DNA from: Lentisphaerae bacterium GWF2_38_69
Lineage (GTDB): Bacteria; Verrucomicrobiota; Lentisphaeria; Victivallales; GWF2-38-69
Length of the DNA: 64,000 nucleotides
NCBI GenBank assembly: GCA_001803205.1
Contig: MHBE01000035.1
Location: 12,650-76,649 of the forward strand
Direction of reading: 5' to 3'
Numbering within the stretch: position 1 is the first letter of the stretch; each line of letters begins with the position of its first letter. The notes under the pieces were generated by a model. That model made no database searches and was not told the origin of the DNA. It worked only from the letters and a program-made list of their open reading frames with translations. Positions 1 through 64,000 of this stretch are shown here, piece after piece. The position numbers were made by a program, and so were the translations under genes.

Positions 1-175
1 CCTTAATATCAAGCCAGCTATAACTATCAATGTCAGAAAAATAATATAATGGTTTTTTTTCATGTATTTGATTAACTTTTAATTGAACAGAATAGCATTT
101 TTTCCCTTTGTTTGCTCGAAGTGGATGCCTCAGATTACTAAAGCGATGACCAGTCGTCGTACTCCAAAAATTGCA

Positions 176-1348
176 TTATATCATAATATCTGTATATAAT
201 GGGTTTATAACATTATAGTTGTTAATCTTCACAGCTTCTTTCTCTTCTGTCATAGAGAACAGGACAGATTCAATATCTCTATCTCCCAATGCCGATGAAA
301 CTTTGGCAAAATTAAGTTTTTTATTCTCAGAGAATTCAGATGCTTTAGCTTCCATCAGATACAGTTTATCGTTAAGTTCAACGAGAAAATCTATTTCAAC
401 AGCGTTTTGATCCCTGTAAAAAAACAAGTTTTTGCCCGGAAGTAAACCAGAACTTTTTACAAGTTCGTTAAAAACGAAGTTTTCCCATAATTGTCCTCTA
501 TTGGCGTAAGATTCCCACGCATTTAAATTTGAAACATTCATTAACTGGCACAAAAGTCCGCTGTCTGCGAAATATAGTTTAGGAGCTTTTATAAATCTTT
601 TACCGATATTATCAAAAAAAGGAGGCAGCAGATAAATAATACCGCCTGCCTCCAAAGCTGAAATCCAATTCTTGATAGTATTGTTAGAAACTCCTACATC
701 TCTGGCAATCTGAGTATAATTTACCAGTTGTCCTGCTCTCAATGTACATATTCTCAAAAAACGCTGGAAGTCTTTTAAAGATGACACATTTATCAGTTCT
801 TTCAGGTCTTTTTCGAGATATGTTTGAATGTAACCTTCGAAATAATCCGATGCTGATAAGTCAGGGTTGGCCCATAGTTCGGGATATCCCCCTTTCCATA
901 GAATTTCTTTAATCTGTGAATCTGAAAATTGCCCGCTAGATCTAAGCTCTTTAGCACTAAATGATTCAAGATTAAATATCTGGATTCTTCCTGCAAGGCT
1001 CTCCGAAGCTTTTTTCATCAGAGAAAATTTCTGACTGCCTGAGATAATCCAATTCCCGTATTTCTGCCTGTTCTCATCAATCAGAATCTTTAAATGCCTG
1101 AAAAGCATCGGAGCATACTGTATCTCATCGATAATTGCTGGCAATTTAAGCTTCTTTAGGAACAAGTCAGGATTTGACTCAGCTTCTGCTGCAATAGAAA
1201 TTTTATCCAGAGTTGTATATGAATACTCAGGAAAAGTTTTCATTAGAAGCGAACTCTTCCCTGTCTGTCTTGCCCCTGTTAACAAAATAACAGGTCTGCT
1301 CTTCGCGCTCTTTGCTATCTTTTCCTTTATCTGTCTTTCAATCCACAT
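176..1348 (-). CDS. AAA+ superfamily ATP-binding protein (AAA_14 + DUF4143 type)
   Basis: Walker A GARQTGKS, Walker B IIDEIQ, GGYPE, KLYFADSGLL and C-terminal EIDF...EAK motifs typical of the family. Confidence 0.85.
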   Translation of the reverse strand: MWIERQIKEKIAKSAKSRPVILLTGARQTGKSSLLMKTFPEYSYTTLDKISIAAEAESNPDLFLKKLKLPAIIDEIQYAPMLFRHLKILIDENRQKYGNWIISGSQKFSLMKKASESLAGRIQIFNLESFSAKELRSSGQFSDSQIKEILWKGGYPELWANPDLSASDYFEGYIQTYLEKDLKELINVSSLKDFQRFLRICTLRAGQLVNYTQIARDVGVSNNTIKNWISALEAGGIIYLLPPFFDNIGKRFIKAPKLYFADSGLLCQLMNVSNLNAWESYANRGQLWENFVFNELVKSSGLLPGKNLFFYRDQNAVEIDFLVELNDKLYLMEAKASEFSENKKLNFAKVSSALGDRDIESVLFSMTEEKEAVKINNYNVINPLYTDIMI

Positions 1349-1661
1349 AAAACATCATCATTAAGATACATTGAAGTTTAATTTCATTTTATCTTAACTT
1401 ACAATCATTACAAGCCTAATCCAAAATGAATTTTAAATGTTCTTTTGCTAGTTTTCATCCTTTGGATTTCTTCATAACTTCTGAAAACAAGATATTAAGA
1501 ACAAATTTCATTTATCCAGAAACCTGCCGCTGTTTAATTCAGCCGTTAAATGGCCAATTTCCCAGTCCGCCAAGGTATCCAGCACATATAAATATGCGTT
1601 CATAAAACCCCTACAGTTATTCTATTATTCTATCGTTTCTTAGAATATCTCTACCTGCATT

Positions 1662-1792
1662 TTTGGAGTGCGGAGACACGGCCGGCTCGGGCTAGGCTTG
1701 ATTCCGCTTTTAAGATAGGCGGCATGCCTCGGGATATCGAAAGCTATGACAATAAGCTAAAACGCTTATCTAAAGAGTCATAGCACTCCAAA
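1662..1792. repeat. Palindromic REP/REPIN-like repeat, TTTGGAGTGC...GCACTCCAAA family
   Basis: Terminal inverted repeat TTTGGAGTGC/GCACTCCAAA; shares AAAGCTATGAC..GTCATAGCACTCCAAA with the copy at 5871-5957. Confidence 0.8.
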
Positions 1793-1795
1793 GTA

Positions 1796-3475
1796 TCACT
1801 TTTCGATTTTGCTGTTCACTTCTGCTAAAACTTTATCGCGGTGTTCGATTGCTACTGTTCTCAATTGATTGATCTTCTCCGTCATCTCAGCTTTAAAGGC
1901 TGCATCTTTAATGCTTGGAAGATTGATATTTACATTTAGCGCAGCTCCTTCGAATCCAGCGTATGCCATAAGAGCCCCTACTCCGACATCGCTTGCTGAA
2001 TTTGGGTTCCCAATCTGAGCTACTTCGAGAAGTTCAGAAAGAGCATCAACGCATCTTTTCGCAGTATTAAACGGAACAAGTGTAGCTTTCTTATATCCTT
2101 CCTGCATAGCCTTTCTTCTAAGAGCAATTTCTTCTTCTGTATTTTTCGGCATTCTCAAGGCAAGCATAACATCGTTAAAGGCTTCTGTATCAAGATCAAC
2201 AGCTTTCTTGAGATCTTCCAGGCATGCTATTAGGCGCTCACTTCTTTTTGTGAGAGGTTCCAAGGTGGATTCATAACCTTTCTTAGCCGGCGTAAGACAA
2301 GCCACCATTGATCCAAGTCCTGCTCCCAAAGCTCCGGCAAGAGCTGAGACGCTCCCTCCTCCCGGCGCAGGAGAGTCCTTGCCAACTTCATCAACGAAAT
2401 CGTCAAGCCTCATTGAACAGAGCTTTCCTTTAGCTGTCAGTATATTTTCCAGTATCTTTTCTTCGGGTTTGAACTTTGATACCTCATTTAGTCCCAAGGA
2501 TTTGACTGCAAGATGTATGAGTTCGCTTTCAGGAACCCCGGGATTTCGTTTGGCTTTCTTAAGATAATATCTGCCGGTTTCAAGCAATACTTCTTTCGGA
2601 AGAATGCCGATTAATTCGCTGCCTGTTACTCTCAGGCCTCGCTTTGCGGCCTCGTCAACAGCTGTTTCAAAGAGCACATGAAGAGGAGTAACTTTATAAT
2701 TTACAAGATTAAAGGAAAGTTGGGCTATTCCATATTCGTCAATATACCAGCCGATTCCTTTTACGGCTTTAAGGAGGCCTGGAATCTTGATAGATGTTCC
2801 ATCCGGATAGCGAAGTATCTCATTTTTTTCATTTCTCTTAGCTCTGCCTATTTCTCTGACAGCAAAGGCAATATCCTGGGCAAGAACCCTGTCTCTCGTA
2901 TTGAGATTGACATTATAGGCTATCAGAAACTCTCTTGCGCTTATATTTACAGCGCCGCCTTTTTTAACTGTTTCATTAAATTCGCAAGAGCCGCAATCGG
3001 GCTTGAGCGTTTTGAGTTTTTCAGGAAGGCTTTCATATTCGCCTTTTCTAACAAAAGCAAGATCGCGCCTTTCCTCTGTGGAAGCAGCATTTTCATAGAA
3101 ATAAACCGGTAAGCCAAGCTCGTCTCCGACTTTTGCACCAATTCTCTTAGCTATAGCTACGCACTCTTCCATAGTTACGCCTTCTACCGGAACAATCGGG
3201 CAGACATCTGTGCATCCCTGTCTTGGATGAGCACCCTTGTGCTTGCTCATATCTATAAGTTCGTAACTCTTTTTTATACAGGCAAACGCTGCTTTCTCAA
3301 CAGCTTCAGGTTCGCCAACAAAAGTTATCACTGTTCTATTTGTGTCATAACCTATATCGACATCAATAACCCTGATGCCGTCTGCAGCACCTTTAATGGC
3401 CTCTACAACTGCATCAATTACCTGTTTATTTCTGCCTTCTGAAATATTCGGTACACATTCAACTAGTCTGTTCAT
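1796..3475 (-). CDS. ftcD: Bifunctional glutamate formiminotransferase / formiminotetrahydrofolate cyclodeaminase
   Basis: Starts MNRLVECVPNISEGR (ATG at 3475 with AGGAGA RBS; the ORF track start is too far upstream); HKGAHPRQG motif; C-terminal SPAPGGGSVSAL cyclodeaminase motif; hut context. Confidence 0.9.
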   Translation of the reverse strand: MNRLVECVPNISEGRNKQVIDAVVEAIKGAADGIRVIDVDIGYDTNRTVITFVGEPEAVEKAAFACIKKSYELIDMSKHKGAHPRQGCTDVCPIVPVEGVTMEECVAIAKRIGAKVGDELGLPVYFYENAASTEERRDLAFVRKGEYESLPEKLKTLKPDCGSCEFNETVKKGGAVNISAREFLIAYNVNLNTRDRVLAQDIAFAVREIGRAKRNEKNEILRYPDGTSIKIPGLLKAVKGIGWYIDEYGIAQLSFNLVNYKVTPLHVLFETAVDEAAKRGLRVTGSELIGILPKEVLLETGRYYLKKAKRNPGVPESELIHLAVKSLGLNEVSKFKPEEKILENILTAKGKLCSMRLDDFVDEVGKDSPAPGGGSVSALAGALGAGLGSMVACLTPAKKGYESTLEPLTKRSERLIACLEDLKKAVDLDTEAFNDVMLALRMPKNTEEEIALRRKAMQEGYKKATLVPFNTAKRCVDALSELLEVAQIGNPNSASDVGVGALMAYAGFEGAALNVNINLPSIKDAAFKAEMTEKINQLRTVAIEHRDKVLAEVNSKIEK

Positions 3476-3518
3476 AACAATATCTCCTGGAATTAATTGC
3501 TTGATATTTTTCATTCCT

Positions 3519-3543
3519 GAGACACAAAATCTTGTGTCTCTAC
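3519..3543 (-). repeat. GTAG-footed REP (GTAGAGACACAAGATTTTGTGTCTC)
   Basis: GTAG tetranucleotide plus GAGACACAA/TTGTGTCTC palindrome overlapping the RAYT 3' end. Confidence 0.8.
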
Positions 3544-3782
3544 GAAATCCATATTGTATCTGTCCAGTTCCCAACTGGTTGGATTGGCTCTAATGTAGTT
3601 TCTGATATTATTCAACTCTTTATCTCTCGAAACAATGTGATCATAATAACCCTTCTGCCAGTTGAAGCAGGTGCCTTTGACTAAAGCACACTTTTTGACA
3701 CCTATCTTAAAACCTCTTATAATCGAGGGCAAATTTTTGGTTTGCGGCCCGAAATTCCCTGGCTTCCTGTCAGGAATACTTT

Positions 3783-3809
3783 GCAGAGACACAAGAGTTT
3801 GTGTCTCTC
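3783..3809 (+). repeat. REP copy embedded in-frame inside the RAYT gene
   Basis: GCAGAGACACAAGAGTTTGTGTCTCTC, encodes RETQTLVSLQ just after the HUH motif. Confidence 0.75.
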
Positions 3810-4098
3810 TGTCAGCATGACAGATTTCGATTATCCCGTGAATATGGTTTGGCATAATTACATACTCGTCAAGTTTCGCAAACGGGAAATGATCTGGAAT
3901 TTCCTTCCAGCATTTATCTACACATTTTCCAACTTCAGATAAAATCATTTTTTCATCTGATATCGACCCCAGTAGCAATTGGTGTTTCTTGACACAAATA
4001 GTTATAAAGTAGAGTCCTTCATTGGAATAATTCCAATTCTTGTATCTCACTGTCTCTATACGATATTTATTCTGATATAACATCGAATTTTATTCTTT

Positions 4099-4123
4099 GT
4101 AGAGACACAAAATCTTGTGTCTC
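4099..4123 (+). repeat. GTAG-footed REP (GTAGAGACACAAAATCTTGTGTCTC)
   Basis: Same palindrome as 3519-3543 in opposite orientation, upstream of the RAYT start. Confidence 0.8.
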
Positions 4124-4134
4124 CATAAAATAAA

Positions 4135-5829
4135 TTACACTGTTAAACCCGGTATTTTTACGCCTTTGTTTCTGGCACAATCCATTGCTATTTCATAACC
4201 GGCATCTGCATGACGGAATATCCCGAAAGACGGGTCAACAGTCAGTACTCTTCGAATAGCTTCAGCTTTCTCTTCTGTCCCTGTAGCCACAATCACCTGT
4301 CCGCAATGGGTTGAATAACCAATTCCTACTCCGCCGCCATTATGAATCGAAACCCAGTCTGCTCCGCAAACAGCGTTTGACATCGCATTAAGTAACGGCC
4401 AGTCAGCGATAGCATCGCTGCCATCCTTCATATCTTCTGTTTCCCTGTTTGGAGAAGCCACTGAACCGCAGTCAAGGTGATCTCTTCCGATAACCATTGG
4501 AGCCTTAAGTTCGCCTTTTCTTACCAGTTCGTTCATTTTAAGCGCGAACTTTGCTCTGTCTCCAAGTCCGAGCCAGCAAACTCTGTTTGGCAAAGCTATT
4601 TGAGGAACGCTTTTTTTTGCCAGGCTTATCCATCTGCTTAATATTTTATCTTGAGGAAACATCTCAAGAATCAGCTCATCGAGTCTGTCAATATCAGAAA
4701 CTTCTCCTGATAAGGCAGCCCATCGGTAAGGGCCTCTACCTTCACAGAAGAGCGGTCTGATATATTCTGGCACAAATCCAGGATAGAGAAACTTGCCATT
4801 CGTATCCCTGACTTTGAGTCCGCCTTTTTCAGCCTGTCCGCGAAGATTGTTGCCGTAATCAAAAGCAACAGCTCCCCTGCTCTGCATATCAATTATCGCT
4901 TGTGTATGCAGTTTGATTGCTTCGAGGGATTTAGCCTTATAGGATTCGGGATTGTTTTTCCTTAGTTCCATCATGGTTTTAAAATCACCGATTGGAACAT
5001 AGTCAAGTAAATCGTGCGCAGATGTCTGATCCGTAACAATGTCAGGAACAAGCTCTCGCTTGACTAATTCGGGAAGAACTTCGGCACAGTTGCCTACAAG
5101 TCCGATTGAAAGTGCTTTATTTGCCGCAACAGCTTCTCGCATCATGCCTATTGCTTCATCCAGCGTCATTGCCATCTTGTCGCAGTATTTCTCATTAACT
5201 TTTCTTTTAACTCTGTCTATGTCAGCCTCAACATTTATCACTACGCCGCCATTCATTGTTACAGAAAGAGGCTGCGCGCCGCTCATTCCTCCAAGACCAC
5301 CAGTAAGAACCCATCTGCCCGCAAGCGTACCGTTAAAGTGTTTATCCGCAATAGCAGCAAAGGTCTGGAAAGTACCCTGTAAAATTCCTTGCGTCCCGAT
5401 ATATATCCAGCTTCCGGCAGTCATCTGTCCGTACATGGTTAATCCCATTGCATCGTACTTGTCAAAGTTATCCTGAGTTGACCATGCCGGAACAATGTTG
5501 CTGTTGGCAATTAATACTCTCGGGCTGTTTTTATAAGTTTTGATAATTCCGACAGGTTTCCCTGACTGTATCAGAAGAGTTTCATCCGGTTCAAGATTGA
5601 TAAGAGCATTGACTATTTTATGGTATTCCTTCCAGTTTCTGGCGGCTCTCCCTGCTCCGCCATAAACAATTAACTGGTCAGGAATAAGAGCGTTGTCGGG
5701 ATCGATATTGTTTTCAAGCATCCGCAACGCGGCTTCAGCTTCCCATGTCTTAGCCCTCAGTTGTGTTCCTCTCTTTGCTCTGACAGGAATTGAAGGTTTC
5801 AATTCCATGTACATCGGTCTTGTCTGCAT
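4135..5829 (-). CDS. hutU: Urocanate hydratase
   Basis: YGQMTAGSWIYIGTQGILQGT, TDQTSAHD, IGRDHLDCGSVASPNRETE signatures; AGGAGG RBS before ATG 5829. Confidence 0.97.
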   Translation of the reverse strand: MQTRPMYMELKPSIPVRAKRGTQLRAKTWEAEAALRMLENNIDPDNALIPDQLIVYGGAGRAARNWKEYHKIVNALINLEPDETLLIQSGKPVGIIKTYKNSPRVLIANSNIVPAWSTQDNFDKYDAMGLTMYGQMTAGSWIYIGTQGILQGTFQTFAAIADKHFNGTLAGRWVLTGGLGGMSGAQPLSVTMNGGVVINVEADIDRVKRKVNEKYCDKMAMTLDEAIGMMREAVAANKALSIGLVGNCAEVLPELVKRELVPDIVTDQTSAHDLLDYVPIGDFKTMMELRKNNPESYKAKSLEAIKLHTQAIIDMQSRGAVAFDYGNNLRGQAEKGGLKVRDTNGKFLYPGFVPEYIRPLFCEGRGPYRWAALSGEVSDIDRLDELILEMFPQDKILSRWISLAKKSVPQIALPNRVCWLGLGDRAKFALKMNELVRKGELKAPMVIGRDHLDCGSVASPNRETEDMKDGSDAIADWPLLNAMSNAVCGADWVSIHNGGGVGIGYSTHCGQVIVATGTEEKAEAIRRVLTVDPSFGIFRHADAGYEIAMDCARNKGVKIPGLTV

Positions 5830-5870
5830 CTTCAAACCTCCTATTTAAATTCTAACAATTATATCAGCAT

Positions 5871-5957
5871 TTTGGAGTGCGGAAATTCATTTCAGCTTTG
5901 TTAGTCCGAAGCATGCTTCGGATCATTGAAAGCTATGACAAGTCATAGCACTCCAAA
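5871..5957. repeat. Palindromic REP/REPIN-like repeat, TTTGGAGTGC...GCACTCCAAA family
   Basis: Terminal inverted repeat with internal hairpins TCCGAAGCATGCTTCGGA and GCTATGACAAGTCATAGC. Confidence 0.8.
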
Positions 5958-6019
5958 TTTGTTATTATAATATCTGCCTTTCTTTCGTGATTTTCGTAAC
6001 TTTCGTGGTTAAATCTTCA

Positions 6020-7546
6020 TTATTTGAGTTTAATAACTTTTTCCACAGCCTTTAAAACTATGCGGTCATCTACAAGTTTCCTTGCTATTTCCATATCTTT
6101 GTAAAGAATTCGGTCTTCGTCCATAAACGATATATATTTCCTGACTTCGTCTCTGGCGACTTTAGTTCCTGTTCCCGGGCTCATATCCCAAAAATCCATT
6201 CCCTGCGCGGCAGTCAGGAGCTGGATGGCCACAACATTCTCTGTATTGTCAATAATATCGAGAGCGTGTCTGCACGAAATTGTCCCCATGCTCACATGGT
6301 CTTCCTGCCCTGCGGAGGTCGGGATAGAGTCCACACTTGCCGGATGTGAAAGCACTTTATTTTCCGATACAAGAGCTGCCGCGGTATACTGAACGATCAT
6401 AAATCCTGAATTAATTCCACCGTTTCTAGTTAAAAATCCAGGCAAGCCGGATTTGTATGGATTAACCAGTCTATCGATCAATCGTTCGGATATATTAGAA
6501 AGCTCAGAAACAGCCATGCCTAGATAATCAAGAGCGAGAGCAAGAGGTTCACCATGGAAATTGCCACCTGATATAGCCTCATCCTGATCAGCAAAAATAA
6601 GAGGATTATCATTAGCCGAGTTGATCTCAATACTCAAGATACTTTCTACATAGTTTATCGCGTCAAGAACTGCTCCTGTTACCTGGGGATAACAGCGAAG
6701 AGTATATGCGTCCTGGACTTTGGAACAATCTCTATGTGAACTTATTATCTCACTGCCAGCAAGGAGATTTCGCAAGTTTTCCGCGACAGTCACCTGTCCG
6801 GCATGAGGCCTGAGGGCATGTATTCTTTCATCGAAGGCTTTAGTTGTTCCTTTCAGAGCTTCTACGCTCATTGCAGTAGCTATCTGTGCATTCTTGATCA
6901 GTCTTTTTGCCTTATAAACAGACAGGCAGCCGAGAGAAGCCATCGCCTGAGTGCCATTTGTCAAACCTAGTCCTTCCTTAGCTTTAAGTACTACAGGTTC
7001 AATCCCTTTTTTAAGCATCACGCCCTTTGAAGGAAATCTTTTTCCTCCTACGAGACATTCGCCTTCTCCTACAATGGCAAGAGCCAGATGAGCAAGGGGC
7101 GCAAGATCTCCGCTGGCTCCTACCGAACCTTGTGAAGGAATATATGGATATATTCCCTTGTTAAGCAAAGCTATTAAAGTATTTATAACAGTTAGCCTCA
7201 CTCCTGAATAACCTTTAGCCAACGCGTTTATTCTTAAGAGAATTATTCCTCTCACCACTTTTTCAGAAAAAGGTGTGCCAACCCCCACAGAATGGCTTCG
7301 TACAAGATTGAGCTGAAGTTTTTCAACTTCATCAGGGGGAATGGTTTTATTGGCAAGATCGCCGAAACCTGTAGTAATCCCATAAACAGTTTTGCCAGAT
7401 TTTACAAGTCTTTCAACACAGTCACTGGAAGCTTTTATGAGCTTTTCGGCCTCAGGGCAGAGAGAGACTTCTTCGAATTTCAAAGCAACATTGAATACAT
7501 CCTCAATCTTGAGGGTATTTCCATCTAAAATAACCATATATCGCAC
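6020..7546 (-). CDS. hutH: Histidine ammonia-lyase
   Basis: GSVGASGDLAPLAH (MIO-forming ASG), VYGITTGFG, QDAYTLRC, SGGNFHG, QEDHVSMG; start may be ATG 7537. Confidence 0.97.
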   Translation of the reverse strand: MRYMVILDGNTLKIEDVFNVALKFEEVSLCPEAEKLIKASSDCVERLVKSGKTVYGITTGFGDLANKTIPPDEVEKLQLNLVRSHSVGVGTPFSEKVVRGIILLRINALAKGYSGVRLTVINTLIALLNKGIYPYIPSQGSVGASGDLAPLAHLALAIVGEGECLVGGKRFPSKGVMLKKGIEPVVLKAKEGLGLTNGTQAMASLGCLSVYKAKRLIKNAQIATAMSVEALKGTTKAFDERIHALRPHAGQVTVAENLRNLLAGSEIISSHRDCSKVQDAYTLRCYPQVTGAVLDAINYVESILSIEINSANDNPLIFADQDEAISGGNFHGEPLALALDYLGMAVSELSNISERLIDRLVNPYKSGLPGFLTRNGGINSGFMIVQYTAAALVSENKVLSHPASVDSIPTSAGQEDHVSMGTISCRHALDIIDNTENVVAIQLLTAAQGMDFWDMSPGTGTKVARDEVRKYISFMDEDRILYKDMEIARKLVDDRIVLKAVEKVIKLK

Positions 7547-7737
7547 CTTACCTTAAAGAATATTTTTCACCTGTCTTCAAAATACTTCGTATGGCTTCTG
7601 CTTTCAATCTTGCCTTCAGGAGTTTATGTTATAAGATTCTATTAATCGCACACTAAACGACCTTAAAGCTATTGAGTAGATATTTAAGTGTACAAAATAA
7701 ATATTCCTGAAATACTCATGTCTATATAAAACCTTTA

Positions 7738-7833
7738 TCTGTCAGCGAATTAAGCGAATTTGTCGAAGTTAGGTATATAATAGGCTATTTCGATGCTTTT
7801 AGTTAATTCGTTTAATTTGTGTAATTCGTTGAT
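7738..7833. repeat. 96-bp dispersed repeat with imperfect terminal inverted repeats (copy 1)
   Basis: Matches 56606-56701 with one mismatch; ends TCAGCGAATTA / TAATTCGTTGA. Confidence 0.9.
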
Positions 7834-7943
7834 TTCTGCACAGAGTTTAAAAGCTCCGGTTTTCTCGGTGTCCTCTGTGGTAAAACAGCCTGATGATAAA
7901 TAGCTAACAATTGGCGTTAAAATATAAAATCGATGAGGAATTT

Positions 7944-9047
7944 ATGCCATTTCAAAAAATAGATAGAGATAAACTCTTAATAAAACCGCTTAAGTCCAGA
8001 TGCAATAAAGTTAATATAGAAAAAGACCATCTGACAGTCGATTCACCCGTAAAAGAATTAAACAGCAAGGATAAAACCATTATTGCGGAAACGGCGCAAC
8101 GGATAATCCAGGCTAAAAAGAACGGCAAATCCGTAGTCCTGGCTTTCGGAGCTCACTCGATAAAAAACGGCCTCTCTCCTGTGCTTATTAAGTTCATAGA
8201 AGAAGGATGGATTACTCATCTTGCCACTAATGGAGCCGGAATAATTCATGACTGGGAATTTGCATATCTTGGCAAATCCAGCGAAGATGTCAGGGCAAAT
8301 GTAAAAAGCGGCGAATTCGGCATCTGGGAGGAGACAGGATTCTTTATTAATCTTGCGATAGTGGTCGGAGCATATGAAGGACTTGGATATGGAGAAAGCG
8401 TCGGGGCTATGATCGAAAACGAAGGACTTAATATACCTTCAGCAAAGGAACTCGAAATATCTATCAGAGACACATCTGATCTTGATAAATCCGCATCTGC
8501 CGCGGATCTGCTTTGGACTATAAGAAAATTCAATCTTCAGGAAGGATGGTTACACATACCACACCCTCATAAAAAATATACCCTTCAAGCTGCAGCATAT
8601 AGGTTGAAAGTTCCTTTCACAAGCCATCCGATGTTCGGACATGACATTATCTACAATCATCCAATGAATCACGGAGGCGCTATCGGAAGAACAGCTTTGA
8701 GGGACTTTCTGGTATATGCAAAGAGCATAGAGAACATTGACGGCGGAGTCTATCTCTCTGTCGGTTCAGCTGTTATGTCTCCCATGATTTTCGAAAAATC
8801 ACTATCAATGGCTCAAAATCTGAAAATTCAGGAAGGCAAACACATAGACAATCATTTTATTTTGGTCGTGGATTTGGCAAAAAGCACATGGGACTGGAGC
8901 AAGGATGGCGAACCCCCAATGGATAATCCCGCTTACTATCTCAGATACTGCAAGACATTCAACCGCATGGGCGGCACAATGAAATACATCTCAGCCGACA
9001 ACCGTGACTTCCTGATTTCGCTGTATAAACTCCTGATAAGGCCTTAA
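7944..9047 (+). CDS. Conserved hypothetical protein, deoxyhypusine-synthase-like fold
   Basis: FGAHSIKNGLS..HLATNGAGIIHDWEFA and YLSVGSAVMSP motifs resemble DHS-like proteins; GAGGA RBS before ATG 7944. Confidence 0.55.
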   Translation: MPFQKIDRDKLLIKPLKSRCNKVNIEKDHLTVDSPVKELNSKDKTIIAETAQRIIQAKKNGKSVVLAFGAHSIKNGLSPVLIKFIEEGWITHLATNGAGIIHDWEFAYLGKSSEDVRANVKSGEFGIWEETGFFINLAIVVGAYEGLGYGESVGAMIENEGLNIPSAKELEISIRDTSDLDKSASAADLLWTIRKFNLQEGWLHIPHPHKKYTLQAAAYRLKVPFTSHPMFGHDIIYNHPMNHGGAIGRTALRDFLVYAKSIENIDGGVYLSVGSAVMSPMIFEKSLSMAQNLKIQEGKHIDNHFILVVDLAKSTWDWSKDGEPPMDNPAYYLRYCKTFNRMGGTMKYISADNRDFLISLYKLLIRP

Positions 9048-9186
9048 GGAACATTTTCGCTCATAGGCTCTAAGCTATTGAAAATGATTGAATTACCTGT
9101 GGTTAACCATTATAATTAATCTCAATCACAGTAAGAGGGCGATTAAATCATATACAGAATCAATGTTGGCTGAACGGAGGAGAGCT

Positions 9187-9657
9187 ATGATTTCGTTGAG
9201 ACGAACCTACAAATTTGCGCGGAATCGGATAAACCAATTGAGGGCTTCTGCCCCACCTGATGAAGCATTTGTTCTGACAATGTTCTTCGTCGAGAAGATT
9301 ATCCGTAGGACACTCCTTCAACTGATGATTCGGAGCGGAATGACGCTGGCGGATGCGGTTGTGGCTATGAAGAAACTCAAGGGCATCTGGGCCGTCAAGA
9401 ATGCATGGCACAAGTATGATCCGGCGAATCGCGATCTTGAGGCTGTCATCGGAAAGGCACACTGGGATGTCATTGCGGACTCGGCTACGAAGCGAAACGA
9501 TCTGGTTCATGGTTCGGGCAACGAGGGCCAGAGAGTCTATAGCCAGGTTCTTACCCCGCTGATAGCCAGTCTGGATCAGATTCGTCAGACATTTACGGGG
9601 GAGTACAAGTATGCAGGGTGGCGAGGCATGAAGGATGCCGCCGGAAATCCGCTTTGA
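9187..9657 (+). CDS. Cassette 1: hypothetical protein with HEPN-like RxxxxH motif
   Basis: GGAGGAG RBS before ATG 9187; RNDLVH motif; visibly more GC-rich than its neighbours. Confidence 0.55.
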   Translation: MISLRRTYKFARNRINQLRASAPPDEAFVLTMFFVEKIIRRTLLQLMIRSGMTLADAVVAMKKLKGIWAVKNAWHKYDPANRDLEAVIGKAHWDVIADSATKRNDLVHGSGNEGQRVYSQVLTPLIASLDQIRQTFTGEYKYAGWRGMKDAAGNPL

Positions 9658-9667
9658 GAAACGACCC

Positions 9668-9733
9668 AGCCAACAATTCGGTCGAGCTAACGGGGCGCGC
9701 CGTGCGCCCCTTAGCTCACCTCTGATATTATAC
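9668..9733 (+). repeat. attC site 1
   Basis: R'' AGCCAAC (exact complement of cassette start GTTGGCT at 9165); stem GAGCTAA.GGGGCGC/GCGCCCCTTAGCTC; R' ATTATAC (G replaced by A). Confidence 0.8.
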
Positions 9734-9739
9734 AAAAAA

Positions 9740-10483
9740 ATGAAACTATATAAATACAGACCAATTAATAAGTTCTCAATACAAATTTTAATAAATAAAA
9801 AAATTTGGTATGCAAAGCCTACTTCTTTTAATGATCCATTCGACTGTGGTATTGATTTAGATTCTAATCTTTCTCTGGAAGAAAAAGTAGAAGTTCTCAA
9901 GTTCAAAATGTTTCAAGAGGGTTGGTCTCCCCAAAAAGTAAAACAACAATTAATTTATTCGTTTAATTCTCAAGGAGAATTAAACGATAAGGCAGAAAAC
10001 AATATATTGAAAATTTATGACGAAGTTTACCAAAAAAGAGATAATACTGGAGTTTTATCTCTATCCTCTAAAAATAGTGAGATGTTAATGTGGTCTCATT
10101 ATGCAGATAGCCATAAAGGACTTTGTTTAGAAATCGAAGTTGAAGAGAATAGTAATACTATCTCAAGAGTAAAGTATAGTGAAGACATTCCAAAACATAC
10201 TTTACATGACATATTTATTAAACGAGATACAAATATTTTTGATTTATTGATTACGAAACATATTGATTGGGATTATGAAAATGAATATAGAATCATCCTA
10301 GATAGAGGAAATTTACTTCATAATTTACCTGGGAAAATAACATCAGTAATATTTGGTTTAAAAACACCGAATAACGAAATTGAAGAAATAAAAAAAATTG
10401 CTTCAGAAAATTTACCTGATGTTAAATTTAAAAAATGTATCAAGTCAAAGGTTAAATTTGAGATATTAATAGAAAATGTATAA
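9740..10483 (+). CDS. Cassette 2: DUF2971-like protein
   Basis: LYKYR, FNDPFDC, LMWSHYADSHKGLC, KHIDWDYENEYRI motifs; real start MKLYKY at 9740. Confidence 0.8.
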   Translation: MKLYKYRPINKFSIQILINKKIWYAKPTSFNDPFDCGIDLDSNLSLEEKVEVLKFKMFQEGWSPQKVKQQLIYSFNSQGELNDKAENNILKIYDEVYQKRDNTGVLSLSSKNSEMLMWSHYADSHKGLCLEIEVEENSNTISRVKYSEDIPKHTLHDIFIKRDTNIFDLLITKHIDWDYENEYRIILDRGNLLHNLPGKITSVIFGLKTPNNEIEEIKKIASENLPDVKFKKCIKSKVKFEILIENV

Positions 10484-10550
10484 CTTGTAGGTGCACTTAA
10501 TCTGGAAAACGCTTCGCTTTTTCCCAGATAAGTGACCATTAATGTTACGA
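10478..10550 (+). repeat. attC site 2
   Basis: R'' GTATAAC overlapping the stop; CACTTA.TCTGG/CCAGATAAGTG stem; R' GTTACGA. Confidence 0.8.
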
Positions 10551-10562
10551 GGATATAGAAAA

Positions 10563-10799
10563 ATGACGAAAGATAAATTTAGGGAAATTTGTCCAATATG
10601 TGGAAATAAATTTCAAAATGGTCCACATGTATATGAGCATTATATAAAACGATATGAAATGACTGTATGCACTACTTGTTGGAAGTCCAATTGGGATGGA
10701 TGGGCTCCACATTATGAAGAAAAAATACTGAATCACTTAGAAGAAAAAGGATTATCAGTACCAAAGAAAAATAAAAAAGGCTGGTTACCAAGAGATTGA
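10563..10799 (+). CDS. Cassette 3: small CxxC...CxxC (zinc-ribbon-like) protein
   Basis: CPIC and CTTC pairs; GAGGA RBS before ATG 10563. Confidence 0.6.
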   Translation: MTKDKFREICPICGNKFQNGPHVYEHYIKRYEMTVCTTCWKSNWDGWAPHYEEKILNHLEEKGLSVPKKNKKGWLPRD

Positions 10800-10808
10800 A
10801 TAAAAAAA

Positions 10809-10868
10809 TCTTAACAAGCCGCCTTACTAAACCGGTTAATCGCCGGCTAGAGAGCTTTAGCGTTGGCT
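10809..10868 (+). repeat. attC site 3
   Basis: R'' TCTTAAC ... CCGG.TAATCG.CCGG core ... R' GTTGGCT, 60 bp. Confidence 0.75.
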
Positions 10869-10881
10869 ATAAAGAAGAAAT

Positions 10882-11427
10882 ATGACTTTAATAATAGCAG
10901 CAAGATGTTACGATGGATGTGTTATAGTATCTGACTCTAGACAGCACATTAAAAACGATACAGATATAAGATATAAAGATGGATATATAAAAGTGCTTAT
11001 TTGTGGAAAGTATGTAATTTACAATCATGGTTATAATCGGATTGATAATAAGGATTGGAAATTACAAGCAAAGAATTTAACTCCTGAAGTAGACAATCCA
11101 GTATACAAACAAATTCAAGAAGAGATGAAGAGTAAGCCTGATAAGAAAGCTTTTTATGTCTTTATCAATAAAAATGAATTACATGAAATTTCGATTGAGG
11201 TTGGGAATGGAGTGAAGTATATAAATCATCTTCCTGGAGATAGACTAGTATCTGGTTGCGGAGCAAAATATGTAGATTTAGGTTTATTAATTGATCTTAA
11301 CACAAAAAAATACAATAAAGTAAGAGCTGATTTAGAAACAACTTTTTTGAATGCTTATAATAATCAAAGTAAAGCAAATGGAAAAGAGTTTAGTAACGGA
11401 TATACAATTAAATATTTATTAAGCTAA
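10882..11427 (+). CDS. Cassette 4: Ntn-hydrolase / proteasome-beta-like protein
   Basis: N-terminus MTLIIAARCYDGCVIVSDSR fits the Thr1 ...DG.V..DSR pattern of proteasome-type subunits. Confidence 0.5.
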   Translation: MTLIIAARCYDGCVIVSDSRQHIKNDTDIRYKDGYIKVLICGKYVIYNHGYNRIDNKDWKLQAKNLTPEVDNPVYKQIQEEMKSKPDKKAFYVFINKNELHEISIEVGNGVKYINHLPGDRLVSGCGAKYVDLGLLIDLNTKKYNKVRADLETTFLNAYNNQSKANGKEFSNGYTIKYLLS

Positions 11428-11480
11428 CCAAACATTTCAGCGAACGCACTAATCGTGCTCCGCTAAATTTTTTGTTAGCT
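11422..11480 (+). repeat. attC site 4
   Basis: R'' AGCTAAC, R' GTTAGCT, 59 bp, CTAATCG loop. Confidence 0.85.
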
Positions 11481-11554
11481 AAGAACAATATTGATAGAAC
11501 GAATCTTTAATGATATAATTTGCAGAAAAAATAAATGGTAAAAAGGAAATTAAA

Positions 11555-11764
11555 ATGAGCATTACATTGCAAATAGATAAGATGTCAACAACCGATCGGC
11601 TTCAGGCAATGGAAGAACTCTGGGATGCGCTATGCCATGAAAAGCATGAGTTAGAATCTCCATCATGGCATGAGGAAATTCTTAATGCCAGAAAACAAAG
11701 GATTAAAACAGGCAAAGCTAAATTTATTACCCTCGATGAGCTAAAGAAACAGTTCGGAAGATGA
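11555..11764 (+). CDS. Cassette 5: addiction-module antitoxin
   Basis: RLQAMEELWDAL..SPSWHEEILNAR pattern typical of ParE-partner addiction module proteins. Confidence 0.8.
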   Translation: MSITLQIDKMSTTDRLQAMEELWDALCHEKHELESPSWHEEILNARKQRIKTGKAKFITLDELKKQFGR

Positions 11765-11853
11765 ATATTAAAGATGCAATTGTTACTGCAGTTTTGGATA
11801 TGCGTAGAAGTCCTACCTGGGTCCACAAAAAATTGAAAATCAGAAAAAGCTAA
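11761..11853 (+). pseudogene. Internally deleted RelE/ParE toxin remnant
   Basis: ATGA overlap with the antitoxin; only 30 aa, MNIKDAIVTAVLDMRRSPTWVHKKLKIRKS, resembling the C-terminal strand of ParE-type toxins. Confidence 0.65.
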
Positions 11854-11906
11854 CAACTCATTCCATCGAACGAACTAATCGCTCGCCGCTGAACTTATTC
11901 TTAGCT
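11848..11906 (+). repeat. attC site 5
   Basis: R'' AGCTAAC, CTAATCG loop, R' CTTAGCT (non-canonical first base), 59 bp. Confidence 0.75.
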
Positions 11907-11978
11907 TAAAAGAAGATTGTAATCAGTTACAATTTACTGTATTATTAGTTGTACAATAAATAATACAGGAGAGCAAAA

Positions 11979-12260
11979 ATGCAGAGAATAAATCTATCTA
12001 ATGACATTAGACCATTATCAGACTTCAGAGCCGAAGCAGCCTCTTGCATAAAACATGTTCATGATACTAAAAGACCTATTGTAATAACCCAAAGAGGAAA
12101 AGGAGTGGCTGTACTACTTGATATAAAAGACTATGAAGCGTTACAGGAAAAAATAGAATTATTGCAAGATGTTTACAACGCTGAAAGGCAAATTGAAACA
12201 GGAGAAACAGTTTCGCATAATCAAGCAAAAGCTAATATCCTATCAAGGTTAAAAAAATGA
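11979..12260 (+). CDS. Cassette 6: Phd/YefM family antitoxin
   Basis: IRPLSDFR..RPIVITQRGKGVAVLL motif. Confidence 0.9.
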   Translation: MQRINLSNDIRPLSDFRAEAASCIKHVHDTKRPIVITQRGKGVAVLLDIKDYEALQEKIELLQDVYNAERQIETGETVSHNQAKANILSRLKK

Positions 12261-12562
12261 GAGTTGAATGGACTCAATTAGCTCAGGATAGAGTTTTTGA
12301 TATTGCAGCTTATATATCTCAAGACAGCCTTACAGAAGCAAAGAAATGGGTAGGTAGGATTTTCGATTATGTCAAAAGATTAGAAATGTTTCCTGAAAGC
12401 GGCAGAAATATCCCGGAACTTTCCGGCAGAAAAGAGATAAGAGAGCTGATATTTGGCAATTACAGAATTATCTATAGAGTTGAGCAGGATATTTCTTATA
12501 TCTTAACAGTTAGAAATTATAAACAAATACTTCCACTTAATGAAATAATAAAGGATAACTAA
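12257..12562 (+). CDS. Cassette 6: RelE/ParE family toxin
   Basis: MRVEWTQLA..FPESGR..IRELIFGNYRIIYRV; ATGA overlap with the antitoxin. Confidence 0.9.
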   Translation: MRVEWTQLAQDRVFDIAAYISQDSLTEAKKWVGRIFDYVKRLEMFPESGRNIPELSGRKEIRELIFGNYRIIYRVEQDISYILTVRNYKQILPLNEIIKDN

Positions 12563-12612
12563 TCATTCCAGCGAGTGCGCTAATCGCACGCAGCTGAATT
12601 TGAATGTTACCC
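12553..12612 (+). repeat. attC site 6
   Basis: R'' GGATAAC, GTGCG-CTAAT-CGCAC stem-loop, R' GTTACCC, 60 bp. Confidence 0.85.
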
Positions 12613-12677
12613 TAAAGAAAATCAGAGCCAATTGCAATATTTAAAAAATAAAGATACAATATCTTCACAATGCATTT

Positions 12678-12923
12678 ATGGAGACAAAAATGATAGCTTT
12701 GGCTGAAAAAATTTATGAACAGGCATTAGATTTACCAACCGAAGATCGCTTACTTCTAATAGATAAATTACTTCATAGCGCAAATCTTCCCACCCAGCAA
12801 GAAATTGACAAAGCCTGGGCAATTGAAGCCGAAAGAAGGTTCAGATCTGTCGAAGCAGGAAAATCTAAACTTATCTCAGGAGAAAAAGTTTTTGAAAAGA
12901 TTAAGAAGAAATTTTCAAAATGA
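12678..12923 (+). CDS. Cassette 7: addiction-module antitoxin
   Basis: ALDLPTEDRLLLIDKLL..AWAIEAERR motif. Confidence 0.85.
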   Translation: METKMIALAEKIYEQALDLPTEDRLLLIDKLLHSANLPTQQEIDKAWAIEAERRFRSVEAGKSKLISGEKVFEKIKKKFSK

Positions 12924-13195
12924 AATATCACTTCCATGAAGAAGCCGAACAGGAATTGTTTGACGCTATAGGATATTACGAAGAATGTGAATTGGGACTA
13001 GGGTTAAAATTTTCTGAAGAAATATATGCTACCATTAAAAGGATCTGCGAGTTTCCATACGCTTGGGAAAGCATGGATTCAAATACCAAAAGATGTCTTA
13101 CCAATAAATTTCCATTTGACATTTTGTACCGAATTTCAAATAATGAAATTCTCGTAATGGCAGTCATGAATTTACATCGTATGCCAAACTATTAG
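12920..13195 (+). CDS. Cassette 7: RelE/ParE family toxin (possibly slightly C-truncated)
   Basis: FHEEAEQEL..AIGYYE..LGLKF..KFPF.ILYR..AVMNLHR motif. Confidence 0.85.
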   Translation: MKYHFHEEAEQELFDAIGYYEECELGLGLKFSEEIYATIKRICEFPYAWESMDSNTKRCLTNKFPFDILYRISNNEILVMAVMNLHRMPNY

Positions 13196-13211
13196 AAAAA
13201 TAGAAAGTAAA

Positions 13212-13270
13212 CCATAACCAAGCATTCCAGCTAACGCGCTAATCGCTCGCTGCTGAACTTATTCTTAGCT
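13212..13270 (+). repeat. attC site 7
   Basis: R'' CCATAAC, CTAATCG loop, R' CTTAGCT; right half nearly identical to attC5. Confidence 0.75.
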
Positions 13271-13323
13271 TAAAAGAAGATTGTAATCAGTTACAATTTA
13301 CTGTATTATTTGTTGTACAATAA

Positions 13324-13644
13324 TTGATATCTATTGGATACCTTGTAAGTCATCCTTGGATTTTGTATTCCCATCCAATACTTGGAGAACGCCTAGAATC
13401 CCTACCTAAATCTCCTAATTGCATTCATTTTCATTATATAGGCATTTTAACTAGAATAGCTGGTAAAGGAATAGGTAGGCAAGTTGTTTTAAAGTTTATC
13501 CAGTTTGTCCGGGAAAAAGGCTATAAAACCATATCTGCAGTTTCAGTTATGGGGACACTCAACTACTGGAAGAAGTATGGATTTATAGAGACACACTTGC
13601 CTTTAGCCAATAGTTGGAGGCTGTCTCCCCCTAACGGACTTTAA
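13324..13644 (+). pseudogene. GNAT acetyltransferase fragment
   Basis: GKGIGRQ acetyl-CoA motif and YWKKYGF; no good start or RBS, N-terminus apparently missing. Confidence 0.5.
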
Positions 13645-13671
13645 CCGTCTACCTTATGCCCATGCTGGGCA

Positions 13672-13712
13672 CAAAAAAAACTCGCTCGAGACAATCGTCT
13701 CAAGCGAGCTTT
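13672..13712 (-). terminator. Intrinsic terminator of the sugar porter gene
   Basis: CTCGCT.GAGAC/GTCTC.AGCGAG hairpin next to an A tract (U tract on minus). Confidence 0.7.
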
Positions 13713-13737
13713 GGATCATTTTAGAAAAAACAGAATA

Positions 13738-15183
13738 TTAGTCTAAACCAAGGCTTCTTAGCGGTTTGCCGGCTCTAAGGTCTGCTTCAATTTTTTCAAG
13801 TGTAACACCTCTTGTTTCTGGAACAAAGAACTTGACAAAGATTATTGCAAGTATACAAAATGCACCAAAGAGATAGAATATTGAAGAATTACCAAATGCC
13901 TTCATGAATGAAAGAGCATTAGCCATCACAAGTCCGGCAAATGTCCAATTAACCATTGTAGTAACGGTCATACCAACTTCACGGCCTTCGAGCGGAAATA
14001 TTTCTGAGCATACGAGCCATGCTACAGGTCCCCAGGAAACAGCGAAACCGAAAATATAAACAATTACGGAAATAAGCAATACAGCTTTAGCACCGCTGCT
14101 TACCTGAGAAGGATCAGTCGCAGTTCCAATTGTATGGAAAGAAAGACCGGCTGCAACCATTGTTACAAGCATACAGATTGCTCCTACATATAGAAGTTTC
14201 TTTCTTCCCCACTTTTCAACAAGTTTAATAGCAGGAAATGTGAAGAGCATATTTACCACAGGAACAGTCATCATCGCGACAATCCCTGTCATGCTGGCAT
14301 AGCCGAAAATTGTAGGCGCATAGTAAATCATCATATTGATGCCCACAAGTTGCTGGAACATCTGCAGAACTACACCGACGATAAGAATCTTAATGAAGTA
14401 ACCTTTTAAAATAATTCCCCCGACACTTTTGCCGGCACTGAGAGTAGTTTCTATTTCCTTAATTTCGAAATCAACTTCTTCCTGAGTGCTGAGTGTTCTC
14501 TGAAGGTTCCTGATTGCCTGTTCTTTTCTGCCTTTTAACATCAGCCATCTCGGGCTTTCAGGCAGGATAAAACTGCCGAAGAACATTACAAGCGCAAATA
14601 AAGCAATAACAAGGAACATCAGAGGAAGAGCCACCTGAGGATTCTCAACCAATCTTGCAATAAATACATTTGTAAGAGCAATCAAAAATATACCGATTGT
14701 AATAAGGAGCTGAAATAGTGTTCCCATAGCACCGCGAATCTTCGCAGGAGCTGTTTCAGAAAGATAGAGAGGAACAATAAATGAAGCTACACCTACAGCA
14801 AATCCAAGCAGAAAACGAAGAACTGTCAATACTCCAATAGGAGGAAGAAGAGCTGATCCTACTGAGCACGCACTGAAAAGGAATCCGGCCATGACCAAAC
14901 TTTTTTTACGACCCAGCAGTCTGGCAAAAAGACCTGACAGGAGCGCGCCAAGAATACCGCCCCATGCAAGAACTGCAGCATAATTTTCGCCGCCTTTTAC
15001 TCCCAGTTTATAAACTCCATCAATTGTATCAAGAGAGTTAGCGATAAACCCCTGGTCAAGACCGAAGAGAAGACCGCCTGTAGCAGCAATAATACAAATG
15101 ACATACACAATTCCTTTAAAACTGCCCTCATGAACCGGTGGTTGTGAATTAGTTTTACCTGTTGGCATTACTACGCCTGCCAT
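13738..15183 (-). CDS. Sugar porter family MFS transporter (GalP/AraE-like)
   Basis: GGLLFGLD, GRKK, PLYLSE, PESPRWL, QQLVGIN..YYAP, PETRG motifs. Confidence 0.93.
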   Translation of the reverse strand: MAGVVMPTGKTNSQPPVHEGSFKGIVYVICIIAATGGLLFGLDQGFIANSLDTIDGVYKLGVKGGENYAAVLAWGGILGALLSGLFARLLGRKKSLVMAGFLFSACSVGSALLPPIGVLTVLRFLLGFAVGVASFIVPLYLSETAPAKIRGAMGTLFQLLITIGIFLIALTNVFIARLVENPQVALPLMFLVIALFALVMFFGSFILPESPRWLMLKGRKEQAIRNLQRTLSTQEEVDFEIKEIETTLSAGKSVGGIILKGYFIKILIVGVVLQMFQQLVGINMMIYYAPTIFGYASMTGIVAMMTVPVVNMLFTFPAIKLVEKWGRKKLLYVGAICMLVTMVAAGLSFHTIGTATDPSQVSSGAKAVLLISVIVYIFGFAVSWGPVAWLVCSEIFPLEGREVGMTVTTMVNWTFAGLVMANALSFMKAFGNSSIFYLFGAFCILAIIFVKFFVPETRGVTLEKIEADLRAGKPLRSLGLD

Positions 15184-15234
15184 AATAATCTCCTTTTGTT
15201 ATTTTGTTTTTTGTGATTGGTGAAATTATTTAAA

Positions 15235-16533
15235 TTAGTGTTTGCAGCCTTTTATTCCATAATAGGCTATATAAAGATAGCAAAGAACAGGTATTATGAA
15301 ACAATGATGAATTCCAATTATATCTGCTATAAAGCCCTGAACCACCGGGATAATTGCTCCGCCGACTATTGCGGCGCAAAGTATACCTGAACCCTGATTG
15401 GTATGCACACCAAGGTCTTCAATGGCAAGACAGAAAATCGTCGGGAACATTACAGAGTTAAAAAGACCAACCGCAAGGATAGCGAACATTGCCAGGTGTC
15501 CGAAGGTAAGCATAGATATAAGAACAAGGATAATAGCTACTAAAGCATTGAAAGCAAGAACTTTATTTGGAGCAATGCTCTTCTGAACAGCTGATCCTAT
15601 AAATCTTCCTATCATAGCGCCACCCCAGTAAAGGGCGACCATTCCACCTGCCTTCGCTTCTGTGTATCCTGCTATATAATTCTGGCTAAGATAGTTAACA
15701 AGAAAACTGCCTATTGCTACTTCAGCTCCTACATATACAAAAATACCGACTGCGCCAAGTGTAAGATGTTTATAAGCCCATGCGCTCGCTTTCTCACCTG
15801 CAGCAGCCACATGGTCATGATGAGTAGCAAGCCCCTGAAGTTTAGGAAGTTTTACAATCATGAAAAATATAGCAAGCGCCAAGAGAATAAGTCCAAGAAC
15901 TATATATGGAATCTGGACAGAACTGGCTATTGTTTGATTGTAGGCAGCAATATCTGAAGCTGCTTTTGCGCTGGCATTGAGCTTTTCTGTAGCTTTCATG
16001 GCTACGCCAAGAATTACTATAGCGCCAAGGTATGGAGCTATTGTCGTCCCAAGTGAATTAAAAGCCTGTGCTAAAGTTAAACGGCTGGAAGCAGTCGCAG
16101 GTTTCCCTAGAACAGCAACATATGGATTTGCTGCAACCTGAAGTATGGTAATACCGGCAGCGAGCACGAAAAATGCAGTCAGGAACATTCCGTAAACCTG
16201 ATATTTAGCCGAGGGAATAAACATGAAGCATGCTATAGCCATGATTGTCAAACCAATCACAATACCATTTTTATAACCCACTTTCTTCATAAGGAAGCCA
16301 GCAGGTATGGAAACAACAAAGTAAGCCATAAAGAAAGCGAACTGTATCAGCATAGCCTGCGCATAGTTTAGAGTAAAAAGAGTCTTTAGGTGAGGAATAA
16401 TAATGTCATTGAGGCATGTTAGAAAACCCCACATAAAAAACAATGTTATTAATACCGACAGAGCAAATGGATAATTTTTCTGCTCTCCTGATGATGCTAT
16501 TGCGCCTGATACTGCTGCTGGACCGCTAGCCAT
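15235..16533 (-). CDS. FucP/GluP family glucose/galactose MFS transporter
   Basis: [38 protein letters not shown] motifs. Confidence 0.92.
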
Positions 16534-16637
16534 AATTTTACCTTTTTTGTGATTGATTTGATTATTTTATAGAAACAAAAATGAAATCCCTTTCATATAA
16601 GTATCACGAAATTTAAATTCTTTTCAACAGCAATGGC

Positions 16638-16682
16638 AAAAAAACATTAACCTCACATAACAGTTTAGTTATGCGAGGTTAA
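16638..16682 (-). terminator. Intrinsic terminator after the hydrogenase operon
   Basis: TTAACCTC.CATAAC/GTTATG.GAGGTTAA hairpin followed on minus by a U-rich tract. Confidence 0.7.
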
Positions 16683-16702
16683 GATTTTAAGAAGGAAGAA
16701 GT

Positions 16703-18469
16703 CTATTTATAATATATCGGCCTTGGAATATATTTAGTGTGAAGAAGGTGATGTGATTTATCGCTCAAAGGTTTATCAAGAAATTCTTTATAAAGCTGCT
16801 GGACTTCCTTATTGTGATGAGAGCATCTGAGTTCGCATTTCCCATCATCATTGTACAAACCTTTTGAACGCATCGTCCTGATTTTGTTTGTAACCTGGTA
16901 TGGCTGACCACCGCCTGCAATACATCCACCCTCACAAGCCATAACTTCTATAAAATCATAAGGCATCGGTTTTCCAGAAGCTTTGCATTCCCTGAGTTCT
17001 TCGCAAACTTCTCTTACATTTCCTATTCCGTGGGCTACTGCCACTCTTATTTTTTTACCGTTCATATCGACAGTAGCTCTCTTGACACCTTTAAGTCCTC
17101 TTACATCTTCGACATCCAGATTTTCGAGTTCTTTTCCGGTAACAAGGAAATAAGCTGTTCGTATAGCTGCTTCCATTACACCCCCGGTTGCTCCGAAAAT
17201 CGTGCCTGCTCCGGTGTATGAACCAAGAACACTGTCTGCCTTTTCGTCTTCCAGGTCAAGCAGATTTACGCCGCTTGTCTTAATCATCCTGACAAGTTCT
17301 CGAGTAGTTATCGACACATCCACATCCTGATAGCCGCTCGAATGCATATCAGCAGTTCTTGCAATCTCAAATTTCTTTGCAGTGCATGGCATCACAGACA
17401 ACATAAAAATTTTTCCAGGGTCTATGCCCATTTTTTCAGCATAATAGGTTTTTGAAAGAGCTCCGACCATTTCATGAGGGGATTTAGCAGTGGAAAAATG
17501 CTCGATCAGATCAGGATAGTACTTTTCCAGAAAATCAACCCATGCGGGGCAGCAGCTGGTAATAAGAGGAAGAGTCCCTTTGCCGTGAACAAGCCTTTCG
17601 ATAAGCTCCGAACCTTCTTCCATGATTGTCAAATCAGCACCGAAATTTGTATCAAATATAGCCTTAAAACCAATTCTTCTGAAAAACGCGTAAATCTGGC
17701 CGGTAAGCAAGGCTCCGGGCTCAAGGCCAAAACCTTCGCCGAGAGCTACTCTTACAGCAGGAGCTATCTGAACAACCGGATGAAGTGTTTCGTCTCGAAG
17801 AGTGAGCCATACCTGTGTCGCCTGGCTGAATTCAACTATAGCGCCCACAGGGCAGTGAGCGGAACATTGACCGCATTTTATACAAGGACTGTCCGCAAGC
17901 TGAATGTCGCCTGCCGGAGCTATTCTTGCATTAAATCCCCTGTCCAGAAACTCCAGGGCGTGAACTTGCTGTATTTCCTGGCAAACTTCAACGCATCTGC
18001 CGCAGCCAATACACTTCTGCGCATCAAAAACAACAGCTTTTGTTGAAGTATCTGTCTTGCCGCCTTTTACTATATTGTTGTAAGGAACCTCTCTTATTCC
18101 AAATTCTTCAGCTAATTTCTGTAGTTCGCAATTTCCATTTCTAAGACATGTAAGGCAAAGGAAAGGATGGGTGGAGAGAATAAGTTCGAGAACATTTTTT
18201 CTTACTTCATAAAGCTCCCCGTCGTGTGTTGTAATGTCCATACCTTTTTCGACGAGTGTACAGCATGCCCTTATAAGTTTTCTGTTATTCTTAACCTTAA
18301 CAACACATATCCCGCAATTTGCCGTAGGAGGAAGATCTTCGTGTTTGCACAGTGTCGGTATTTTTATATGTGCCAGTTTTGCTGCCTCGAGAATGGTAAG
18401 ACTGGAACTTACGCTGTAATCTTTATTGTTAATTTTAATATTAACCTTTATATCTTTAGTCTGAGTCAT
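16703..18469 (-). CDS. hydA: [FeFe]-hydrogenase catalytic subunit (HydA/HndD, group A3-like)
   Basis: H-cluster motifs TSCCPAW, MPCTAKKFE, EVMACEGGCIAGGGQP; N-terminal 2Fe-2S and 4Fe-4S Cys motifs. Confidence 0.93.
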   Translation of the reverse strand: MTQTKDIKVNIKINNKDYSVSSSLTILEAAKLAHIKIPTLCKHEDLPPTANCGICVVKVKNNRKLIRACCTLVEKGMDITTHDGELYEVRKNVLELILSTHPFLCLTCLRNGNCELQKLAEEFGIREVPYNNIVKGGKTDTSTKAVVFDAQKCIGCGRCVEVCQEIQQVHALEFLDRGFNARIAPAGDIQLADSPCIKCGQCSAHCPVGAIVEFSQATQVWLTLRDETLHPVVQIAPAVRVALGEGFGLEPGALLTGQIYAFFRRIGFKAIFDTNFGADLTIMEEGSELIERLVHGKGTLPLITSCCPAWVDFLEKYYPDLIEHFSTAKSPHEMVGALSKTYYAEKMGIDPGKIFMLSVMPCTAKKFEIARTADMHSSGYQDVDVSITTRELVRMIKTSGVNLLDLEDEKADSVLGSYTGAGTIFGATGGVMEAAIRTAYFLVTGKELENLDVEDVRGLKGVKRATVDMNGKKIRVAVAHGIGNVREVCEELRECKASGKPMPYDFIEVMACEGGCIAGGGQPYQVTNKIRTMRSKGLYNDDGKCELRCSHHNKEVQQLYKEFLDKPLSDKSHHLLHTKYIPRPIYYK

Positions 18470-18484
18470 ATTCAAATTCTCCTC

Positions 18485-20251
18485 TTAACCGCGTACAATC
18501 GCATTAAATTTACATGCATTGAAACACTCTCCGCATTTGATGCAGAATTTCTGGTCTATAATATGCGGCTTCTTCTTTTCGCCCGAAATGCACTTTACAG
18601 GACACTTTAGAGCACAGGCTGTACAGCCTATGCATTTCTCAGGAATTATCATATATTGAACGAGATTGCTGCATTTGCCTGTCCTGCATTTCTTATCGGA
18701 AATGTGCTCCATATACTCTTCTTCAAAATAATGCATTGCGGAGAGCACGGGGTTTGGAGTGGTCTGCCCCAGCGCGCAGAGAGAAGCTTTCTGCATAGCA
18801 TTGCTGATATTCTTAATTTTTTGAATATCTTTCTTATCTCCTTTTCCATCCGTAATCTTACTTATCAGGTCTAGAAGCTGCTTGCCGCCTATCCTGCAGG
18901 GCGCGCATTTTCCGCAGGACTCGTCTACTGAAAATTGCAGATAAAATTTATTCACATCTACCATGCAGTCACTCTGATCCATCACGATAAGACCGCCTGA
19001 ACCCATCATCGAACCTATCGACATAAGAGTCTCGTAGTCTACTGACATATCTATGAACTTCTCTGGGATCACTCCTCCGCTGGGACCGCCAGTCTGGACT
19101 GCTTTAAATTTCTTGTTGTCGAGTATTCCTCCGCAAAGGTCATAAACTATCTCTCTAAAGGTTGTTCCCATCGGGACTTCTATAAGCCCAGGGTCTTTCA
19201 CCTTGCCTGTTACGGCAAAAACCTTTGTGCCTTTTGACCTGCCCACTCCAATTGAAGAGAACCAGCCGGAACCTTTTTCGACAATAGGAGGGATGTTAGC
19301 CCAAGTTTCAACATTATTTATAAATGACGGTTTTTTCCAAAGGCCGGACTGAGAAGGGAAAGGAGGCCTTGGTTTGGGATTTCCCCGCTTTCCTTCGATT
19401 GAAGCCATGAGCGCTGTTTCCTCACCGCAGACAAATGCTCCTGCTCCCCATCTTAATTCAAGATTAAAACTAAATTCAGAACCAAGGATATTGTCTCCAA
19501 GCAAACCATATTTCTTAGCATCTGAAATTGCTTTTTCCAACCTTTCAATAGCCAGGGGATATTCGGCTCTGACATAAATAAAACCTTCTTTACACCCCAC
19601 GGCATAAGCGCCAATAGCCATCCCTTCTACAATTGTATGAGGGTCTCCTTCGAGTACAGCTCTGTCCATATATGCGCCAGGGTCGCCTTCGTCAGCGTTG
19701 CAAATTACGAACTTCTCAGCCCCGGGCTCTTTACGGGTAAGTTCCCATTTTAAACCAGTAGAAAATCCTCCGCCTCCCCGTCCTCTTAATCCGGAATCCT
19801 TTATCTCTTTAATTACTCTATCCGGATCCATTTCAAAAATAGCTTTTTCCAGAGCCTTATATCCTCCGCGGGATATATATTCTTCAATGCTTTCAGGATC
19901 TAGATATCCTACATTTCTCAAAACAATCTTGAATTGCTTGCTTTGTTTATCTCTTTCGGAAACAGGTGCAAGTTTGGCATCATACTCACAGATGAATCTA
20001 TCGACAACTTCATCAGAAACAATAGATTCAAATATTTCACCAAGATCTTCCTGTTCGAATTTAGTATAAATTATATTTTTAGGAAGGATTCTGATAATCG
20101 GAGTTCCGCTCGTAAGACCTATATAAGTACTTCTATAGACTTCTATGCTCTCTCCAAGATCTCTTTCATTAACCTTTTTAACTAGATAATTATAGACCGC
20201 GCTGCTATTGGAAGGAGTTGGATCCCAAACAAAAACATGCTGCTTTATCAT
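18485..20251 (-). CDS. hydB: NuoF-like diaphorase subunit (HydB/HndC)
   Basis: GLRGRGGGGF, CNADEGDPGAYMDR, GAGAFVCGEETAL, ESCGKCAPCR, C-terminal 2x[4Fe-4S]. Confidence 0.93.
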   Translation of the reverse strand: MIKQHVFVWDPTPSNSSAVYNYLVKKVNERDLGESIEVYRSTYIGLTSGTPIIRILPKNIIYTKFEQEDLGEIFESIVSDEVVDRFICEYDAKLAPVSERDKQSKQFKIVLRNVGYLDPESIEEYISRGGYKALEKAIFEMDPDRVIKEIKDSGLRGRGGGGFSTGLKWELTRKEPGAEKFVICNADEGDPGAYMDRAVLEGDPHTIVEGMAIGAYAVGCKEGFIYVRAEYPLAIERLEKAISDAKKYGLLGDNILGSEFSFNLELRWGAGAFVCGEETALMASIEGKRGNPKPRPPFPSQSGLWKKPSFINNVETWANIPPIVEKGSGWFSSIGVGRSKGTKVFAVTGKVKDPGLIEVPMGTTFREIVYDLCGGILDNKKFKAVQTGGPSGGVIPEKFIDMSVDYETLMSIGSMMGSGGLIVMDQSDCMVDVNKFYLQFSVDESCGKCAPCRIGGKQLLDLISKITDGKGDKKDIQKIKNISNAMQKASLCALGQTTPNPVLSAMHYFEEEYMEHISDKKCRTGKCSNLVQYMIIPEKCIGCTACALKCPVKCISGEKKKPHIIDQKFCIKCGECFNACKFNAIVRG

Positions 20252-20262
20252 AAATTCCCCCC

Positions 20263-20643
20263 CTAATCCTTAAAAATTTTCCTGCCGATATCATCAGTCG
20301 GCATGAAAATAGTATTAAAATTAATAATTCTCTTTTTAGTGAGATGCTCGTTCATTATGAGGCGTGCCAACCTTTCATCTACATTCCCGTAAAGGATATC
20401 AGGCATACCATCAAGCTTTACAATCAAATTAGGTTCGCAAAAACACATTCCAAGACAGCCGGTTTTCTTGAGTTTCACATTTTCCAATCCCTTTTCTTTC
20501 ATTTCTGATTCAAAGAGCTTGTATACTGCGTCTCCTCCGGCTGCTATACCGCAAGTACCCATGCTTATGATAATTTCACCCTTGTAAGGAGACTTATAAT
20601 TCTTTTTGAACTCGGCCAAATCGCCTTTCTTCATCTTTTCCAT
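20263..20643 (-). CDS. Thioredoxin-like [2Fe-2S] ferredoxin subunit (HndB/HydD)
   Basis: MGTCGIAAG and TGCLGMC..EP motifs; operon position. Confidence 0.85.
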   Translation of the reverse strand: MEKMKKGDLAEFKKNYKSPYKGEIIISMGTCGIAAGGDAVYKLFESEMKEKGLENVKLKKTGCLGMCFCEPNLIVKLDGMPDILYGNVDERLARLIMNEHLTKKRIINFNTIFMPTDDIGRKIFKD

Positions 20644-20653
20644 AAATATTACC

Positions 20654-21142
20654 TCAATTTTTTGGCTCTTCTCTGTATTCGTTTAGGATGTTCGGTAAAT
20701 CACCTTTTTTGAGATTACCATATGTTTTGCCATTGACAAGGATAACTGGAGCAAGTCCGCAGCATCCTACGCAGCGCACAATCTCAATGGAAAATTTACC
20801 ATCTTCAGTTACAGCATTGACTCCGATTCCCAGAATGCTTTCAAGTTCGGCTATCAGGTCATTACCGCCCTTCAGGTAACAAGCTGTACCCATACACACA
20901 GAAACTTTGAATTTCCCAGGTTTTTTCAGCTTGAAAATATGATAGAAGGTGATTATGCCGTAGATCTTTGCCAGAGGAAGATCGATCATTCTCGAAACTT
21001 CTATTGCTACGGCTCTGGGCACAAAGCCATAAACTTCCTGCACCTTATGGAGAATCATTATCTCCTTGCCTTTCTTGTCTTTCCATTCCTCAATGAAATC
21101 AAGAAGGCGCGTATCTAGTTGAACATCTTTTTGAGTTTTCAT
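20654..21142 (-). CDS. hydC: NuoE-like [2Fe-2S] subunit (HydC/HndA)
   Basis: VCMGTACYLKG and RCVGCCGLAPV motifs. Confidence 0.92.
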   Translation of the reverse strand: MKTQKDVQLDTRLLDFIEEWKDKKGKEIMILHKVQEVYGFVPRAVAIEVSRMIDLPLAKIYGIITFYHIFKLKKPGKFKVSVCMGTACYLKGGNDLIAELESILGIGVNAVTEDGKFSIEIVRCVGCCGLAPVILVNGKTYGNLKKGDLPNILNEYREEPKN

Positions 21143-21275
21143 TTAGCTGCCCTCCAACTTTTTGTTTTGTTATATAAACTTTAAATTAAAAACCATTACT
21201 TTTAGTTTTAGAGCTGGCGCTAGCGCCAATTCAAAATAAAATACAAAAAACAGCACATTCTAAATAATCATAGCT

Positions 21276-22160
21276 ATGAAGACAAAAAATTTCTCTATCC
21301 GTTTATCAATAAAAGAGGGTTTTCGCGGTTTTGGCAAATGGTGGATACCCCTCTGCTCGGTATCTTTAGTGATTCTATTAAGCCAGTCATGGCTGTCAAA
21401 TATTGCAATGAAATACTCTGATTCGGCAAAATACCTGTCTCCTTTCTATAAAGCGTTTAAAGAATTTGAACTTGAAATGACAAGCATTGAAACTGCCAGC
21501 TATGCTTTCGTCAACTTAAGAAATAAGATCGCAGAACTGGGCGCTCAAATGGGAAGCTCTTACGACTTTCATCTTTTTGCAGGAAAAATCAGCACCGCCT
21601 TTATACTCATCTTTATTATCCTCTGCCTTCTTTATATTGTTACTATCATCATTTCCAAAATGTCCGTAAGCAAAAATACCCAAAAGATAGACATAAAGAA
21701 AACAATTATGCATACTCCTGTCATGTCTCTTAGTTATTTTGTGCTCTGCATAGTCAAGGTGCTTCCTTTCAGCATCTCATTTCTTATTCCGTTCTTTTTT
21801 TTCATATTGAATCTATCTTCCTCGACAGGAGAGGTATCGGGTCTATATGTAGTTATTCAATGGTTATCGATCCTCTTTATCTCATTTCTTATTTTTGTTT
21901 CAGGGATAGTTCTTTATATCAGGCTCTACTTTACCGGATTCATAATTACTGAAGAATCTGTAAATCCCTTCAAAGCCATTACTAAAAGCATAATTCTGAC
22001 AAAAGGGCTGTTTATTAAAGTAGGAGTGCTGTTCATTGTGACAACGATAATAGACATAGTCTCTCTTATCAGCGTAATTGGATTTATACCGGCAAATAGT
22101 ATTAAGTACACACTGAGGGCTTCAGCATACCGGCAGATACTGGACAAAGAAACCTTATGA
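21276..22160 (+). CDS. Hypothetical integral membrane protein
   Basis: Several hydrophobic segments; AITKSIILTKG motif seen in DUF975-like membrane proteins. Confidence 0.6.
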   Translation: MKTKNFSIRLSIKEGFRGFGKWWIPLCSVSLVILLSQSWLSNIAMKYSDSAKYLSPFYKAFKEFELEMTSIETASYAFVNLRNKIAELGAQMGSSYDFHLFAGKISTAFILIFIILCLLYIVTIIISKMSVSKNTQKIDIKKTIMHTPVMSLSYFVLCIVKVLPFSISFLIPFFFFILNLSSSTGEVSGLYVVIQWLSILFISFLIFVSGIVLYIRLYFTGFIITEESVNPFKAITKSIILTKGLFIKVGVLFIVTTIIDIVSLISVIGFIPANSIKYTLRASAYRQILDKETL

Positions 22161-22373
22161 ATCTTTTATACGCACTTCTTCTGACTTTATTTGCCGGATT
22201 TATAAATGGTTCCTGCATCGCTCAAAAAAAGACACTTAAATAAAGATACATTCCAGCATTCTGACATTTGTCGCGGCAATAATTATATTTTCTCTTAGCG
22301 CAGTATTTAAATAGTTATTGAATTTTACTAATTATTACAGATAATTCTATCTTATCGTTCTATTCTAAATTTT

Positions 22374-22784
22374 ATGGAGTTCATACCTATGATCAAAAAA
22401 ATCCTGACTATCTTACTGTTTACGCTTTCACTCTCTCTCACAGCTAACCAGGGAATCAATACAAATCCCAACCCTGATATACAGCAATCTCCTTCTGCTC
22501 CCGGCGGAGCACAAGTTCAGAACCATCCATCAGACAATAATTTTCAGCCTCCGGAAAATCCTCCTCAGGATGCGTTTCAGCAGTTCGGCACAGATGAAGG
22601 AACAGAATCAGCTAAAATAAAAACACCCGATCCTTCTTCTCCGATTTTTGACATAAAAACAACTCATGGTTCAATAATAATAAAGAAACTCCCTGCAAAA
22701 CCAGAAACTGACACTGGAAAAAATTCTGACACGGCAAAATCTAATCCATCAATTACTAATCCCGATACTCAAAAAACCAAATAA
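22374..22784 (+). CDS. Hypothetical secreted Pro/Gln/Asn-rich protein
   Basis: Signal-peptide-like N-terminus (start may be 22389) followed by low-complexity sequence. Confidence 0.55.
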   Translation: MEFIPMIKKILTILLFTLSLSLTANQGINTNPNPDIQQSPSAPGGAQVQNHPSDNNFQPPENPPQDAFQQFGTDEGTESAKIKTPDPSSPIFDIKTTHGSIIIKKLPAKPETDTGKNSDTAKSNPSITNPDTQKTK

Positions 22785-22806
22785 CTTTTAATTTTAAGTA
22801 ATCACT

Positions 22807-23928
22807 ATGCCATTAGAAACTTTAAAACCTGAAAATAAATCTTTTAAATTCAATAAATATCTAGTTTTATCAATCTGCGTGGCAGTAGCTTTTCTGGCAG
22901 GATTGGCTGTAGGATATCTTCCATATTTATTAAGTTACAGATCCTACCTAAAAGACCAGCCGGAACTAAATAACTATGTCCAGCAAGCTATCAAGTATTA
23001 TTGGAGCGGAGGGGACATTAAAAAAGCTGAAAGTGAAATCTTCAAAGGAATCACTCTAAGCGGCAACCTTGACGCGGTTGAGCTGCTTTTCAGCAAAGCA
23101 GTAGAACTTGTTCCGGAAAGAGTGGATCTCAAATACTGCCTGGCCTCTACGCAGATACTTAAAGGAGATTATAGCAATGGCCTGAACACATATAAAGAAA
23201 TAATCAATTCAGACCACTTTGCCTTTAATGCTGAAATTCTTTACAGTTTCTATTCAAAATCTCTCGGGTATAGCGCAGATTATGAAAGCAGCCTTAAACA
23301 GTTGAGCAAAGAGTATCCCGAACAAACTGAAAAGTACTTGAAGATAGTTTTGAATGCAGACAATATTATTAAATCGCGTCTCAATGTCAAAGCAGAAAAA
23401 TACCCTTTCAAGAAAGGCGCTATAGTAATTCTTGGTTATGCTCTGGACAATGAGGGCAAGGCTCAGCCAACTTTGATTGAAAGGTTAAAACAAGGCCTGG
23501 TGCTTTTCAGACTTAACAGAAGTTTCAAAATAATTGTTACCGGCGGGATGGCTCATGGCGGTGTTACAGAATCTTTCGTTATGAAAAAATGGCTTATTGA
23601 AAACAGCGTACCTGAAAGTTCGATAATTATCGAGGATCAGTCGAAAGATACTGTCGGAAACGCACTTAATACAACACAGATTTTAATAGAAAACGGTTTT
23701 GAAAATGCCTCAATTGTTACCAGCGCAAGCCACATTAGAAGAGCCTTAGCCCTCTTTAACCAGGCATGCATCCAGAGTGGAAATCAGATTCAATTAACCA
23801 ATCTGGTCTATCTAGACTATCCTTCTATAGAAGAGGCTTCAGCAATGACAAATAAAGAATTATCCATAATCTACAGAGACTTATTCAGAACAGCAGGCAT
23901 ATGGGCATACCCTTGCATTCAAAACTGA
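22807..23928 (+). CDS. YdcF/ElyC/SanA (DUF218) family protein with N-terminal TM and TPR-like region
   Basis: IVILGY, IIVTGG, EDQSKDTVGNA, VTSASHIRRA motifs. Confidence 0.85.
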   Translation: MPLETLKPENKSFKFNKYLVLSICVAVAFLAGLAVGYLPYLLSYRSYLKDQPELNNYVQQAIKYYWSGGDIKKAESEIFKGITLSGNLDAVELLFSKAVELVPERVDLKYCLASTQILKGDYSNGLNTYKEIINSDHFAFNAEILYSFYSKSLGYSADYESSLKQLSKEYPEQTEKYLKIVLNADNIIKSRLNVKAEKYPFKKGAIVILGYALDNEGKAQPTLIERLKQGLVLFRLNRSFKIIVTGGMAHGGVTESFVMKKWLIENSVPESSIIIEDQSKDTVGNALNTTQILIENGFENASIVTSASHIRRALALFNQACIQSGNQIQLTNLVYLDYPSIEEASAMTNKELSIIYRDLFRTAGIWAYPCIQN

Positions 23929-23951
23929 AATTGTCCGATCCCCTTATTCTT

Positions 23952-24392
23952 TCAATCAATTCTAGGCAGAGTTACTATTGAGAACCAGAAAGATTCGATT
24001 GAGAGGACTATTTTTTTGAATTGCTCAAAGTCCAGAGGTTTTGTCACATAGCAATTTGCATGAGAAGTATAAGCTCTTATGATATCCTCTTCGGCTCTTG
24101 AAGAAGTAAGCACAACCACTGGAATTGCTTTGAGTTTGTTATTGTTTTTTATTTCATTCAAGATGTCTCTTCCGTCAATATCAGGCAAATTAAGATCAAG
24201 CAGAATAAGTTCAGGTGTAATCGCTTCAGAAAAACGCCCTCTTTTAAAAAGAAAATCAAGAGCATCTCTTCCGTTCATAACAACATGGAGATTATTTTTA
24301 AATTTGCATTTGAGCAATGCCTCTTTTGCAATTTCAACATCACAGATATTATCTTCTATTAGCAGTATTTCTGCCGGCTTTAATCTTTCCAT
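23952..24392 (-). CDS. Single-domain response regulator (Rcp1-like)
   Basis: ILLIEDN, LILLDLNLP..DGR, PVVVLTSS, ANCYVTKP. Confidence 0.92.
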   Translation of the reverse strand: MERLKPAEILLIEDNICDVEIAKEALLKCKFKNNLHVVMNGRDALDFLFKRGRFSEAITPELILLDLNLPDIDGRDILNEIKNNNKLKAIPVVVLTSSRAEEDIIRAYTSHANCYVTKPLDFEQFKKIVLSIESFWFSIVTLPRID

Positions 24393-24460
24393 ACAAAATT
24401 GTCCTTTTTTATTTTATTAGTTGTATCTAAAGTCAAACATTGCCTAAGTAAAATTAAAAT

Positions 24461-26365
24461 TCATGGAATGAGAAAGTAAAATTTAGTTCCTTTCCCTGTT
24501 TCTGACTCCACCCATATTCTGCCGTAGTGCCTGTCAACTATTTTTTTGCATATAGACAAACCAATTCCACAACCCGGATAATCTTCTTTGGAGTTTAACC
24601 TCTTGAACATTATGAATATTCTCTCATAGTGTTTAGATTCTATGCCTATTCCATTGTCTTCAACAGAAAAAATATTCCCTTCATGCGACTTATTGCATGA
24701 AATATGTATTTTAGGAGCTTCCTCTTTTCTTCTGAATTTTAGAGAGTTTGTAAGAAGATTCTGAAAAAGCTGGATTATTTGAATTTCATCAGCTTTTATT
24801 ACAGGAAGTTTGTCATTTGTTATTACAGCATTATTTACCCTCACCGATTCCATAAGATTTCCTATAGCTATAGAAAGAGCTTTATTTGCATCAAACTCAG
24901 CGAAAGGCTCAGCTTTTGTAGATACCCTGGAGAGCTCTAACAACGATGAAATAAGCTCAGACATCCTTCTGCATCCACCTGTGGCAAAGTTCATAAACAT
25001 TGTAGTTTTTTCGTCAAGTTTCCCTTTGAACTTTTCTTCTATAATCATTACGGACGAAGAGATAGTTCGAAGAGGTTCCTGGAGGTCATGAGATGCCACG
25101 TAAGCAAACTGTTCAAGTTCTGCGTTTGATTTTTTTAAATCCTCAACAGCTTTTTTCAGCTTGTTTTCCGACACAACTAAATCTGCTTCTTTTTGCATCC
25201 TCTCGAAAACTTCTTTATCTAGATTTTCTTTTGAGGTCATTGTTTCCTTGAGTTTTGCTGTCATTTCGTCAAAACTCCTTGATAGCTGTCCTATTTCATT
25301 CTTTGATAGTGTTCCTACTCTATACTCCAGATCTCCTGCTCCTATCTTTTTCATCCCTTCATTAAGCAATGTTATCGGACTAGAAAGAATTCTTGATATC
25401 ATATAGGCGGTAAATATTGCTATTACAAAGAACAAAATTGTAAGCCAAATAGTAAAACACATACGGTCATCAACTTCTGCAAAGGCTTCTGAAGTATTTA
25501 TTTTTAGAACCATTCCCATATTTTTTACCTGTAAAGGTCTCCATGCAGCAATAATTTCATTACCGACATAATCGTTTATAATGCCGCTTCCAGGCATTCC
25601 TTCTGTAGCTTGGATCATTGGTATATTAAAAGATTTGTTCGGAATTGAAAATTTAAAGTGTCCCGTTTTTCCAGGAGAAAATTTAAGAGGAGAGATAAAA
25701 ACAATATCGTTTTTATTCAGAGCCGCAAGTACCACCTCACCAGTATACCCCAAGCCAATACTACTTGAGATAACCGAATAGAGCACATCTGCATTTATTT
25801 CAGCCATTGAAAAGCCGATTAGATTCCCTCTATCATTTTTAATAGGAACTACAATAAGTATTTTATAAGTACCCTGAATATCTGTTGCTTCAGATATCCA
25901 TAATCCATTAGACCATGTTTCCAAATTTTTCTTCGTAGCAAGAGGCGCAGGCTTATTATATAGTACCATCTTTTCTTCATTGGGAGAATAAACGACTCTG
26001 CCTTCAGGCGAAATCAGCATAAAATCTGAAACATTAAGAGCCTTATCGAATCCTTTAAATTGTTCGTTTATCTGCTCATATGCTTCATTCAGTCCAGGAC
26101 TGCTCTTGTCTATAGTAAGCTTTGATATCAGAGGAAGATTCTTAACTATATTATAATATTTCTGCGTAGCTAAAACACTTCTCTCAATACCGTCAAGATA
26201 TATCGACATTTTCTCTACATTAATGTCAGCAAGAGAATTCAAATTTTTTATGCTCTGCTCTATTATGTATGACTTTGATTTATAAAATGAAATATAACCT
26301 TCCAGCATGATTGGAATTAATGTCAATAGAGTCAGTGAGATAAAAAATGTAGTCTTTATTTTCAT
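24461..26365 (-). CDS. Membrane sensor histidine kinase (Cache-like, HAMP, HisKA, HATPase)
   Basis: FAYVASHDLQEPLR H-box, NLLTNSLKF, DNGIGI, GIGLSIC; two TM segments. Confidence 0.92.
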   Translation of the reverse strand: MKIKTTFFISLTLLTLIPIMLEGYISFYKSKSYIIEQSIKNLNSLADINVEKMSIYLDGIERSVLATQKYYNIVKNLPLISKLTIDKSSPGLNEAYEQINEQFKGFDKALNVSDFMLISPEGRVVYSPNEEKMVLYNKPAPLATKKNLETWSNGLWISEATDIQGTYKILIVVPIKNDRGNLIGFSMAEINADVLYSVISSSIGLGYTGEVVLAALNKNDIVFISPLKFSPGKTGHFKFSIPNKSFNIPMIQATEGMPGSGIINDYVGNEIIAAWRPLQVKNMGMVLKINTSEAFAEVDDRMCFTIWLTILFFVIAIFTAYMISRILSSPITLLNEGMKKIGAGDLEYRVGTLSKNEIGQLSRSFDEMTAKLKETMTSKENLDKEVFERMQKEADLVVSENKLKKAVEDLKKSNAELEQFAYVASHDLQEPLRTISSSVMIIEEKFKGKLDEKTTMFMNFATGGCRRMSELISSLLELSRVSTKAEPFAEFDANKALSIAIGNLMESVRVNNAVITNDKLPVIKADEIQIIQLFQNLLTNSLKFRRKEEAPKIHISCNKSHEGNIFSVEDNGIGIESKHYERIFIMFKRLNSKEDYPGCGIGLSICKKIVDRHYGRIWVESETGKGTKFYFLIP

Positions 26366-26502
26366 TTAATTTTTTTCCAACTTACTGTAAACAAACTTAT
26401 TACTGAATAATTAGCATTTTAACTATCAATATCTTGCAAATCCACTTTTTGCCGAGATAATTATAACAAGAAATCTTAGAATATCTTTATAGAATAGAAA
26501 CA

Positions 26503-27522
26503 ATGACTTCCACTAAACAAAAACATATCCTCCTTGTTGAAGATGACACGGCTTCAGCAGAAATAACCATATTCAAACTTGAACAAGCAGGCTACAAAGG
26601 AACGACAACTTCAACTGGCGAAGAAGCTATCAGGAAAGTTATTAATGAACAAAATATTGTAGATATTATCCTCATGGATGTAAATCTCGGTGAAAGCCTG
26701 GATGGGATTGAAATCGCCAGGGAAATTCTAAAAATTGTTAATATCCCAATAATATTCCTTTCGTCCACTCTTGATATCGATACGCTCAGAAAAACAGAAA
26801 ATCTTGCATCATACGGATACCACTTGAAAAGCACAGACTTCACAGCACTAATAACTTCAATAAAAATGGCTCTGAAACTCCATGAAGCCAATATCAAAAT
26901 AGAAAAACTCTTAACAGAAAAAGAATTATTGCTAAAGGAAGTGCACCATAGAATCAAAAACAACATGTCATCTGTGGTAGCTATGCTCTCCCTTCAAGCT
27001 TATTCGACTAACAGGGATGATGTCAAAAATGCGCTGAACGAAGCCTCTGGCAGAGTTCTTACAATGATGCATCTGTACGACAGGCTTTACCGTTCTGAAA
27101 CCCTCAGCATATTATCTGGCAAAGACTATTTGCTGGCATTGCTTAAGTCAATTTCAGAGATTTACGCAAAATCTGATATCCAAATTAAATATGACATCAG
27201 CGATGTACAGCTAGACCCAAAAGTCCTATCCCAGATAGGTATAATTATAAATGAGCTTATAACAAATTCTATAAAATATGCTTTTGTCGATAAAACAAAA
27301 GGATATATAACTCTACAGGTAAAACCTTCAGGGAATGATCTTCTGATAGTTTATAAAGACAATGGATCAGGCATACCATCCGAACTTATTCAAGCTAAAG
27401 GTGCAGGGTTCGGGTTACAGCTTATAGACAGCCTTATAGAACAGCTTAATGCTCAAATGCAAATCGAGACATGCGACGGCACGAAATTTACCATAAAAAT
27501 TCCATTGGACGAAAGTAAATAA
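26503..27522 (+). CDS. Receiver domain + HisKA_2-type histidine kinase
   Basis: ILLVEDD..ILMDVNL receiver; LLKEVHHRIKNN H-box; NELITNSIKYAF; DNGSG. Confidence 0.9.
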   Translation: MTSTKQKHILLVEDDTASAEITIFKLEQAGYKGTTTSTGEEAIRKVINEQNIVDIILMDVNLGESLDGIEIAREILKIVNIPIIFLSSTLDIDTLRKTENLASYGYHLKSTDFTALITSIKMALKLHEANIKIEKLLTEKELLLKEVHHRIKNNMSSVVAMLSLQAYSTNRDDVKNALNEASGRVLTMMHLYDRLYRSETLSILSGKDYLLALLKSISEIYAKSDIQIKYDISDVQLDPKVLSQIGIIINELITNSIKYAFVDKTKGYITLQVKPSGNDLLIVYKDNGSGIPSELIQAKGAGFGLQLIDSLIEQLNAQMQIETCDGTKFTIKIPLDESK

Positions 27523-27674
27523 CACTCACAGCAGAGCAACAGGACTTTTGAGTTCCCATTACTATCAGGTCTGGCTGATATTCATCAATTTGGGATAAAA
27601 TAACTTCTGTTATTATAAGCTTCTGTCGACTATATTTATCATCTCAACGTAGCTATTACCCTGTTCTTTGTCTC

Positions 27675-28025
27675 TTAAGCCGAAACCGAAAACCATTTTT
27701 TGAGCTTGGAATTTTGATCTTCCATATCCAATAACTGCTGTTCCTCTTTTTCTTCATCTTTAATTATTTCATAAAAACTACAGTTTTCGCACCTGTGAGA
27801 ACACTTATCTACTGGCGCAGTCAACCCTGACAACCTTCTTGTCTCATTAGTATCTAAATCAAGAAACTTGGAAACACAACCGCAAACTCTCCCACCGTTT
27901 ACTCCGCCACAGATACCATCAGTTACCTGCAATGTGGCGACAGGACAAACTCCTAATAAGATTGAATTCTTTCCCTCGGGTTCTCTTCCGCATTTCTTGA
28001 ATTCCCAGCAATTTAATTTCTTCAT
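27675..28025 (-). CDS. Cys-rich two-CW-type domain protein
   Basis: MKKLNCWEFKKCGRE..CP..GGRVC..CENCSFY; GGAGGA RBS before ATG 28025. Confidence 0.7.
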   Translation of the reverse strand: MKKLNCWEFKKCGREPEGKNSILLGVCPVATLQVTDGICGGVNGGRVCGCVSKFLDLDTNETRRLSGLTAPVDKCSHRCENCSFYEIIKDEEKEEQQLLDMEDQNSKLKKWFSVSA

Positions 28026-28221
28026 GATTCCTCCCCCTTCCTTTTTGCGGTTTAATAGTTTCGTGTTCTTTGAAACCAAACTATTTCTAATTTCATAAAT
28101 TATAGACGCAATATTTAACCAGATAAAAAATATTTTTACAAATATTTTATATATCATACATAATTAGTGCGATTACTGACATTTGCTGTATAATAATAAA
28201 ACATAAAAAGGAATTTTTCAT

Positions 28222-29343
28222 ATGAAACTATATGTTGAAAAGCTCAAAGCATGCCGGAAAAAGAAGAAAACTACATCTGAAGAACTGGCTGTAAAAATGG
28301 GAATAACCAGATCAACTCTGAGTCTCTGGGAGAATTCCAAGATAGTACCTTCTGAATTTAAAATAAGAATGCTGGCAAAAATTCTTGATGTTCCAATTAA
28401 TGAAATTTCTGACCTTCCCCCAGAAAAGCATCTATCGGAAACCAATCTTGAGCCTTTGCGTTCAAGCATTAAATCCCTTCTCGAGGAAAATAAAAATGAA
28501 AGTTTAAATGAGACTCATAAACTCTGTTCAAAAATTATGTTTATGCACAAGGAATTGTCAGATGCTAAACTGATTATAAAAGCCATGGTATCATCTCTCC
28601 CGTTGCCTCTATATATTAAAGGACCTAATCTCAGATATTTGGCGGCCAATGAAGCATTCTTAAAGAATCTCTCTTTAAATAAAAACTATGATGTCATAGA
28701 GAAAACAGATTCAGATTTTTTCCCTGTTAATGAAGCCAAAATAAATGAAGAAATGGATAAAGATGTTCTTTCTTCGGGAAAAAGCATTATGAACAAAGAA
28801 TGCTTTATCCCATGCTCCAGAAAAACCAAACAAGGTATTATTTCAAAAATTCCAATTCTTGATTCTGAAGGAAAGACTGAGGGAATATTATGCTATTACA
28901 TAGATATAACAGAACGCAAACTGGCAGAAAAACTGAGGGAAAAACAGCAAATTGAACTGGAGAGACAGAATAAGGAGATAAAAACTGCAAATGCCGAAGT
29001 TACAGCAGCTCGCTCAAAATATTTCGATCTTTTCAATCTCTCTCCCGTAGGTTATTTAATCATAGATGAAGCAAACTTAATACTTGAAGCTAATCTGCTG
29101 GCTTCCGGTTTATTATCATACCCAAGAGACTTGTTGATTAATAAGCCTCTTCCTCGATTCCTTCTTCAGGAGTACAAAGAAATATACTTACTTGCATCAA
29201 AGCAGCTTCTTGAAAACGGAGTGCATCATGAATCTAAAATCAAACTATTGAAAAAAGACGGAACATCCTTCTTAATAAATATGTCTTTGACTTCTATGCA
29301 GAGAAACAATGAAAAAAAACTAATTCTAGTTACATTATTTTGA
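28222..29343 (+). CDS. XRE-family HTH regulator with PAS domains
   Basis: ELAVKMGITRSTLSLWEN HTH; YIKG..YLAANEAF and DITERK PAS/PAC motifs. Confidence 0.85.
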   Translation: MKLYVEKLKACRKKKKTTSEELAVKMGITRSTLSLWENSKIVPSEFKIRMLAKILDVPINEISDLPPEKHLSETNLEPLRSSIKSLLEENKNESLNETHKLCSKIMFMHKELSDAKLIIKAMVSSLPLPLYIKGPNLRYLAANEAFLKNLSLNKNYDVIEKTDSDFFPVNEAKINEEMDKDVLSSGKSIMNKECFIPCSRKTKQGIISKIPILDSEGKTEGILCYYIDITERKLAEKLREKQQIELERQNKEIKTANAEVTAARSKYFDLFNLSPVGYLIIDEANLILEANLLASGLLSYPRDLLINKPLPRFLLQEYKEIYLLASKQLLENGVHHESKIKLLKKDGTSFLINMSLTSMQRNNEKKLILVTLF

Positions 29344-29514
29344 CGACCGACACAGATCATTTTACGCATTACGGCTCCCAATGCTGCCATTTTAGTTTTT
29401 CCTTTTATAACCAGCATTGTATAAAATCTGTTTTTGAAACTGCTGCAGTATTTTCTTCTTTCCAATTCACTACACTATAGAGTCTCATAGTATTCAGGCT
29501 CTGCAAAATTGGCA

Positions 29515-31047
29515 TTAAAGATTATTGATCCTGGCGATCATTTTTAAAGCATAAATATCACTTTGCTTTGCGACTAAAGCCTGTTTATAAAACTGCAAAG
29601 CTTTCGTATAGTCTTTTGCTTTGTAAGCATTATCAGCCGTGTCAATAGCGGCTTTATAATCATTTTCTGTCTTGACAGCAGACTCCATAAAGGACTTGGC
29701 TTTATCCATCTGGCTTGTGGCATATTTATCATCGGGAATATAAGAAAGAGATTCATTGTATTTTTTGTAAGCTTTTACCAGATCACCAGCAGAATAAAGT
29801 TTATCTGCTTCTCTGATACAATCGTCATATCTCTTTTGAGCAGCAGCGCTCAGGTTATTAAGTTCAATCTCTTTCTTTAGCAGTTTGCGCTGTTCCTGAA
29901 TTGCTTTCCCTATATCACCTAACTCCATTTGTTTCTGCTTCCTAAGTTCATTCTGTTTCTCTCTTGTTCTTACTTTCAGAGCTTTTTCTACAGGCAGGTT
30001 TTCCCAAAGAATCACAAGAAGAGAAGGATAGTCTTTCGCTGCATGAATTTTCATCTGTTCCGCAAGTATTTTTTTCTCCGAAAAAGAAAGAGTTTTTCTT
30101 GACCTGTTAATATTTTTTATTCCGCTCAGATATAAATATTTTTTAATGCCTGCTATCAGATTTTCATCAGACATGCCTTTGACCCTGTCATTTACTAGCT
30201 GAACCATTTTTGTATCAACCGAAGCTCCTTTTATACACTTCCAGTAAGGAACGGAAAAATATCTGCCCAGTAATTCCACAATGCCGAGATCCAAAAGGTA
30301 TTTAACAGCAGAACAGACACCTTCACGATTATTTGCCACAGAATAAAAAGACGCGTTATAGTCCATATCAAAAGAATGAATATCCCACCCTTCTCCATCC
30401 TCATGAGGAGTAATGTAGTCAGAAACAAATACTCCGGGAAAAAAGGAGTTAGTTTTATAATCCTTCAAATTCAGCTCAAGAGTAATTTCTGATTGTTCCC
30501 CGGTACTTAAAGATGAAGAGTCCTTAGTACTTCCAGCAAGTCTAAATACTTTGGAAGTAGACTGATTATCTATTCTTTTGAGTTGATTTTCTAAACCTGA
30601 AAAACCGCCTGATATAATTACATCGGGGTAAGTTTTTCTCTCTATATCTCCTGAGGCGTTTTCATTTATACTATTCTGAGGATATGCAGGGATTAGAGTA
30701 ATTGTATGGTCAAACTTCTTCACAGCATTTGAAATCAATATGCTGACATTATTCTGTATTACTTTGTCAGTTAAGGTATCTCCTGTATTCTGGATTTGAA
30801 TCGAAAGCGGAGCAACATCGTATGCTTCAAGCATTTTTCCAAATGAAAAAAGCGCATGATTCATATCTGCTTCAAAGTCAAGTTCTGACAGTTTGTCCTT
30901 TCTACCTTCACCTCTCAGATTATCTGAACTGTTTTCAGTTGTTCCGCAACTGCTCAATAACAGGGGCAGAAAAAGCATCAAAATCAAAATTAAAAATGAT
31001 TTTAAAGAAGCTGTATCAGTGCCTATTAGCATCTTTCTTTTTTTCAT
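29515..31047 (-). CDS. Putative lipoprotein with CsgG-like domain and C-terminal TPR
   Basis: Lipobox LLSSC; IISGGFSG; LGIVELLGRYFSVPYWKC; TPR-like helices. Confidence 0.6.
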   Translation of the reverse strand: MKKRKMLIGTDTASLKSFLILILMLFLPLLLSSCGTTENSSDNLRGEGRKDKLSELDFEADMNHALFSFGKMLEAYDVAPLSIQIQNTGDTLTDKVIQNNVSILISNAVKKFDHTITLIPAYPQNSINENASGDIERKTYPDVIISGGFSGLENQLKRIDNQSTSKVFRLAGSTKDSSSLSTGEQSEITLELNLKDYKTNSFFPGVFVSDYITPHEDGEGWDIHSFDMDYNASFYSVANNREGVCSAVKYLLDLGIVELLGRYFSVPYWKCIKGASVDTKMVQLVNDRVKGMSDENLIAGIKKYLYLSGIKNINRSRKTLSFSEKKILAEQMKIHAAKDYPSLLVILWENLPVEKALKVRTREKQNELRKQKQMELGDIGKAIQEQRKLLKKEIELNNLSAAAQKRYDDCIREADKLYSAGDLVKAYKKYNESLSYIPDDKYATSQMDKAKSFMESAVKTENDYKAAIDTADNAYKAKDYTKALQFYKQALVAKQSDIYALKMIARINNL

Positions 31048-31063
31048 TTATGCTTCCCAAAAG

Positions 31064-31086
31064 AAAAAAGAGGGCCGATGCCCTCT
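31064..31086 (-). terminator. Intrinsic terminator
   Basis: AGAGGGC/GCCCTCT hairpin with adjacent A tract downstream of the minus-strand transporter. Confidence 0.65.
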
Positions 31087-31111
31087 ATTCTAATAAAATA
31101 TAAAATTGTTT

Positions 31112-32524
31112 TTAGTGAGTGGTAACTCTCTTTCCTATATCTTTGAGTTTCATACCGTTCTTGAGGTTCATTTCTATTTCTTCCAGAGGCACATCCTTGG
31201 TCTCAGGAGTAAAGAACTTCATTAGGAATACCCCCAGAACACAGCAGAAACCGAAGAGCCAGAAGGTTCCGTCAATTCCGAGGCTGACAAACCAAATCGG
31301 AGTGAATGTTCCTATAATAGTATTCATTACCCAGTTAGCTGTAGTGGAAATTGTTATACCGAAATCCCTGCCTTCGAGAGGCTGGATTTCAGAACAGAGG
31401 ATCCAAACGACTGGCCCTAGAGATACTGCAAACCCGAATATAAAGAGCAGACAGAATACAAGAAGGACAATCTTATTGGCTGAAGTAAGTACATGTCCGA
31501 GTTCCTTCAGATGGAATATGTAGCCTGCAATAGCACAAGAGACTATAAGTATGGCCAGACCTCCATACATAAGAGGCTTTCTGCCTAGTTTGTCAACATA
31601 TTTGATGGCTAAGAGGGTGGTAAGCATGTTAACAAGACCAACAATTACAGTAGCTACTGAAGGATTTGTAAAACCGGCTTCTCTGAAAATATCACCCGAG
31701 TAATACATAAAGGCATTCATACCTGTAAACTGCTGGAGAGTCTGCAGCATAAAGCCAAGAAATACGACTTTAAGGAAAAAAGGCTTCTTGAGCAGTTCAA
31801 AAATACCACCTGTAGATCCATCAATAGATGTCCTGATTTCGTTATATTCGAAATCTACTTCTTCTTTAGTATTTCTGACTTTCGTTAAAACCTTTTTTGA
31901 CTCTTCATCTCTACCGACAAGAACAAACCATCTCGGACTTTCCGGAAGAGTTAATGCTCCGATAAGCATTATTGCAGAAGGAATTACCAATACCAGCATC
32001 ATAAGCTTCCATGATTCAGTAAACTCAAGTGCAGCATTGGAAAGGAACATGAGAAAGATCCCAATTGTTATCATCAACTGATACATGGCAATCAAACCGC
32101 CTCTCATCTTGTAAGGAGCAATTTCAGCTAGATAGAGAGGTGCTACGAAAGAGGCAATACCTATAGCTAATCCAAGGATAAATCTTACACCAAGGAAAAA
32201 GTGGTAGTTCGGAGAAAGAACGCACACGACAGTGAAAACAGTGAACATAAGCGCAGCAAGAACCAAACATTTCTTCCTGCCGAATTTTCTAGTAAGAAAA
32301 CCACTGAACAGAGCTCCTACAGCACAACCGGCAAGAAGAAATCCTGCCACATATCCTTCATGTGACGGAAGAACATTAAAATCCTTTACTATAAACTGCA
32401 GAGAACCATTGACATAGGCTATATCCAAACCGAACAGCAGCCCTGCCAGTGCAGCAATTATAGATGTTTTTATTACGACTGAATTCCCTTTTTTTTCAGG
32501 GTCAGCAGAACAGCAGCAACCCAT
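31112..32524 (-). CDS. Sugar porter family MFS transporter (GalP/AraE-like)
   Basis: GLLFGLD, PLYLAEIAP, PESPRW, QQFTGMNAFMYY, PETK; AAGGAG RBS before ATG 32524 (MGCCCS). Confidence 0.92.
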   Translation of the reverse strand: MGCCCSADPEKKGNSVVIKTSIIAALAGLLFGLDIAYVNGSLQFIVKDFNVLPSHEGYVAGFLLAGCAVGALFSGFLTRKFGRKKCLVLAALMFTVFTVVCVLSPNYHFFLGVRFILGLAIGIASFVAPLYLAEIAPYKMRGGLIAMYQLMITIGIFLMFLSNAALEFTESWKLMMLVLVIPSAIMLIGALTLPESPRWFVLVGRDEESKKVLTKVRNTKEEVDFEYNEIRTSIDGSTGGIFELLKKPFFLKVVFLGFMLQTLQQFTGMNAFMYYSGDIFREAGFTNPSVATVIVGLVNMLTTLLAIKYVDKLGRKPLMYGGLAILIVSCAIAGYIFHLKELGHVLTSANKIVLLVFCLLFIFGFAVSLGPVVWILCSEIQPLEGRDFGITISTTANWVMNTIIGTFTPIWFVSLGIDGTFWLFGFCCVLGVFLMKFFTPETKDVPLEEIEMNLKNGMKLKDIGKRVTTH

Positions 32525-32728
32525 ACTCTTTCTCCTTTCTTGATTTATATAAATTTTATACACGGCATTATAGATTCTATGATATTTTTCAAATCTTATC
32601 AATATGAAAAAATTTAAAACAGGCTTATTCCTTCTTTGTTTATCATTCCTTTCTTCAGCAGTAAGAATAATCCTCTTGCATTCTATGACATATTCATGAT
32701 TCTATCTATTCATAATGTAGTTAACATG

Positions 32729-33799
32729 TCATTCTGCAGAATCAAATAAATAGGGATTTTTAACTATTATACAGTCTGTTATATCCCTCGTTATGCCATG
32801 AGTAACTAATTTTCCATCTATCATGCTGTTATAATTCCATGCCATAAATCTTCGTATTCCTTTGCCCTTCACTTTGAACCTATATGCATAGACACTGCAG
32901 TTATTCTGATTCCCCAGCTGTTTATGAATCAGTTCCAAGTCTTTCTTATTCATTCCTTTATTCCACTTATTATAATCCTTCATTAATTCATCATTTGGAA
33001 TTCCAAACATAGATTCAAAATTAGAGCTAAGATGATAATAATGTATTTTGCCATCTTCGGCTTTTCCTCCGTACCATGTGCAGCAGTCATCCATATTGTC
33101 TATATACTTCTGCAATTGACTTTGCGATTGTATGACTTTTATTTCGTCTCTAAGCATTTTGCTATCTGTAGTAAAATTGACAATTTCAAGCAAGCAATAT
33201 TTATTCACGCCTTGGATCATAAGAGAGGTATAAACCTTTTTATTTTCACCGTTAATATTTTTAATTTGTACATCGGGAAGACCAGTTTCAAAGACGGCCT
33301 TTATTTGAGGAATTAGAGCGTTTGCTAGTTTTAAGGGAAAAGCATTAGACACTTTTAACCCGTTAATTTTTTCTTTTGAGTTTAAAAGTTTAAGAATTTT
33401 ATCACTGTAATGCTCTATCTTGTATTTATCATTTATGAGAATGACTGTATTTATAAGCCTGTTAAAAAATAAACTAAAATTTATCTCTTTTATAACATCT
33501 GCATTTTGCGGTATATGTACATCTTTCAGACTATGTATATACTCAATAAGTTCCAGCTTGCTCAATGAATAATACTTAGAATCTTCTTTTCTTATATATT
33601 TCGGCAAGTCTGTAAAACTGGAAACAGGTACCTCTAGAACTATAGCGAGATGAACGGCTTGCGATTTTGAAGGCACTTTTCTGCCTGTTGCTATATTACT
33701 CATGTACTGAGGAGATATTTCCAAACTGTTTGCAAGCTCTGTTAAAGATTTGCCTTTGTTCTTTTGTAATTCCTTAAATTTCTCATGATAAAACTTCAT
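32729..33799 (-). CDS. XRE-family HTH regulator with PAS-like domains
   Basis: ELANSLEISPQYMSNIATGRKVP HTH; C-terminal GITRDITD PAC-like end. Confidence 0.75.
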   Translation of the reverse strand: MKFYHEKFKELQKNKGKSLTELANSLEISPQYMSNIATGRKVPSKSQAVHLAIVLEVPVSSFTDLPKYIRKEDSKYYSLSKLELIEYIHSLKDVHIPQNADVIKEINFSLFFNRLINTVILINDKYKIEHYSDKILKLLNSKEKINGLKVSNAFPLKLANALIPQIKAVFETGLPDVQIKNINGENKKVYTSLMIQGVNKYCLLEIVNFTTDSKMLRDEIKVIQSQSQLQKYIDNMDDCCTWYGGKAEDGKIHYYHLSSNFESMFGIPNDELMKDYNKWNKGMNKKDLELIHKQLGNQNNCSVYAYRFKVKGKGIRRFMAWNYNSMIDGKLVTHGITRDITDCIIVKNPYLFDSAE

Positions 33800-34020
33800 T
33801 ATTTTATCCCTTGTCTTAAAAATATATGAAATATAGAATTTATTATATTATAGCATAATAAAACCCGACTAATAGCTGATATTTCTTTTGTGTTTATGGT
33901 ATTTTGGAATCACTTTTTAATAAACATAAACCTAATTCTGCAATTAGCTTACCTCTTGTATATATACAAAGGAAAAATTCAGAAGGGAATCTGCAAAGAA
34001 TTAAATCCGGAGAATAGGGA

Positions 34021-35164
34021 AGAAATTTTATAATATGGAAGTTACCAGGAGTAAAATTTTCCAATGAACTTGAACTTCCTTTTTGGCATTGGTGCCCACC
34101 AGATAATTTCAATAATTGGAATGAATTCAGCAATGAGCTCTTTGCTTTTGTAGATACCTGCGCCGGAGACCTTGACCCCTCGGCAATTGTTGATAACGGC
34201 TCCAAAGCTACTGGCACCTTTCCTTCTGAAAATACACACAATACTAATGAACAAACAATGACCGAAGGTGCTACATCTATTATTGGAAGACAGGGGAGAA
34301 ATGTTAATGAAATCTTCTTAAGCTCTGTTTATGAAACAATCACCAGTGACGGCAACTGGTACAAATCCAACTATATTGACATGATAAGCGCTATAGGAAG
34401 CGCTGCTTCTAAACCAAAACTGCCAAAAGGAACAAAATGGGTAAGTGTCGATGAAATATGCAACGCTCTTGGGATTACCGATTCTGCAACCAAAAATAAA
34501 TAGAGGGGAACCATGGAGAACAATAAATCTTAAAAAATACAATGATTCAGAAGGAACCGGCACGAATGCAGGAGGAAATGCTTATTCTGACGGCGATGCC
34601 AATATTCTCGATCAGATTACCATGAGCGATGATGAGTCTACATATGGCAAAATCAACCTCAACAATCAGAACGATTATACTCTCAGAGCACTCTTTGAAA
34701 GGATAAGAATAGGTAGTAAAATTAGTGACCCTGGTTCCATTGGATCCACAACTCTTATTAACAATGCTCAGGCAGTAGCATTTTCGCAAGCGATAAGAAA
34801 TTATACCAAAGATCCCGATCATATTCTGAGGACAAGAGCCGAACTTCTGAAAGTCAGCACTATAGCCGACGCATTAACGACTATGAGCACGCAAACTAAT
34901 GACAGGAAAAAAGAAGAGATAATCGGAAAATTCATCAACCTCTCAACGGTCGCTGAAAATTCAATTGAAGCTCAAAACACATTTTACATCATAGCATTAG
35001 GTGAAAGTCTCAGGGACAATGCTTTAAATGGAAATAGTTTTCAAGATTTCGATGAAAGCAAAGGCGACGAAGTACTGGCGAGCCAGATGCTTTTTGCAAG
35101 AGTCAACAAGGCTTCGGATGGAGATACAATGAGGATTTTAGATATTCATTATGCCAGCGAATAA
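34021..35164 (+). pseudogene. Degraded 3' remnant of a large secretion/pilus-associated (GspK/PilX-like) gene
   Basis: Consecutive frames broken by stops near 34245 and 34503; intact C-terminal part with GKINLN and EEIIGKF..FYIIALG; no credible start. Confidence 0.5.
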
Positions 35165-35228
35165 AAGCATCTCATATCAGCTCAGCCACCGGCGGAGTTT
35201 GAAATTTCCTTGGGAAACTTTTTGAATG

Positions 35229-35320
35229 TTCAATATCCAACAAGGAATATCCAAATAACGAAGTATATGCATTTCTCATTGTATTTTCGTTGAGAGTTGG
35301 GCATTCCTTGTTGAGTGTTA
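35229..35320. repeat. Inverted repeat with ~7-nt periodic arms
   Basis: CAACAAGGAATATCCAA / TTGGGCATTCCTTGTTG arms between convergent genes. Confidence 0.6.
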
Positions 35321-35336
35321 GTTCTTCAGTTTCATA

Positions 35337-35663
35337 CTAGGAAGATCTTCCTTCCAGTTCATCTATTCTCTTTAGCAGGTCGAGGACTACGCCCATGGAA
35401 TTCCAGCCGATGCCAAGATCATAATGAAGACGGGCAATCTTTTTTATTTCAGGGACTCTTTCTACATGAATCAGAGGTTCGGGAGAAAAAGTCATAATTT
35501 CAATGAGTTCATGAGAAACCAGCCTTTTAAGAATAATTGGTTTTAATCCCGTGGCATATGCTGCCTGTTCGATGGTTAAATGATCTCCGAAATGGCGGCG
35601 GTATTCAGATATTTGAAATGAAAAGCTGTATTTATCCATAATGTTTTTATTAGGTTTATTCAT
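35337..35663 (-). CDS. cbpM: Chaperone modulator CbpM-like protein
   Basis: IARLHYDLGIGWNSMGVVLDLLKRIDELE motif; directly downstream of cbpA; exact start uncertain. Confidence 0.8.
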   Translation of the reverse strand: MNKPNKNIMDKYSFSFQISEYRRHFGDHLTIEQAAYATGLKPIILKRLVSHELIEIMTFSPEPLIHVERVPEIKKIARLHYDLGIGWNSMGVVLDLLKRIDELEGRSS

Positions 35664-35670
35664 AAGAATT

Positions 35671-36654
35671 TCAAGAAGGTTTGAAAGTTGATATTTTTGA
35701 CAGTTCTTCATATAGTTTCTCTTCCTGAGGAGTCAGCGTCTCAGGATTAACTATTCTTACAACCAGATGCATATCGCCATATTCCTTATCTTTGCCTCTG
35801 GGGAGACCTTTTCCTTTAAGCCTTATATGCTGTCCTGACTGAATCCCCTTATCAACTCGTATTGAAGTCCTTCCCGACAGCGTCTTTACAGATATTACAC
35901 CGCCCAAAGCAGCTTCCCATGGGGAAAGTTTCAAATCAGCTTCAAGATTATAACCGTAAACTTTAAATTCAGAATGCTTTCTTAAATGAATTCTTAGATA
36001 GAGATCTCCAGGTTCCCCACCATTTATTCCCTGGTCTCCCTTGCCTTTTAGCCTTATCTTGGATCCTTCAGTAACGCCGGGAGGGATTCTCGCATTAAAT
36101 TTGCTCTCTATCGGCTGGATTCTGCGATCATGCCCCATCCCCATAACCTGATAGGTTATTGTCGCCTCTGTTCCGGAGAAAGCCTCCTCAAGGGAAATTT
36201 CAATATCTGCGTCATGATCCTGACCGTCAATTGGATAATTTCCTCTTTCTCTTCCGGAATGAAAAGATCCGGATCTCCCTGCCGCCTTTCCAAACAAGCT
36301 TTCAAAGAAATCACTGAAACCTTCAGAACCCCCAAAATCGTGATACGAATAAGTATGTGAACCAGGCCCTCTGCTATATTCGTATTGGAAGTTTTCAGCT
36401 CCCGGCGGCGGCTGAAAATCCTGTCCGCTTCTATAGTTTTGCCCCAGCTGGTTATAGCGCTTCCTCTTTTCTGGATCGCTCAACACTTCATACGCTTCGC
36501 TTATTTCCTTGAATTTATCTTCAGCGCCTGTCCCCTTGTTTATATCCGGATGGTGCTGCCTTGCCAGCTTCCTGTAAGCTTTCTTTATTTCTTCAGGAGA
36601 AGCACTTTTGTTAACTCCCAGAGAGGCGTAATAGTCTTTGTATTTTACACTCAT
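35671..36654 (-). CDS. cbpA: Curved DNA-binding DnaJ-class chaperone
   Basis: J domain with [14 protein letters not shown]-terminal DnaJ domain, no zinc finger. Confidence 0.9.
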
Positions 36655-36930
36655 AATTGCATCTATATTTCAATATTCCTTCGCAACTCCCATTCAGGAG
36701 GGCTTTTAGTTCTTATTTGATTCAATTTCCACGAGCTCACGCCCACGGCTTAAGATTTTATTCTTTTCATAGAACATTTTCAAGTCCTGCCCCCTAAAGA
36801 AATTATTATTGATTGAGCTTCAAAAAAAATTGAATATAACTTGTTGACATTTTATATGTTTCCTTTATTCTAGATGATAGCCAAGTTAAATTGTTTATAT
36901 CTTATAAACCAAGACAGGAGATATTGAAAA

Positions 36931-37458
36931 ATGAAGAGGATTCTTACCTTAGTATTCTTGATGTTTATTAGTTTGGCGCTTGCATCACAAGAGAGTGATA
37001 AAGAGGCTTATCTTAAAGACTTGAATGCTTCAAAGGATCATCAATTTAACAAGAATCAGATTAAATCTTTTGCTTTTTACTGGTTTTCTTTACATGACCG
37101 ACATGTGGACATAAACGAATCATATGAGTTTTTAGACAAGAATAATCTTTATATGGTGTTCCCTGAAATAACTGTCAGGAATCTAAAAGATTATAAAGAG
37201 TGGTATGACGGTGTCGGAAAGAACATTAAGAGCAACATCCACTATATTAGCAGAGTAAATGTTAGTTTTGATGGATCTCATAAGTACATTGTCAAAGTTC
37301 TTGTGAACTGGCAGGCGATTGATAAGGATGGCAATTTTTTAGACAAGGATGTTACACAGGAGTGGACGCTGGTAGATCCCTCATCTGATGAAGTAAAACA
37401 TCCTCTTGTTGAAAAGTATATTATTTCGAGTTTTAAGGATAAATTTCAACAAGAATAA
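36931..37458 (+). CDS. Secreted NTF2/SnoaL-like protein
   Basis: Signal peptide; WF..HD, YKEWY..HYI..V.VNWQA pattern. Confidence 0.55.
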   Translation: MKRILTLVFLMFISLALASQESDKEAYLKDLNASKDHQFNKNQIKSFAFYWFSLHDRHVDINESYEFLDKNNLYMVFPEITVRNLKDYKEWYDGVGKNIKSNIHYISRVNVSFDGSHKYIVKVLVNWQAIDKDGNFLDKDVTQEWTLVDPSSDEVKHPLVEKYIISSFKDKFQQE

Positions 37459-37475
37459 AAGTACCTGTCTATAAA

Positions 37476-38810
37476 TTAATTTTCCTTTTCGATATCAACG
37501 GCCTCTCCTATTAGAGCAGCAGCATCTTCTTTTGATAGCTTCTGAACATTCTTGAGCTTCTTTTCTATGGCTCTTGAACGGGTTCCGGCTTTCTCTATTG
37601 TGTTTGCTGCTTCCTGAAGTTTCTTCTGAGTCTTTTCAAGCACTTCACCAAAACGGCCAAACTCTGTTTTTACAGCTCCTAGAACTTCCCATACTTCACT
37701 TGATCTTTTTTCTATGGCAAGAGTTCTGAATCCCATCTGCAGGCTGCTGAGGAATGCCACAAGATTGGTCGGCCCTACAACTGTAACCTTGTATTCTCTC
37801 TGCAGAGTCTCGAAAAGTCCAGGCCTTCTTAGAACTTCAGCATAAAGTCCTTCAGTAGGGACAAACATTATGGCAAAATCGGTAGTTACAGGAGGATTGA
37901 TATATTTTTCTCTTATATCCTTGGCATTCTTTTTTATAGAGTTCTCAAATTGTTTATAAACATTGTCTATCTCTTTCTGGCTCATATTGGCAATATTTTC
38001 ATAAGCGTCAAGAAGCCTCTGGTAATCTTCTGTCGGGAATTTCGAGTCAATAGGCAAGAGAACTGATTTTTCGTCACTATTCTTGTCAGGCAGTCTGATT
38101 ACATATTCAACTCTTTCCTGGCTATCTTTTTTAATTGTCGCATTCTGCTGATACTGTTCAGGGGATAGAATCTGTTCAAGTATTGCTCCGAGCTGAATTT
38201 CTCCCATGGTTCCTCTTGTTTTGACATTTGTCAGAACCTTCTTAAGATCCCCTACCCCTGAAGCAAGGGTTTGCATTTCTCCCAATCCTTTATGTACCTG
38301 TTCCAACCTTTCGCTGATAAGTTTAAAAGATTGATTAAATCTCTTTTCCAGAGATTCCTGGAGTTTTTCATCAACTACCTTGCGCATTTCATCAAGCTTG
38401 AGAGTATTCTCTTCCCTGAGTGTCTGAAGTTTTTTCTCAATAGTCTCTCTGATTTCTTTGAGCCTTTCCTCTGTGTCTTTTTTTATCTGTTCCTGTTTTA
38501 GCAACAGATCATTAAACTTCTGTTTCTGCAGATCATTGAATTCTTTTACATTTTGTGAAAACTTATCTTCAAAGGACTTAAGAGATTTCGTTTGTTCGTC
38601 TCTATTGTCTCTGAAAGCTTTCTGACTTTCCTCCCTGTTCCTCGCGGACTCTTCCCTGAACTGATTATCAGATCTGGAGAGCCAGCCTTCAATTTTGACC
38701 AGATAGTTTTTTAATTCTTCCGAAATATCCTTTCTTCTGCTTAACAAAGTAACGATAATATTTACAACTATTAAGACTCCAATGATTACCACGGCAACTA
38801 GCATTTCCAT
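37476..38810 (-). CDS. rmuC: DNA recombination protein RmuC
   Basis: KTRGTMGE, LPIDSKFP, FAIMFVPTEGLYAE motifs; N-terminal TM and coiled coil. Confidence 0.93.
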   Translation of the reverse strand: MEMLVAVVIIGVLIVVNIIVTLLSRRKDISEELKNYLVKIEGWLSRSDNQFREESARNREESQKAFRDNRDEQTKSLKSFEDKFSQNVKEFNDLQKQKFNDLLLKQEQIKKDTEERLKEIRETIEKKLQTLREENTLKLDEMRKVVDEKLQESLEKRFNQSFKLISERLEQVHKGLGEMQTLASGVGDLKKVLTNVKTRGTMGEIQLGAILEQILSPEQYQQNATIKKDSQERVEYVIRLPDKNSDEKSVLLPIDSKFPTEDYQRLLDAYENIANMSQKEIDNVYKQFENSIKKNAKDIREKYINPPVTTDFAIMFVPTEGLYAEVLRRPGLFETLQREYKVTVVGPTNLVAFLSSLQMGFRTLAIEKRSSEVWEVLGAVKTEFGRFGEVLEKTQKKLQEAANTIEKAGTRSRAIEKKLKNVQKLSKEDAAALIGEAVDIEKEN

Positions 38811-38976
38811 AAAACTTAAACTCCAAACTTTTTATTTTTTATTATCACTCTCTGCTATTTACATAACTTATGGAATTTGGCAAGTAAATTTCTCATTTTT
38901 CTATATAATTTCGAAAACTCTGAGATTAATATCTCTGTACTGAGAGAAATAAACTACTAACTTATTTAATAAAGCT

Positions 38977-39498
38977 ATGCAGAACAAGATCAGACTTATA
39001 AAAGGCGACATAACGGGACTTAAGGTTGACGCAATAGTAAATGCCGCAAACTCTTCTCTTCTGGGCGGCGGAGGAGTAGATGGAGCTATTCATCGTTCAG
39101 GAGGCTCTCAGATACTTGAGGAATGCACACGAATAGGCGGCTGCCCGACTGGGGAAGCCGTTATTACATCAGGAGGAAAGCTTTCTGCTAAATATGTAAT
39201 ACATACAGTAGGGCCGGTTTGGCACGGGGGTAATAGGAATGAACAGCAGCTCCTGGCAAACTGTTACTCAAACAGTTTAAAATTGGCTGCAGGTAAAAGG
39301 ATACACACTATTGCCTTCCCGAATATTAGTACAGGGATTTACAGGTTTCCCAAAGAATTGGCTGCAAAAATAGCATTAGAAACAGTAAATGAATTTCTGT
39401 CTGACAATAACTCAATAAAAGAAATAATTTTTGTCTGCTTTGACGACGAGAATTATAATATCTACAAAAATCTCATTGAGAATTTAGCCTCATACTAG
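38977..39498 (+). CDS. Macrodomain O-acetyl-ADP-ribose deacetylase (YmdB-like)
   Basis: [40 protein letters not shown]. Confidence 0.93.
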
Positions 39499-39632
39499 TA
39501 GCTGTCAAAAAATAATTTCAAAATATTCAGGATTTTCAATTTGCTAATTTTTCGATTGCTGGCATCTTAATAGCTCTTGTTCATTAACGACTGATAGTCA
39601 AATATCAGTAGTAGCAATGGCAGGATCAAAGA

Positions 39633-39645
39633 GTTCTTTGAAAAC
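39633..39645 (+). promoter_or_regulatory. boxA-like antitermination signal
   Basis: GTTCTTTGAAAAC matches the boxA form found in many bacterial rRNA leaders; it lies 2 nt before the candidate RNA's closing stem. Confidence 0.6.
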
Positions 39646-39647
39646 TT

Positions 39648-40648
39648 GAGGATGTCGTGAAAGATACCGGAGCAATCCGGTAAGATCGGAAAGAGCGTCG
39701 AATTGCCCATGGGTAATTCGACAGCTGAAAGGTAATACGGTAGGCTGAGGCTTGTATCGTATTGCAAAGTCCAGGTTCGAACGCTGAAACCCGGTTCACC
39801 GGGGGAAAAGAAAGCAGCCCTTTCGAAAAGGCAGAGCGCCATGCAGCGGAAACGCTGTGATAGCAGAAGGAAGGCCGAGGTCTTCTGAAGCAGGAGCGTT
39901 CAGGACTAAAGACACTCAGCGCTAAAAATATCCAATATAAGCACTGAGATATTCCCTGACAATAGCGGACACGAGCTGTCCCGCGTGAAACCTGAAGGGA
40001 GGTTTCATAATATACGAAGTTGTAAAATTTATGTCATGCGCAGGACAATGGCGCAGCATCAGGGCAGAGGCCTTGAATTATCCCAACTCCAAAAGGTTAT
40101 GCCGAATAGCCTATATGAAAATGCAGAGAAAACTTCATATTTCATATCGAAGTAGCAAAGGCTGCGGAAAGCACCTGAGGGTGTGATAATCGAAAGATTA
40201 TCCGAGATCGGATTAGGTCTGATCTGAGGTATATCGGCTGAAGACGGTCATGGGAATTACCGAAAGAGATATCGTCCGAGAGGACAGTAAAAATTCGAAG
40301 TGTATATGACGAATGCATAAAGCAGCTCAAACAATTTTGACTTGTTTGAGAAAATGAACTAAAATGCCGGTACCCGCCGGAAAACAAGTTCGATGGCCGG
40401 CCAAATGGAAAATGGCACGCCCGGGACTAAGTCCCAAAGAGCATAATGAGGTAGTCATATACGAAGCAGCAATCGCTGTTTGAGATAGAATTAGTTTGAG
40501 ATAACATCGAAAAATTATATCTATCGGGCTGATACTAAGATATGCGCAATTAAACCGCCGCGTAAAACAGTATGAGCTTAAACTCCGATCCAAGAGCAGA
40601 GACTGTTAAATCACAGCTAACTCCCTCCTTGACTTTCACGACATCCTC
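39648..40648 (+). ncRNA. Candidate ~1 kb highly structured non-coding RNA (class unassigned)
   Basis: Perfect 16-bp end-to-end stem; many hairpins with GCAA/GAAA/GAGA loops on the + strand; no + strand ORF of 60 aa or more; more GC-rich than flanks; T8 tract right after the 3' end. Confidence 0.75.
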
Positions 40649-40729
40649 TCTTTTTTTTACAAATATCTTCCTGTAATTCTGCGAATAACCGTTTCTCTTA
40701 TTTATCTATCAGTCACCGCTTTCGTCAAA

Positions 40730-41206
40730 TCAAATGTCTGATGAAAATACGATTATATCATCTCTTTTCGCCCATCCTTCATGAGCCCAAAAATCTTCTC
40801 CTGAAACATTCGTATTCAGAACAAACAGATGGCATTTTTCTATTCCATAATTTCTCAATCCCTCTATAGATTTTTTAATAAGTTCTCTGGCAATAGCTTT
40901 TTTTCTAAATTCTTTATCTACAGCCAGGTGATAAATATAGCCTCTGCGTCCGTCATGTCCGGCAAGAACAGTTCCAATTAAATTTCCATCATTTATGCAA
41001 ACAAAACTCAAGCGTTCATTTCTCTCTAGGAATCTATTGATATTCTCTCTGGAATCGGCCAGGCTCAATGCCATTCCTTCAGTTCTCTGCCAAAGCTCAA
41101 ACGCTTTTAAATAATCTTCTATAAGCATTTCCCTAAAGATAAAATCTGTCATATTACTTTTCCTGATATTCATATAACGATCCTTTGCGTAAAATCTGCA
41201 TATCAT
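40730..41206 (-). CDS. GNAT family N-acetyltransferase
   Basis: GHDGRRGYIYHLAVDKEFRKKAIA motif; true start probably downstream of 41206. Confidence 0.9.
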   Translation of the reverse strand: MICRFYAKDRYMNIRKSNMTDFIFREMLIEDYLKAFELWQRTEGMALSLADSRENINRFLERNERLSFVCINDGNLIGTVLAGHDGRRGYIYHLAVDKEFRKKAIARELIKKSIEGLRNYGIEKCHLFVLNTNVSGEDFWAHEGWAKRDDIIVFSSDI

Positions 41207-41281
41207 ATCTCCATGTCAGTTAATATTTAATTCCATCACTTTCGTGGATCAAGCTATTTTAAAAATCCAACAATTATATTT

Positions 41282-41369
41282 TAGCCATGGGGTGAGCCTG
41301 TGGTTAAAGATATAGCTACACATTGAAGTTCTCTCGCAGGAAATCCCCTGTATGAGAGCAACGACATAT
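41282..41369 (-). repeat. Dispersed ~88-bp palindromic repeat, homologous to 57090-57177
   Basis: Reverse complement aligns with 57090-57177 (TGTCG..GCTC..CAGGG..TT.CCTG.GAGAGA.CTT ... AACCAC.GGCT...CCC.TGGCTA). Confidence 0.7.
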
Positions 41370-41496
41370 TATAAGACATATAACTATTTAAAATAAAACT
41401 TGCCATCTCACAAAATATATTATTTAAGGCTCCTTTTTCTTTGGCATGCAGGTTATCCTTAATCCACAGAATCAGTTAATCTTAAAGGTAAATAAC

Positions 41497-42642
41497 ATGA
41501 AAAGCATCCTTTTTGAAAAAGTCAGAATTGGAAAAACTGTTTTAAAAAACAGAATCTTTATGTCCGCTGCTGCTTCATATAACGGAACTACTGAAGGAGA
41601 CATTGACTATAGCGATCCAATTCTGCACTTTGATATATCCAATGGTGGTTGCGCCTTGATCCCTACAGGAGGAGTAAGCGGAATTCATCCAAGAGGTAGA
41701 AGCAATGCAACCAGACCCATGCTGAATTCTGATGAACGGATACCTTCATTTAAAAAATTTGCCGACAAGATCCATAAAGGCGGAGCTTTGGCCATACTTC
41801 AGATGACTCATGGGGGTGCCTGTGCTGCAGCTTATCAGTTCTCTATCGGCAACAGGCCTTTAAGTCCTTCGTTCTACATGAAAAATCAAAAAAAAGGTTT
41901 CAAAAAAGAAAACATCGAAAATTGCCAGGCTTCCGAGCAAGAAATTTTTGAGTTGATTTCAGCTTTCGGCGATGCGGCTGTAAGAGCAAAAAAAGCTAAC
42001 TTTGACGGAATACAGATCCATGCCGCACATGACTCACTGCTATCCCAGTGGTTTTCAACTTTATACAATTTGCGCACTGATTCCTGGGGAGGCAATGTAA
42101 AAAACCGCTGCAGACTGCACTGCGAAATTCTGAAAGAGATCAAGAATAAAACAGGTAATGAATTCCTGACAGTGCTCAAACTCGGCATAGAAGATTCTTT
42201 GCCAGGCGGAACGAAAGCTGAAGAGGGAATAGAAGCCTCAGCAATTATCGCATCACAGGGCAATACGGATATCATAGAAATAAGCCAGGGTTTACAGGAT
42301 ATAACTGATATGAATAGTACCTCTATGAAACCAAACATCAATTCTTTAGACAAAGAAGCATATTATCGAGACTGGACTAAAAGAGTAAAATCAAGGATCA
42401 AGCATAATGCCCTTGTTGTAATGCAGGGCGGTTTGAGAACTCCATCTTTAATGGAAGAAATAATAGAAAACGGCGAAGCTGATTTTGTTTCCATGTGCCG
42501 CCCGTATATAAGGGAACCGGGCATAGTCAATAGGTGGATAAGCGGAAACATGTCAAAAGCTGCATGCACTTCCTGCAATCAGTGTGCCTTCAATCATGTG
42601 TTTAAAGGCATGAGGCTAAAATGCATTTTTAATAAAGACTGA
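41497..42642 (+). CDS. NADH:flavin oxidoreductase (Old Yellow Enzyme family)
   Basis: LKNRIFMS, QMTHGG, FDGIQIHAAH, RTDSWGG, SMCRPYIREP, C-terminal CTSCNQC. Confidence 0.9.
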   Translation: MKSILFEKVRIGKTVLKNRIFMSAAASYNGTTEGDIDYSDPILHFDISNGGCALIPTGGVSGIHPRGRSNATRPMLNSDERIPSFKKFADKIHKGGALAILQMTHGGACAAAYQFSIGNRPLSPSFYMKNQKKGFKKENIENCQASEQEIFELISAFGDAAVRAKKANFDGIQIHAAHDSLLSQWFSTLYNLRTDSWGGNVKNRCRLHCEILKEIKNKTGNEFLTVLKLGIEDSLPGGTKAEEGIEASAIIASQGNTDIIEISQGLQDITDMNSTSMKPNINSLDKEAYYRDWTKRVKSRIKHNALVVMQGGLRTPSLMEEIIENGEADFVSMCRPYIREPGIVNRWISGNMSKAACTSCNQCAFNHVFKGMRLKCIFNKD

Positions 42643-42820
42643 ACTTATCAACTGCCAATAGCTATTGATGCGCTTTGAAATTATAGATCGGTTTGAGCGT
42701 ATCAATTTTTTCATCTTTTCTATTCATAACTTGTTGGAAAATAGCATCTCTATTGAAATTATCTTTCATAGTACTAAAATGGATCTAACGATATAATCCG
42801 CAAGGAAAGGGGAGGCGATA

Positions 42821-43717
42821 ATGAGAAATGTAGTAAGGGTTCTATTCTTTTTAATTCTGACATTTTACTGTGTCTTATCTTATTCCGAACAGGTAAATGT
42901 CTATGTTCTGAACACAGGAGACATACATGAATCTTCGAAATATCTAAAAAAAATAAAATCTTATGTAGATATAACGAGAACCAACCATCCTGGTTGTGTG
43001 ATTTTGCTCGATGCAGGAGACATGCTTACCCAATTCCCTTTTTCAAAATATGTTTCACCACAGGATCGTAAAACCCGTGACTTGGCATCAACTACGCCAA
43101 AGGGTGAAAAGATGCTCGAATGGGCATCAACAATGAAATATGACGCCATACTCATAGGAAATCATGATATGATTGCTGGAGCAAATATTCTGCAGAAGCT
43201 CCTGAACAGATATAACCTTCCTTTAATAGCCGCTAACCTTAGCCATCCCAGCCTGTACCTTTCTAGATACAAAATAGTGCAATTAAACTTTCGTCTTAAA
43301 ACAGGCAAAGCTGTTTCTATCAGGGTCGGAATAATAGGAATATCCGATCAAGACCAGAAGGATTATCATTTCCCGAATAAAGCCGATAAGGAAAAATTAA
43401 AAACTTATCCTGTTTACAATCCAACCATAAATAAGATAATAGATGAAGTTGCTAAACAATCAGACTTTATTATTCTCTTGAGCCATAACTGGGATAATGT
43501 TGACAGAGACTCTGTTTCAGCTCTGAAGAGTAACAAAATATGCGCAATCATCGGCGGGCACTCTCATAAACTTCTAAATGAAAAGGACAATGGAAAAACC
43601 CTAATCAAATCCGGTGTCCACGGAAGCAATGTCGGCTGCACAAAAATAACATGGGATAGCGATGCACATAAAGTATTAACGGTAACTGCCGAGAATAAAC
43701 CGATGAAGGAGGAATAA
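42821..43717 (+). CDS. Secreted metallophosphoesterase (5'-nucleotidase N-terminal domain only)
   Basis: Signal peptide; DIHE, DAGD, GNHD, LSH, GGHSH motifs; no C-terminal 5'-NT domain. Confidence 0.8.
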   Translation: MRNVVRVLFFLILTFYCVLSYSEQVNVYVLNTGDIHESSKYLKKIKSYVDITRTNHPGCVILLDAGDMLTQFPFSKYVSPQDRKTRDLASTTPKGEKMLEWASTMKYDAILIGNHDMIAGANILQKLLNRYNLPLIAANLSHPSLYLSRYKIVQLNFRLKTGKAVSIRVGIIGISDQDQKDYHFPNKADKEKLKTYPVYNPTINKIIDEVAKQSDFIILLSHNWDNVDRDSVSALKSNKICAIIGGHSHKLLNEKDNGKTLIKSGVHGSNVGCTKITWDSDAHKVLTVTAENKPMKEE

Positions 43718-44404
43718 ATGAAGAAATATTTACTTTTCATTTTTATATTATTAACTGGTTTTATAACTTCTGCTCTTGCCGATACATCAGAGCAAATCTA
43801 TTTTTTAGCCATGGATCTGCCGCAGGATACAGATCAAAGCATAGTAAATGACTGTCAGATAAAAATCAGGGAATTAATAAAGAAAAATGCGCCGGAATAT
43901 ACGGACAAAATTCTTTATCACACTCCTGACAATATCCATATCAGCCTCATACGATTTAACGAAATACATCCTGACGCTCTCTTGAGGAATTATATCCAGC
44001 TCTTCAAAAATGATGCCAGGTATCTTCCCGACAGAAACATCGCAAATAAAATAAGAGATGCAAGATTAAATGTAACTCATACTGGTTTTATCGTTTACGA
44101 ATTCCCTGAACCTGTTACTCTCACTAAATTTGTAAATATTCTTTTGAATGACCTTAAGAAAAATAAATTATATTATAAAGATTCTGACTTTAATGAAGGA
44201 GGAAAAATATACCCTCACTTCAGTGTAGGATATTTCAATCCAAACGAAGTCAGCGTTGATACAATGAAAGAGATACTTAAAGGCAAAGTCTCGGCGCCGA
44301 AATGCAACTCTTTTCGCCTTAATGAGTTTATTTTAATGCATTCTGAAAAGCTTACAAAACCTCTTACATACAGCAGAGTCTATACTTTTAAAAAACCTAA
44401 ATAA
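43718..44404 (+). CDS. Secreted 2H phosphoesterase-like protein
   Basis: Signal peptide; two HxS motifs (HISL, PHFSV) about 90 aa apart; YFLAMDLP N-terminal strand. Confidence 0.65.
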   Translation: MKKYLLFIFILLTGFITSALADTSEQIYFLAMDLPQDTDQSIVNDCQIKIRELIKKNAPEYTDKILYHTPDNIHISLIRFNEIHPDALLRNYIQLFKNDARYLPDRNIANKIRDARLNVTHTGFIVYEFPEPVTLTKFVNILLNDLKKNKLYYKDSDFNEGGKIYPHFSVGYFNPNEVSVDTMKEILKGKVSAPKCNSFRLNEFILMHSEKLTKPLTYSRVYTFKKPK

Positions 44405-44446
44405 CGGTTCTGGAGCCTTACAAACTTGTCAGAAAAATACTAAGAT

Positions 44447-45073
44447 ATGAAGCAAAAATCAAAAATACTGAACTTCTCTGAGGATTTTATAAGACTGGAG
44501 TATGTAGAAAGCGCGGAAACCTGCGTCCTAACTGAACAGACGATTGTTGTAAATCTGAGAGACAGGGACTCTAAAAATGATAGTAAACTATTAAAACCCT
44601 TCAAGTCAGCGGTATATTCCAACATAAAATTCAAAAATGTTGAAAACTTGCTTTTCATCACCTTAAAAACCGAATTGTTCTCCAATAAAGGTTTTCCTTT
44701 CTCAAAAGAAATCATGAGTTCATGGAAGCAGGTATATGAAGTTTTCCCTGTTCCAAGTCTTAAGAATATAAAACTCTGGAGGTCGGAGAAAGAAAGGATA
44801 GGAAAGATCGAACTTAATTTGTGGTTTGCATCTGCCGGAACAAACTGCGGAATCCACAACGAACATGATTTCAGTGAAATACATGCACAGATATTCGGTC
44901 TGGGCCGGATTCAGATATTTCATAATAAAGAGTTTTCTTCATTGCATCAGGAGATTTATCTGGGTCCGGGATATACACATGATCCCCTTTGCAGTGAAAC
45001 TAAAATTTATCCTTACCATCAATACTACGCCGACACCGACTGCCTCTGGCTCGCTATAGAAATCTATGACTAG
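44447..45073 (+). CDS. Hypothetical protein with cupin-like C-terminus
   Basis: CGIHNEHDFSEIHAQI.G.G and YPYHQY metal-binding-like motifs. Confidence 0.55.
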   Translation: MKQKSKILNFSEDFIRLEYVESAETCVLTEQTIVVNLRDRDSKNDSKLLKPFKSAVYSNIKFKNVENLLFITLKTELFSNKGFPFSKEIMSSWKQVYEVFPVPSLKNIKLWRSEKERIGKIELNLWFASAGTNCGIHNEHDFSEIHAQIFGLGRIQIFHNKEFSSLHQEIYLGPGYTHDPLCSETKIYPYHQYYADTDCLWLAIEIYD

Positions 45074-45169
45074 CCAGCGTTAAACCAAAATCCTACAGCC
45101 AATTCGGATAAAAAACATTTTATCATCTTGATATTACATTATAAAGCCGTTATATAGTCTACGAACTCT

Positions 45170-45295
45170 CAGTTGCTTTAATATGGGTAAGACCTGTGAG
45201 AATCAGGCACAGTCGCGCTACGGTATTGAAAACTCTCGTTTCTCTAAGTCCGAAAACCATAAGTAACTGTGTTTTGTCGCGTTAACAAAAAGGAG
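45170..45295 (+). promoter_or_regulatory. Cobalamin-type riboswitch (compact variant)
   Basis: CAGTTGCTT/AAGTAACTG closing stem; GGGTAA; CCTG-TGAGAAT-CAGG hairpin; ACAGTCGCGCTACGGTA; B12-box-like AAGTCCGAAAACC; downstream GTCGCG-containing hairpin next to AAGGAG. Confidence 0.65.
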
Positions 45296-45300
45296 AAACT

Positions 45301-45405
45301 ATGACAAAAGCACACTTCCATCTTATCCCGTCACTATTTTCATGTTTGAAACTCACTGCTCTATTCAGTGCTACAACCAACAGCAATAGGAGTGGTATTT
45401 TATGA
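45301..45405 (+). CDS. Putative 34-aa leader peptide (MTKAHFHLIPSLFSCLKLTALFSATTNSNRSGIL)
   Basis: AAGGAG RBS; its TGA overlaps the ATG of the next gene (ATGA). Confidence 0.4.
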   Translation: MTKAHFHLIPSLFSCLKLTALFSATTNSNRSGIL

Positions 45406-46601
45406 ATCGTAAAACTACTTATCTCTCAATGCTCTTTCTATTTTTACTGCCGGTATTTTCTTTTGCACAATTAAGAATCGGAATTATCGGAGACCAGACA
45501 GGTTCCACTGATTTAGCCAAGTCTTATACTGTTTTGAGTGAAGGCTGCCAGGCCATTGCAGCGGCTAATCCTGATATTGTGCTGCATGTGGGCGATATTG
45601 TTGAAAGCTCTCAGAGCGACAGTGACATTAAGGACTCTTTTGAGCAGGCTGTAAGTTATTTAAACGTTATGAACATTCCATGGTATATAACTGCCGGAGA
45701 CCATGATGTGAATCCTCCTAATGATTATACTCCCGGAACAAAAAACACAGAGAAAGCAGATTTATTCCTTAATCTCTTAAGAAAAGAATACTCAAAAAGA
45801 GCTTTATGTGTAATCCCGGAAAAGTTATATTACAGCTTTGATTATCATGGCTATCATTTCATATGCTTATACTCAGAAGATTATCTCAGAACTGATCCTC
45901 GCTGGGGAAATATTTTCATGGATAAAATCTCTGATGAACAATTCAGCTGGCTTGAAGAAGATTTGAATAACTCCGCGTCGGCTAAAGGCATAATTGTCCT
46001 GATTCATCAGCCAATGTGGTATAATATTACAGGATGGAAACGAGTTCATAATCTCCTCAGGAAACATCATGTGCTTGCAGTTATTGCCGGCCATTTTCAC
46101 TACAATCAGGACGAAGGATATACAGACTCAATTCGCTATATCGTTGTAGGTTCGACAGGCGGGACAATCAAAAACGCTTCTGAAAATGCCGGAGGCATAT
46201 ATCACGTGTCACTGCTAACACTAGATGACAATAATAATATTACCATACAATTAATCCCTCTGGAAAATTACAGTTACGATAAGTTTTCCGACAGAGAGAA
46301 TATGGACAGGATACAGGCAATAGATACAATGTTAGGCGGTATAGCATGGACGCCCAATGCCACGATTAAAGGCAATCCTATAGATATTCCCGTAAATATC
46401 TATTCTCTTGCTAAACTAGGTGGATGGCAATTATTGTATAAGAATGTCTCACCAGGTATTGGAGTGGCTATATCTAACTTATCGCTCGTAGAACTGAACA
46501 GCGACACCAATCGGCCTTCTGATCTGCAGGCAATGAAAGTCCAATTCATCAACGAACAAGGCCATACATTGTGGGACTCAATGATTTTTGGTTCAAATTA
46601 A
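45402..46601 (+). CDS. Secreted calcineurin-like metallophosphoesterase
   Basis: Signal peptide; GDQ, HVGDIV, AGDHD, IHQP, AGHFH motifs. Confidence 0.85.
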   Translation: MNRKTTYLSMLFLFLLPVFSFAQLRIGIIGDQTGSTDLAKSYTVLSEGCQAIAAANPDIVLHVGDIVESSQSDSDIKDSFEQAVSYLNVMNIPWYITAGDHDVNPPNDYTPGTKNTEKADLFLNLLRKEYSKRALCVIPEKLYYSFDYHGYHFICLYSEDYLRTDPRWGNIFMDKISDEQFSWLEEDLNNSASAKGIIVLIHQPMWYNITGWKRVHNLLRKHHVLAVIAGHFHYNQDEGYTDSIRYIVVGSTGGTIKNASENAGGIYHVSLLTLDDNNNITIQLIPLENYSYDKFSDRENMDRIQAIDTMLGGIAWTPNATIKGNPIDIPVNIYSLAKLGGWQLLYKNVSPGIGVAISNLSLVELNSDTNRPSDLQAMKVQFINEQGHTLWDSMIFGSN

Positions 46602-46737
46602 CTACTCAATGAGGGAAAATTCAAGTTCCTGCCGTATGATAGGAAACGAACCAGAGAAACAAGATCCAGCGCAGAGCGCTTTGACGACTTGATCGATCTT
46701 AATTTGAGAGAAAATAAACGCAGTTAGATAAGCAACT

Positions 46738-47349
46738 ATGCAATTTATAATTAAAAAGACAGATAAGAAAAATTTCTTCCAAACGGAAAACCTGACAAGA
46801 GAAGCATTCTGGAATATATACAGGCAGGGTTGTGTTGAACATCTGGTGCTGAATAAAATAAGGAAGAGTACAAGTTGTATACAGGAACTTGACCTAATGG
46901 CCGTAGATAAAGAAAAAATCATAGGACACTTGATATCAACCAAAGCAAAAGTCATTTTTTCTGAAAACAACGAAAAGGAAATATTATGCATGGGGCCTAT
47001 TTCCGTATCGCCTGATCTTCAGAAAAAAGGCATCGGTTCAAAGCTGATAGTTAGTTCGGTTTTGATCGCTAAAGAAATGGGTTATAAGGGCATGATACTT
47101 TTCGGAAATCCTGACTACTATCACCGTTTCGGTTTCAGGAATGCAAAAGAGTTTGAAATCACCACAAAAGACGGACAAAACTTCGAACCTTTTATGGCAT
47201 TGGAACTTGATGAAAACTCGTTGAGAGATATAAAAGGAAGATTCATTGAAGATGCTTCCTTTACAACTACGGAAGAAGAACTCGAAGAATTCGAAAAACT
47301 CTTTCCATATAAGAAGAAAGAAAAAACAGCCACGCAGTTCGAACATTAA
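46738..47349 (+). CDS. GNAT family N-acetyltransferase (YhbS-like)
   Basis: LTREAFWN, GPISVSPDLQKKGIGSKL, GNPDYYHRFGF. Confidence 0.9.
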   Translation: MQFIIKKTDKKNFFQTENLTREAFWNIYRQGCVEHLVLNKIRKSTSCIQELDLMAVDKEKIIGHLISTKAKVIFSENNEKEILCMGPISVSPDLQKKGIGSKLIVSSVLIAKEMGYKGMILFGNPDYYHRFGFRNAKEFEITTKDGQNFEPFMALELDENSLRDIKGRFIEDASFTTTEEELEEFEKLFPYKKKEKTATQFEH

Positions 47350-47372
47350 ATTAAGCTAAAAACATCTTTATA

Positions 47373-48140
47373 ATGACGAAGAACGCTTCAGACAGAAAAG
47401 ATAAGCAAACTAGGCTTATCCTCTCCATACCGTACAAAATCACTTCGGCAGACACCGATATGAATTTGCGTCTGAGGATGAGCGCCTTGTCCAACTTGCT
47501 TATACAATCTGCCATAAATTCCGCTGAGACTTTGCGAGCCGGATTTTTAGACCTTGAAAAACAAAACTTGTTCTGGGTGCTTAGCAGAATGACCATTGAG
47601 ATAGACAAACCTCTGGTCTGGAATGACTCTTTAGAAGTGGAAACTTGGCCCAAAGATGTAAAGAAGATTTTTTATCTGAGGGATTTTCTAGTTAGAAACA
47701 ATGAACAGAACATAGTTGCGAAAGCCACATCAGGATGGCTCGCGATCGATAAGTTAACAAAACGCCCGCAAACATTAAAACAAGAGTTATCAGATATCTT
47801 CAGCGAACTGAAAGACAGACACGCCATAAACGCCCTCCCCGAAAAGCTCTTTCCTGTAAAAGAAGGAGAAATTTCGGAACTGAAAACCACTTATTATGAC
47901 ATCGATCTGAACGGCCATGTAACATCAATTCGTTATATCGACTGGATGATGGACACATTTCCTGTTGAATTCCATAAGAACAATTATCCGAAGAAAGTGT
48001 CCATAAACTACCAGAACGAAACTAGGATTAATGAAACAGTTCAGATAACAAGAAATACAATAGACGGAAAGACTTTTTTATTCGAAGGAATAAATAGAAC
48101 CAGAAACCTTGCTTCATTTCACGGCAAGATCTTTTTTTAA
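47373..48140 (+). CDS. Acyl-ACP thioesterase
   Basis: WVLSRM, VETWP, DIDLNGHV...YIDW motifs. Confidence 0.88.
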   Translation: MTKNASDRKDKQTRLILSIPYKITSADTDMNLRLRMSALSNLLIQSAINSAETLRAGFLDLEKQNLFWVLSRMTIEIDKPLVWNDSLEVETWPKDVKKIFYLRDFLVRNNEQNIVAKATSGWLAIDKLTKRPQTLKQELSDIFSELKDRHAINALPEKLFPVKEGEISELKTTYYDIDLNGHVTSIRYIDWMMDTFPVEFHKNNYPKKVSINYQNETRINETVQITRNTIDGKTFLFEGINRTRNLASFHGKIFF

Positions 48141-48172
48141 TCATCCTGACAAGCATAGAAGAAGAGGAATAC

Positions 48173-49009
48173 ATGAAATTAAATGTACTGATAGACAACA
48201 ATACTTTGATAGACAGATATTTCCTTGGTGAGCCAGGTGTATCATATCTGATTCAGGACGAGGACAAACAGATATTATTCGATACAGGATATTCCAATAC
48301 CTTCATCACTAATGCCCGGAAGTTAAATTTAAATCTCATGCAAAGCGATTTTATAGTTCTTTCCCATGGACATATGGATCATACATGGGGACTTGACGGC
48401 CTTATCAAATTATATACAGAAGCAAAGATAGAATCTCTGCCTTACCAAAAGCCAACTCTGGTAACTCATCCTGAAACATTTCAAACAAAAACAGCAGATG
48501 GAATTGATATCGGCTGCATCCTTACAGAATCGATGCTGCATCAGCATTTTGAAATGAAGCTATCAAAGAAACCTTTCCATCTGACAGACAGACTGATTTT
48601 TCTTGGAGAGATAGAAAGATTAAATGATTTTGAAAACAAAGAACCAGTCGGAAAAGTCCATTTCAATAGCAAGACTGAAGATGATTTTTTACTTGACGAC
48701 TCGGCTTTAGCATATAAAGGGAAGAACGGGCTAGTAATCATCACCGGATGCTCTCACTCAGGAATATGCAACATTATTCAATACGCCAAAAAAGTCTGCA
48801 ATGAAGATAAAGTCATTGATGTGATAGGAGGTTTTCATCTGATGAAGCCTTCGAAAAAACAACTTAGCGGAACTCTCGATTATTTTAAAAAATTGAAAGC
48901 CAAAGAAATACACGCATGCCATTGCGTTGATCTTACTTCAAAAATCTCTCTCTCAAAAGCGGCAAATTTGAAAGATGTTGGAGTCGGATTATCACTGAAT
49001 TATAAATAG
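48173..49009 (+). CDS. Metallo-beta-lactamase fold hydrolase
   Basis: LFDTG, LSHGHMDHTWGL, ITGCSHSG, IGGFHL, ACHC. Confidence 0.88.
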   Translation: MKLNVLIDNNTLIDRYFLGEPGVSYLIQDEDKQILFDTGYSNTFITNARKLNLNLMQSDFIVLSHGHMDHTWGLDGLIKLYTEAKIESLPYQKPTLVTHPETFQTKTADGIDIGCILTESMLHQHFEMKLSKKPFHLTDRLIFLGEIERLNDFENKEPVGKVHFNSKTEDDFLLDDSALAYKGKNGLVIITGCSHSGICNIIQYAKKVCNEDKVIDVIGGFHLMKPSKKQLSGTLDYFKKLKAKEIHACHCVDLTSKISLSKAANLKDVGVGLSLNYK

Positions 49010-49012
49010 TCG

Positions 49013-49777
49013 TTAGAGATGCAGCCTGCCAATATAGACATCTGTCCGATATTCCATTCTCACCATTCCTCCTGTATTGTATATATCGAAAAGTTCTTTC
49101 AGTTTCGCGGTAACTTTTAATCTATCTTCAGTTCCTTCTTTTGGAGTATATGAAGAGGAGAAGAGTCTTCCTTTCAGGCCTTCGAAATTAAAAACCTGAA
49201 ATTGCGGAAAATGAGCGGTTTTCATATCCTTATCGCCAAGAAAACCTGCTACCAAGTCTGAAGAAATATTCTTATGGCTGACCTTGCAGTACTCAGGCAT
49301 TGAATGCAAAAGTTCTTCATAAGCTTCGAGGAAGGGTTTTCCTTTTGTCGCCCTGTCATTCCATACAAATAGAACCCATTTGGGTTGCTTTAATATGCGC
49401 CAAAATTCAATTTTAGCCTTGGGTTTATCAAACCAGTGAAACGCCTGAAAAGCTGTCACTATATCTATGGTTTTATCAGGCAAACATGTGCTCTCGGCAC
49501 ATCCGTTCACACAGTGGAATAACGGGTTGTCTTGAAGAGACTCCTTGGCTGCTTTTTGCATATCGGAATTCGGCTCAACTGCATAAACACTGCATTTGAA
49601 TCCGTCAAGGAGGAGTTTTGTTGATATTCCTGTTCCGGAGCCTATGTCAGCAATGCTCCAATTCTCTTTCACAGGGCAATTTTCTCTAATGAATTCTATC
49701 AAATCAGGAGGATAAGTAGGCCTGAACTTTTTGTAATCGTCAGCTCTGGCTGAAAATCTTGTTTTTGAATCTTCCAT
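49013..49777 (-). CDS. Class I SAM-dependent methyltransferase
   Basis: RFS..ADDYKKFRPTYP, ADIGSGTGIS, AVEPN, AFQAFHWFD. Confidence 0.9.
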   Translation of the reverse strand: MEDSKTRFSARADDYKKFRPTYPPDLIEFIRENCPVKENWSIADIGSGTGISTKLLLDGFKCSVYAVEPNSDMQKAAKESLQDNPLFHCVNGCAESTCLPDKTIDIVTAFQAFHWFDKPKAKIEFWRILKQPKWVLFVWNDRATKGKPFLEAYEELLHSMPEYCKVSHKNISSDLVAGFLGDKDMKTAHFPQFQVFNFEGLKGRLFSSSYTPKEGTEDRLKVTAKLKELFDIYNTGGMVRMEYRTDVYIGRLHL

Positions 49778-49797
49778 ACTTTTAAAAAATGAAAGTA

Positions 49798-50670
49798 TTA
49801 AATGATACAACTAATTATAAGCAAAGAGAGTATAGCAACATATTGGATGAGAAAACTTCTTATTGTTGGAAGAAAGAGGGCCGGCTTCTGATAGGTTTTC
49901 ATTCCTTTCAGGAAAGATAAAACTGCGGCAGGAATACATAGGAGGGAAAAACAGTTAAGCCAGTGTATATCTCCTGACAATATGAACACAATCAAAATAA
50001 CGAAGTTAATCATATTAATGGTAAAAGCCAGTATGAGCGCCCTCCTCTGCCCCAATCTGACACATATGTTGCGTTTTCCGACTAATGAATCCTGAATGAA
50101 ATCAGGAATCTCATTTAAAACAGCAATCGCAAATAAAAGCAATGCCGGAACTAAAGAAATAAAAAACACTTTAACTTCTAATTGCCTGGTTTGAACAAAA
50201 TAGCTCCCGCCAACCATGAAAGGACCATATGCAAGAGCGATTATAAGTTCGCCAAGCCCCCTATAGGTAAGCTTTATCGGAGGACACAGATAAAAGAGCG
50301 CCGCAAGAAAACCGAAAAAGGCAAATGCAATTATCGCAAATCCTATTGTATAGGTAAGATATAGCCCTATCAGAAAAGCTATAAAAAAAGCCCCTACCCC
50401 AACAATAAAAGTTTTGAGAGTAATGGGCTTAGGTTCGCATTGGAAAATTCTGTCAGTTCCAAGCTGCCAGTCAAAATATTCGTTAAAGCTTTCTACTCCG
50501 AGCAAACAAAAAAGAATACCGACAAACCCGACAAGGAACAAATAAAAATGAAACTCTCCCTGCAGAAAAAAAGCGAGAGCCGCCCCCAGCAGGTAAGGGA
50601 AAAGCCCTGCGATAAGCATAAATCTGTATCTGCAGAGCTTTATAAGATTCTTTATCAGACTTGTTTCCAT
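49798..50670 (-). CDS. UbiA/MenA-family prenyltransferase
   Basis: Asp-rich motifs NEYFD...GTD and NEIPDFIQDSLVGKR; Y..PP.KL.YRGLGE; multiple TM helices. Confidence 0.88.
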   Translation of the reverse strand: METSLIKNLIKLCRYRFMLIAGLFPYLLGAALAFFLQGEFHFYLFLVGFVGILFCLLGVESFNEYFDWQLGTDRIFQCEPKPITLKTFIVGVGAFFIAFLIGLYLTYTIGFAIIAFAFFGFLAALFYLCPPIKLTYRGLGELIIALAYGPFMVGGSYFVQTRQLEVKVFFISLVPALLLFAIAVLNEIPDFIQDSLVGKRNICVRLGQRRALILAFTINMINFVILIVFILSGDIHWLNCFSLLCIPAAVLSFLKGMKTYQKPALFLPTIRSFLIQYVAILSLLIISCII

Positions 50671-51638
50671 GTATTGGCTTCTTTGAGAAGCTCCGGGTTT
50701 TCGATGACCCTATTAGTAAATTCGACTACTTCGGGTTTTCTCCATGCTTTTTTATATTTTTCCCAAAGTTCCGCAAGGGAATTCTCACGCAAATTACCAC
50801 AGACAAAAGGAAGAGGTCCGATGAGTTTAACATTGCCGTTGGGTATGACAAGCAAGCTTGCCGCCGGATGATGCAAACGGTACCTAAGCTCTTCGATAAC
50901 ATCATACGGATAATAGTATATCTTCATCTTTCCTTCATATTTGAGCTGTTTTTCCTGAAGCACCTTGAAGAAAGCCTCATATTCAGCCTGGGACGGGTTG
51001 AGCTTATCCCAGTTCTGGGCTGCGCGGCCGATACGCATGATTTTCCCTGTATAAAAACCGTATATGCCCATTTCATAGGCCATTTCGATCATATCGCCTG
51101 TTTCATGAATATTGAATTTTGTAGGAACAAAAACTATTTCAGTATTCACTCCGGCATCCACAAGGAGTCTGCATGCATTGAGTGTTTTTTCATAATCCCC
51201 GTTGACTCTCATTGTTTCAAAAGTCTGTGGGGTTCTACCGTCCACACTAATCTGAACAGATCTGAAGCCTAGTTCTGCAAAGCGTCTGGCCTCTTCAGGG
51301 CCTATAAAATGGCCGTTGGTCTCGACTTTCAGGCTTATATTATTTTTCCTGAAGAATTCGCATATCTCGAAGAAATCAGGATGAAGCATTGGTTCGCCTC
51401 CGGATATAGCGACATAAGGGATATTCAAAGCTGCAATCTGATTGCAGAAATCTTTAACTTCTTCTTTATTGAGCTCATTTTCCATTGTATGCCCTGCTTC
51501 TTCGCAGCAATGCAGGCATTCCAGATTGCAAATAGAATTCAATTGCCATGCAATAAAAAGAGGAGCATCGTAATCTTCGAAATTAAATCCTGTAAGATTG
51601 ATTTCTTCTTTTGTAGGGCGGAGTTTATTTTCTATCAT
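50655..51638 (-). CDS. Radical SAM peptide-maturase-like enzyme (PqqE/MftC-like) with Cys-poor SPASM/twitch-like tail
   Basis: CNLECLHC (CxxxCxxC), SGGEP, ETNG, VQISVDG; tail LLVIPNGNVK...GNLRENSLAELW. Confidence 0.88.
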   Translation of the reverse strand: MIENKLRPTKEEINLTGFNFEDYDAPLFIAWQLNSICNLECLHCCEEAGHTMENELNKEEVKDFCNQIAALNIPYVAISGGEPMLHPDFFEICEFFRKNNISLKVETNGHFIGPEEARRFAELGFRSVQISVDGRTPQTFETMRVNGDYEKTLNACRLLVDAGVNTEIVFVPTKFNIHETGDMIEMAYEMGIYGFYTGKIMRIGRAAQNWDKLNPSQAEYEAFFKVLQEKQLKYEGKMKIYYYPYDVIEELRYRLHHPAASLLVIPNGNVKLIGPLPFVCGNLRENSLAELWEKYKKAWRKPEVVEFTNRVIENPELLKEANTWKQV

Positions 51639-51898
51639 TATTCAGTTTCTCCTGCAATAATACCGTTCTGTGTAAGAGATGCTATATATTCATTTACATC
51701 TTTTTGTATCACTGCCTTATCGCAATTATATATTTCAGCAAGCTCTCTGACTATCTCATCAGCAGCCTTGCCTTCGCCAATTCCTTTTAAGATATCAGCG
51801 CCGATATCATTGGTAATAAAAAGTTTCTCCTTAAGAGTTTCGAATATCACGGCGCCAAACTTCTCAGTACGCCACTTGACATGTCTTTTAAATTCCAT
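51638..51898 (-). CDS. PqqD/MftB-like RiPP recognition element
   Basis: VKWRTEKFGAVIFE..NDIGADIL..IVRELAEIY..DVNEYIASLTQNGII; GGAGG RBS before ATG 51898. Confidence 0.85.
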   Translation of the reverse strand: MEFKRHVKWRTEKFGAVIFETLKEKLFITNDIGADILKGIGEGKAADEIVRELAEIYNCDKAVIQKDVNEYIASLTQNGIIAGETE

Positions 51899-51941
51899 CC
51901 CTAGACCTCCGATGGTAATTGAAAGTTCATTTTTTATATGC

Positions 51942-51973
51942 AAAAAAATCCGGCAAAAAATCTATTTGCCGGA
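51942..51973 (-). terminator. Terminator/attenuator between precursor gene and maturases
   Basis: TCCGGCAAA/TTTGCCGGA 9-bp stem followed by U7 on the minus strand. Confidence 0.75.
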
Positions 51974-51999
51974 AATTATTAAATTTACAAATGTGTAAA

Positions 52000-52143
52000 T
52001 CAGGTAAACCTGATATAAGGCTGTGCCATAACGCGCTCTGAAACATCTTCCAGAGTAGGTTTGACCCATTCTTTCTTCCTGATTGTATGCTCTTTGGTCA
52101 GTGATTCTTTTTTCTGTTTCAATTCAGTTTTAATTTTGTCCAT
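52000..52143 (-). CDS. Putative RiPP precursor peptide, 47 aa (MDKIKTELKQKKESLTKEHTIRKKEWVKPTLEDVSERVMAQPYIRFT)
   Basis: Translated by hand (below the ORF track cut-off); AAGGGG RBS; WxxPxL RRE-binding leader motif; directly upstream of the PqqD-like gene. Confidence 0.8.
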   Translation of the reverse strand: MDKIKTELKQKKESLTKEHTIRKKEWVKPTLEDVSERVMAQPYIRFT

Positions 52144-52581
52144 ATAAGACCCCTTATACTAATAAATTGTCTTTGCACTTCCAGTCGCAGCTAATCTTCT
52201 TATCGTTTCTATAGAATAAGCATATTAAAGTACAAATCAACACGGGCACTAAATTATTGCCTCTAAATCGGATTCATATAGATTTCATCCTACCGGCTAA
52301 GAGTCTTTTAACATATAAATATTATGACAATTAATCAATTCCTGCCGACCCTGTCTTTTTAACTTGAGTTGTTTCGTTATAATAGTAAAATAATTTTTTA
52401 ATCAAAGCCCATTAAGATAAGCTAAAATCATGCATATTGGAATCTTGGATATGACCGGTATTCAACCAGGTTTTCCTAATAGTATTTATGTCGTCATGAA
52501 TGCCTTTATGCTTGCTCAGATAATAATCACATCTATTTATCTAAGAAAGAACTGGTGGTTAAAACTAAAGGACTAATAACA

Positions 52582-53499
52582 ATGGATCTAAATAGAATAA
52601 ATCTCAATTTACTGGTCGTGCTTGACGCTATCATAGAGGAAAAGAATATCTCTCTTGCAGCTAAAAGACTGAACCTGACCCAGCCCGCTGTCAGCCACAT
52701 GCTAAAACATCTCAGGACAATTCTTGATGATGATCTTATACTAAGAGGCCCGTTCAACAAGATGATCCTGACAAAAAAGGCTCAGGATATGAAAATGCCG
52801 GTCAGGAAAGTACTAAACGACATATCCGGTATTTTTACGGAAACAAAATACTTTGACCCCGAATATGATAAGTTCACCTTTACTATGGGCATGCCAGACA
52901 TTGCATCTGTCCTTTTAATCCCGAAATTAAATACGGCTATAGGCAACTTTTCCGGCAATGTAAAGATCAAGATAAAAAACATCCTTGACATAACAAGTTA
53001 TGAAGACATGATACATGACAATCTTGACCTGGCTATTGGGAACTTTTCTATTTCCTCACAAAATATAATGTCTGAGAGTTTATTCTCCACAGAACTGGTC
53101 TGTGTCGCGGACAAATCCCATGAAGTGTTCAAAAGCAAAAAGCTTACCTTAGATAAGTTTTTAGAATTCCCTCATCTGCAGCTTGTTTACAGAGAAGAGT
53201 TTCAAACCTCTTATGATGAGATTATCGGAAAGGCAACTGAATGCTCCAGGAAAATATTAATAACAATTCCCAATATAATGACAGCTCTCCATTCTTTAAA
53301 AAATTCCAACAGCCTGTGCATTGCCCATAAAAATATTGCAGAGAAGTTTTCAACTCTTCTGGATTTGAATTACAGAGACCTTCCTTTCAACACGCCTATA
53401 ATGAATTATTACCTATATTGGAAGAGAGAAGACAATGCCTCTAAACCTTTCACATGGATGAAAAAGTTGATTATGGATAGTTTCAGCAGTCATAGATAA
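52582..53499 (+). CDS. LysR-family transcriptional regulator
   Basis: NLNLLVVLDAI..ISLAAKRLNLTQPAVSH HTH; LDLAIG substrate-binding domain. Confidence 0.92.
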   Translation: MDLNRINLNLLVVLDAIIEEKNISLAAKRLNLTQPAVSHMLKHLRTILDDDLILRGPFNKMILTKKAQDMKMPVRKVLNDISGIFTETKYFDPEYDKFTFTMGMPDIASVLLIPKLNTAIGNFSGNVKIKIKNILDITSYEDMIHDNLDLAIGNFSISSQNIMSESLFSTELVCVADKSHEVFKSKKLTLDKFLEFPHLQLVYREEFQTSYDEIIGKATECSRKILITIPNIMTALHSLKNSNSLCIAHKNIAEKFSTLLDLNYRDLPFNTPIMNYYLYWKREDNASKPFTWMKKLIMDSFSSHR

Positions 53500-53548
53500 C
53501 CTATTAATTAATGCTATTTATCAAGAATATTATCATATACGGAACTAC

Positions 53549-53773
53549 ATGAATATAAAAAAAACTTATGTTATTACCGGAGGAAGCAGCGGCATAGTGC
53601 TTTCGACATTGAAAATACTTTTGAAAGAGGGAAACAACTGTACTGCTTTTTGCAGAAATCCTGAACCATTAAATACTCTAGCTGAAACTATACTCTTTCT
53701 GTTGTCTGATAAATCAAAATATATTACAGCTGCAAATATCATTGTGGATGGTGGTCTTAACAGTATTAGATAA
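53549..53773 (+). pseudogene. Internally deleted short-chain dehydrogenase (SDR)
   Basis: N-terminal VITGGSSGI fused almost directly to C-terminal FLLSDKSKYIT..IIVDGG; catalytic core missing. Confidence 0.75.
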
Positions 53774-53779
53774 ACGCAA

Positions 53780-55006
53780 TTGAAAATCAGTTATATAGAA
53801 AATCAATATTTAAATAAGAAAACCGTTTTGGGGAAGCTAGTGTCCGACTTAATTTTAAAAAGAAATCCTCTGCAGAAAACTTCGCTGATTTTTAACTTGT
53901 TTTTTATTGTGATATTCTCAGGAATAGCTTCTGTTTCTTTTGGAAATGAAGCATCCAATGAGTTTTTGATCGTGCCTTTAAGAGGCAATACCCTTGATAT
54001 CCACTTTGTTAATATAACTAATACTGAAGTGAAGATAACTCCTTCGATAGCTAGTTCAAAAGATATACCTGCTCCAGATAAAAGGAATCTGCTCTTTATC
54101 CCTAATTCAACAATGGCATCTGGAGAAAAACTTATGCCTCTAGATTTAACTCTTGACAAAGCGCTTATTACAACACTAAAAGGAAAGCCTAAACTCGTGG
54201 TCAGAAAATTTATCCAGAGCATCATGGTCTGTAACAATATCTCATCCTATTCTGAGCAAAAGAAAAACTATAGCTACAACTCAGAAGGAAAGTTCTGTCC
54301 TTACAGTTCATATATGTGGACAAACGGAACTCAAACATCTGATGACGGACTTCATGCCTACAAAAATGCAATGGATGAAATTAACACTCTTAAATATTCA
54401 TTCAATGCTTCGGTAAATGAGATAAGGGAGTTAAACCTTGAACTAAGATTTTCAGCAAAGAGTCATATTAGAACTTCTCAAACCAATGAAGTATCCGCGT
54501 ATATAAAACGATTGACTATTATTAATGACACTGCTTCTCATATTGCTGCTATTACATCACTTACCGCAGGAATATTGTCCATACCTACAAATCCTCTCTC
54601 AGGAAGTTTCTCGACAGTATCAGGAGCAGCATGGGAAATTCAGGCCACAGTCCAAACAATGATGGATCACTATAATCTTCAGGACAGATACGATACTGAA
54701 GCTAAAGGTCATTCCTGGCTCTCTTCGCCTTTTGATGTAATTATAAATCCGGTTAACTGCTTCATAAAAGACAGAAAAACCAATGTTACATATTCCGCTG
54801 AGGCAGATGAAAGAAATGGACAAGTAACTTTTTATCTTGGCAATGATGTTAAGCCTCAAAGCATCATTTTTCAGTTTTTTACGACGAACAAAGGAGATCT
54901 ATATATCTTTATCGTCTCCGGTTCCTTGCTGGCCAAAGGGGAACTGGATAAAGTTTTACCCGGAAGCGAATTTACTCATTTAAATAAGGCTGGAGATATA
55001 CCATGA
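53780..55006 (+). CDS. Hypothetical exported protein
   Basis: 408-aa ORF with a signal/TM segment; no recognised family; start uncertain. Confidence 0.55.
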   Translation: MKISYIENQYLNKKTVLGKLVSDLILKRNPLQKTSLIFNLFFIVIFSGIASVSFGNEASNEFLIVPLRGNTLDIHFVNITNTEVKITPSIASSKDIPAPDKRNLLFIPNSTMASGEKLMPLDLTLDKALITTLKGKPKLVVRKFIQSIMVCNNISSYSEQKKNYSYNSEGKFCPYSSYMWTNGTQTSDDGLHAYKNAMDEINTLKYSFNASVNEIRELNLELRFSAKSHIRTSQTNEVSAYIKRLTIINDTASHIAAITSLTAGILSIPTNPLSGSFSTVSGAAWEIQATVQTMMDHYNLQDRYDTEAKGHSWLSSPFDVIINPVNCFIKDRKTNVTYSAEADERNGQVTFYLGNDVKPQSIIFQFFTTNKGDLYIFIVSGSLLAKGELDKVLPGSEFTHLNKAGDIP

Positions 55007-56568
55007 GAAACTCTATGCCATGCATCAGATTTTATATCTGTCTCCTGTTTTTTCTTATTTTTTCTTTGGATATATATGCAGGCCGGCTTATTCTGACAAT
55101 TAAAAATGAAAGGAATGAAGATATACATGCAACTTTTGATGGCTCTAACTTTATAAACAGTTTCGATCCCTATAGAATAGACGCAAATTCAGTTGCTTCT
55201 CTTAATTTGGGATTTGCTGATGGGTACTTCATAAAATTCAATATTTGCGCTTCTGATGAAACAGCAATTAGCTCTTTTGCCGTAGTCAATAATTATCAAC
55301 TAGAGCACAGCTATGATAATTATATTCCAGGGTCAGGCTCACTTGATAACTTCGGTTGCTATTTCAGCAGTTCCAACACTGTCAGGATATCTGACATTTC
55401 GGGCTTCAGAAACCTTTCATGGCTGCCATTTTGTTCATATGATGAAGCCACACTTAACATTGTTATTGGCAAACCAGCGAAGATATCTTCCAAGGATGAT
55501 GATGCTCTGGAATTTCCGATCTTTGCAGTAGCTGAAAGTAATTATGCTGATGAAATAGCCTTAAACAGCGGCTCTGCTTCTGACTCAATCCATATAAAAG
55601 ATAAAGAATTTAATCTTCAGAAATGGGGTATTACCGGCGAATCAAAACTGAATAATGTTTCTTTTCATGATGGAGATAAAGAATCAAGATGGGCTGATAT
55701 CATCATTCATAACTTTACGCCTGATTCGTATTTCCTTTACTCTCTTGTCCAGATATACAATTCCGATTGCATTTCCTTCTCCTATAAAGACAATTTAAAA
55801 AATGCACCTGTTTTATTTTATCCTCCATTTACTCAGATGAGAGGTCCTGGTTTTAGGTTTTCTGCCTGGAAAACAGAGGCAGGCGAACTTAAGACTTATC
55901 CTGACAAAGATTCTGTTCAGAAAGATGAATTTGTTTTGCTTATAGGTAAAATATCGGAAGGCACCGAAAATACATTTGAATATCTTCCTGTAAGGATTAC
56001 TGCCTCAGCTAACGCCGGCTATTCAATGGAAAACGGAGTAAATATCGAAGCTTACGAAGAGTATGTTTATAGGGTTAAATTCACTCCTGTTAACGCCGGA
56101 TTCAAAATAACTCTTCCGGAGAATGACAACTATGTTAATCAGATAAGAATACCCACCGGATCCGACGCAGAGAATCTATTCTCAATAGTTAGAATGAACG
56201 ATATTGCCATAAAAACAGTTTCCAATAGCAAGCAAGCAAATACAAAAACAAGGACTTCTAATTCAATAATGTATGAAATATCCGGCATTTCTCCCAACAC
56301 TGGAAAAAAATATTTTTACAAACTGATACTTTCAGCTCCACCGTTTCTCGCCGGCAATACGCCAGGAATTTATTCCCCTGAGAAGAGAGTATCCGACGAT
56401 TTAAAAATAGGCAATTATTTAAGATATCCCGTACATCTTTATATAATGGAAACAGATAACTCAGGTTCAGAAAAATATAAGATAAATGAACATGTTGCCA
56501 CCGAACTGCCTGATTTCCCGGCAGGCAGAATTGAGTATTTCATTTCCGACGACCTGAGCAGGCTATAA
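55003..56568 (+). CDS. Hypothetical secreted beta-rich protein
   Basis: 521-aa ORF, signal peptide, ATGA overlap with the previous gene, GGAGA RBS. Confidence 0.6.
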   Translation: MRNSMPCIRFYICLLFFLIFSLDIYAGRLILTIKNERNEDIHATFDGSNFINSFDPYRIDANSVASLNLGFADGYFIKFNICASDETAISSFAVVNNYQLEHSYDNYIPGSGSLDNFGCYFSSSNTVRISDISGFRNLSWLPFCSYDEATLNIVIGKPAKISSKDDDALEFPIFAVAESNYADEIALNSGSASDSIHIKDKEFNLQKWGITGESKLNNVSFHDGDKESRWADIIIHNFTPDSYFLYSLVQIYNSDCISFSYKDNLKNAPVLFYPPFTQMRGPGFRFSAWKTEAGELKTYPDKDSVQKDEFVLLIGKISEGTENTFEYLPVRITASANAGYSMENGVNIEAYEEYVYRVKFTPVNAGFKITLPENDNYVNQIRIPTGSDAENLFSIVRMNDIAIKTVSNSKQANTKTRTSNSIMYEISGISPNTGKKYFYKLILSAPPFLAGNTPGIYSPEKRVSDDLKIGNYLRYPVHLYIMETDNSGSEKYKINEHVATELPDFPAGRIEYFISDDLSRL

Positions 56569-56605
56569 TATTAAAAAAGACAAAGGCACTGAGACACAAA
56601 GTTTT

Positions 56606-56701
56606 TCTGTCAGCGAATTAAGCGAATTTGTCGAAGTTAGGTATATAATAGGTTATTTCGATGCTTTTAGTTAATTCGTTTAATTTGTGTAATTCGTTGA
56701 T
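56606..56701. repeat. 96-bp dispersed repeat (copy 2)
   Basis: Matches 7738-7833 with one mismatch. Confidence 0.9.
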
Positions 56702-56815
56702 AACAGTCCGTCGTCAACAACCAGACCTGCTTCTGTTAGAAAAACAAAAGCGGCGATAAATCACAGCACTCCAAAGATATGCAATTAATGAGCCCATTTT
56801 CTATATTATTAAATC

Positions 56816-56886
56816 GTAGCACGGGCGTCTCGCCCGTGGGGGCCAATCGGCACTCTGTTATGCCATGGGCGAGACGCCCATGGTAC
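56816..56886. repeat. REPIN: inverted pair of GTAG/GTAC-footed REPs (CACGGGCGTCTCGCCCGTG)
   Basis: GTAGCACGGGCGTCTCGCCCGTG and inverted CATGGGCGAGACGCCCATGGTAC. Confidence 0.8.
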
Positions 56887-57089
56887 GGTGGAAAAGCAGA
56901 AACGATAAGAGAGCGGTTTAGTTTGAGTGTTGTTTGCATTGTTTTTATTTTTTAACCACTCTTCAGGAAGCAATTCACGAAGGTTTTTGTGTGGGTGATT
57001 ATAGAGTCTTCTAAAAATCTCAAGTTTCTGGTTTGGGAATTATTTATAATCAACTAACATATAAGCTATTAGCATTTTTATGATTCATA

Positions 57090-57177
57090 ATGTGTCGCCG
57101 CTCCCTTGCAGGGAATTCCCTGTGAGAGAGCTTAAATGAATTGCAAATTATTAACCACGGGCTTACACCCGTGGCTA
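57090..57177 (+). repeat. Dispersed ~88-bp palindromic repeat, homologous to 41282-41369
   Basis: Contains CCACGGG-CTTACA-CCCGTGG hairpin; aligns to the reverse complement of 41282-41369. Confidence 0.7.
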
Positions 57178-57317
57178 GAATATTAAGGAGCTGTAACAGA
57201 ATAACATATTTAAATTAATCTGAAACGAAATGATATGAGTTGGATATAATTGATTCCCTGGTGCTAGTAGTGCGTGTTTTTTTTAACCATGCGCCTTAGC
57301 ATGGCTCCGTAAACAGA

Positions 57318-57373
57318 GTAGACGCAATATCTAGCGTCTCATCAAAACCAGCCGCAAAATGTTGCGGCTCTAC
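57318..57373. repeat. REPIN: inverted pair of GTAG-footed REPs related to the RAYT-flanking family
   Basis: GTAGACGCAATATCTAGCGTCTC and, on minus, GTAGAGCCGCAACATTTTGCGGC. Confidence 0.7.
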
Positions 57374-57454
57374 ATTGCGGACAGCTTTACTACCATGCCC
57401 AATAGCAAGTCGGAGATCTGTCCCAAGTGCTTAGAAACCAATTTATTTTTTTCC

Positions 57455-57730
57455 TTACAAAGCTTCATCCAGTCCCCAGCTGTTAGGGCAGTATTCTAGT
57501 GATTGGATTATATATTGCCTGTTAACGATTTTTTCAAAAGACATCGGGTCTTTGCCCTGTTTGAAGAAGCCGCCCCATGCCCAGCCGTGCTTTGTCATTA
57601 TTTTGAAAACTTTGTCATTTTCATGTATCATAGCCTTATTATCCAAAGTTCTGTCCAAATATTTTTCTGCTCCTTCCGGATAGATTTTTCCTCCGGCAAC
57701 TGGCGATGGGTTATAAAAAGGATTTAAATA
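57455..57730 (-). pseudogene. C-terminal fragment of an M15-family (D-Ala-D-Ala carboxypeptidase-like) peptidase
   Basis: NPFYNP..YPEGAEKYLDR..HGWAWGG..KDPMSFEK; N-terminal catalytic part absent. Confidence 0.6.
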
Positions 57731-57954
57731 GCATAGAATTCAACCAAATTTATAGTGTTTTTCATAATATCCTTTTCCTCTTGTAATAAATTCGTGACTA
57801 AAACACTTGTTAAGCTTATAATATTAAAGGCTAATATTAAAAAATCTCAACAATTTATACCCAAAGGGTATTTTAATATTGGTTTTATTTCGCACATATG
57901 AACTCATTTTGTGTAAATATTTTTCGAAAATCATTTCGCTTTAAGTATAACAAT

Positions 57955-58572
57955 ATGAAATACCTAGACCTTACGCATACATTCAGGAATGACATGCATG
58001 TTTACCCAGGCGATACTAAACCTGAAATCAGACAGACCACTTTCTTTGACAAACAGGGATTCAACTGTTTTAAGATATCTACAGGGATGCATGTCGGCAC
58101 GCACATGGACGCACCTTTGCATATGCTTCAGAACGGAAAGAAACTAACGGATTATCCTCCTGAAAGATTCTTTGGCAAAGGTCATCTGATTGACGCCAGG
58201 AATAAGCCGATAACGGGAGAGCTCCTTTATGAAAAAAACATAGTAAAAGGAGATATTATTCTGATATTTACAGGATTTGACAAAAACTTTGGACAGGATA
58301 GCTACTACATGTCATTTCCACAAATGAGTGAAGAGTTCGCTCAAAAAATATCAGACCTGGAAATAAGCATAGTCGGCATGGATACGCCCAGCCCAGATGG
58401 CTATCCTTTTCCCATCCACAAGATTTTGATGGGAAATGATATCCTTATAATTGAAAATCTGACTGGTCTCGAAGCGCTTTTAGTGTATAAGGAATTCGAT
58501 GTTATTGCTCTTCCGGCTAAATACGACTGCGAGGCCGCGCCTGTGCGAGTAATTGTTAAGATAATCAGATGA
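57955..58572 (+). CDS. Cyclase / kynurenine formamidase family protein
   Basis: DLTH..VYPGD, HVGTHMDAPLH, GMDTPSPD, IIENL, APVRVI. Confidence 0.9.
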   Translation: MKYLDLTHTFRNDMHVYPGDTKPEIRQTTFFDKQGFNCFKISTGMHVGTHMDAPLHMLQNGKKLTDYPPERFFGKGHLIDARNKPITGELLYEKNIVKGDIILIFTGFDKNFGQDSYYMSFPQMSEEFAQKISDLEISIVGMDTPSPDGYPFPIHKILMGNDILIIENLTGLEALLVYKEFDVIALPAKYDCEAAPVRVIVKIIR

Positions 58573-58581
58573 AATAATCTT

Positions 58582-59469
58582 CTACACAAACAAACGGCTG
58601 TATTCCTTTTCAATCAAATCAGATGAAAGATTTTCATATACAAGCTGCTTAGAATTAATACAGTACGCGGCGCAAATTGTTCCGTATTTGAGCGAGGTTT
58701 CAATTGGTTCAGATTTAAGATAAGCATAAAGAAAGCCTGAAAAGAAATTGTCTCCTGCCCCGTTGGCATCTATCATTTTAAAAGAGCTCAGAGCCGGCTG
58801 CTCATACCATTTGCCGTTCTTATCCAGGGCAGTAGCTCCGTTTCTTCCATGTGTGCAAACAACTAACTCCTTATCATTTTTAATAAGTTTCAGCATGCAA
58901 TTCCTATAATCGGAGAGATTATCTGAACTTAGAAAGACATATTCAGATGCTTCAATAAAAGGTTCATGATAGGGATTGTTTTCAGTATAATCATGGAGAT
59001 CTGTCCATACAGGCTTATCATACTTTTTAAGTAAAGGTATAAGTTCTTTACAATAAGGAATTATATTAAGGATCACAATATCTGACTCCTTAATCTTAGT
59101 TTCGATTAAATCTGTATTGAGTTTTAGCTTTTCAGACGATTGCGTAATAAACATTGAAATACGATCGCCCTCAGAGTTCATAATATTGAAATGGCGCTCT
59201 GTTCCTGCCGAGTCAAAATCATAAATAAAATCAACTTTCTGAGAGAACAAATAATCAATTATCTTCTTTCCCCAATAGTCGTTACCGACAACAGAATACA
59301 GCGTGTTAGAGACAGATAATTTAGTTAGGCATAGTGCTTTGCCTGCGCCTGTAGAACCTGCCGCCTCATGAAATGGTGCTATATGGATTGTTTTTGGAAC
59401 AGGTTCGGGAAAATGCGGAAGAGTAACAATGTGATCAAATGTAGTTCCGCCCAAAACAAGTATTTTCAT
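58582..59469 (-). CDS. PfkB-family carbohydrate kinase
   Basis: VVCTHGRNGA, DANGAGDNFFSGF signature; start MKILVLGG overlaps the aroE stop. Confidence 0.88.
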   Translation of the reverse strand: MKILVLGGTTFDHIVTLPHFPEPVPKTIHIAPFHEAAGSTGAGKALCLTKLSVSNTLYSVVGNDYWGKKIIDYLFSQKVDFIYDFDSAGTERHFNIMNSEGDRISMFITQSSEKLKLNTDLIETKIKESDIVILNIIPYCKELIPLLKKYDKPVWTDLHDYTENNPYHEPFIEASEYVFLSSDNLSDYRNCMLKLIKNDKELVVCTHGRNGATALDKNGKWYEQPALSSFKMIDANGAGDNFFSGFLYAYLKSEPIETSLKYGTICAAYCINSKQLVYENLSSDLIEKEYSRLFV

Positions 59470-60338
59470 AATATTGAAATCCTTTTTTCGAGTAATGCCT
59501 TTTTCATAATTTCCACAGGCGCCTTCAGTCCTGTCCATATTTCGAAAGCTTTAGTTCCCTGATACAGAAGCATATCGATTCCGCCTATACATCTGCAACC
59601 CTTTTCTCTGGCGTATTTCTGAAATCTGGTATCCTTGTAGATCATATCAAAAATTCTGAGATTGTATGTGATTAGCTCTTCCTGTAAAGGAAGCTCGTCC
59701 TCATCTTTTAAACCCAAACTGGTAGATTGGATTAGAAGATAATTATTCTTGAGAAGCTTCTTCATTGAATTAATATCATACAATGAAAAGGCAGATAGTT
59801 TTGCCTCAGGAAAAGTATTATGAAGATGTTTTATTAACTCATCTGCTTTGGATAGAGTTCTATTGGCAATTGCAATATCCCTGGCTCCTCTGCAAAGAAG
59901 ATGAACGATGCATGAATTAGCCGCCCCCCCGCAGCCCAGAAAAAGATATTTCTCTTTTTGAGGTTCTGAATTGAAATTCAGCCTTAGAGCCATTTCCATT
60001 CCATATCCGTCAGTAGAAAAACCGTTAAGGCTGCCAGAAGAATCAATGGAAATGACATTTACGCTTGAAGCCAGTCTAGCACTTTCTTCTATCGAATCCA
60101 AATATTTAATTACACTTCCTTTATAAGGCAGAGTCACATTCAAACCGGTATAACTTCTCTTGGCCTTGAGAAGAAATAGTTCCAAGTCTTTTTCCGAAGG
60201 AATGAGAATCCTCTCATAACTGCAATCAAGGTTATAATGCTTAAACGCGGCATTCTGCATATATGGAGAAAGAGAATGCGAGATAGGATTGCCTATGACT
60301 CCAAATTTTCTTTTAGTCTCGCTGTTATTAATATCCAT
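59466..60338 (-). CDS. aroE: Shikimate dehydrogenase
   Basis: GNPISHSLSP, GLNVTLPYK, TDGYG, LGCGGAA, MLLYQG..AFEIWTG. Confidence 0.93.
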   Translation of the reverse strand: MDINNSETKRKFGVIGNPISHSLSPYMQNAAFKHYNLDCSYERILIPSEKDLELFLLKAKRSYTGLNVTLPYKGSVIKYLDSIEESARLASSVNVISIDSSGSLNGFSTDGYGMEMALRLNFNSEPQKEKYLFLGCGGAANSCIVHLLCRGARDIAIANRTLSKADELIKHLHNTFPEAKLSAFSLYDINSMKKLLKNNYLLIQSTSLGLKDEDELPLQEELITYNLRIFDMIYKDTRFQKYAREKGCRCIGGIDMLLYQGTKAFEIWTGLKAPVEIMKKALLEKRISIL

Positions 60339-60350
60339 AATTCCTGACTA

Positions 60351-62678
60351 CTATGTTTTAACAGCCACTTGTTCTGACGGTATAGAATGAATGTCCAGTT
60401 GAGGAAAAGGTATCTCAATAGAGTTAGCTTTAAATTCATTATAAATTCTCTCTCTTATTCTGCTCATTACTATCAAAGCATATGCTATATCGGAAATCCA
60501 GACTCTCAGAACGACAGTTATTGAACTGTCCGCAAAGTCTTCCAGCATCATAATCGGTTCGGGTTCATTAAGAACATACTCTGCTTCTTTTGCTATCCTC
60601 AGGACTATATCTCTTACTTTCTGAATATCAGTGCCGTAGGATATTCCTACTGTAATATCCTTTCTGACAATCAGATCCTGATTTGTCCAGTTTATAAGTT
60701 TGTCTGAAATAACTGTCGAATTAGGAATGCAGACTATTGCATTATCAGCAGTTTTTACAACTGTGGACCTTATAGTAATTTCAATAACTTTTCCTGTAAC
60801 TCCCCCTGCCTCAATAATATCTCCGTGTTTAATGGAATGGCTCCCCAGAATTATTATTCCTGAGACAAAATTGTTGAGTATTTCTTTCAGTCCAAAGCCG
60901 ATGCCTACGCTAAGCCCTCCGGAGATAACCGTCAAACTGGTCATATCTACTCCTATTAGCTTAAGCATAATAACAATATAGATAGCCCAGAGAGCGTATC
61001 TGACAAGAATACTTATGGATGGTGCTGCTCCAGACTCAATTTTCCTGGTACTGGAAAGTCTTGTAATTGTAATTTTCAGAATATGGGAAATAGTTTTGAA
61101 AACGAAATATAGGTAAACTACAAATATCAGATTTCCAACATTGAGAGTATAGTTATGAATAGCAAAATTCATATTCACGAAAGGTACAAAGAAATAACTT
61201 CCGAAGACCTGCCCTATTCCCCAAATAAAAATGCAGAACATTATAAAAAGCCAAAGAACAGGCACGCTTAAACCTATAAGAAGTACCTTGAATATCACAT
61301 AGTTGCCTTCTATATATTCCGCAAGATCATGGAAAGAGTAGTTGATATATCTAGCCAGCTGGATGCCTATACATATCAGGAACCAGGCCATCATCATTAG
61401 TATACTCAGATAAACCATCCCAATACAGGTTATAAGCATCGCTATCAGGCCAAGAAACATCGAAAGAAACTGCAAACTCCTTTCAAATTTTAAAGAGTTC
61501 TTTCTGACTCTTTTTTTTGTCCAGAAGTAAAAAACAACAAGCCCGATAAACCATAATATGGAAATAAAAACAAAATACTGATCAGTAAACTGCAGGATCA
61601 CCCCATAAAAATAGAGCCAGAAGAGCGGAATAAATGGCGCTGATTTGAGATCAATATCCTTAAAGGCTCGAGTCCTGAGTCCCCATCCCAAAAGCATCAT
61701 AGACCTGATCAAAAACAAAATACCTAAACTATGAATTATCGAATCTTTGGGTATAAAATCCAAGCTATAGCTATAAATAATAAATATGAAAGCCATGATA
61801 AACCAGAATGCGCTTTCCCTAAAAGGCCGCAGGCTCTCCTTTGACAAGCTTGAAATTTTCTTTAGAAGAATGCTTACAATGAAATAAGCTATGATTGCAC
61901 CAAAAATACAAAGCCCCAAAGATTGGAATTCGCTCATTGTATTTGGAAAATTCTGTACAACTTTAAGTTTGAGCCCATCTACCCAATCTTTCCGCAGCAA
62001 TCTGGATATTTCCCATGTATTTCGAGAGTAAAGATCCATGTTAGGATAAATATAAAAAGCCTTTAACTGTTTAAAAACTATCTCGTTAAACTTCGAAGGA
62101 TTATTAAAGGTAATCCCCTGATATGAGTCCATCTTAGATAATTCCGCATCAAGTGAATCCTTATATGATGTAAATTTGCTTTGTACCTCTTTCAGATCAG
62201 TTATCATCTTATCTACCATAGGAACGGTATCAGAAGGTATATTTTTTACTTTTTTAAGATCATTCAATGAGGCCAGAGCTTCACCTGAAAGTTCAAGATA
62301 ATTGGAAATTGCAGCCAGGTCATCTTTGTCAGCGTTGAAAATTTTCTGATATTTATAAGCAACATAGAAGATCTGTCTCAGAACCTGTCTGTATTCATAA
62401 GGACTTTTACTTTGCGCTGAAACCAGGTCAAATCTCAGTTGGCTAAGCTTGAGGTCTGTATCATCTTTAGTCCTTGCAAGTGTAGAGAGGACTTTTCCTA
62501 TATCGCCGTATGTTGAATTGGCATACTCCTTAAAGTGAGCAAGTTCCTGTTTTTTAACACCAATAAGCGCTTTCCAGTTTTCAAGTTCATAATCTTTGGA
62601 TATCTCATCAGTCGCGTAAATATTGAAAATCAGTAAAGCAGTCAGGACAATTAACAGGCAGTTGAAAACTTTTCTCAT
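60351..62678 (-). CDS. Large MscS-family mechanosensitive channel (MscK-like)
   Basis: GLSVGIGFGLKEILNNFVSG, IPNS, IEIPFPQLDIH; periplasmic coiled coil and multiple TMs. Confidence 0.9.
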   Translation of the reverse strand: MRKVFNCLLIVLTALLIFNIYATDEISKDYELENWKALIGVKKQELAHFKEYANSTYGDIGKVLSTLARTKDDTDLKLSQLRFDLVSAQSKSPYEYRQVLRQIFYVAYKYQKIFNADKDDLAAISNYLELSGEALASLNDLKKVKNIPSDTVPMVDKMITDLKEVQSKFTSYKDSLDAELSKMDSYQGITFNNPSKFNEIVFKQLKAFYIYPNMDLYSRNTWEISRLLRKDWVDGLKLKVVQNFPNTMSEFQSLGLCIFGAIIAYFIVSILLKKISSLSKESLRPFRESAFWFIMAFIFIIYSYSLDFIPKDSIIHSLGILFLIRSMMLLGWGLRTRAFKDIDLKSAPFIPLFWLYFYGVILQFTDQYFVFISILWFIGLVVFYFWTKKRVRKNSLKFERSLQFLSMFLGLIAMLITCIGMVYLSILMMMAWFLICIGIQLARYINYSFHDLAEYIEGNYVIFKVLLIGLSVPVLWLFIMFCIFIWGIGQVFGSYFFVPFVNMNFAIHNYTLNVGNLIFVVYLYFVFKTISHILKITITRLSSTRKIESGAAPSISILVRYALWAIYIVIMLKLIGVDMTSLTVISGGLSVGIGFGLKEILNNFVSGIIILGSHSIKHGDIIEAGGVTGKVIEITIRSTVVKTADNAIVCIPNSTVISDKLINWTNQDLIVRKDITVGISYGTDIQKVRDIVLRIAKEAEYVLNEPEPIMMLEDFADSSITVVLRVWISDIAYALIVMSRIRERIYNEFKANSIEIPFPQLDIHSIPSEQVAVKT

Positions 62679-62796
62679 AGTTTTTTATGAAGAGTTAAAG
62701 TTAGCAAGTTTAAACTTGATTATTAAACAATTATAATCTTTTTGCAATATATTAAAATAGGAAGAAATTAAAAATCTTTTTTAAGGAGGAGTATAA

Positions 62797-63549
62797 ATGA
62801 GAGATATTATTACGCAGAACAGGGAATTCCTGAAAGATACTCTTAGACTTAAGTATGATTTCAGCCAGACAGATCAAAACAGGGGAATCCCTGCTCCGCC
62901 CATTCAAAAACCTATTCTTGAAAATCAAACTGTTATTTCTCTGCCTAAAGAAAAAATCTTTGACTTTGGAAAAGATAAAAATATTGTCAACGCTATCCGT
63001 TACAGGAAGAGCAAACGCAAATTCACATTGGAATCTTTAACTCTCGAAGAACTCTCTTTCCTTCTATGGGCCACTCAGGGATTAAGAAGCAGCATTCATA
63101 ACGGCCACGCTTTCCGGGTTGTTCCTTCCGCAGGATGCAGACACAGTTTTGAAACTTACATTGCCGCAATAGAAGTTTCCGGACTTGTTCAGGGCATCTA
63201 CCGTTATCTTCCAATAGAACATGCTTTAGTATTGGAAAAAGAAGTTGAGGAACTTCCTGAAAAAGTCATTCAGGCAACTCTCGGACAGAGTTTTACAGGC
63301 GAAGCAGGCGCTGTTTTTATATGGTCATGCATCCCTTACAGAATGGAATGGCGTTATGGTCCTGCAGCTCACAGAGCAATAGCTTTTGATGCTGGCCATG
63401 TCTGTCAGAATCTCTATCTGGCAGCACAGGCAATCTCTGCAGGAACATGTGCGATTGCAGCATATAATCAGAGCTTAATGGATGAACTTATAGGTGTTGA
63501 CAGCAGTGATGAGTTCGTAATATATTTAGCTCCGACAGGAAAAGTATGA
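62797..63549 (+). CDS. SagB/ThcOx-like nitroreductase-fold dehydrogenase
   Basis: R.S.R.F, LLWATQG, RVVPSAG, DAGHVCQNLYLAA. Confidence 0.88.
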   Translation: MRDIITQNREFLKDTLRLKYDFSQTDQNRGIPAPPIQKPILENQTVISLPKEKIFDFGKDKNIVNAIRYRKSKRKFTLESLTLEELSFLLWATQGLRSSIHNGHAFRVVPSAGCRHSFETYIAAIEVSGLVQGIYRYLPIEHALVLEKEVEELPEKVIQATLGQSFTGEAGAVFIWSCIPYRMEWRYGPAAHRAIAFDAGHVCQNLYLAAQAISAGTCAIAAYNQSLMDELIGVDSSDEFVIYLAPTGKV

Positions 63550-63550
63550 C

Positions 63551-64000
63551 ATGAATATTGATTATCTTAAAAACAATCTCGACAAATCCTTGTCTCCTTA
63601 TCTGCGCCAGCATTCAAATAACCCGATTTGGTGGCAAGAATGGAATCCGCAATCTTTGGCAGAAGCAAGAAGAACCGGGAAAAACATATTAGTTTCGATT
63701 GGCTACTCCACCTGCCACTGGTGTCATGTAATGGCTTCCGAAGCTTTTTCAAACAGCGAAATCGCAGATTATCTGAACAAGAACTTTATCTCAATAAAAG
63801 TTGACAGGGAACAGCGCCCTGACATTGATCAGTATTTCATGTCTTTCCTTGTGAAAACGACGGGAAGCGGCGGATGGCCGCTGAACGCTTTTCTTACTCC
63901 TGATGCTGAACCGATAGCTGCTTTTACCTATATTCCTGTTCAGAGCTGTTATGGAATACCTTCAATGATGGATATCATTAAAGCCGTCAGGGAGAGAGGT
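63551..64000 (+). CDS. Thioredoxin-domain protein YyaL/DUF255 family (truncated by the window end)
   Basis: Translated by hand: SPYLRQHSNNPIWWQEW, IGYSTCHWCHVMASEAF, IKVDREQRPDID, GGWPLNAFLTPD. Confidence 0.9.
   Translation, partial: MNIDYLKNNLDKSLSPYLRQHSNNPIWWQEWNPQSLAEARRTGKNILVSIGYSTCHWCHVMASEAFSNSEIADYLNKNFISIKVDREQRPDIDQYFMSFLVKTTGSGGWPLNAFLTPDAEPIAAFTYIPVQSCYGIPSMMDIIKAVRERG

What the first reader, a model, noticed from the sequence alone, without database searches (positions are those of the whole stretch)
39633..40658. Candidate ~1,000-nt structured ncRNA with rRNA-like framing (boxA plus terminal stalk)
Seen: GAGGATGTCGTGAAAG (39648-39663) and CTTTCACGACATCCTC (40633-40648) are a perfect 16-bp inverted repeat enclosing 1001 nt with no credible ORF, followed by a T8 tract. 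The interior is packed with hairpins: TACCGGA-GCAA-TCCGGTA (39665-39682), GTCGAATTGCC/GGTAATTCGAC (39697-39722), CAGCG-GAAA-CGCTG (39844-39857), TGAAACCT/AGGTTTCA (39986-40007), GATAATC-GAAA-GATTATC (40185-40202), GTCC-GAGA-GGAC (40274-40285), CTCAAACAA/TTGTTTGAG (40326-40350), GGGAC-TAA-GTCCC (40423-40435). GTCC..GAACGCT (39769-39785) pairs with AGCGTTCAGGAC (39895-39906) to close a multibranch domain. GNRA loops and G-U pairs favour the + strand, with A-rich linkers. GTTCTTTGAAAAC sits 2 nt upstream. Knowledge: boxA recruits Nus antitermination for long untranslated RNAs, and long terminal stalks are processing sites in pre-rRNA; known large bacterial ncRNAs include GOLLD, ROOL, OLE and the hairpin-rich MISL motif reported from Verrucomicrobia. 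Inference: a stand-alone, antiterminated, processed large RNA, either a divergent MISL/GOLLD-type RNA or a new class. I recognise no rRNA, tmRNA, RNase P or intron core.
Basis: partly seen in the sequence, partly recalled or inferred. Interest (0 to 1): 0.9.

Follow-up and report, generated by a model that had tools for sequence, protein, structure and literature searches.

The report
New large structured RNA, Victivallales
This is a gene for a roughly 1,000-base, intricately folded non-coding RNA that comes in several diverged copies per genome in one family of Victivallales bacteria and matches no described RNA family, so it looks like a new class of large bacterial RNA.

Summary
The + strand folds far better than shuffles (z -11.6).

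The element is one of three diverged paralogs in this genome (50-55% identical). Same-genus genomes hold three or more copies, and 19 metagenome contigs carry it.

On 19 non-redundant sequences, 150 of 239 proposed pairs show changes on both sides. 89% of cells pair, against 34-38% when partners are slid. No ORF is conserved.

No Rfam 15 family matches. No description turned up in four literature searches.

Contigs from RNA-labelled libraries cover 39597-40646. The boxA-like leader matches the 16S-23S spacer boxA of a congener 14 of 14.

Shorter and two-domain relatives occur in two other genera of the same Victivallales family. None was found in other families.

Verdict: a real, probably abundant, stand-alone structured RNA of an undescribed class. 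Its function is unknown. My best guess is a scaffold of a ribonucleoprotein or RNA-only particle.

The parts
39520..39572 (+). Promoter-like block (AAAATATT..TTTGCTA..CTGGCA.CTTAAT) upstream of the RNA
   Evidence: Conserved among the three paralogs of this genome (alignment A1) and the three copies of G001. It resembles the rRNA-operon promoter region of G001. It is NOT listed by the sigma-70 consensus scan, so it rests on conservation only.
39573..39632 (+). Leader between the presumed start site and boxA; the 5' end is not mapped
   Evidence: The longest RNA-library contig starts at 39597. Element-sized metagenome contigs start 2-52 nt upstream of TTTGAAA.
39633..39645 (+). boxA-like element GTTCTTTGAAAAC
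   Evidence: Present in all full g1-type copies. The first 14 bases of several copies match the 16S-23S spacer of G001 14 of 14. The 11-mer alone is not rare: 10 hits in G000 against 7 for the control, and 13 in G001 against 2.
39648..39663 (+). 5' arm of the terminal stalk
   Evidence: Exact reverse complement of 40633-40648. Helix 1 is 99.4% paired in the homologs that reach it, with two covarying pairs.
39664..40632 (+). Structured core: about 40 helices in several domains
   Evidence: 239 pairs in 41 helices, 150 with changes on both sides. There are 9 GNRA tetraloop hairpins on + against 1 on -, and unpaired positions are 47.5% A.
39775..39907 (+). Multibranch domain closed by 39775-39785 with 39895-39907
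   Evidence: Helix 9 has 12 pairs and 96% of cells paired. One pair switches CG to UA in 7 sequences.
39951..40258 (+). Large central domain closed by 39951-39960 with 40247-40258; contains helix 40100-40112 with 40227-40239
   Evidence: Helices 15, 16 and 22. In helix 22, 8 of 12 pairs have changes on both sides.
40302..40462 (+). Domain closed by 40302-40310 with 40454-40462 and 40316-40325 with 40439-40448
   Evidence: In helix 33, 9 of 9 pairs have changes on both sides. In helix 34, 6 of 8 do.
40424..40585 (+). 3' domain, the only part with detectable similarity to the relatives in genera g5 and g6; holds AUGAGGUAG and GAGAUAACAUC
   Evidence: Model R1 was built on this region. R1 hits in g6 have E 3.5e-4 and 1.6e-3. 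Reciprocal nhmmer hits fall only here.
40633..40648 (+). 3' arm of the terminal stalk
   Evidence: RNA-library contigs end at 40646 and 40639.
40649..40658 (+). TC followed by T8: U-tract directly after the stalk; presumed termination point
   Evidence: A T-run follows the 3' arm in all six genomic g1 copies. No local + strand terminator hairpin was found, so the stem would have to be the long-range stalk (inference).

Best explanation
Window 39633-40658 (+) is a stand-alone gene for a ~1.0-kb, highly structured, non-coding stable RNA. Its family is not in Rfam 15, and I found no description of it in print.

Shown:
- A conserved multi-domain secondary structure is kept by compensatory changes.
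- Each genome holds several diverged paralogs.
- The sequence is present in RNA-labelled libraries.
- The family is confined, as far as searched, to one family of Victivallales (Lentisphaerota).

Inferred:
- The RNA is transcribed from an rRNA-like promoter.
- A boxA element 2 nt before the 5' arm recruits the Nus antitermination complex. That complex protects the long untranslated transcript from Rho and keeps the 5' arm near the polymerase.
- When the 3' arm emerges, the two ends pair into a 16-bp stalk, 23 bp if the boxA A-run pairs with the U-tail. With the U-tract directly behind it, the stalk acts as the stem of the intrinsic terminator and possibly as an RNase III site.

The GAAA tetraloops and A-rich linkers point to a compact tertiary fold. 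My most likely role, at about 40%, is the RNA scaffold of an abundant ribonucleoprotein or RNA-only particle, comparable in kind to OLE, ROOL or GOLLD. The function itself is not shown.
For: Structure: on 19 non-redundant homologs (A5), RNAalifold predicts 135 pairs, 96 of them with compensatory changes. For a 239-pair structure that includes the terminal stalk:
- 89.2% of cells pair, against 33.5-38.2% when partners are slid by 1-3 columns.
- 150 pairs have changes on both sides, against 90.6 +/- 4.6 in shuffles (0 of 500 shuffles reach the observed value).
- The covariation score is 0.386, against 0.208 in shuffles.

Folding energy: z is -11.6 on + and -6.2 on -.

Strand: GNRA tetraloop hairpins number 9-11 on + against 0-2 on - in the three sequences counted. 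G-U pairs are frequent.

Non-coding: no ORF is conserved.

Paralogs and relatives:
- Three full copies in G000.
- Three in G001, each in a different gene context.
- At least four 3' ends at contig edges in G002.
- 19 metagenome contigs.

Transcript:
- Contigs of three RNA-Seq libraries (X6, X7, X11) and one doubtful library (X4) lie on 39597-40646 at 95-100% identity.
- 13 of the 19 metagenome contigs are 1043-1169 nt long. They begin 2-52 nt before TTTGAAA and end in or just before the 3' arm, without promoter or downstream DNA.

Framing:
- The promoter block is conserved among paralogs and resembles the G001 rRNA promoter.
- boxA matches the rRNA spacer 14 of 14.
- A T-run follows the 3' arm in all six genomic copies.

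New family:
- 0 Rfam matches at gathering score in the window, L002-L006, and only chance-level hits at E up to 10 in the element.
- The only gathering-level hit in L027/L028 is a neighbouring RNase P gene.
- Standard 16S, 23S, RNase P and SRP RNA genes lie elsewhere.
Against: - No raw reads were available. Contigs cannot give the strand, the ends or the level of an RNA, and RNA libraries can hold DNA (tool caveats).
- The element-sized metagenome contigs could partly reflect assembly breaks at the ends conserved between paralogs.
- The sigma-70 consensus scan lists 11 sites in 39400-40800 but not my promoter block. It finds no + strand terminator; all 3 sites it lists are on the - strand.
- The boxA 11-mer is not rare in the genome: 10 hits against 7 for the control in G000.
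- The terminal stalk is nearly invariant (9 of 14 pairs never vary), so covariation says little about it.
- Relatives in genus g6 lack the boxA leader, so antitermination cannot be essential to the wider family.
- Nothing bears directly on function. No conserved neighbouring gene was seen: the neighbours here are Macro, GNAT, RmuC and an OYE-type reductase.
Confidence: 0.72

Rival explanations
1. A regulatory decoy or sponge RNA. It would be abundant and titrate a protein, in the manner of 6S RNA or CsrB/RsmZ. Candidates are an RNA-binding protein (RRM, Hfq or CsrA type) or RNA polymerase, with the several paralogs giving graded or condition-specific control.
For: It has strong rRNA-like expression signals and several paralogs. 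Many similar GAAA hairpins and A-rich linkers could be repeated binding sites. An RRM-protein gene lies directly downstream of the relative in two g6 loci, L028 and L037. The Rfam 6S model finds nothing in G000, G001 or G007.
Against: Long-range helices and a conserved multi-domain architecture are kept by covariation. That is more than a string of binding hairpins needs. No short motif repeated in loops stands out apart from GNRA. The RRM neighbour occurs at what may be one orthologous locus only, and not in this genus. The 6S control rings in only 5 of 14 reference genomes, so a miss means little.
Confidence: 0.13
2. A very divergent member of an already described large RNA class (GOLLD, ROOL, OLE, HEARO, raiA, or a group I/II intron remnant) that the Rfam models are too narrow to detect.
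For: It shares the general look of those classes: large, hairpin-rich, many GNRA loops, function unknown. Covariance models can miss distant members.
Against: There are 0 matches at gathering score, and nothing from any large-RNA family even at E up to 10 with lax filters on 39400-40800. The same holds for five paralog or ortholog loci and two distant relatives. There are 0 hits in viral contigs, and no tRNA or phage context. GOLLD and ROOL are typically phage- or tRNA-associated; that statement is recalled, not tested.
Confidence: 0.05
3. A non-autonomous mobile element (MITE-like) or other selfish repeat. The terminal inverted repeats would be transposase sites, and the 'structure' a by-product.
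For: It has a perfect 16-bp terminal inverted repeat and several copies per genome. Two copies in G001 are 99.7% identical. A 3' remnant lies on G000:C56.
Against: Copies within one genome are only 50-59% identical, yet they keep base pairs through compensatory changes. That is selection on an RNA, not on transposition. The duplicated unit in G001 begins about 150 nt upstream, in the promoter region, not at the inverted repeat. I saw no target-site duplication by eye at the six genomic copies. Subtypes are shared between species. There are only 3-5 copies per genome.
Confidence: 0.04
4. An mRNA or a cis-regulatory leader: a long 5' or 3' UTR, or a transcript coding for one or more small proteins.
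For: Short ORFs exist on both strands, for example 56 and 51 aa on +. The upstream Macro gene is on the same strand.
Against: No ORF position is conserved among the 19 homologs, and L056 has no + strand ORF of 35 aa or more. The element ends in a T-run, and the next gene is on the opposite strand. The flanking genes differ at every copy.
Confidence: 0.03

Closest known systems
Ribosomal RNA operon transcripts (pre-16S / pre-23S framing)
   Same: The promoter block resembles that of the rRNA operon of a same-genus genome. The boxA-like element is identical to the one in the 16S-23S spacer (14 of 14). The 5' and 3' flanks pair into a long stalk that encloses the whole structured RNA. Unpaired regions are A-rich and GNRA loops are common.
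   Different: There is no similarity to SSU or LSU models, and blastn-short finds only boxA. The unit is a stand-alone 1-kb gene without tRNA or 5S. The stalk is followed directly by a U-tract. Paralogs are strongly diverged rather than homogenised. Normal rRNA operons exist elsewhere in G001.
GOLLD and ROOL RNAs (large ornate bacterial RNAs that form RNA-only multimers; abstracts of 10.1101/2024.12.08.627333 and PMC12585600 seen in the search listing)
   Same: It is in the same size class, several hundred to about 1000 nt. It has an elaborate multi-helix structure supported by covariation, and its function is unknown. It is plausibly a self-contained folded particle.
   Different: No covariance-model match. 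It is chromosomal, with housekeeping neighbours, and has 0 hits in viral contigs. It occurs as several diverged paralogs per genome, has rRNA-type boxA and stalk framing, and is limited to one Victivallales family.
OLE RNA (about 600-nt RNA of a membrane-associated RNP in Bacillota; abstracts of PMC9723947, PMC10898510 and PMC12265935 seen in the search listing)
   Same: It is a large, highly structured, well-conserved non-coding RNA of unknown biochemical function that probably works in a particle.
   Different: It is in a different phylum and has no model match. I found no conserved partner genes next to it. It is multi-copy and about 1.0-1.16 kb long in this genus.
6S RNA / CsrB-type decoy RNAs
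   Same: It is an abundant, stand-alone, stable non-coding RNA with its own promoter and terminator.
   Different: It is five or more times larger. It has a multi-domain architecture with long-range helices, not a rod with a bubble or a chain of GGA hairpins. No 6S model match was found anywhere in G000, G001 or G007, which is a weak test.

Membership tests
Any Rfam 15 family (4227 models; by my recollection these include GOLLD, ROOL, OLE, HEARO, raiA, group I/II introns, RNase P, tmRNA, 6S, SSU/LSU rRNA) | Match to the family's covariance model at its gathering score | tested here: not met
   0 matches in the 64-kb window, in L002/L003 and in L004-L006. At E up to 10 on 39400-40800 there are four chance-level hits to unrelated small families, all far below gathering score.
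Ribosomal RNA | Homology to SSU or LSU rRNA | tested here: not met
   No SSU or LSU match in the window. G001 has two complete 16S and 23S genes at other places. blastn-short against the G001 rRNA operon finds only the boxA 14-mer.
rRNA-type antiterminated transcription unit | boxA element in the leader, identical or near-identical to the organism's rRNA boxA | tested here: met
   GTTCTTTGAAAA(T/C) lies 2 nt before the stalk in all g1 copies, and the same 14 bases lie in the G001 16S-23S spacer. Binding of NusB/NusE was not tested.
rRNA-type antiterminated transcription unit | Nus-factor-dependent read-through and RNase III cleavage of the stalk | not testable with these tools
   Needs in vitro transcription and cleavage assays, or end mapping with raw reads. 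Only contigs were available.
GOLLD / ROOL type large RNAs | Association with prophages, phages or tRNA clusters (recalled feature) | tested here: not met
   0 hits in viral contigs. No tRNA or tmRNA in 36000-44000. The neighbours are Macro, GNAT, RmuC and OYE genes.
GOLLD / ROOL type large RNAs | Formation of RNA-only homo-oligomeric cages | not testable with these tools
   Needs cryo-EM, SEC-MALS or mass photometry of the transcript.
MITE / non-autonomous transposon | Many near-identical copies bounded by terminal inverted repeats and target-site duplications | tested here: not met
   There are 3 full copies in G000 at 50-59% identity. The duplicated unit in G001 extends upstream of the inverted repeat. 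No duplication was seen at the borders, by eye only.
Structured non-coding RNA (general) | Conserved secondary structure kept by compensatory substitutions; no conserved ORF | tested here: met
   The full-text search for MISL with GOLLD or ROOL listed no paper that describes an RNA motif of that name. The one RNA-related paper that holds all three terms contains only the word 'misleadingly'. The 2017 survey of 224 motifs has 0 occurrences (listing). If the motif is in Rfam 15, it did not match.

The most novel reading that the evidence does not exclude
These RNAs are the core of a previously unknown, highly abundant cellular particle specific to one lineage of Lentisphaerota. The particle would be either an RNA-only multimer or an RNP with a catalytic or organising role. 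Several diverged paralogs (types A, B, C, D) would co-assemble or specialise. Transcription would borrow the ribosomal antitermination machinery to bring the two RNA ends together, so that correct 5'-3' closure of the fold is itself the termination signal.
Probability: 0.3. Interest if true: 0.92.

Novelty: categorically new. Interest (0 to 1): 0.85.

Why it matters
Only a handful of bacterial RNAs longer than 500 nt are known besides rRNA, and each has opened a line of work: RNase P, group II introns, OLE, GOLLD and ROOL.

This family is about 1.0-1.3 kb long. Its structure is backed by unusually rich covariation, because each genome carries several diverged paralogs. It uses rRNA-style expression signals, and it appears in RNA libraries from environmental samples.

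It therefore gives a directly testable target for cryo-EM and for RNP purification. It is also a natural test case for whether the boxA/Nus complex helps long non-ribosomal RNAs close their 5' and 3' ends.

It shows as well that poorly cultured PVC lineages hold large RNAs that current model libraries miss.

Tried and rejected
BLAST of the window RNA against 41 genomes of the order found only itself and 27-29-nt leader matches (2 of 41 genomes). With the L005 copy, hits came in 3 of 41 genomes, all in the same genus. So I turned to covariance models.

R1 was built from the genus only. It gave two weak hits in genus g6 (E 3.5e-4 and 1.6e-3). R2 includes those two, so its scores for L027 and L028 are partly by construction. 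The other g6 and g5 copies are independent.

RNAalifold without constraint paired the leader (columns 13-24) with the conserved GAGAUAACAUC motif instead of forming the terminal stalk. All nine of those pairs are invariant or vary on one side only. Several sequences lack the 3' arm, which biases the fold. I treat this as an unsupported alternative and forced the stalk.

Mimicry of rRNA segments: blastn-short against the G001 rRNA operon gave only boxA and 12-13-nt chance matches. Rejected.

A giant version of a universal RNA: RNase P and SRP RNA are present as normal genes, and tmRNA was seen by eye in G001. 6S was not detected, but the control is weak. Rejected.

A synteny or empty-site test failed. 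The Macro gene of G001 lies in another context, followed by an HD-domain ORF and tmRNA. The GNAT gene has no clear ortholog. So nothing can be said about insertion.

Phage origin: 0 viral contigs.

Absence of cover: the four laid runs have no contig on 39000-39538 or on 40694-41300. X11 and X6 end at 40646 and 40639, which is not one place, and no DNA run was laid, so no 3' end is claimed.

They are no evidence of expression or habitat.

Strain variants (X7/X11 against the window): of 31 substitutions, 17 are unpaired, 11 keep a pair and 3 break one in the MFE structure. This is supportive but weak, and it depends on a predicted fold.

Literature: searches, and passages, found no description of this RNA. 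Supplements are closed and subscription journals are not covered, so an earlier mention cannot be excluded.

Full report
**Observation.** The arms 39648-39663 and 40633-40648 are exact reverse complements. With the flanking A-run and T-run, the complementarity extends to 23 nt at 87% (I4). TC plus T8 follows the 3' arm.

The + strand MFE of the 1001-nt element is -356.8 kcal/mol, against -263.8 +/- 8.0 for 40 dinucleotide shuffles (z -11.6). The - strand gives z -6.2 (whole-stretch folds). The only ORFs are short and not conserved.

**Paralogs and close relatives.** A search of the window's own assembly (G000: 3.12 Mb, 66 contigs) found that the first ~29 bases recur on two other contigs. Reading those loci showed two more full copies with the same layout: promoter-like block, GTTCTTTGAAAAT, GAGGATGTCGTGAA, about 1 kb, TTCACGACATCCT, T-run.

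From boxA to the T-run the lengths are 1026 nt (window), 1120 nt and 1052 nt. The window copy is only 50-55% identical to the others. A ~90-nt 3' remnant with a T-run lies on a fourth contig.

A complete same-genus genome, G001, has three copies of 1126-1162 nt in three different gene contexts. Two of them are 99.7% identical. A fragmented congener, G002, has at least four different 3' ends, mostly at contig edges.

One scan of JGI metagenome contigs with the 25-nt leader pattern gave 19 contigs. By identity the sequences fall into subtypes:
- The window's type: window, L048 and L052, 78-79% identical to each other.
- An L002 type.
- An L003 type.
- An L004 type.
- Two singletons.

**Structure.** I aligned 19 non-redundant full-length sequences (A5). 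I left out L043 and L050, which are identical to L003 and L002; the fragments L044, L049 and L053; and L006, which is 99.7% identical to L004.

RNAalifold predicts 135 pairs, 96 with compensatory changes. A constrained consensus fold that includes the terminal stalk has 239 pairs in 41 helices. On that structure:
- 89.2% of 4353 cells are standard pairs, against 33.5-38.2% when the 3' partners are slid by 1-3 columns and 78.5% in column shuffles.
- 150 pairs show changes on both sides, against 90.6 +/- 4.6 in shuffles (0 of 500 shuffles reach the observed value).
- The covariation score is 0.386, against 0.208 in shuffles and 0.065-0.101 when slid.

The structure was derived from these same sequences, which favours it against the slid controls. 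The size of the gap and the per-pair counts are nevertheless far beyond that effect.

Long-range helices are well supported. In window coordinates:
- 40302-40310 with 40454-40462: 9 of 9 pairs covary.
- 39775-39785 with 39895-39907.
- 40100-40112 with 40227-40239.
- 40527-40539 with 40567-40578.

The terminal stalk is 99.4% paired but nearly invariant.

GNRA tetraloop hairpins, mostly GAAA, number 9-11 on the + strand against 0-2 on the - strand. Unpaired positions are 47.5% A. Both are hallmarks of compactly folded large RNAs, and both fix the strand.

**Expression.** The stretch is held, in part, by 15 runs recorded as RNA from many studies. The DNA source is a groundwater metagenome. I laid four runs:
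- X7 holds an 805-nt contig on 39597-40400 (26 differences) and a 190-nt contig on 40407-40596.
- X11 holds three contigs between 39657 and 40646.
- X6 holds two 151-nt contigs, one of which ends at 40639.
- X4 is of doubtful kind. It holds two exact contigs and one contig of a relative.

These are contigs, not reads. They show presence in RNA libraries, but not the strand, the ends or the level.

Independently, 13 of the 19 metagenome contigs are 1043-1169 nt long. They start 2-52 nt before TTTGAAA, and none includes the promoter block. They end in the 3' arm (10 contigs) or shortly before it (3 contigs). That is what assembled transcripts would look like. Assembly breaks at ends shared between paralogs are a partial alternative.

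**Framing.** The block TTGATTTGCTA..CTGGCA.CTTAAT is conserved among the paralogs and in G001. It resembles the region before the 16S gene of G001. The consensus sigma-70 scan does not list it.

The leader's GTTCTTTGAAAAT equals the boxA-like element of the G001 16S-23S spacer. It is the only consistent match to the rRNA operon (14 of 14).

No local + strand terminator hairpin precedes the T-run. I therefore infer that the 5'-3' stalk is itself the terminator stem.

From published work on the rRNA antitermination complex (recalled, not read here), boxA-bound Nus factors stay on the polymerase and hold the 5' leader near the exit channel. That arrangement would deliver the 5' arm to the emerging 3' arm. 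This step is an inference.

**Distribution.** The only named record with the leader pattern is 'MAG: Victivallales bacterium' OZ245791.1, with three places on a 3.08-Mb chromosome. I take it to be G001. The order belongs to Lentisphaerota in the PVC group.

| Search | Genomes with a hit | Detail |
|---|---|---|
| R1 (3' domain, genus only), family f1 | 5 of 10 | includes weak hits in genus g6 |
| R2, order sample | 7 of 151 | G000 plus 6 of 9 other f1 genomes; 0 of 141 in eleven other families |
| R2, phylum sample | 3 of 151 | all f1; 0 of 146 elsewhere |
| 28-nt motif of the g5/g6 relatives, up to 2 mismatches | 4 of 251 | all f1; reversed control 0 |

These are samples searched with strict filters, so the result is 'not found', not 'absent'.

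The g6 and g5 relatives come in two forms. The lengths below are my own cuts by eye.
- A short form of about 660-790 nt, with a stalk followed directly by a T-run.
- A two-domain form of about 1.15-1.3 kb.

They have 1-4 detected copies per genome and no boxA leader. Only the 3' domain is alike in sequence. Reciprocal nhmmer hits all fall there, on the + strand, with E down to 2.6e-5.

**Comparison with what is known.** No Rfam 15 model matches the window, five paralog or ortholog loci, or two distant relatives. Standard rRNA, RNase P and SRP RNA genes are present elsewhere.

There is no tRNA, tmRNA or phage context. Four full-text searches, plus passages of two papers, gave no description of such an RNA and no RNA motif called MISL.

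The element works like a stable RNA with rRNA-type expression signals. It looks like the 'large ornate' RNAs (OLE, GOLLD, ROOL), but it is a member of none of them by the tests possible here.

**Mechanism and odds.** I put about 0.9 on 'a real, structured, independently transcribed non-coding RNA of an undescribed family'. I put about 0.6 on the boxA and stalk-terminator model for this genus.

For the role:
- Scaffold of an RNP or RNA-only particle: about 0.4.
- Protein decoy: about 0.13.
- Other or unknown: the remainder.

The diverged paralogs with a conserved architecture suggest selection on shape rather than on sequence. They also make this family unusually well suited to structure determination.

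Noticed in passing
G000:C56:2850-2935 (L021 about 1501-1590): A ~90-nt remnant of the 3' end of an L002-type copy, with the 3' arm (one change) and a T-run. Upstream there is AT-rich DNA instead of the rest of the RNA. It may be a decayed fourth copy.
   Followed up: partly
window 3504-4131: Three copies of a 22-bp palindrome (GAGACACAAAATCTTGTGTCTC and variants) at 267- and 316-nt spacing. They could be operator sites, or repeated hairpins between small genes.
   Followed up: no
L028 about 1820-2105 and L037 about 2487-2785: In two genus-g6 genomes, a gene for a small RRM-type RNA-binding protein with a glycine/arginine-rich tail lies directly downstream of the RNA relative, on the same strand. 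I read this by eye, without a Pfam scan.
   Followed up: no
L004/L005/L006 about 1355-1400; L003(-) upstream; L036, L037, L040, L042 upstream: A shared upstream motif (..TGAGGC.., then an A/T-rich run such as AAATAAAA.TTATTTTTA) lies about 60-100 nt before the promoter block of RNA genes in both genera. It may be an UP-like or factor-binding element.
   Followed up: no
window 39652-39656 and 40503-40508: The conserved 3'-domain motif GAGAUAACAUC contains ACAUC, the same word as in the 3' arm, so it can pair with GAUGU of the 5' arm. RNAalifold chose this alternative when 3' arms were missing. There is no covariation for it or against it. It could be a folding intermediate or a coincidence.
   Followed up: partly
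L065 (G001:C1:595179-598691): In G001 the Macro-gene ortholog is followed by an HD-domain-like ORF. Then comes a tmRNA gene, recognised by eye from its GGGG..CCACCA ends, with an integrase-like ORF after it. This is a typical integration hot spot and is unrelated to the RNA.
   Followed up: no
run X4, record 4: An 821-nt contig matches 39884-39935 and 40245-40265, but has 299 other letters in place of the 309 between them. It is a relative or paralog with a replaced central domain.
   Followed up: no
G000, G001, G007 whole genomes: The Rfam 6S model finds no 6S RNA in three genomes of this family. The control rings in only 5 of 14 reference genomes, so this may only reflect a narrow model.
   Followed up: no

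Follow-up and report, generated by a model that had tools for sequence, protein, structure and literature searches.

Organization of the locus

The window, that is, the whole stretch of DNA that was analyzed, comprises 64,000 nucleotides. An earlier note on this DNA had described a minus-strand set consisting of a short peptide gene, a hairpin, and genes for a PqqD-like protein, a radical SAM enzyme, a UbiA-type prenyltransferase, and a methyltransferase, and all five open reading frames were confirmed at the positions claimed for them:

49013..49810, minus strand: class I SAM methyltransferase (PF08241), starting at TTG 49810 or, more likely, at ATG 49777
49798..50670, minus strand: UbiA-superfamily, MenA/UBIAD1-like membrane prenyltransferase (PF01040, predicted fold, tree)
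50655..51638, minus strand: radical SAM enzyme, assigned to the SPASM/twitch peptide-maturase lineage (PF04055, predicted fold, C37-x3-C41-x2-C44)
51638..51943, minus strand: PqqD-family peptide chaperone (RRE; PF05402), likely start Met16 at 51898
51939..51973, minus strand: terminator- or attenuator-like hairpin (51973-51949) and T run between the peptide and PqqD genes
52000..52143, minus strand: precursor peptide gene, 47 aa
52555..53499, plus strand: LysR-family regulator, divergently transcribed (PF00126 and PF03466)

The claimed overlaps are real, with 1 nt shared between the PqqD and radical SAM genes and 16 nt between the radical SAM and UbiA genes, and the family assignments were borne out by matches to the PqqD, Radical_SAM, UbiA, and Methyltransf_11 Pfam domains. 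The peptide gene has the sequence AAGGGG 7 nt ahead of its ATG. Alignment with 29 relatives suggests that the PqqD protein starts at Met16 and has 86 aa, with GGAGG upstream of this codon, and with this start, the hairpin is intergenic. The hairpin itself is present as described, with 9 pairs (5 of them G-C), a loop of 7, and a T run after it; the intergenic fold at this position has a z score of -2.2, and a scan of positions 48800-52700 returned 7 terminator-like sites versus 2.6 +/- 1.5 in shuffled sequences. A crude terminator rule was satisfied by only 12 of the 44 intergenic regions tested, and the hairpin is thus not a conserved feature of this gene set.

The start of the methyltransferase determines whether its gene overlaps that for UbiA: with TTG 49810, the overlap is 13 nt, and with ATG 49777, there is a gap of 20 nt. 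Since relatives align only from residue 10 to 17 onward, the latter start is more likely. The protein matches Methyltransf_11 with 57.3 bits, and its best NCBIfam match is BioC (41.4 versus a cut-off of 184.95). A role as the quinone C-methyltransferase MenG/UbiE was considered and rejected (TIGR01934, 23.3 versus a cut-off of 158.35), and the protein is classed as a generic class I methyltransferase.

A conserved four-gene cassette

A search with a profile of the radical SAM enzyme identified 75 related loci carrying many phylum labels. A UbiA gene is present in 70 of these loci, a PqqD gene in 68, a peptide homologue in 62, and all four genes in 59; of the 16 incomplete loci, 13 are cut by a contig end. 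UbiA follows the radical SAM gene in 70 of the 75 loci, nearly always directly and often with an overlap, and a rearranged form with the order PqqD-rSAM-UbiA-rSAM-peptide-rSAM is found in the proteobacteria-labelled loci L074-L077, L080, L083, and L084. The conserved peptide and the conserved linkage of the radical SAM and UbiA genes, on which the proposal in the earlier note hinged, are thus both found at homologous loci, and the peptide, PqqD, radical SAM, and UbiA genes form a real, conserved four-gene cassette. None of the curated NCBIfam models reached its cut-off for any part of the cassette, and nothing was found in the literature on a cassette of this composition. This fits the remark in the earlier note that no characterized pathway with this gene set is known, and the cassette is apparently previously undescribed.

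A methyltransferase homologue was found in none of the 75 loci. The gene therefore belongs to the operon here yet lies outside the conserved cassette, in agreement with the earlier suspicion that its presence is incidental. No counterpart of the LysR regulator recurred among the neighbor clusters of the 75 loci; from its divergent arrangement alone, the LysR protein may regulate the operon in the host genome.

The distribution of the cassette is patchy. Sampling of two groups turned it up in 1 of 151 genomes of one and in 3 of 81 of the other, and its carriers are mostly anaerobes. Among 40 relatives, no close counterpart of the radical SAM enzyme was found, the best match having 35% identity. 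The nearest relatives, with 70 to 73% identity, are labelled as WOR-3, Omnitrophota, and other groups, and the Lentisphaerae-labelled loci encode enzymes with only 54 to 55% identity. The best reading of these comparisons is that the host acquired its cassette sideways and that the cassette is horizontally mobile. Since most of the genomes are MAGs, both the absences and the taxon labels are soft.

The precursor peptide and its putative chaperone

The peptide has a Lys-rich, variable N terminus, a conserved leader motif, W-x-K-P-x-L-E-D-V-S, and an invariant C terminus, MAQPYIRFT, which contains one Tyr and one Phe. In an alignment of 30 peptides, W26, P29, V34, S35, and M39 to T47 are invariant, and none of the 63 peptides deviates in its nine C-terminal residues, for which there are 59 distinct DNA versions. 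Pairwise identity within the core is 97.6% at codon positions 1 and 2 and 50.5% at position 3. This conservation is far beyond chance, and purifying selection acts on the amino acid sequence of the peptide. This small open reading frame is rarely called by gene callers; a search of 5.8 billion proteins yielded just 16 relatives, of which the only named one is a "hypothetical protein." The leader region gave a weak match, below the cut-off, to the paeninodin lasso-leader model (E value of 0.033).

The PqqD protein matches PF05402 with 44.8 bits (cut-off, 23.4), and its best NCBIfam matches, all below their cut-offs, are lasso PqqD, WgkC, GeoRSP PqqD, and PqqD. The likeness of its N terminus to MftB that had been noted earlier was not confirmed, as no MftB model is among the six PqqD-type NCBIfam matches. 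The predicted complex of PqqD and peptide scored 0.49, with 0.18 for the best of 3 controls, a result that lends weak support to this complex and may reflect likeness to the solved PqqD-leader complexes that exist rather than binding. At least 82% of contacts were shared between runs, with a partner pLDDT of at least 54. Of 80 solved complexes, 58 reached the mark used for such predictions, compared with 2 of 110 mismatched pairs; only 7 of the 80 solved complexes reached it with a score of 0.60 or less, as did both of the passing mismatches.

The radical SAM enzyme

The radical SAM enzyme matches PF04055 with 82.5 bits, and C37, C41, and C44 of its CxxxCxxC cluster motif are invariant in 22 of 22 sequences. 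The AF2 model (pLDDT, 87.5) gave SkfB (6efn; E value of 1e-14), PqqE (6c8v; rank 2), SuiB (5v1s), and anSME (4k36) as top Foldseek matches, and alignments to the NirJ2, GeoRSP, and PqqE models run full length, to about residue 294. The predicted fold and these full-length alignments to SPASM families place the enzyme in the SPASM lineage. The similarity of its start to MftC that had been pointed out holds in part: MftC (TIGR03962) is the second-best NCBIfam match, but the score of 131.3 bits misses the cut-off of 265. The seven-cysteine SPASM motif, which holds two auxiliary Fe-S clusters, is absent, and the SPASM Pfam domain was not matched; beyond the SAM cluster, the only conserved cysteines are C45, C156, and C280. 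It is of note that the lack of the SPASM cysteines is unusual for peptide cross-linking enzymes.

The UbiA-family prenyltransferase of the cassette

The prenyltransferase matches UbiA PF01040 with 71.9 bits (cut-off, 34.2), and both Asp-rich motifs are intact, with N63, E64, D67 through G71, and D73 in one and N186, D190, D194, and K199 in the other conserved. Its AF2 model is all-helical (pLDDT, 89.6), with UBIAD1 (8djk_B) as the top PDB match (TM scores of 0.73 and 0.75) and further matches to DGGGP synthase and archaeal UbiA structures. The concern had been raised that this gene could be the ordinary MenA of the organism. MenA models are indeed the best NCBIfam matches, but all of them remain below their cut-offs (TIGR00751, 62.4 versus 102.15; NF004751, 101.8 versus 264). 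The protein shares only 26% identity and the same two Asp-rich motif patterns with the true MenA of G006, a genome of the same family. In a tree, the cassette UbiA proteins form a separate clade (29 of 29 tips; support, 0.853) beside MenA-like proteins and outside the clade that holds a true MenA. On the basis of these scores, the low identity, and the cassette-only clade, the identification as ordinary MenA was rejected.

More than one UbiA-family match is present in 31 of 40 cassette genomes, with canonical, high-scoring UbiA proteins in the proteobacterial ones. Of 20 sampled UbiA paralogues, 10, each from a different cassette genome, fall into the MenA-like sister clade, and 6 of the 10 that were scanned score above the TIGR00751 cut-off. 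Thus, outside the host genome (G000), the cassette UbiA is not the sole candidate quinone prenyltransferase.

Quinone and respiratory context

A polyprenyl synthetase gene is present in 17 of the 75 loci, immediately after UbiA in 10 of them, and the best NCBIfam matches of these synthetases are heptaprenyl, solanesyl, and octaprenyl diphosphate synthases. In addition, the cassette lies directly behind an nqrABCDEF-like operon, or between nqrE and nqrF, in 11 of the 75 loci. Both kinds of neighbor recur in loci with several phylum labels, on the same strand and a few bases away.

In the host genome, which is 95% complete, the cassette UbiA is the only UbiA-family gene found. MqnA and MqnD of the futalosine route were not found in this genome, and MenB, MenD, and UbiE/MenG are all below their cut-offs; a locus with a polyprenyl synthase, cydA, and cydB is intact. 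G006 has cyd together with true MenA (305 bits versus a cut-off of 264), MenC, MenB, and MenD genes on one contig, and its cyd-adjacent polyprenyl synthase is 42% identical to that of the host. G008, also of the same family, has cyd with MenB and MenD on one contig, and G002, from the genus of the host, has kept cytochrome bd and has neither men genes nor the cassette. Among 40 cassette genomes, cytochrome bd is present in only 13, MqnA/D in 4, and MenB above the cut-off in none. In one order-level background, 66 of 81 genomes likewise lack MqnA/D, so the absence of menaquinone pathways from cassette genomes is not distinctive. A genome with MenA only could in principle scavenge an external head group, as is known for some streptococci and lactococci.

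Comparison with known systems

The cassette resembles the PQQ system in its short precursor with a conserved Tyr, its PqqD chaperone, the radical SAM fold matching PqqE, and the cofactor-like invariance of its peptide, and a quinone end product is the analogy that we propose. However, the PqqE (TIGR02109, 80.7 versus 381.35) and PqqD (TIGR03859, 23.9 versus 46) cut-offs were missed, the PqqA models did not match the peptide at E values of up to 10, and PqqB, PqqC, and PqqF recur in none of the cassette loci. The motif of PqqA is E-x3-Y, whereas the cassette peptide has Met instead of Glu four residues before its Tyr. The cassette also has a membrane prenyltransferase, of which the PQQ pathway has none, and later steps of PQQ synthesis need O2, whereas its carriers are mostly anaerobes. 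In mycofactocin synthesis, too, an RRE protein acts together with a radical SAM enzyme on a peptide with Tyr near its C terminus to give a redox cofactor, and a dedicated transferase then decorates the Tyr-derived moiety; the cassette prenyltransferase would take the place of the glycosyltransferase MftF. The differences are that the MftC cut-off was missed, that no MftB model matched, that no MftD- or MftE-like gene recurs, and that the seven SPASM cysteines are lacking. The mycofactocin precursor ends in Val-Tyr and undergoes C-terminal decarboxylation by MftC, a reaction that cannot apply as such here because the cassette Tyr is not C-terminal (Y-I-R-F-T).

With MenA and UBIAD1, the prenyltransferase shares the UbiA superfamily, the Asp-rich motif patterns, UBIAD1 as the top solved fold, a sister position in the tree, and an often adjoining long-chain polyprenyl diphosphate synthase gene. 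It differs from them in its linkage to peptide, PqqD, and radical SAM genes rather than men or mqn genes, as well as in the identity, scores, and clade described above. The proposed prenylation of an aromatic residue from a ribosomal peptide also recalls the prenylated RiPPs made with PagF, LynF, or ComQ/ComX. The cyanobactin F-family and ComQ enzymes are soluble, belong to the ABBA or polyprenyl-synthase-like type, and work with C5 to C15 donors; the cassette enzyme is of the integral-membrane UbiA type, its gene often lies next to one for a long-chain synthase, and the peptide core is invariant.

Proposed function and alternative explanations

The earlier note had suggested that the product is either a membrane-anchored quinone-like carrier or a lipidated RiPP. 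Its interpretation is supported overall, and the quinone-like carrier is favored by the polyprenyl diphosphate synthases, by the nqr-like operons, and by the findings on cytochrome bd in the host genome. In the alternative, the product would be a prenylated antimicrobial, signal, or membrane-active peptide with no cofactor role, and its respiratory neighbors would be coincidental. The combination of peptide, RRE, and radical SAM enzyme matches the standard layout of RiPP systems, cyanobactins and ComX are known examples of prenylated RiPPs, and the distribution of the cassette is patchy and mobile; furthermore, in the stretches covered, 64 of the 75 loci lack an nqr neighbor and 58 lack a polyprenyl synthase. 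However, antimicrobial RiPP cores usually vary, whereas this core is the same in all 63 peptides from many phyla, with one precursor gene per locus, and the radical SAM enzyme, 64 to 73% identical to relatives labelled as other phyla, seems to be under housekeeping-type constraint. Also against a lipidated RiPP, the neighbor clusters contain no recurrent gene for a transporter, leader protease, or immunity function, and the nqr and long-chain synthase neighbors that do recur are closely spaced on the same strand. We consider this explanation unlikely.

It is also conceivable, and in our view quite unlikely, that two products are made: a soluble PQQ- or mycofactocin-like cofactor by the peptide, PqqD, and radical SAM proteins and a separate, non-peptide aromatic compound prenylated by UbiA. 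The latter could be naphthoate- or benzoate-like and possibly scavenged or made with help of the cofactor, and the genes would travel together because both products serve one process. The MenA/UBIAD1-like motifs and fold of the prenyltransferase fit this idea, as characterized members of that family take small aromatic acceptors; we know of no UbiA-family enzyme that takes a peptide, and no such case was found in the literature on UbiA with RiPPs. MftC and PqqE are also among the best matches of the radical SAM enzyme. However, UbiA lies directly behind the radical SAM gene nearly everywhere and has been retained where the proteobacterial loci are rearranged, the cassette UbiA proteins form a clade of their own with no ordinary MenA, no known head-group pathway was found in the host genome, and later PQQ- or mycofactocin-type enzymes recur nowhere in the loci. 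A purely incidental adjacency, with an ordinary MenA beside a small open reading frame that is no real gene, could be argued from the MenA models as best NCBIfam matches and from the rarely called peptide with its few relatives. This explanation, which we regard as extremely improbable, is refuted by the linkage of all four genes at 59 loci, by the codon pattern that reveals selection on the peptide, and by the wide margin to the MenA cut-offs and the separate UbiA clade.

We infer all of the chemistry and see about an even chance that the cassette makes a prenylated membrane cofactor that derives from the peptide and is probably quinone-like. In this pathway, the 47-aa precursor would be held by the PqqD-type chaperone through its W-x-K-P-x-L leader, and its invariant core would be modified by the radical SAM enzyme, a member of the peptide-maturase lineage. 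The dedicated MenA/UBIAD1-like transferase would then join the modified aromatic moiety, perhaps still on the peptide and perhaps already released, to a long polyprenyl chain. The product would be a membrane-anchored cofactor, most likely redox active, and would serve respiratory enzymes, for example nqr-like NADH:quinone reductases or cytochrome bd. A true quinone needs further steps, since Tyr has a single oxygen and the cassette was not found to be accompanied by any conserved hydroxylase, protease, or oxidase. If correct, this would possibly be a new kind of respiratory electron carrier; the cassette itself recurs in many unrelated anaerobic microbes. In the host, the lineage-specific methyltransferase that has joined the cassette may add a methyl group. 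Away from the cassette, 3 of 40 cassette genomes encode a homologue of this methyltransferase, as does 1 of the 7 relatives searched; in G077 and G078, the homologue adjoins cydA.

RESULTS

A four-gene cassette is conserved across many phyla

The five co-oriented open reading frames (ORFs) that an earlier note had read as an operon lie exactly where it had placed them, and a LysR-type regulator diverges from them.

Genes of the operon and the divergent regulator (window positions)
52000-52143, minus strand: 47-aa peptide; no Pfam match
51638-51943, minus strand: PqqD-family protein; PF05402, 44.8 bits (cut-off, 23.4)
50655-51638, minus strand: radical SAM enzyme; PF04055, 82.5 bits
49798-50670, minus strand: UbiA-family prenyltransferase; PF01040, 71.9 bits
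49013-49810, minus strand: class I methyltransferase; PF08241, 57.3 bits
52555-53499, divergent from the operon: LysR-type regulator

The PqqD and radical SAM genes overlap by 1 nt and the radical SAM and UbiA genes by 16 nt, and none of the five proteins reaches a curated NCBIfam cut-off (release of June 2026). At 51973-51949 lies a 9-pair hairpin with a T run behind it; an alignment with 29 relatives places the likely PqqD start at Met16 (51898), with GGAGG ahead of it, so that the hairpin is intergenic. A conserved attenuator role was considered for it and rejected: only 12 of 44 intergenic regions passed a crude rule, with a median z of -0.8, and the hairpin is therefore taken as a local feature of the window operon. 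A promoter scan gave no excess of sites (8, versus 10.5 +/- 3.4 in shuffles).

Among 2227 candidates scored, 1471 relatives of the radical SAM enzyme were found at E <= 1e-20. The best 120 of these, the window's own protein excluded, are 64-73% identical to it and, where named, come from metagenome-assembled genomes (MAGs) labelled Omnitrophota, Planctomycetota, Dethiobacter, Thermodesulfobacteriota, Aminicenantia and Nitrospirota. A profile built from 22 relatives and searched in one-genome-per-species contigs retrieved 75 loci, in all of which ORFs were called and searched with the five window proteins. UbiA was present in 70 of the 75 loci and PqqD in 68, all four cassette genes occurred together in 59, and the methyltransferase was found in none (0/75). 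The earlier note had tied the peptide to the enzymes, and the homologous radical SAM/UbiA loci do carry a conserved peptide, in 62 of 75 cases. Thirteen of the 16 incomplete loci end at a contig edge within about 600 bases of the absent gene; the genuinely incomplete ones are L048, L052 and the distant L081, and L052 comes from a MAG whose other copy, L036, is a full cassette.

The gene order is peptide-PqqD-rSAM-UbiA (rSAM, radical SAM), with genes that often overlap and, in some loci, a tandem rSAM duplicate. Loci labelled Proteobacteria and one labelled Streptomycetaceae have the order PqqD-rSAM-UbiA-rSAM-peptide-rSAM; all cassette genes are kept in them, and the gene set thus survives rearrangement. 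This variant, seen in L074-L077, L080, L083 and L084, has three rSAM paralogues, 39-47% identical to the window's enzyme, with the peptide gene between the second and third. The carriers, at least 75 genomes at the species level, are labelled Planctomycetota, Omnitrophota, Elusimicrobia, Acidobacteriota, Nitrospirota, Desulfobacterota, Proteobacteria, Bacillota and two archaeal groups. Few genomes have the cassette: in a sample of 151 from the phylum of the carrier G052, only G052 itself had it, and in the order of the compared genome G048 it was present in 3 of 81. It is a conserved cassette rather than a local accident.

The precursor peptide ends in an invariant core

All the peptides have the pattern W-x-[KT]-P-x-L-E-D-V-S-x-x-[VI] and then MAQPYIRFT and the stop codon. 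Among 63 genes (62 loci and the window), 59 distinct versions of the last 27 coding bases were counted, all of which encode the same nine residues, and pairwise identity over these bases is 97.6% at codon positions 1 and 2 versus 50.5% at position 3. This is direct evidence that the peptide ORF is translated and that each residue of the core matters. Such conservation across phyla is typical of cofactor precursors, for example PqqA and MftA, rather than of antibiotics. Among 5.8 billion proteins, just 16 relatives of the peptide are recorded, and the only one with a name is a "hypothetical protein." Gene callers mostly miss the ORF, and standard annotation therefore hardly sees the cassette. 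In its W-x-K-P start and in the distance from there to the Tyr, the peptide is reminiscent of PqqA, a likeness that no Pfam or NCBIfam model supported. An NCBIfam scan of the peptide returned no match at E <= 0.01; the sole match at E values up to 10 was that of its leader region to a lasso-peptide leader model (E 0.033, below cut-off).

The radical SAM enzyme resembles peptide maturases

The best NCBIfam matches of the radical SAM enzyme are AhbD (133 bits; cut-off, 500), MftC (131 bits; cut-off, 265) and NirJ2, and the PqqE model scores 81 bits against a cut-off of 381. The folds nearest to its AlphaFold model (pLDDT 87.5, pTM 0.85) are SkfB (6efn, E 1e-14), PqqE (6c8v), SuiB and anSME, all of which are peptide maturases. 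Its SAM-cluster motif is C37-x3-C41-x2-C44; the only other conserved cysteines in the profile alignment are C45, C156 and C280, and the seven-cysteine SPASM signature is absent.

The predicted complex of PqqD and peptide gained weak support: it scored 0.49, and the best of three controls scored 0.18. Of 80 solved complexes, 58 reach the mark used for such predictions, as do 2 of 110 mismatched pairs; scores of 0.60 or less at the mark came from only 7 of the 80 solved complexes plus both mismatches that passed. Contact agreement between runs was at least 82% and partner pLDDT at least 54. Since similar complexes have already been solved, the score may show mere likeness to them.

The PQQ and mycofactocin systems have the same working layout of a peptide, a PqqD-type chaperone (RRE) protein, a radical SAM enzyme and a tailoring transferase. 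Membership of the cassette in either was considered and rejected: the proteins stay below the curated cut-offs and the peptide lacks the precursor motifs, and the cassette thus belongs to neither system.

The cassette UbiA proteins form a clade next to MenA-like enzymes

The best NCBIfam matches of the window's UbiA protein are MenA models, both below cut-off (102 versus 264 and 62 versus 102). The cassette UbiA proteins keep both Asp-rich motifs in the pattern of true MenA; across phyla, their identity to the window's protein is 39-53%, and that to the true MenA of G006, a relative in the same family as the host, is only 26%. In a tree whose other tips were 20 further UbiA-family proteins of cassette genomes, MenA of G006 and the UbiA of G002, a genome of the host's genus, the 29 cassette proteins formed one clade (support 0.853) with a MenA-like clade alongside. 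The structure nearest to the UbiA model (pLDDT 89.6) is that of human UBIAD1, the menaquinone-4 synthase (8djk_B, TM 0.73/0.75).

Further UbiA-family matches occur in 31 of 40 sampled cassette genomes, and of 20 paralogues sampled, 10, each from a different cassette genome, fall in the MenA-like sister clade. Of ten scanned, six are over the older TIGR00751 cut-off and none is over the NF00475x cut-offs. The flanks of the ten paralogues have no neighbour cluster in common, and for want of such shared neighbours the second UbiA was dismissed as a clue to a common pathway in cassette genomes. The stretches L107-L114 (genomes G042, G043, G044, G046, G047, G058 and G060) hold stand-alone MenA-like genes, and MenB and MqnA/D were not found in these genomes.

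Polyprenyl synthetase and nqr-like genes recur beside the cassette

All ORFs flanking the cassette in the 75 loci were clustered. The most frequent neighbour is a polyprenyl synthetase (PF00348, 217.8 bits), found in 17 loci and in 10 of them as the gene directly after UbiA; its best NCBIfam matches, none of them over its cut-off, are heptaprenyl, solanesyl and octaprenyl diphosphate synthases. The second is an nqr-like operon encoding an NqrA-like protein extended by a two-[4Fe-4S] tail, NqrB, NqrC, NqrD, NqrE and NqrF (the last with 291 bits against a cut-off of 295). This operon lies directly ahead of the cassette in seven loci (L025, L028, L034, L038, L039, L042 and L058), and nqrF directly follows UbiA in four others (L064, L066, L067 and L071); in L064 and L066 nqr genes also lie ahead, placing the cassette inside the operon between nqrE and nqrF. 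The nqr-linked loci bear labels of several phyla, and the remaining downstream genes are unrelated to one another. The neighbours of the cassette point to isoprenoid quinones.

In eight loci (L025, L028, L038, L039, L042, L058, L064 and L066; for example, L028:152-5353), the NqrA-like subunit has a C-terminal two-[4Fe-4S] domain like that of RnfC, and the operon, which combines this tail with a true NqrF-type subunit, is an Rnf/Nqr hybrid. In five loci (L064:9034-9489, with homologues in L025, L042, L058 and L066), a gene for a protein of about 150 aa without a Pfam or NCBIfam match lies directly 3' of nqrF, beside the cassette; the protein may be an accessory factor.

The methyltransferase is not part of the cassette. 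Homologues (36-44% identity) are encoded at other sites in 3 of 40 cassette genomes, and one of the 7 relatives searched also has a homologue. It is a generic class I enzyme, whose best NCBIfam match is BioC at 41 bits and which scores 23 bits with MenG/UbiE. In two cassette genomes labelled Betaproteobacteria, homologues 36-38% identical to it adjoin cydA (G077:C10:50408-51160 and G078:C4:3629-4381), a placement that, few as these genomes are, hints at a tie to quinol oxidase function and not a purely accidental one.

The host has a cytochrome bd locus and no recognizable men pathway

The host genome (completeness, 95%) is probably that of an anaerobic fermenter, as indicated by an NADH-dependent [FeFe] hydrogenase of group A6 (window 16703-20251, minus strand; 791 bits; cut-off, 765) with a NuoF-like subunit alongside. 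The host probably belongs to the Lentisphaerae, since the named proteins nearest to its urocanate hydratase come from Victivallales MAGs (84% and 80% identity). The cassette UbiA is the only UbiA-family gene found in it. MqnA/D and NqrB/RnfD were not found, and its candidates for men genes are below cut-off (MenB, 91 bits versus 343; MenD, 70 bits versus 244; and UbiE/MenG). One host locus contains genes for a flavoprotein and a polyprenyl synthase together with cydA and cydB. Cytochrome bd is present in 4 of 40 relatives, among which G006 and G008, of the same family as the host, have cyd and classical men genes on one contig: that of G006 carries a polyprenyl synthase, 42% identical to its cyd-adjacent counterpart in the host, cydABDC, MenA (305 bits; cut-off, 264), MenC and, at a greater distance, MenB and MenD, and the cyd contig of G008 carries MenB and MenD. 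The host thus retains quinol oxidase and tail synthase without men genes, and its single prenyltransferase belongs to the cassette.

The cassette was found in none of the 40 relatives, in which the best radical SAM match was 35% identical. Its nearest relatives (70-73% identity) bear other phylum labels, and Lentisphaerae-labelled loci reach 54-55%; this closer match to other phyla points to lateral acquisition. In a DNA search with window 43000-58000 against two genomes of the same genus, 43.3-46.6 kb alone was matched, at scattered places; 46.6-57 kb had no match in either, so that insertion boundaries are not definable. Window 46600-57000 is a variable region in which no tRNA, integrase or transposase is present. 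Genes for GNAT, acyl-ACP thioesterase and MBL-fold proteins lie in it together with the cassette, the LysR gene and a pair of overlapping ORFs (408 and 521 aa; 53780-56568) without a Pfam match.

DISCUSSION

The operon described in the earlier note is confirmed, and its proposal of a prenylated, peptide-derived cofactor is supported as far as computation reaches; of the outcomes that the note had named as refuting it, none that could be checked in this way was seen. The product of the cassette is most likely a peptide-derived, polyprenylated membrane cofactor. It is conceivable that the radical SAM enzyme would excise a head group from the invariant Tyr- and Phe-containing core, without oxygen, that the dedicated MenA-like enzyme would prenylate it, and that nqr-like complexes and cytochrome bd would use the product; the host would have given up the classical men pathway, still kept beside the cyd genes in relatives of its family, in favour of the cassette. 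If the product is such a polyprenylated cofactor, the chances that its role is respiratory and quinone-like are about evenly balanced. The boldest form of this reading, in which the host has replaced its men pathway by a third, ribosomal way of making a respiratory isoprenoid quinone or quinone-like lipid, seems to us less likely than not.

Several observations weaken the quinone reading, namely, the extra UbiA matches and MenA-like paralogues in cassette genomes and the same-genus genome G002, which has cytochrome bd and another UbiA but neither men genes nor the cassette. In addition, no conserved hydroxylase, protease or oxidase was seen among the neighbour clusters of the 75 loci, and a route from a Tyr-containing peptide to a quinone therefore cannot be written down. 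MqnA/D was found in 4 of 40 cassette genomes and MenB over its cut-off in none of the 40. Of 81 genomes in the order of G048, however, 66 are without MqnA/D as well (present in 0 of 3 cassette carriers versus 15 of 78 others), so that this depletion is not distinctive, and the absence of menaquinone pathways was discarded as support outside the host genome. Cytochrome bd was likewise discarded as a general partner of the cassette, as it is present in only 13 of the 40 cassette genomes.

Even if the product is a prenylated peptide that has some other role, it would be the first case of UbiA-type RiPP prenylation. Should the product instead be a membrane electron carrier, it would form a new class among the isoprenoid quinones, provide an oxygen-free way of building a redox head group and explain anaerobes that have quinone-dependent enzymes but neither men nor futalosine pathways, all with a compact system of four genes. 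To our knowledge, few cofactors are made from ribosomal peptides (for example, PQQ and mycofactocin), and none is lipid anchored or involves a UbiA-type prenyltransferase. A search of the literature for the cassette (UbiA/MenA with PqqD/RiPP and radical SAM, and the core sequence) found nothing within a coverage that leaves out most subscription journals. A 2026 survey (PMC13386864) describes how the two menaquinone pathways often replace one another by lateral transfer, as well as genomes with neither, and the words "radical SAM" are absent from it.

It is of note that G002 carries a different pairing of the two enzyme families. At its locus L088 (G002:C5, 2311-4406, minus strand), a MenA-like UbiA gene, whose product is 28% identical to the window's protein, overlaps a radical SAM gene whose full-length SPASM product scores 267 bits with the AhbD model and 260 bits with TIGR04053, in each case below the cut-off. 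Neither a PqqD gene nor a small conserved peptide can be seen at this locus, which may represent a second uncharacterised UbiA-radical SAM pair.

Follow-up and report, generated by a model that had tools for sequence, protein, structure and literature searches.

A four-gene cassette, composed of a small peptide, a PqqD chaperone, a radical SAM enzyme and a MenA-like polyprenyltransferase, probably makes a new membrane-bound redox molecule that is derived from the peptide, as far as can be judged from sequence comparison. The whole explanation, in which a genuine cassette precursor would be modified by the radical SAM enzyme, prenylated and turned into a membrane-anchored redox molecule, is considered rather likely. 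The cassette was found in the window, i.e., the whole analyzed stretch of 64,000 nucleotides from Lentisphaerae bacterium GWF2_38_69, where the peptide gene heads an operon that continues with genes for the PqqD chaperone, the radical SAM enzyme, the MenA-like UbiA prenyltransferase and a methyltransferase (Table 1). From PqqD to the methyltransferase the consecutive genes overlap by 1, 16, and 13 nt.

Table 1. Features of the peptide operon and its surroundings, in positions of the window
Feature	Position	Strand	Remarks
MBL-fold gene	48173..49009	+	convergent
Class I SAM-dependent methyltransferase	49013..49810	-	265 aa; last operon gene
MenA-like UbiA-family membrane prenyltransferase	49798..50670	-	290 aa; overlaps radical SAM 3′ end by 16 nt
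Radical SAM enzyme	50655..51638	-	327 aa; start overlaps PqqD stop by 1 nt
PqqD-family peptide chaperone (RRE)	51638..51898	-	86 aa; GGAGG upstream; PF05402
Intrinsic-terminator-like hairpin + T7	51942..51973	-	between peptide and PqqD genes
Precursor peptide gene	52000..52143	-	47 aa plus stop; variable Lys/Glu-rich N-terminus
Ribosome-binding site AAGGGG	52150..52155	-	six bases 5′ of peptide ATG; read directly
Promoter-like site TCGGCA-16-CATAAT with TG	52321..52348	-	about 180 nt upstream of peptide start; 9/12 matches
LysR-family regulator	52555..53499	+	divergent from peptide operon

The minus-strand open reading frame 52143..52000, read directly from the sequence, translates to MDKIKTELKQKKESLTKEHTIRKKEWVKPTLEDVSERVMAQPYIRFT. 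Both the frame and its AAGGGG ribosome-binding site had been proposed in the initial annotation and were found at the same positions. The leader motif of the peptide is W26-x-K-P-x-L-E-D-V-S, and its tail V-M-A-Q-P-Y-I-R-F-T is invariant. The peptide matches no Pfam or NCBIfam family at E ≤ 0.01, and a genome-wide search with the PqqA model PF08042 at E ≤ 10 gave no match to the frame either. The gene was left nameless by gene callers, and those sources that do give a name say "hypothetical protein." Sixteen homologous peptides were found in the first homology search, while an HMM search of 1.84 billion representatives gave 96 cluster representatives, and at least 571 metagenome stretches with the peptide were confirmed by tblastn; the earlier claim of an unannotated precursor peptide is borne out. 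The C-terminus is MAQPYIRFT in 81 of the 96 representatives and MAQPFIRFT in four, with variable N-termini, which is the sequence logo that had been forecast. The pattern W-x2-P-x13-[YF]IRFT ends 84/96 representatives, and the residue four before the Tyr/Phe is Met in 85/96 (those with the MAQP[YF]IRFT end). Phe replaces Tyr in 4/96, and Ile or Thr replaces Met in 3/96. The phenol oxygen and the Met are thus both dispensable in some copies, which fits poorly to a simple PQQ-like quinone built from Tyr. Altogether 22 residues are nearly invariant across phyla. At the DNA level the nine-residue tail is written in 62 distinct strings among 83 copies, in which each of the four codons for Ala, for Pro and for Thr occurs, as does each of the six for Arg.

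It is the conservation, and not the open reading frame itself, that makes the peptide more than chance, and the comparison of homologues shows a genuine and strongly selected precursor gene. That the frame is a chance one and no gene is hardly conceivable: it is short and matched by no family model, but its amino acids are kept under free synonymous change across hundreds of loci, its synteny with PqqD, radical SAM and UbiA genes is conserved, and its ribosome-binding site is good.

Transcription signals were examined around the gene as well. The promoter-like site upstream is a weak promoter candidate, and such sites show no enrichment in the scanned region (10 seen and 13.2 expected from shuffles). 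The divergent LysR-family gene, which is not conserved at the 82 other cassette loci compared, is a possible local regulator, and no RNA family of Rfam was found in the 64-kb window. The 9-bp stem and U7 that had been described between the peptide stop and the RRE gene were recovered by a terminator scan: the stem (51973..51949) has nine pairs, five of them G-C, and a loop of seven, followed by T7 down to 51942. Thus, by sequence, the spacer has the G+C-rich hairpin directly before a U-run that defines an intrinsic terminator. Part of the transcripts would stop there, which would leave more precursor mRNA than enzyme mRNA. The alternative, that the hairpin is an RNA-stability or processing element or has arisen by chance in an AT-rich spacer, and does not set stoichiometry as a partial terminator, is possible though doubtful. 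It is favored by the rarity of a canonical hairpin with U-tract 3′ of the peptide gene (5 of the 32 loci of the same architecture), by the 13 of 23 distinct spacers that are not unusually structured (z > −2), and by seven terminator sites in 4.5 kb where 3.2 are expected. It is opposed by the textbook-like hairpin of the window, whose 105-nt spacer folds at −22.1 kcal/mol (z = −2.6; 4 of 200 shuffles fold as well), and by strongly structured hairpins (z < −2) at the same place in the other 10 of the 23 spacers; these are long, unrelated and very stable, e.g., z = −6.8, −5.3, and −4.9.

The gene next to the peptide belongs to the PqqD family (PF05402, 45.5 bits, cut-off 23.4), and so the W-x-K-P-x-L leader does stand before an RRE gene, as the initial annotation had it. 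Its protein, aligned with 20 homologues, falls below the cut-off of every NCBIfam PqqD subtype. The radical SAM enzyme has its CX3CX2C motif at C37/C41/C44, which is present in 75/77 aligned sequences, and aligns with PqqE (PDB 6c8v, 1e-8) and SkfB; its best NCBIfam models are MftC and AhbD, both below cut-off. Its C-terminal domain is devoid of the Cys-rich SPASM motif, and no further universal Cys occurs among the 77 aligned sequences. Only single Cys residues at 45, 156, and 280 are retained in enzymes of architecture A (defined below), in contrast to the AhbC/D-like enzymes of the same genome, which carry a Cys-rich tail. The enzyme lacks the auxiliary-cluster Cys of its peptide cross-linking relatives and may therefore use another chemistry than PqqE.

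What the initial annotation had overlooked is the MenA-like prenyltransferase encoded two genes downstream, the partner by which the family is defined. The prenyltransferase scores 71.9 bits against PF01040 (cut-off 34.2) and keeps both Asp-rich motifs; among 28 cassette UbiA proteins, conservation reaches 90% or more at each of D67, D73, N186, D190, D194, and K199. Its best NCBIfam matches are MenA models, and it stays below the MenA equivalog cut-offs (TIGR00751, 62.4 vs. 102.15 bits; NF004751, 101.8 vs. 264), as do the proteins of other loci. A search of the other 82 loci at E ≤ 1e-5 gave no homologue of the methyltransferase, which by this comparison is locus-specific and outside the conserved cassette core. 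The MBL-fold gene was considered as a PqqB analogue and rejected: it is convergent, none of the other 82 loci has a homologue of it, PqqB is absent from its NCBIfam matches, and Sinorhizobium PqqB matches nothing in the genome.

Two architectures of the cassette were distinguished. Architecture A, as in the window, has one or two radical SAM genes, and architecture B has the gene order PqqD-rSAM-UbiA-rSAM-peptide-rSAM. Among the window and 82 further loci, 32 were scored A and 44 B, two were too short and three held lone copies, while two more (L046 and L049) are architecture A with a mis-called PqqD start. The four genes occur together in 28/28 loci with enough flank: where 2.6 kb or more is available downstream, each of ten A-loci has radical SAM and UbiA genes, and where 3.8 kb or more is available upstream, each of 18 B-loci has PqqD and UbiA genes. 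Only unrelated genes surround the four cassette genes in genome G582. In the phylum of the host the cassette is carried by 1/401 genomes, so its presence in GWF2_38_69 is a lone acquisition within the phylum, and a second sample gave 2/301 genomes; the cassette is sporadic in genomes and common in metagenomes. Carriage on plasmids was rejected, since among 425 matching plasmid records none exceeds 34% identity to the radical SAM enzyme. The cassette is nameless in Pfam and NCBIfam, and a literature search, with subscription journals and closed supplements outside its scope, found neither the tail string nor the combination of PqqD, UbiA, radical SAM, and precursor peptide described.

The neighborhoods of the cassette were counted as homology clusters of the open reading frames that flank cassette loci. 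Often the cassette is embedded in or adjacent to genes of Nqr/Rnf, Hdr-like proteins, cytochromes or polyprenyl synthase. A cluster of FAD/NAD(+FeS) oxidoreductases is near the cassette in 17 loci, Rnf/Nqr D/E subunits in nine, NqrC in eight, NqrB in seven and NqrA/RnfC-like proteins in six, whereas polyprenyl synthase was found in eight loci and multihaem cytochrome c in seven. At locus L049 the cassette has nqr membrane-subunit genes on one side and an NqrF-like gene on the other, and at L036 a lone peptide copy lies downstream of a UbiU-like gene (372 bits vs. cut-off 440). The cofactor reading of the initial annotation fits both these respiratory neighborhoods and the extreme conservation of the peptide. 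Neither a protease nor a ring hydroxylase is a fixed cassette member, and since the four genes can travel alone, a free small-molecule quinone would need outside help.

In the GWF2_38_69 genome, which is 95% complete, the cassette gene is the only one of the UbiA family, no MqnA/D was found and no MenB exceeded the cut-off, and CydA was recognized at 514 bits in a gene run of NDH-2/SQR-like enzyme, polyprenyl synthase, cydA, cydB and an ArcB-like kinase. None of the four carrier genomes examined has MqnA/D or a MenB over the cut-off, and the other three have four to five UbiA-family matches each. Of 40 relatives in the same order, 16 are devoid of any UbiA-family gene and none has MqnA/D; missing classical quinone genes are therefore typical of the lineage, which weakens the argument from the only prenyltransferase. 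Likewise, MqnA/D was found in 91 of 151 sampled Planctomycetota genomes and is missing from 60, so that its absence from the two Planctomycetota carriers says little. The idea that the cassette substitutes for a lost menaquinone pathway gains little from these comparisons.

The following mechanism is proposed. The leader W-x-K-P-x-L-E-D-V-S would dock on PqqD in the manner of PqqA, and the radical SAM enzyme would abstract hydrogen in the invariant tail and modify it. Most likely it would form a carbon-carbon bond with the aromatic ring that lies 17 residues beyond the Trp, i.e., at the offset of the PQQ-forming Tyr in PqqA; as the Glu is replaced by Met, the cross-link partner of the ring cannot be Glu. 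The modified aromatic group would then receive a polyprenyl chain from the MenA-like enzyme, either on the peptide or after trimming, and in GWF2_38_69 the methyltransferase may methylate the prenylated product. The product would be a membrane-anchored, redox-active molecule for respiratory enzymes of quinone type, presumably cytochrome bd with the NDH-2/SQR-like enzyme in GWF2_38_69, and Nqr/Rnf, Hdr-like, and cytochrome complexes elsewhere. In a bolder version, which we put forward only tentatively, the ribosomally made peptide would supply the head group for polyprenylated membrane electron carriers of a new class, its MAQP(Y/F)IRFT tail being converted by the radical SAM enzyme or enzymes to a redox-active aromatic unit before prenylation. 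A four-gene cassette moving between phyla and inserted into Nqr/Rnf, Hdr and cytochrome operons would provide a chorismate-independent route to a quinone-like respiratory carrier, the sole one for cytochrome bd in this groundwater bacterium.

The same genes might also be read as those of a RiPP that carries a lipid and has no redox function. Such a prenylated peptide, membrane-anchored or secreted, would serve as a signal, as an antibiotic or structurally, and the aromatic ring would be alkylated on the intact, radical SAM-modified peptide. Besides the peptide, chaperone, radical SAM enzyme and prenyltransferase the cassette indeed has no fixed member, neither protease nor oxidase, the Tyr/Phe exchange is what C-alkylation of the ring or a link of cyclophane type would predict and not quinone chemistry, and the patchy carriage (1/401 and 2/301 genomes) is like that of accessory natural-product clusters. 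However, cores of bioactive RiPPs vary by lineage and here 22 residues hardly change across phyla, no exporter, immunity or leader-protease gene is recurrent among the neighbor clusters, and the genes that do recur there are respiratory and isoprenoid ones, all of which makes such a RiPP unlikely. Rather improbable, too, is a coupling that is functional and not chemical. Here the peptide, PqqD and radical SAM enzyme would yield a soluble PQQ- or mycofactocin-like cofactor, and the MenA-like enzyme would make an ordinary prenylquinone from a non-peptide, possibly scavenged head group, which partners the cofactor or re-oxidizes the radical SAM enzyme. The strict co-occurrence of the prenyltransferase with the peptide and its translational coupling to the radical SAM gene speak against this separation, and so do the widely missed MenA equivalog cut-offs (62 vs. 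102 and 102 vs. 264 bits) and the four carrier genomes lacking MqnA/D and any MenB over the cut-off; on its side are the MenA models as best NCBIfam matches, the radical SAM enzyme without auxiliary clusters to dispose of the electron from an oxidative cross-link, and the nearby polyprenyl synthase and UbiU-like genes, which fit normal quinone synthesis.

Few cofactors are known to derive from ribosomal peptides. PQQ and mycofactocin are the classic ones, and both are soluble. Here the logic of peptide, chaperone and radical SAM enzyme is joined to a membrane prenyltransferase, repeatedly within respiratory operons, and in its conservation the peptide resembles the precursor of a cofactor more than an antibiotic. 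Should the product be the lipid-anchored redox molecule of the preferred reading, widespread bacteria of soil, sediment and groundwater would have a respiratory carrier of a new type, and it would explain respiration in genomes that have quinol oxidases and no recognizable quinone pathway. For the MenA-like genes of such cassettes, annotation as menaquinone enzymes is to be avoided. With four genes and a 47-residue substrate the system is a small one.

Several known systems resemble the cassette in part. GeoRSP (TIGR04302, TIGR04303) also combines a free-standing PqqD with a short radical SAM enzyme of about 325 aa, and the matches are full-length and weak; identity with it was rejected at 29.3 vs. 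100 bits and 106.6 vs. 400, and eight radical SAM enzymes of other loci score 57–98 vs. 400 bits. A lasso peptide, to which the W/YxxPxL motif would point, was discarded since the operon has no B2 leader peptidase or C lactam synthetase and the lasso PqqD models reach 38 vs. 70 bits. Three-residue cyclophane RiPPs (triceptides) were compared as well: the cassette tail has an aromatic-X-Arg triplet (Y-I-R or F-I-R), its Tyr/Phe exchange fits ring-carbon chemistry, and, by analogy, a bond between the ring and the third residue could be made by a radical SAM enzyme that works with an RRE. Triceptide precursors usually have repeated, variable motifs in natural-product clusters, whereas the cassette peptide has one site that does not vary, and the cassette always includes a prenyltransferase and lies among respiratory genes. 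With the MenA/UbiA step of quinone synthesis the cassette shares the UbiA superfamily, both Asp-rich motifs, MenA as best models and, as frequent neighbors, polyprenyl synthase and UbiU-like genes. In menaquinone synthesis prenylation is followed by methylation, and in the window operon a SAM methyltransferase follows the prenyltransferase; however, the cassette gene is embedded in a peptide-maturation operon and all equivalog cut-offs are missed.

PQQ synthesis has the same core of a small precursor followed by a free-standing PqqD and a PqqE-related radical SAM enzyme. PqqE takes a hydrogen from Glu16 of PqqA, after which Glu16 and Tyr20 are cross-linked, while PqqD holds the leader (PMC10906245). 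The leader of Sinorhizobium PqqA (read at locus L101) and that of the cassette peptide have W-x-K-P-x-[FL]-x-[ED]-V-S in common, the Tyr comes exactly 17 residues after the Trp in both, and each has a short tail after the aromatic residue and an extremely conserved core; hhalign gave 13 columns at P = 0.005 and a probability of 7%, the match being short. The cores nevertheless differ, as had been claimed: the cassette peptide has Met in place of the cross-linking Glu, and hence no Glu-X3-Tyr pair. The radical SAM enzyme and the chaperone score 80.7 vs. 381 bits against TIGR02109 (PqqE) and 24.5 vs. 46 against TIGR03859 (PqqD), the SPASM Cys are missing and the MenA-like prenyltransferase is an obligate member. 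PqqB and PqqC were not found in the GWF2_38_69 genome by tblastn with Sinorhizobium queries, and the PqqC model had no match there, but control genomes likewise gave none.

Mycofactocin shares with the cassette a ribosomal peptide with an invariant, Tyr-containing C-terminal core, a PqqD-like chaperone, an MftC-like radical SAM enzyme, a sporadic, cassette-type distribution and cofactor-type logic. The MftC model is the first or second best NCBIfam match of cassette radical SAM enzymes, but TIGR03962 gives 131 bits in the window and 100–137 at other loci against a cut-off of 265. MftA ends in IDGMCGVY; the cassette core differs from it, as the initial annotation had noted, in its tail MAQPYIRFT, where the Tyr is internal and not C-terminal. 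No MftD/E/F-type genes accompany the cassette, whose tailoring would be done by a membrane prenyltransferase and not by a glycosyltransferase, and whose partners would be membrane respiratory complexes.

The short gene at the head of the operon, taken in the initial annotation for a precursor peptide with a WxxPxL leader and an internal terminator, was found as described: the ORF, the AAGGGG and the stem with T7 are all present when the sequence is read and scanned for terminators. The peptide matches no family in the Pfam and NCBIfam libraries (neither Pfam nor the NCBIfam of June 2026 holds a model for it), and its homologues, where named in the source at all, are called 'hypothetical protein'. 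A word-seeded search provided 16 homologous peptides of 46–53 aa; when aligned, they share W26, P29, L31-S35 and V38-T47 without exception and vary freely over the N-terminal half. The HMM built from this alignment, free of the peptide-word bias of the pattern scan discussed below, was run against 1.84 billion cluster representatives and returned 96 proteins at E ≤ 0.001, of which 50 lay at ≤ 1e-10. MAQPYIRFT forms the C-terminus in 81 of the 96, so that the fixed tail and variable N-terminus forecast from the single sequence were borne out, and MAQPFIRFT in four; the other 11 comprise one change of M to I, two of M to T, single changes of Q to R, T to S and Y to C, three tails that diverge, a read-through and a spurious repeat protein. 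W-x2-P-x13-[YF]IRFT stands at the extreme C-terminus in 84 of the 96. The precursors with Phe for Tyr (P0085, P0088, P0090, P0106) also show the leader variant K-P-E-[LM]. Metagenome contigs scanned with patterns gave at least 598 stretches, at least 571 of them confirmed by tblastn and 80 retained as loci; since the patterns were peptide words, tail invariance in this set is partly built in. The nine tail codons and the stop occur as 62 distinct DNA strings among 83 copies (the window and 82 loci from elsewhere), with every synonymous codon for Ala, Pro and Thr (four each) and for Arg (six) in use. Selection thus works on the protein sequence of the peptide.

Features of the precursor peptide operon (window positions)
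Feature	Position	Strand	Basis or remark
Precursor peptide gene, 47 codons	52143 (ATG)..52000	minus	ORF translation MDKIKTELKQKKESLTKEHTIRKKEWVKPTLEDVSERVMAQPYIRFT
AAGGGG ribosome-binding site	6 bases 5′ of the peptide ATG	minus	read from sequence
9-pair stem (5 G-C, 7-base loop) and seven T	stem 51973..51949, T7 to 51942	minus	terminator scan
PqqD-family protein	51898..51638	minus	PF05402, 45.5 bits
Radical SAM enzyme, 327 aa	51638..50655	minus	start overlaps PqqD stop by one base
UbiA-family membrane prenyltransferase, 290 aa	50670..49798	minus	16-base overlap with radical SAM gene; best NCBIfam matches are MenA models
Class I methyltransferase	49810..49013	minus	same-strand gene after UbiA
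LysR regulator			divergent from operon

No gene of this operon reaches an NCBIfam equivalog cut-off: the radical SAM enzyme (rSAM) obtains 133 bits on AhbD (cut-off 500), 131 on MftC (265), 107 on GeoRSP (400) and 81 on PqqE (381), and the prenyltransferase 62 bits on TIGR00751 MenA (cut-off 102). The nearest solved rSAM relatives are SkfB (6efn, 1e-18) and PqqE (6c8v, 1e-8), with similarity limited to the core barrel. A quick tree of rSAM sequences, in which mis-called ORFs probably account for a few long-branched entries, gave four positional clades (support A 98, B1 99, B2 81, B3 100) and placed the window enzyme in clade A, adjoining the sequence of a WOR-3 genome. When 77 cassette rSAMs are aligned, the CX3CX2C triad provides the only universal cysteines and the seven-cysteine SPASM motif is absent; clade A keeps single cysteines at 45, 156 and 280 (those at 65, 93 and 214 are less constant), and the other clades keep different, scattered ones. 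The AhbC/AhbD-like enzymes of the same genome (contig 27) do possess Cys-rich SPASM tails; the cassette rSAM thus lacks the auxiliary-cluster ligands of characterised peptide cross-linking relatives. The cassette UbiA keeps both Asp-rich motifs, and D67, D73, N186, D190, D194 and K199 each show conservation of at least 90% across 28 sequences.

Three other gene groups were observed in passing. On the host's contig 27 (5946-9085; L108 2447-5585) two tandem full-length SPASM rSAM genes encode 388 and 343 aa with Cys-rich C-termini, followed by a 354-aa protein that, by eye, resembles an AsnC/Lrp-type siroheme decarboxylase; together they may represent the alternative (siroheme-dependent) haem pathway. 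In the same-genus genome G002 (C5:2311-5534; L099), where the MAQPYIRFT peptide was not found, a MenA-like UbiA (28% identical to that of the window) is paired with a full SPASM AhbD-like rSAM (392 aa; AhbD model 267 bits, cut-off 500), downstream of an FmdB zinc-ribbon gene and a 236-aa protein without family; this may represent another system of UbiA and rSAM, unrelated to the cassette. Within the window, and unrelated to the cassette, three plus-strand ORFs at 42821-46601 (298, 228 and 399 aa) all have translations with hydrophobic, signal-peptide-like N-termini, and the first and third show metallophosphoesterase-like motifs (GDxHE, GDxVE, GHxH), both features seen by eye.

The predicted hairpin after the peptide gene is canonical in form, and the 105-nt peptide-PqqD spacer folds at -22.1 kcal/mol (z = -2.6 versus shuffles). 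By a simple scan, a hairpin with a U-tract lies between the two genes in 5/32 loci of the window type, and, of the 23 distinct spacers no shorter than 60 nt, 10 are folded far more stably than their shuffles (z < -2, the lowest -6.8), through long hairpins of unrelated sequence; thus, stable structure 3′ of the precursor gene is recurrent, not universal, and the U-tract is usually absent. A hairpin after pqqA gives excess precursor transcript, and by analogy it is reasonable that partial termination would yield an excess of precursor mRNA at the window locus.

The genes were found in two orders, peptide-PqqD-rSAM-UbiA as in the window (architecture A) and PqqD-rSAM-UbiA-rSAM-peptide-rSAM (architecture B). 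Among the window and 82 loci, 32 were scored as A, two more (L046, L049) belong to A but have an overlong PqqD ORF call, 44 were scored as B, two are too short for judgement and three (L013, L036, L058) are lone peptide copies. The full gene set is present in every informative locus: each of the 10 A-loci that extend 2.6 kb or more downstream has rSAM and UbiA, and each of the 18 B-loci that extend 3.8 kb or more upstream has PqqD and UbiA. In the genome collection, the window order recurs in a WOR-3 MAG (rSAM 73% identical to that of the window) and, with two tandem rSAM genes, in a Planctomycetota MAG (66%). The tandem genes of the Planctomycetota carrier (L002 511-2565; G419 C243, C199) are clade-A paralogues with 66% and 63% identity to the window enzyme, and the peptide gene is present twice, on separate contigs. 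None of the 82 loci compared contains a homologue of the window's methyltransferase or LysR gene, or of its flanking MBL-fold or thioesterase gene, and in genome G582 the four cassette genes stand isolated between cobalamin-salvage and TonB-receptor genes; the unit is thus peptide, PqqD, rSAM(s) and UbiA. No description of such a cassette was found in the literature searched.

The host assembly (3.1 Mb, 95% complete, 37.6% G+C), DNA of which occurs in groundwater metagenome runs, carries the cassette in single copy, at 39.4% G+C versus 38% for the window. An rSAM orthologue was found in none of 40 relatives of the same genus, family or order (best match E = 2.6e-26, 27% identity; none above 36% among the matches listed), and plasmid records reach at most 34% identity to the window rSAM. 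The peptide occurs in 1/401 sampled genomes of the phylum (GWF2_38_69 only) and in 2/301 sampled Planctomycetota, one with two copies. Among genomes the cassette is thus an accessory unit of rare occurrence and horizontal spread; in soil, sediment and groundwater metagenomes, by contrast, it is abundant.

When all ORFs of the loci were clustered by homology and cluster representatives named by Pfam, the neighbours that recurred were FAD/NAD-binding, often Fe-S, oxidoreductases (17 loci), Rnf/Nqr D/E subunits (9), NqrC-type FMN-binding subunits and polyprenyl synthases (8 each), NqrB and multihaem cytochrome c (7 each), NqrA/RnfC-like proteins (6), MoeA (4), and NapC/NirT, MtrB/PioB porin, cytochrome b561 and methyltransferase (3 each); the recurring clusters include no exporter, immunity gene or dedicated protease. 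At L049 the cassette has nqr membrane-subunit genes on one side and an NqrF-like gene on the other, and at L026 it comes after HdrA/MvhD-like genes and before a polyprenyl synthase. The lone copies, with no PqqD, rSAM or UbiA on their contigs, are placed between UbiU/UbiV-like U32 genes (UbiU model 372 bits, cut-off 440) and DUF169 with a polyprenyl synthase (L036, 1427-5798), between NuoE/F-like genes and a HemN-family rSAM gene (L013, 3827-9456), and next to an endonuclease/exonuclease/phosphatase-family gene (L058); extra precursor copies thus sit at redox operons.

In the host, the cassette prenyltransferase is the sole UbiA-family gene; MqnA/D and Nqr were not found in the 95%-complete assembly and no MenB scored over the cut-off, and three NuoH-family genes and a cytochrome bd oxidase (CydA, 514 bits) are present. 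The bd run (contig C32:56193-62999; L100 2194-9000) consists of an NDH-2/SQR-like pyridine-nucleotide-disulfide oxidoreductase, a polyprenyl diphosphate synthase, cydA, cydB and an ArcB-like hybrid sensor kinase. A polyprenyl synthase immediately upstream of cytochrome bd is unusual, and is consistent with a dedicated prenylated carrier. That the genome has a quinol oxidase but no quinone pathway that can be recognised agrees with a carrier supplied by the cassette; this argument is weak, because 16/40 relatives have no UbiA-family gene and 0/40 have MqnA/D, and because three other carrier genomes hold 4–5 UbiA-family matches each. MenB and MqnA/D were not found in those three genomes, which has little weight since 60/151 sampled Planctomycetota are without MqnA/D.

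The heart of the initial proposal is supported, namely a genuine RiPP-type precursor that has a PqqA-like leader, a core chemistry of its own and cofactor-like character. Gene content, conservation and contexts are established; in the likeliest mechanism, each chemical step of which is inferred, PqqD would present the leader, the rSAM would modify the invariant tail near the aromatic residue, the MenA-like enzyme would prenylate the resulting product and a local methyltransferase might finish it, the lipid-anchored molecule then cooperating with membrane redox enzymes. Were the product a simple Tyr-quinone, Tyr-to-Phe tail variants, a cassette with no fixed protease or hydroxylase and a cluster-poor rSAM would be hard to accommodate. 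The window contributes a cassette that is a lone acquisition and contains the sole UbiA-family gene of a genome with cytochrome bd, with an extra operon methyltransferase and a textbook internal terminator, and the analysis adds the Tyr/Phe and Met/Ile/Thr tail variants and the missing SPASM cysteines.

How close is the cassette to PQQ synthesis? In the pqq operon of Sinorhizobium meliloti pSymB, read directly as the reference, PqqA counted from an internal Met starts MAWHKPKFIEVSCAMEITRYAP. W-x-K-P-x-[FL]-x-[DE]-V-S is common to PqqA and the cassette peptides, and in both a Tyr follows 17 residues after the Trp (W26 to Y43 in the cassette peptide); PqqA, however, has Glu four residues before this Tyr, where the cassette peptide has Met39, in agreement with the PqqA-like leader and non-PqqA core that had been proposed. 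PqqE is described as removing a hydrogen from this Glu, after which the Glu and the Tyr become cross-linked, with PqqD holding the leader (PMC10906245). By hhalign the likeness to PqqA covers 13 leader columns (P = 0.005, probability 7%), a short match of little statistical weight, and the Pfam PqqA model does not match the cassette peptide. PqqB and PqqC are absent from the genome by tblastn with the Sinorhizobium proteins, and the PqqC model has no match in it, nor in control genomes. Taken together, the comparison describes a cassette that is not PQQ synthesis and that resembles its first step.
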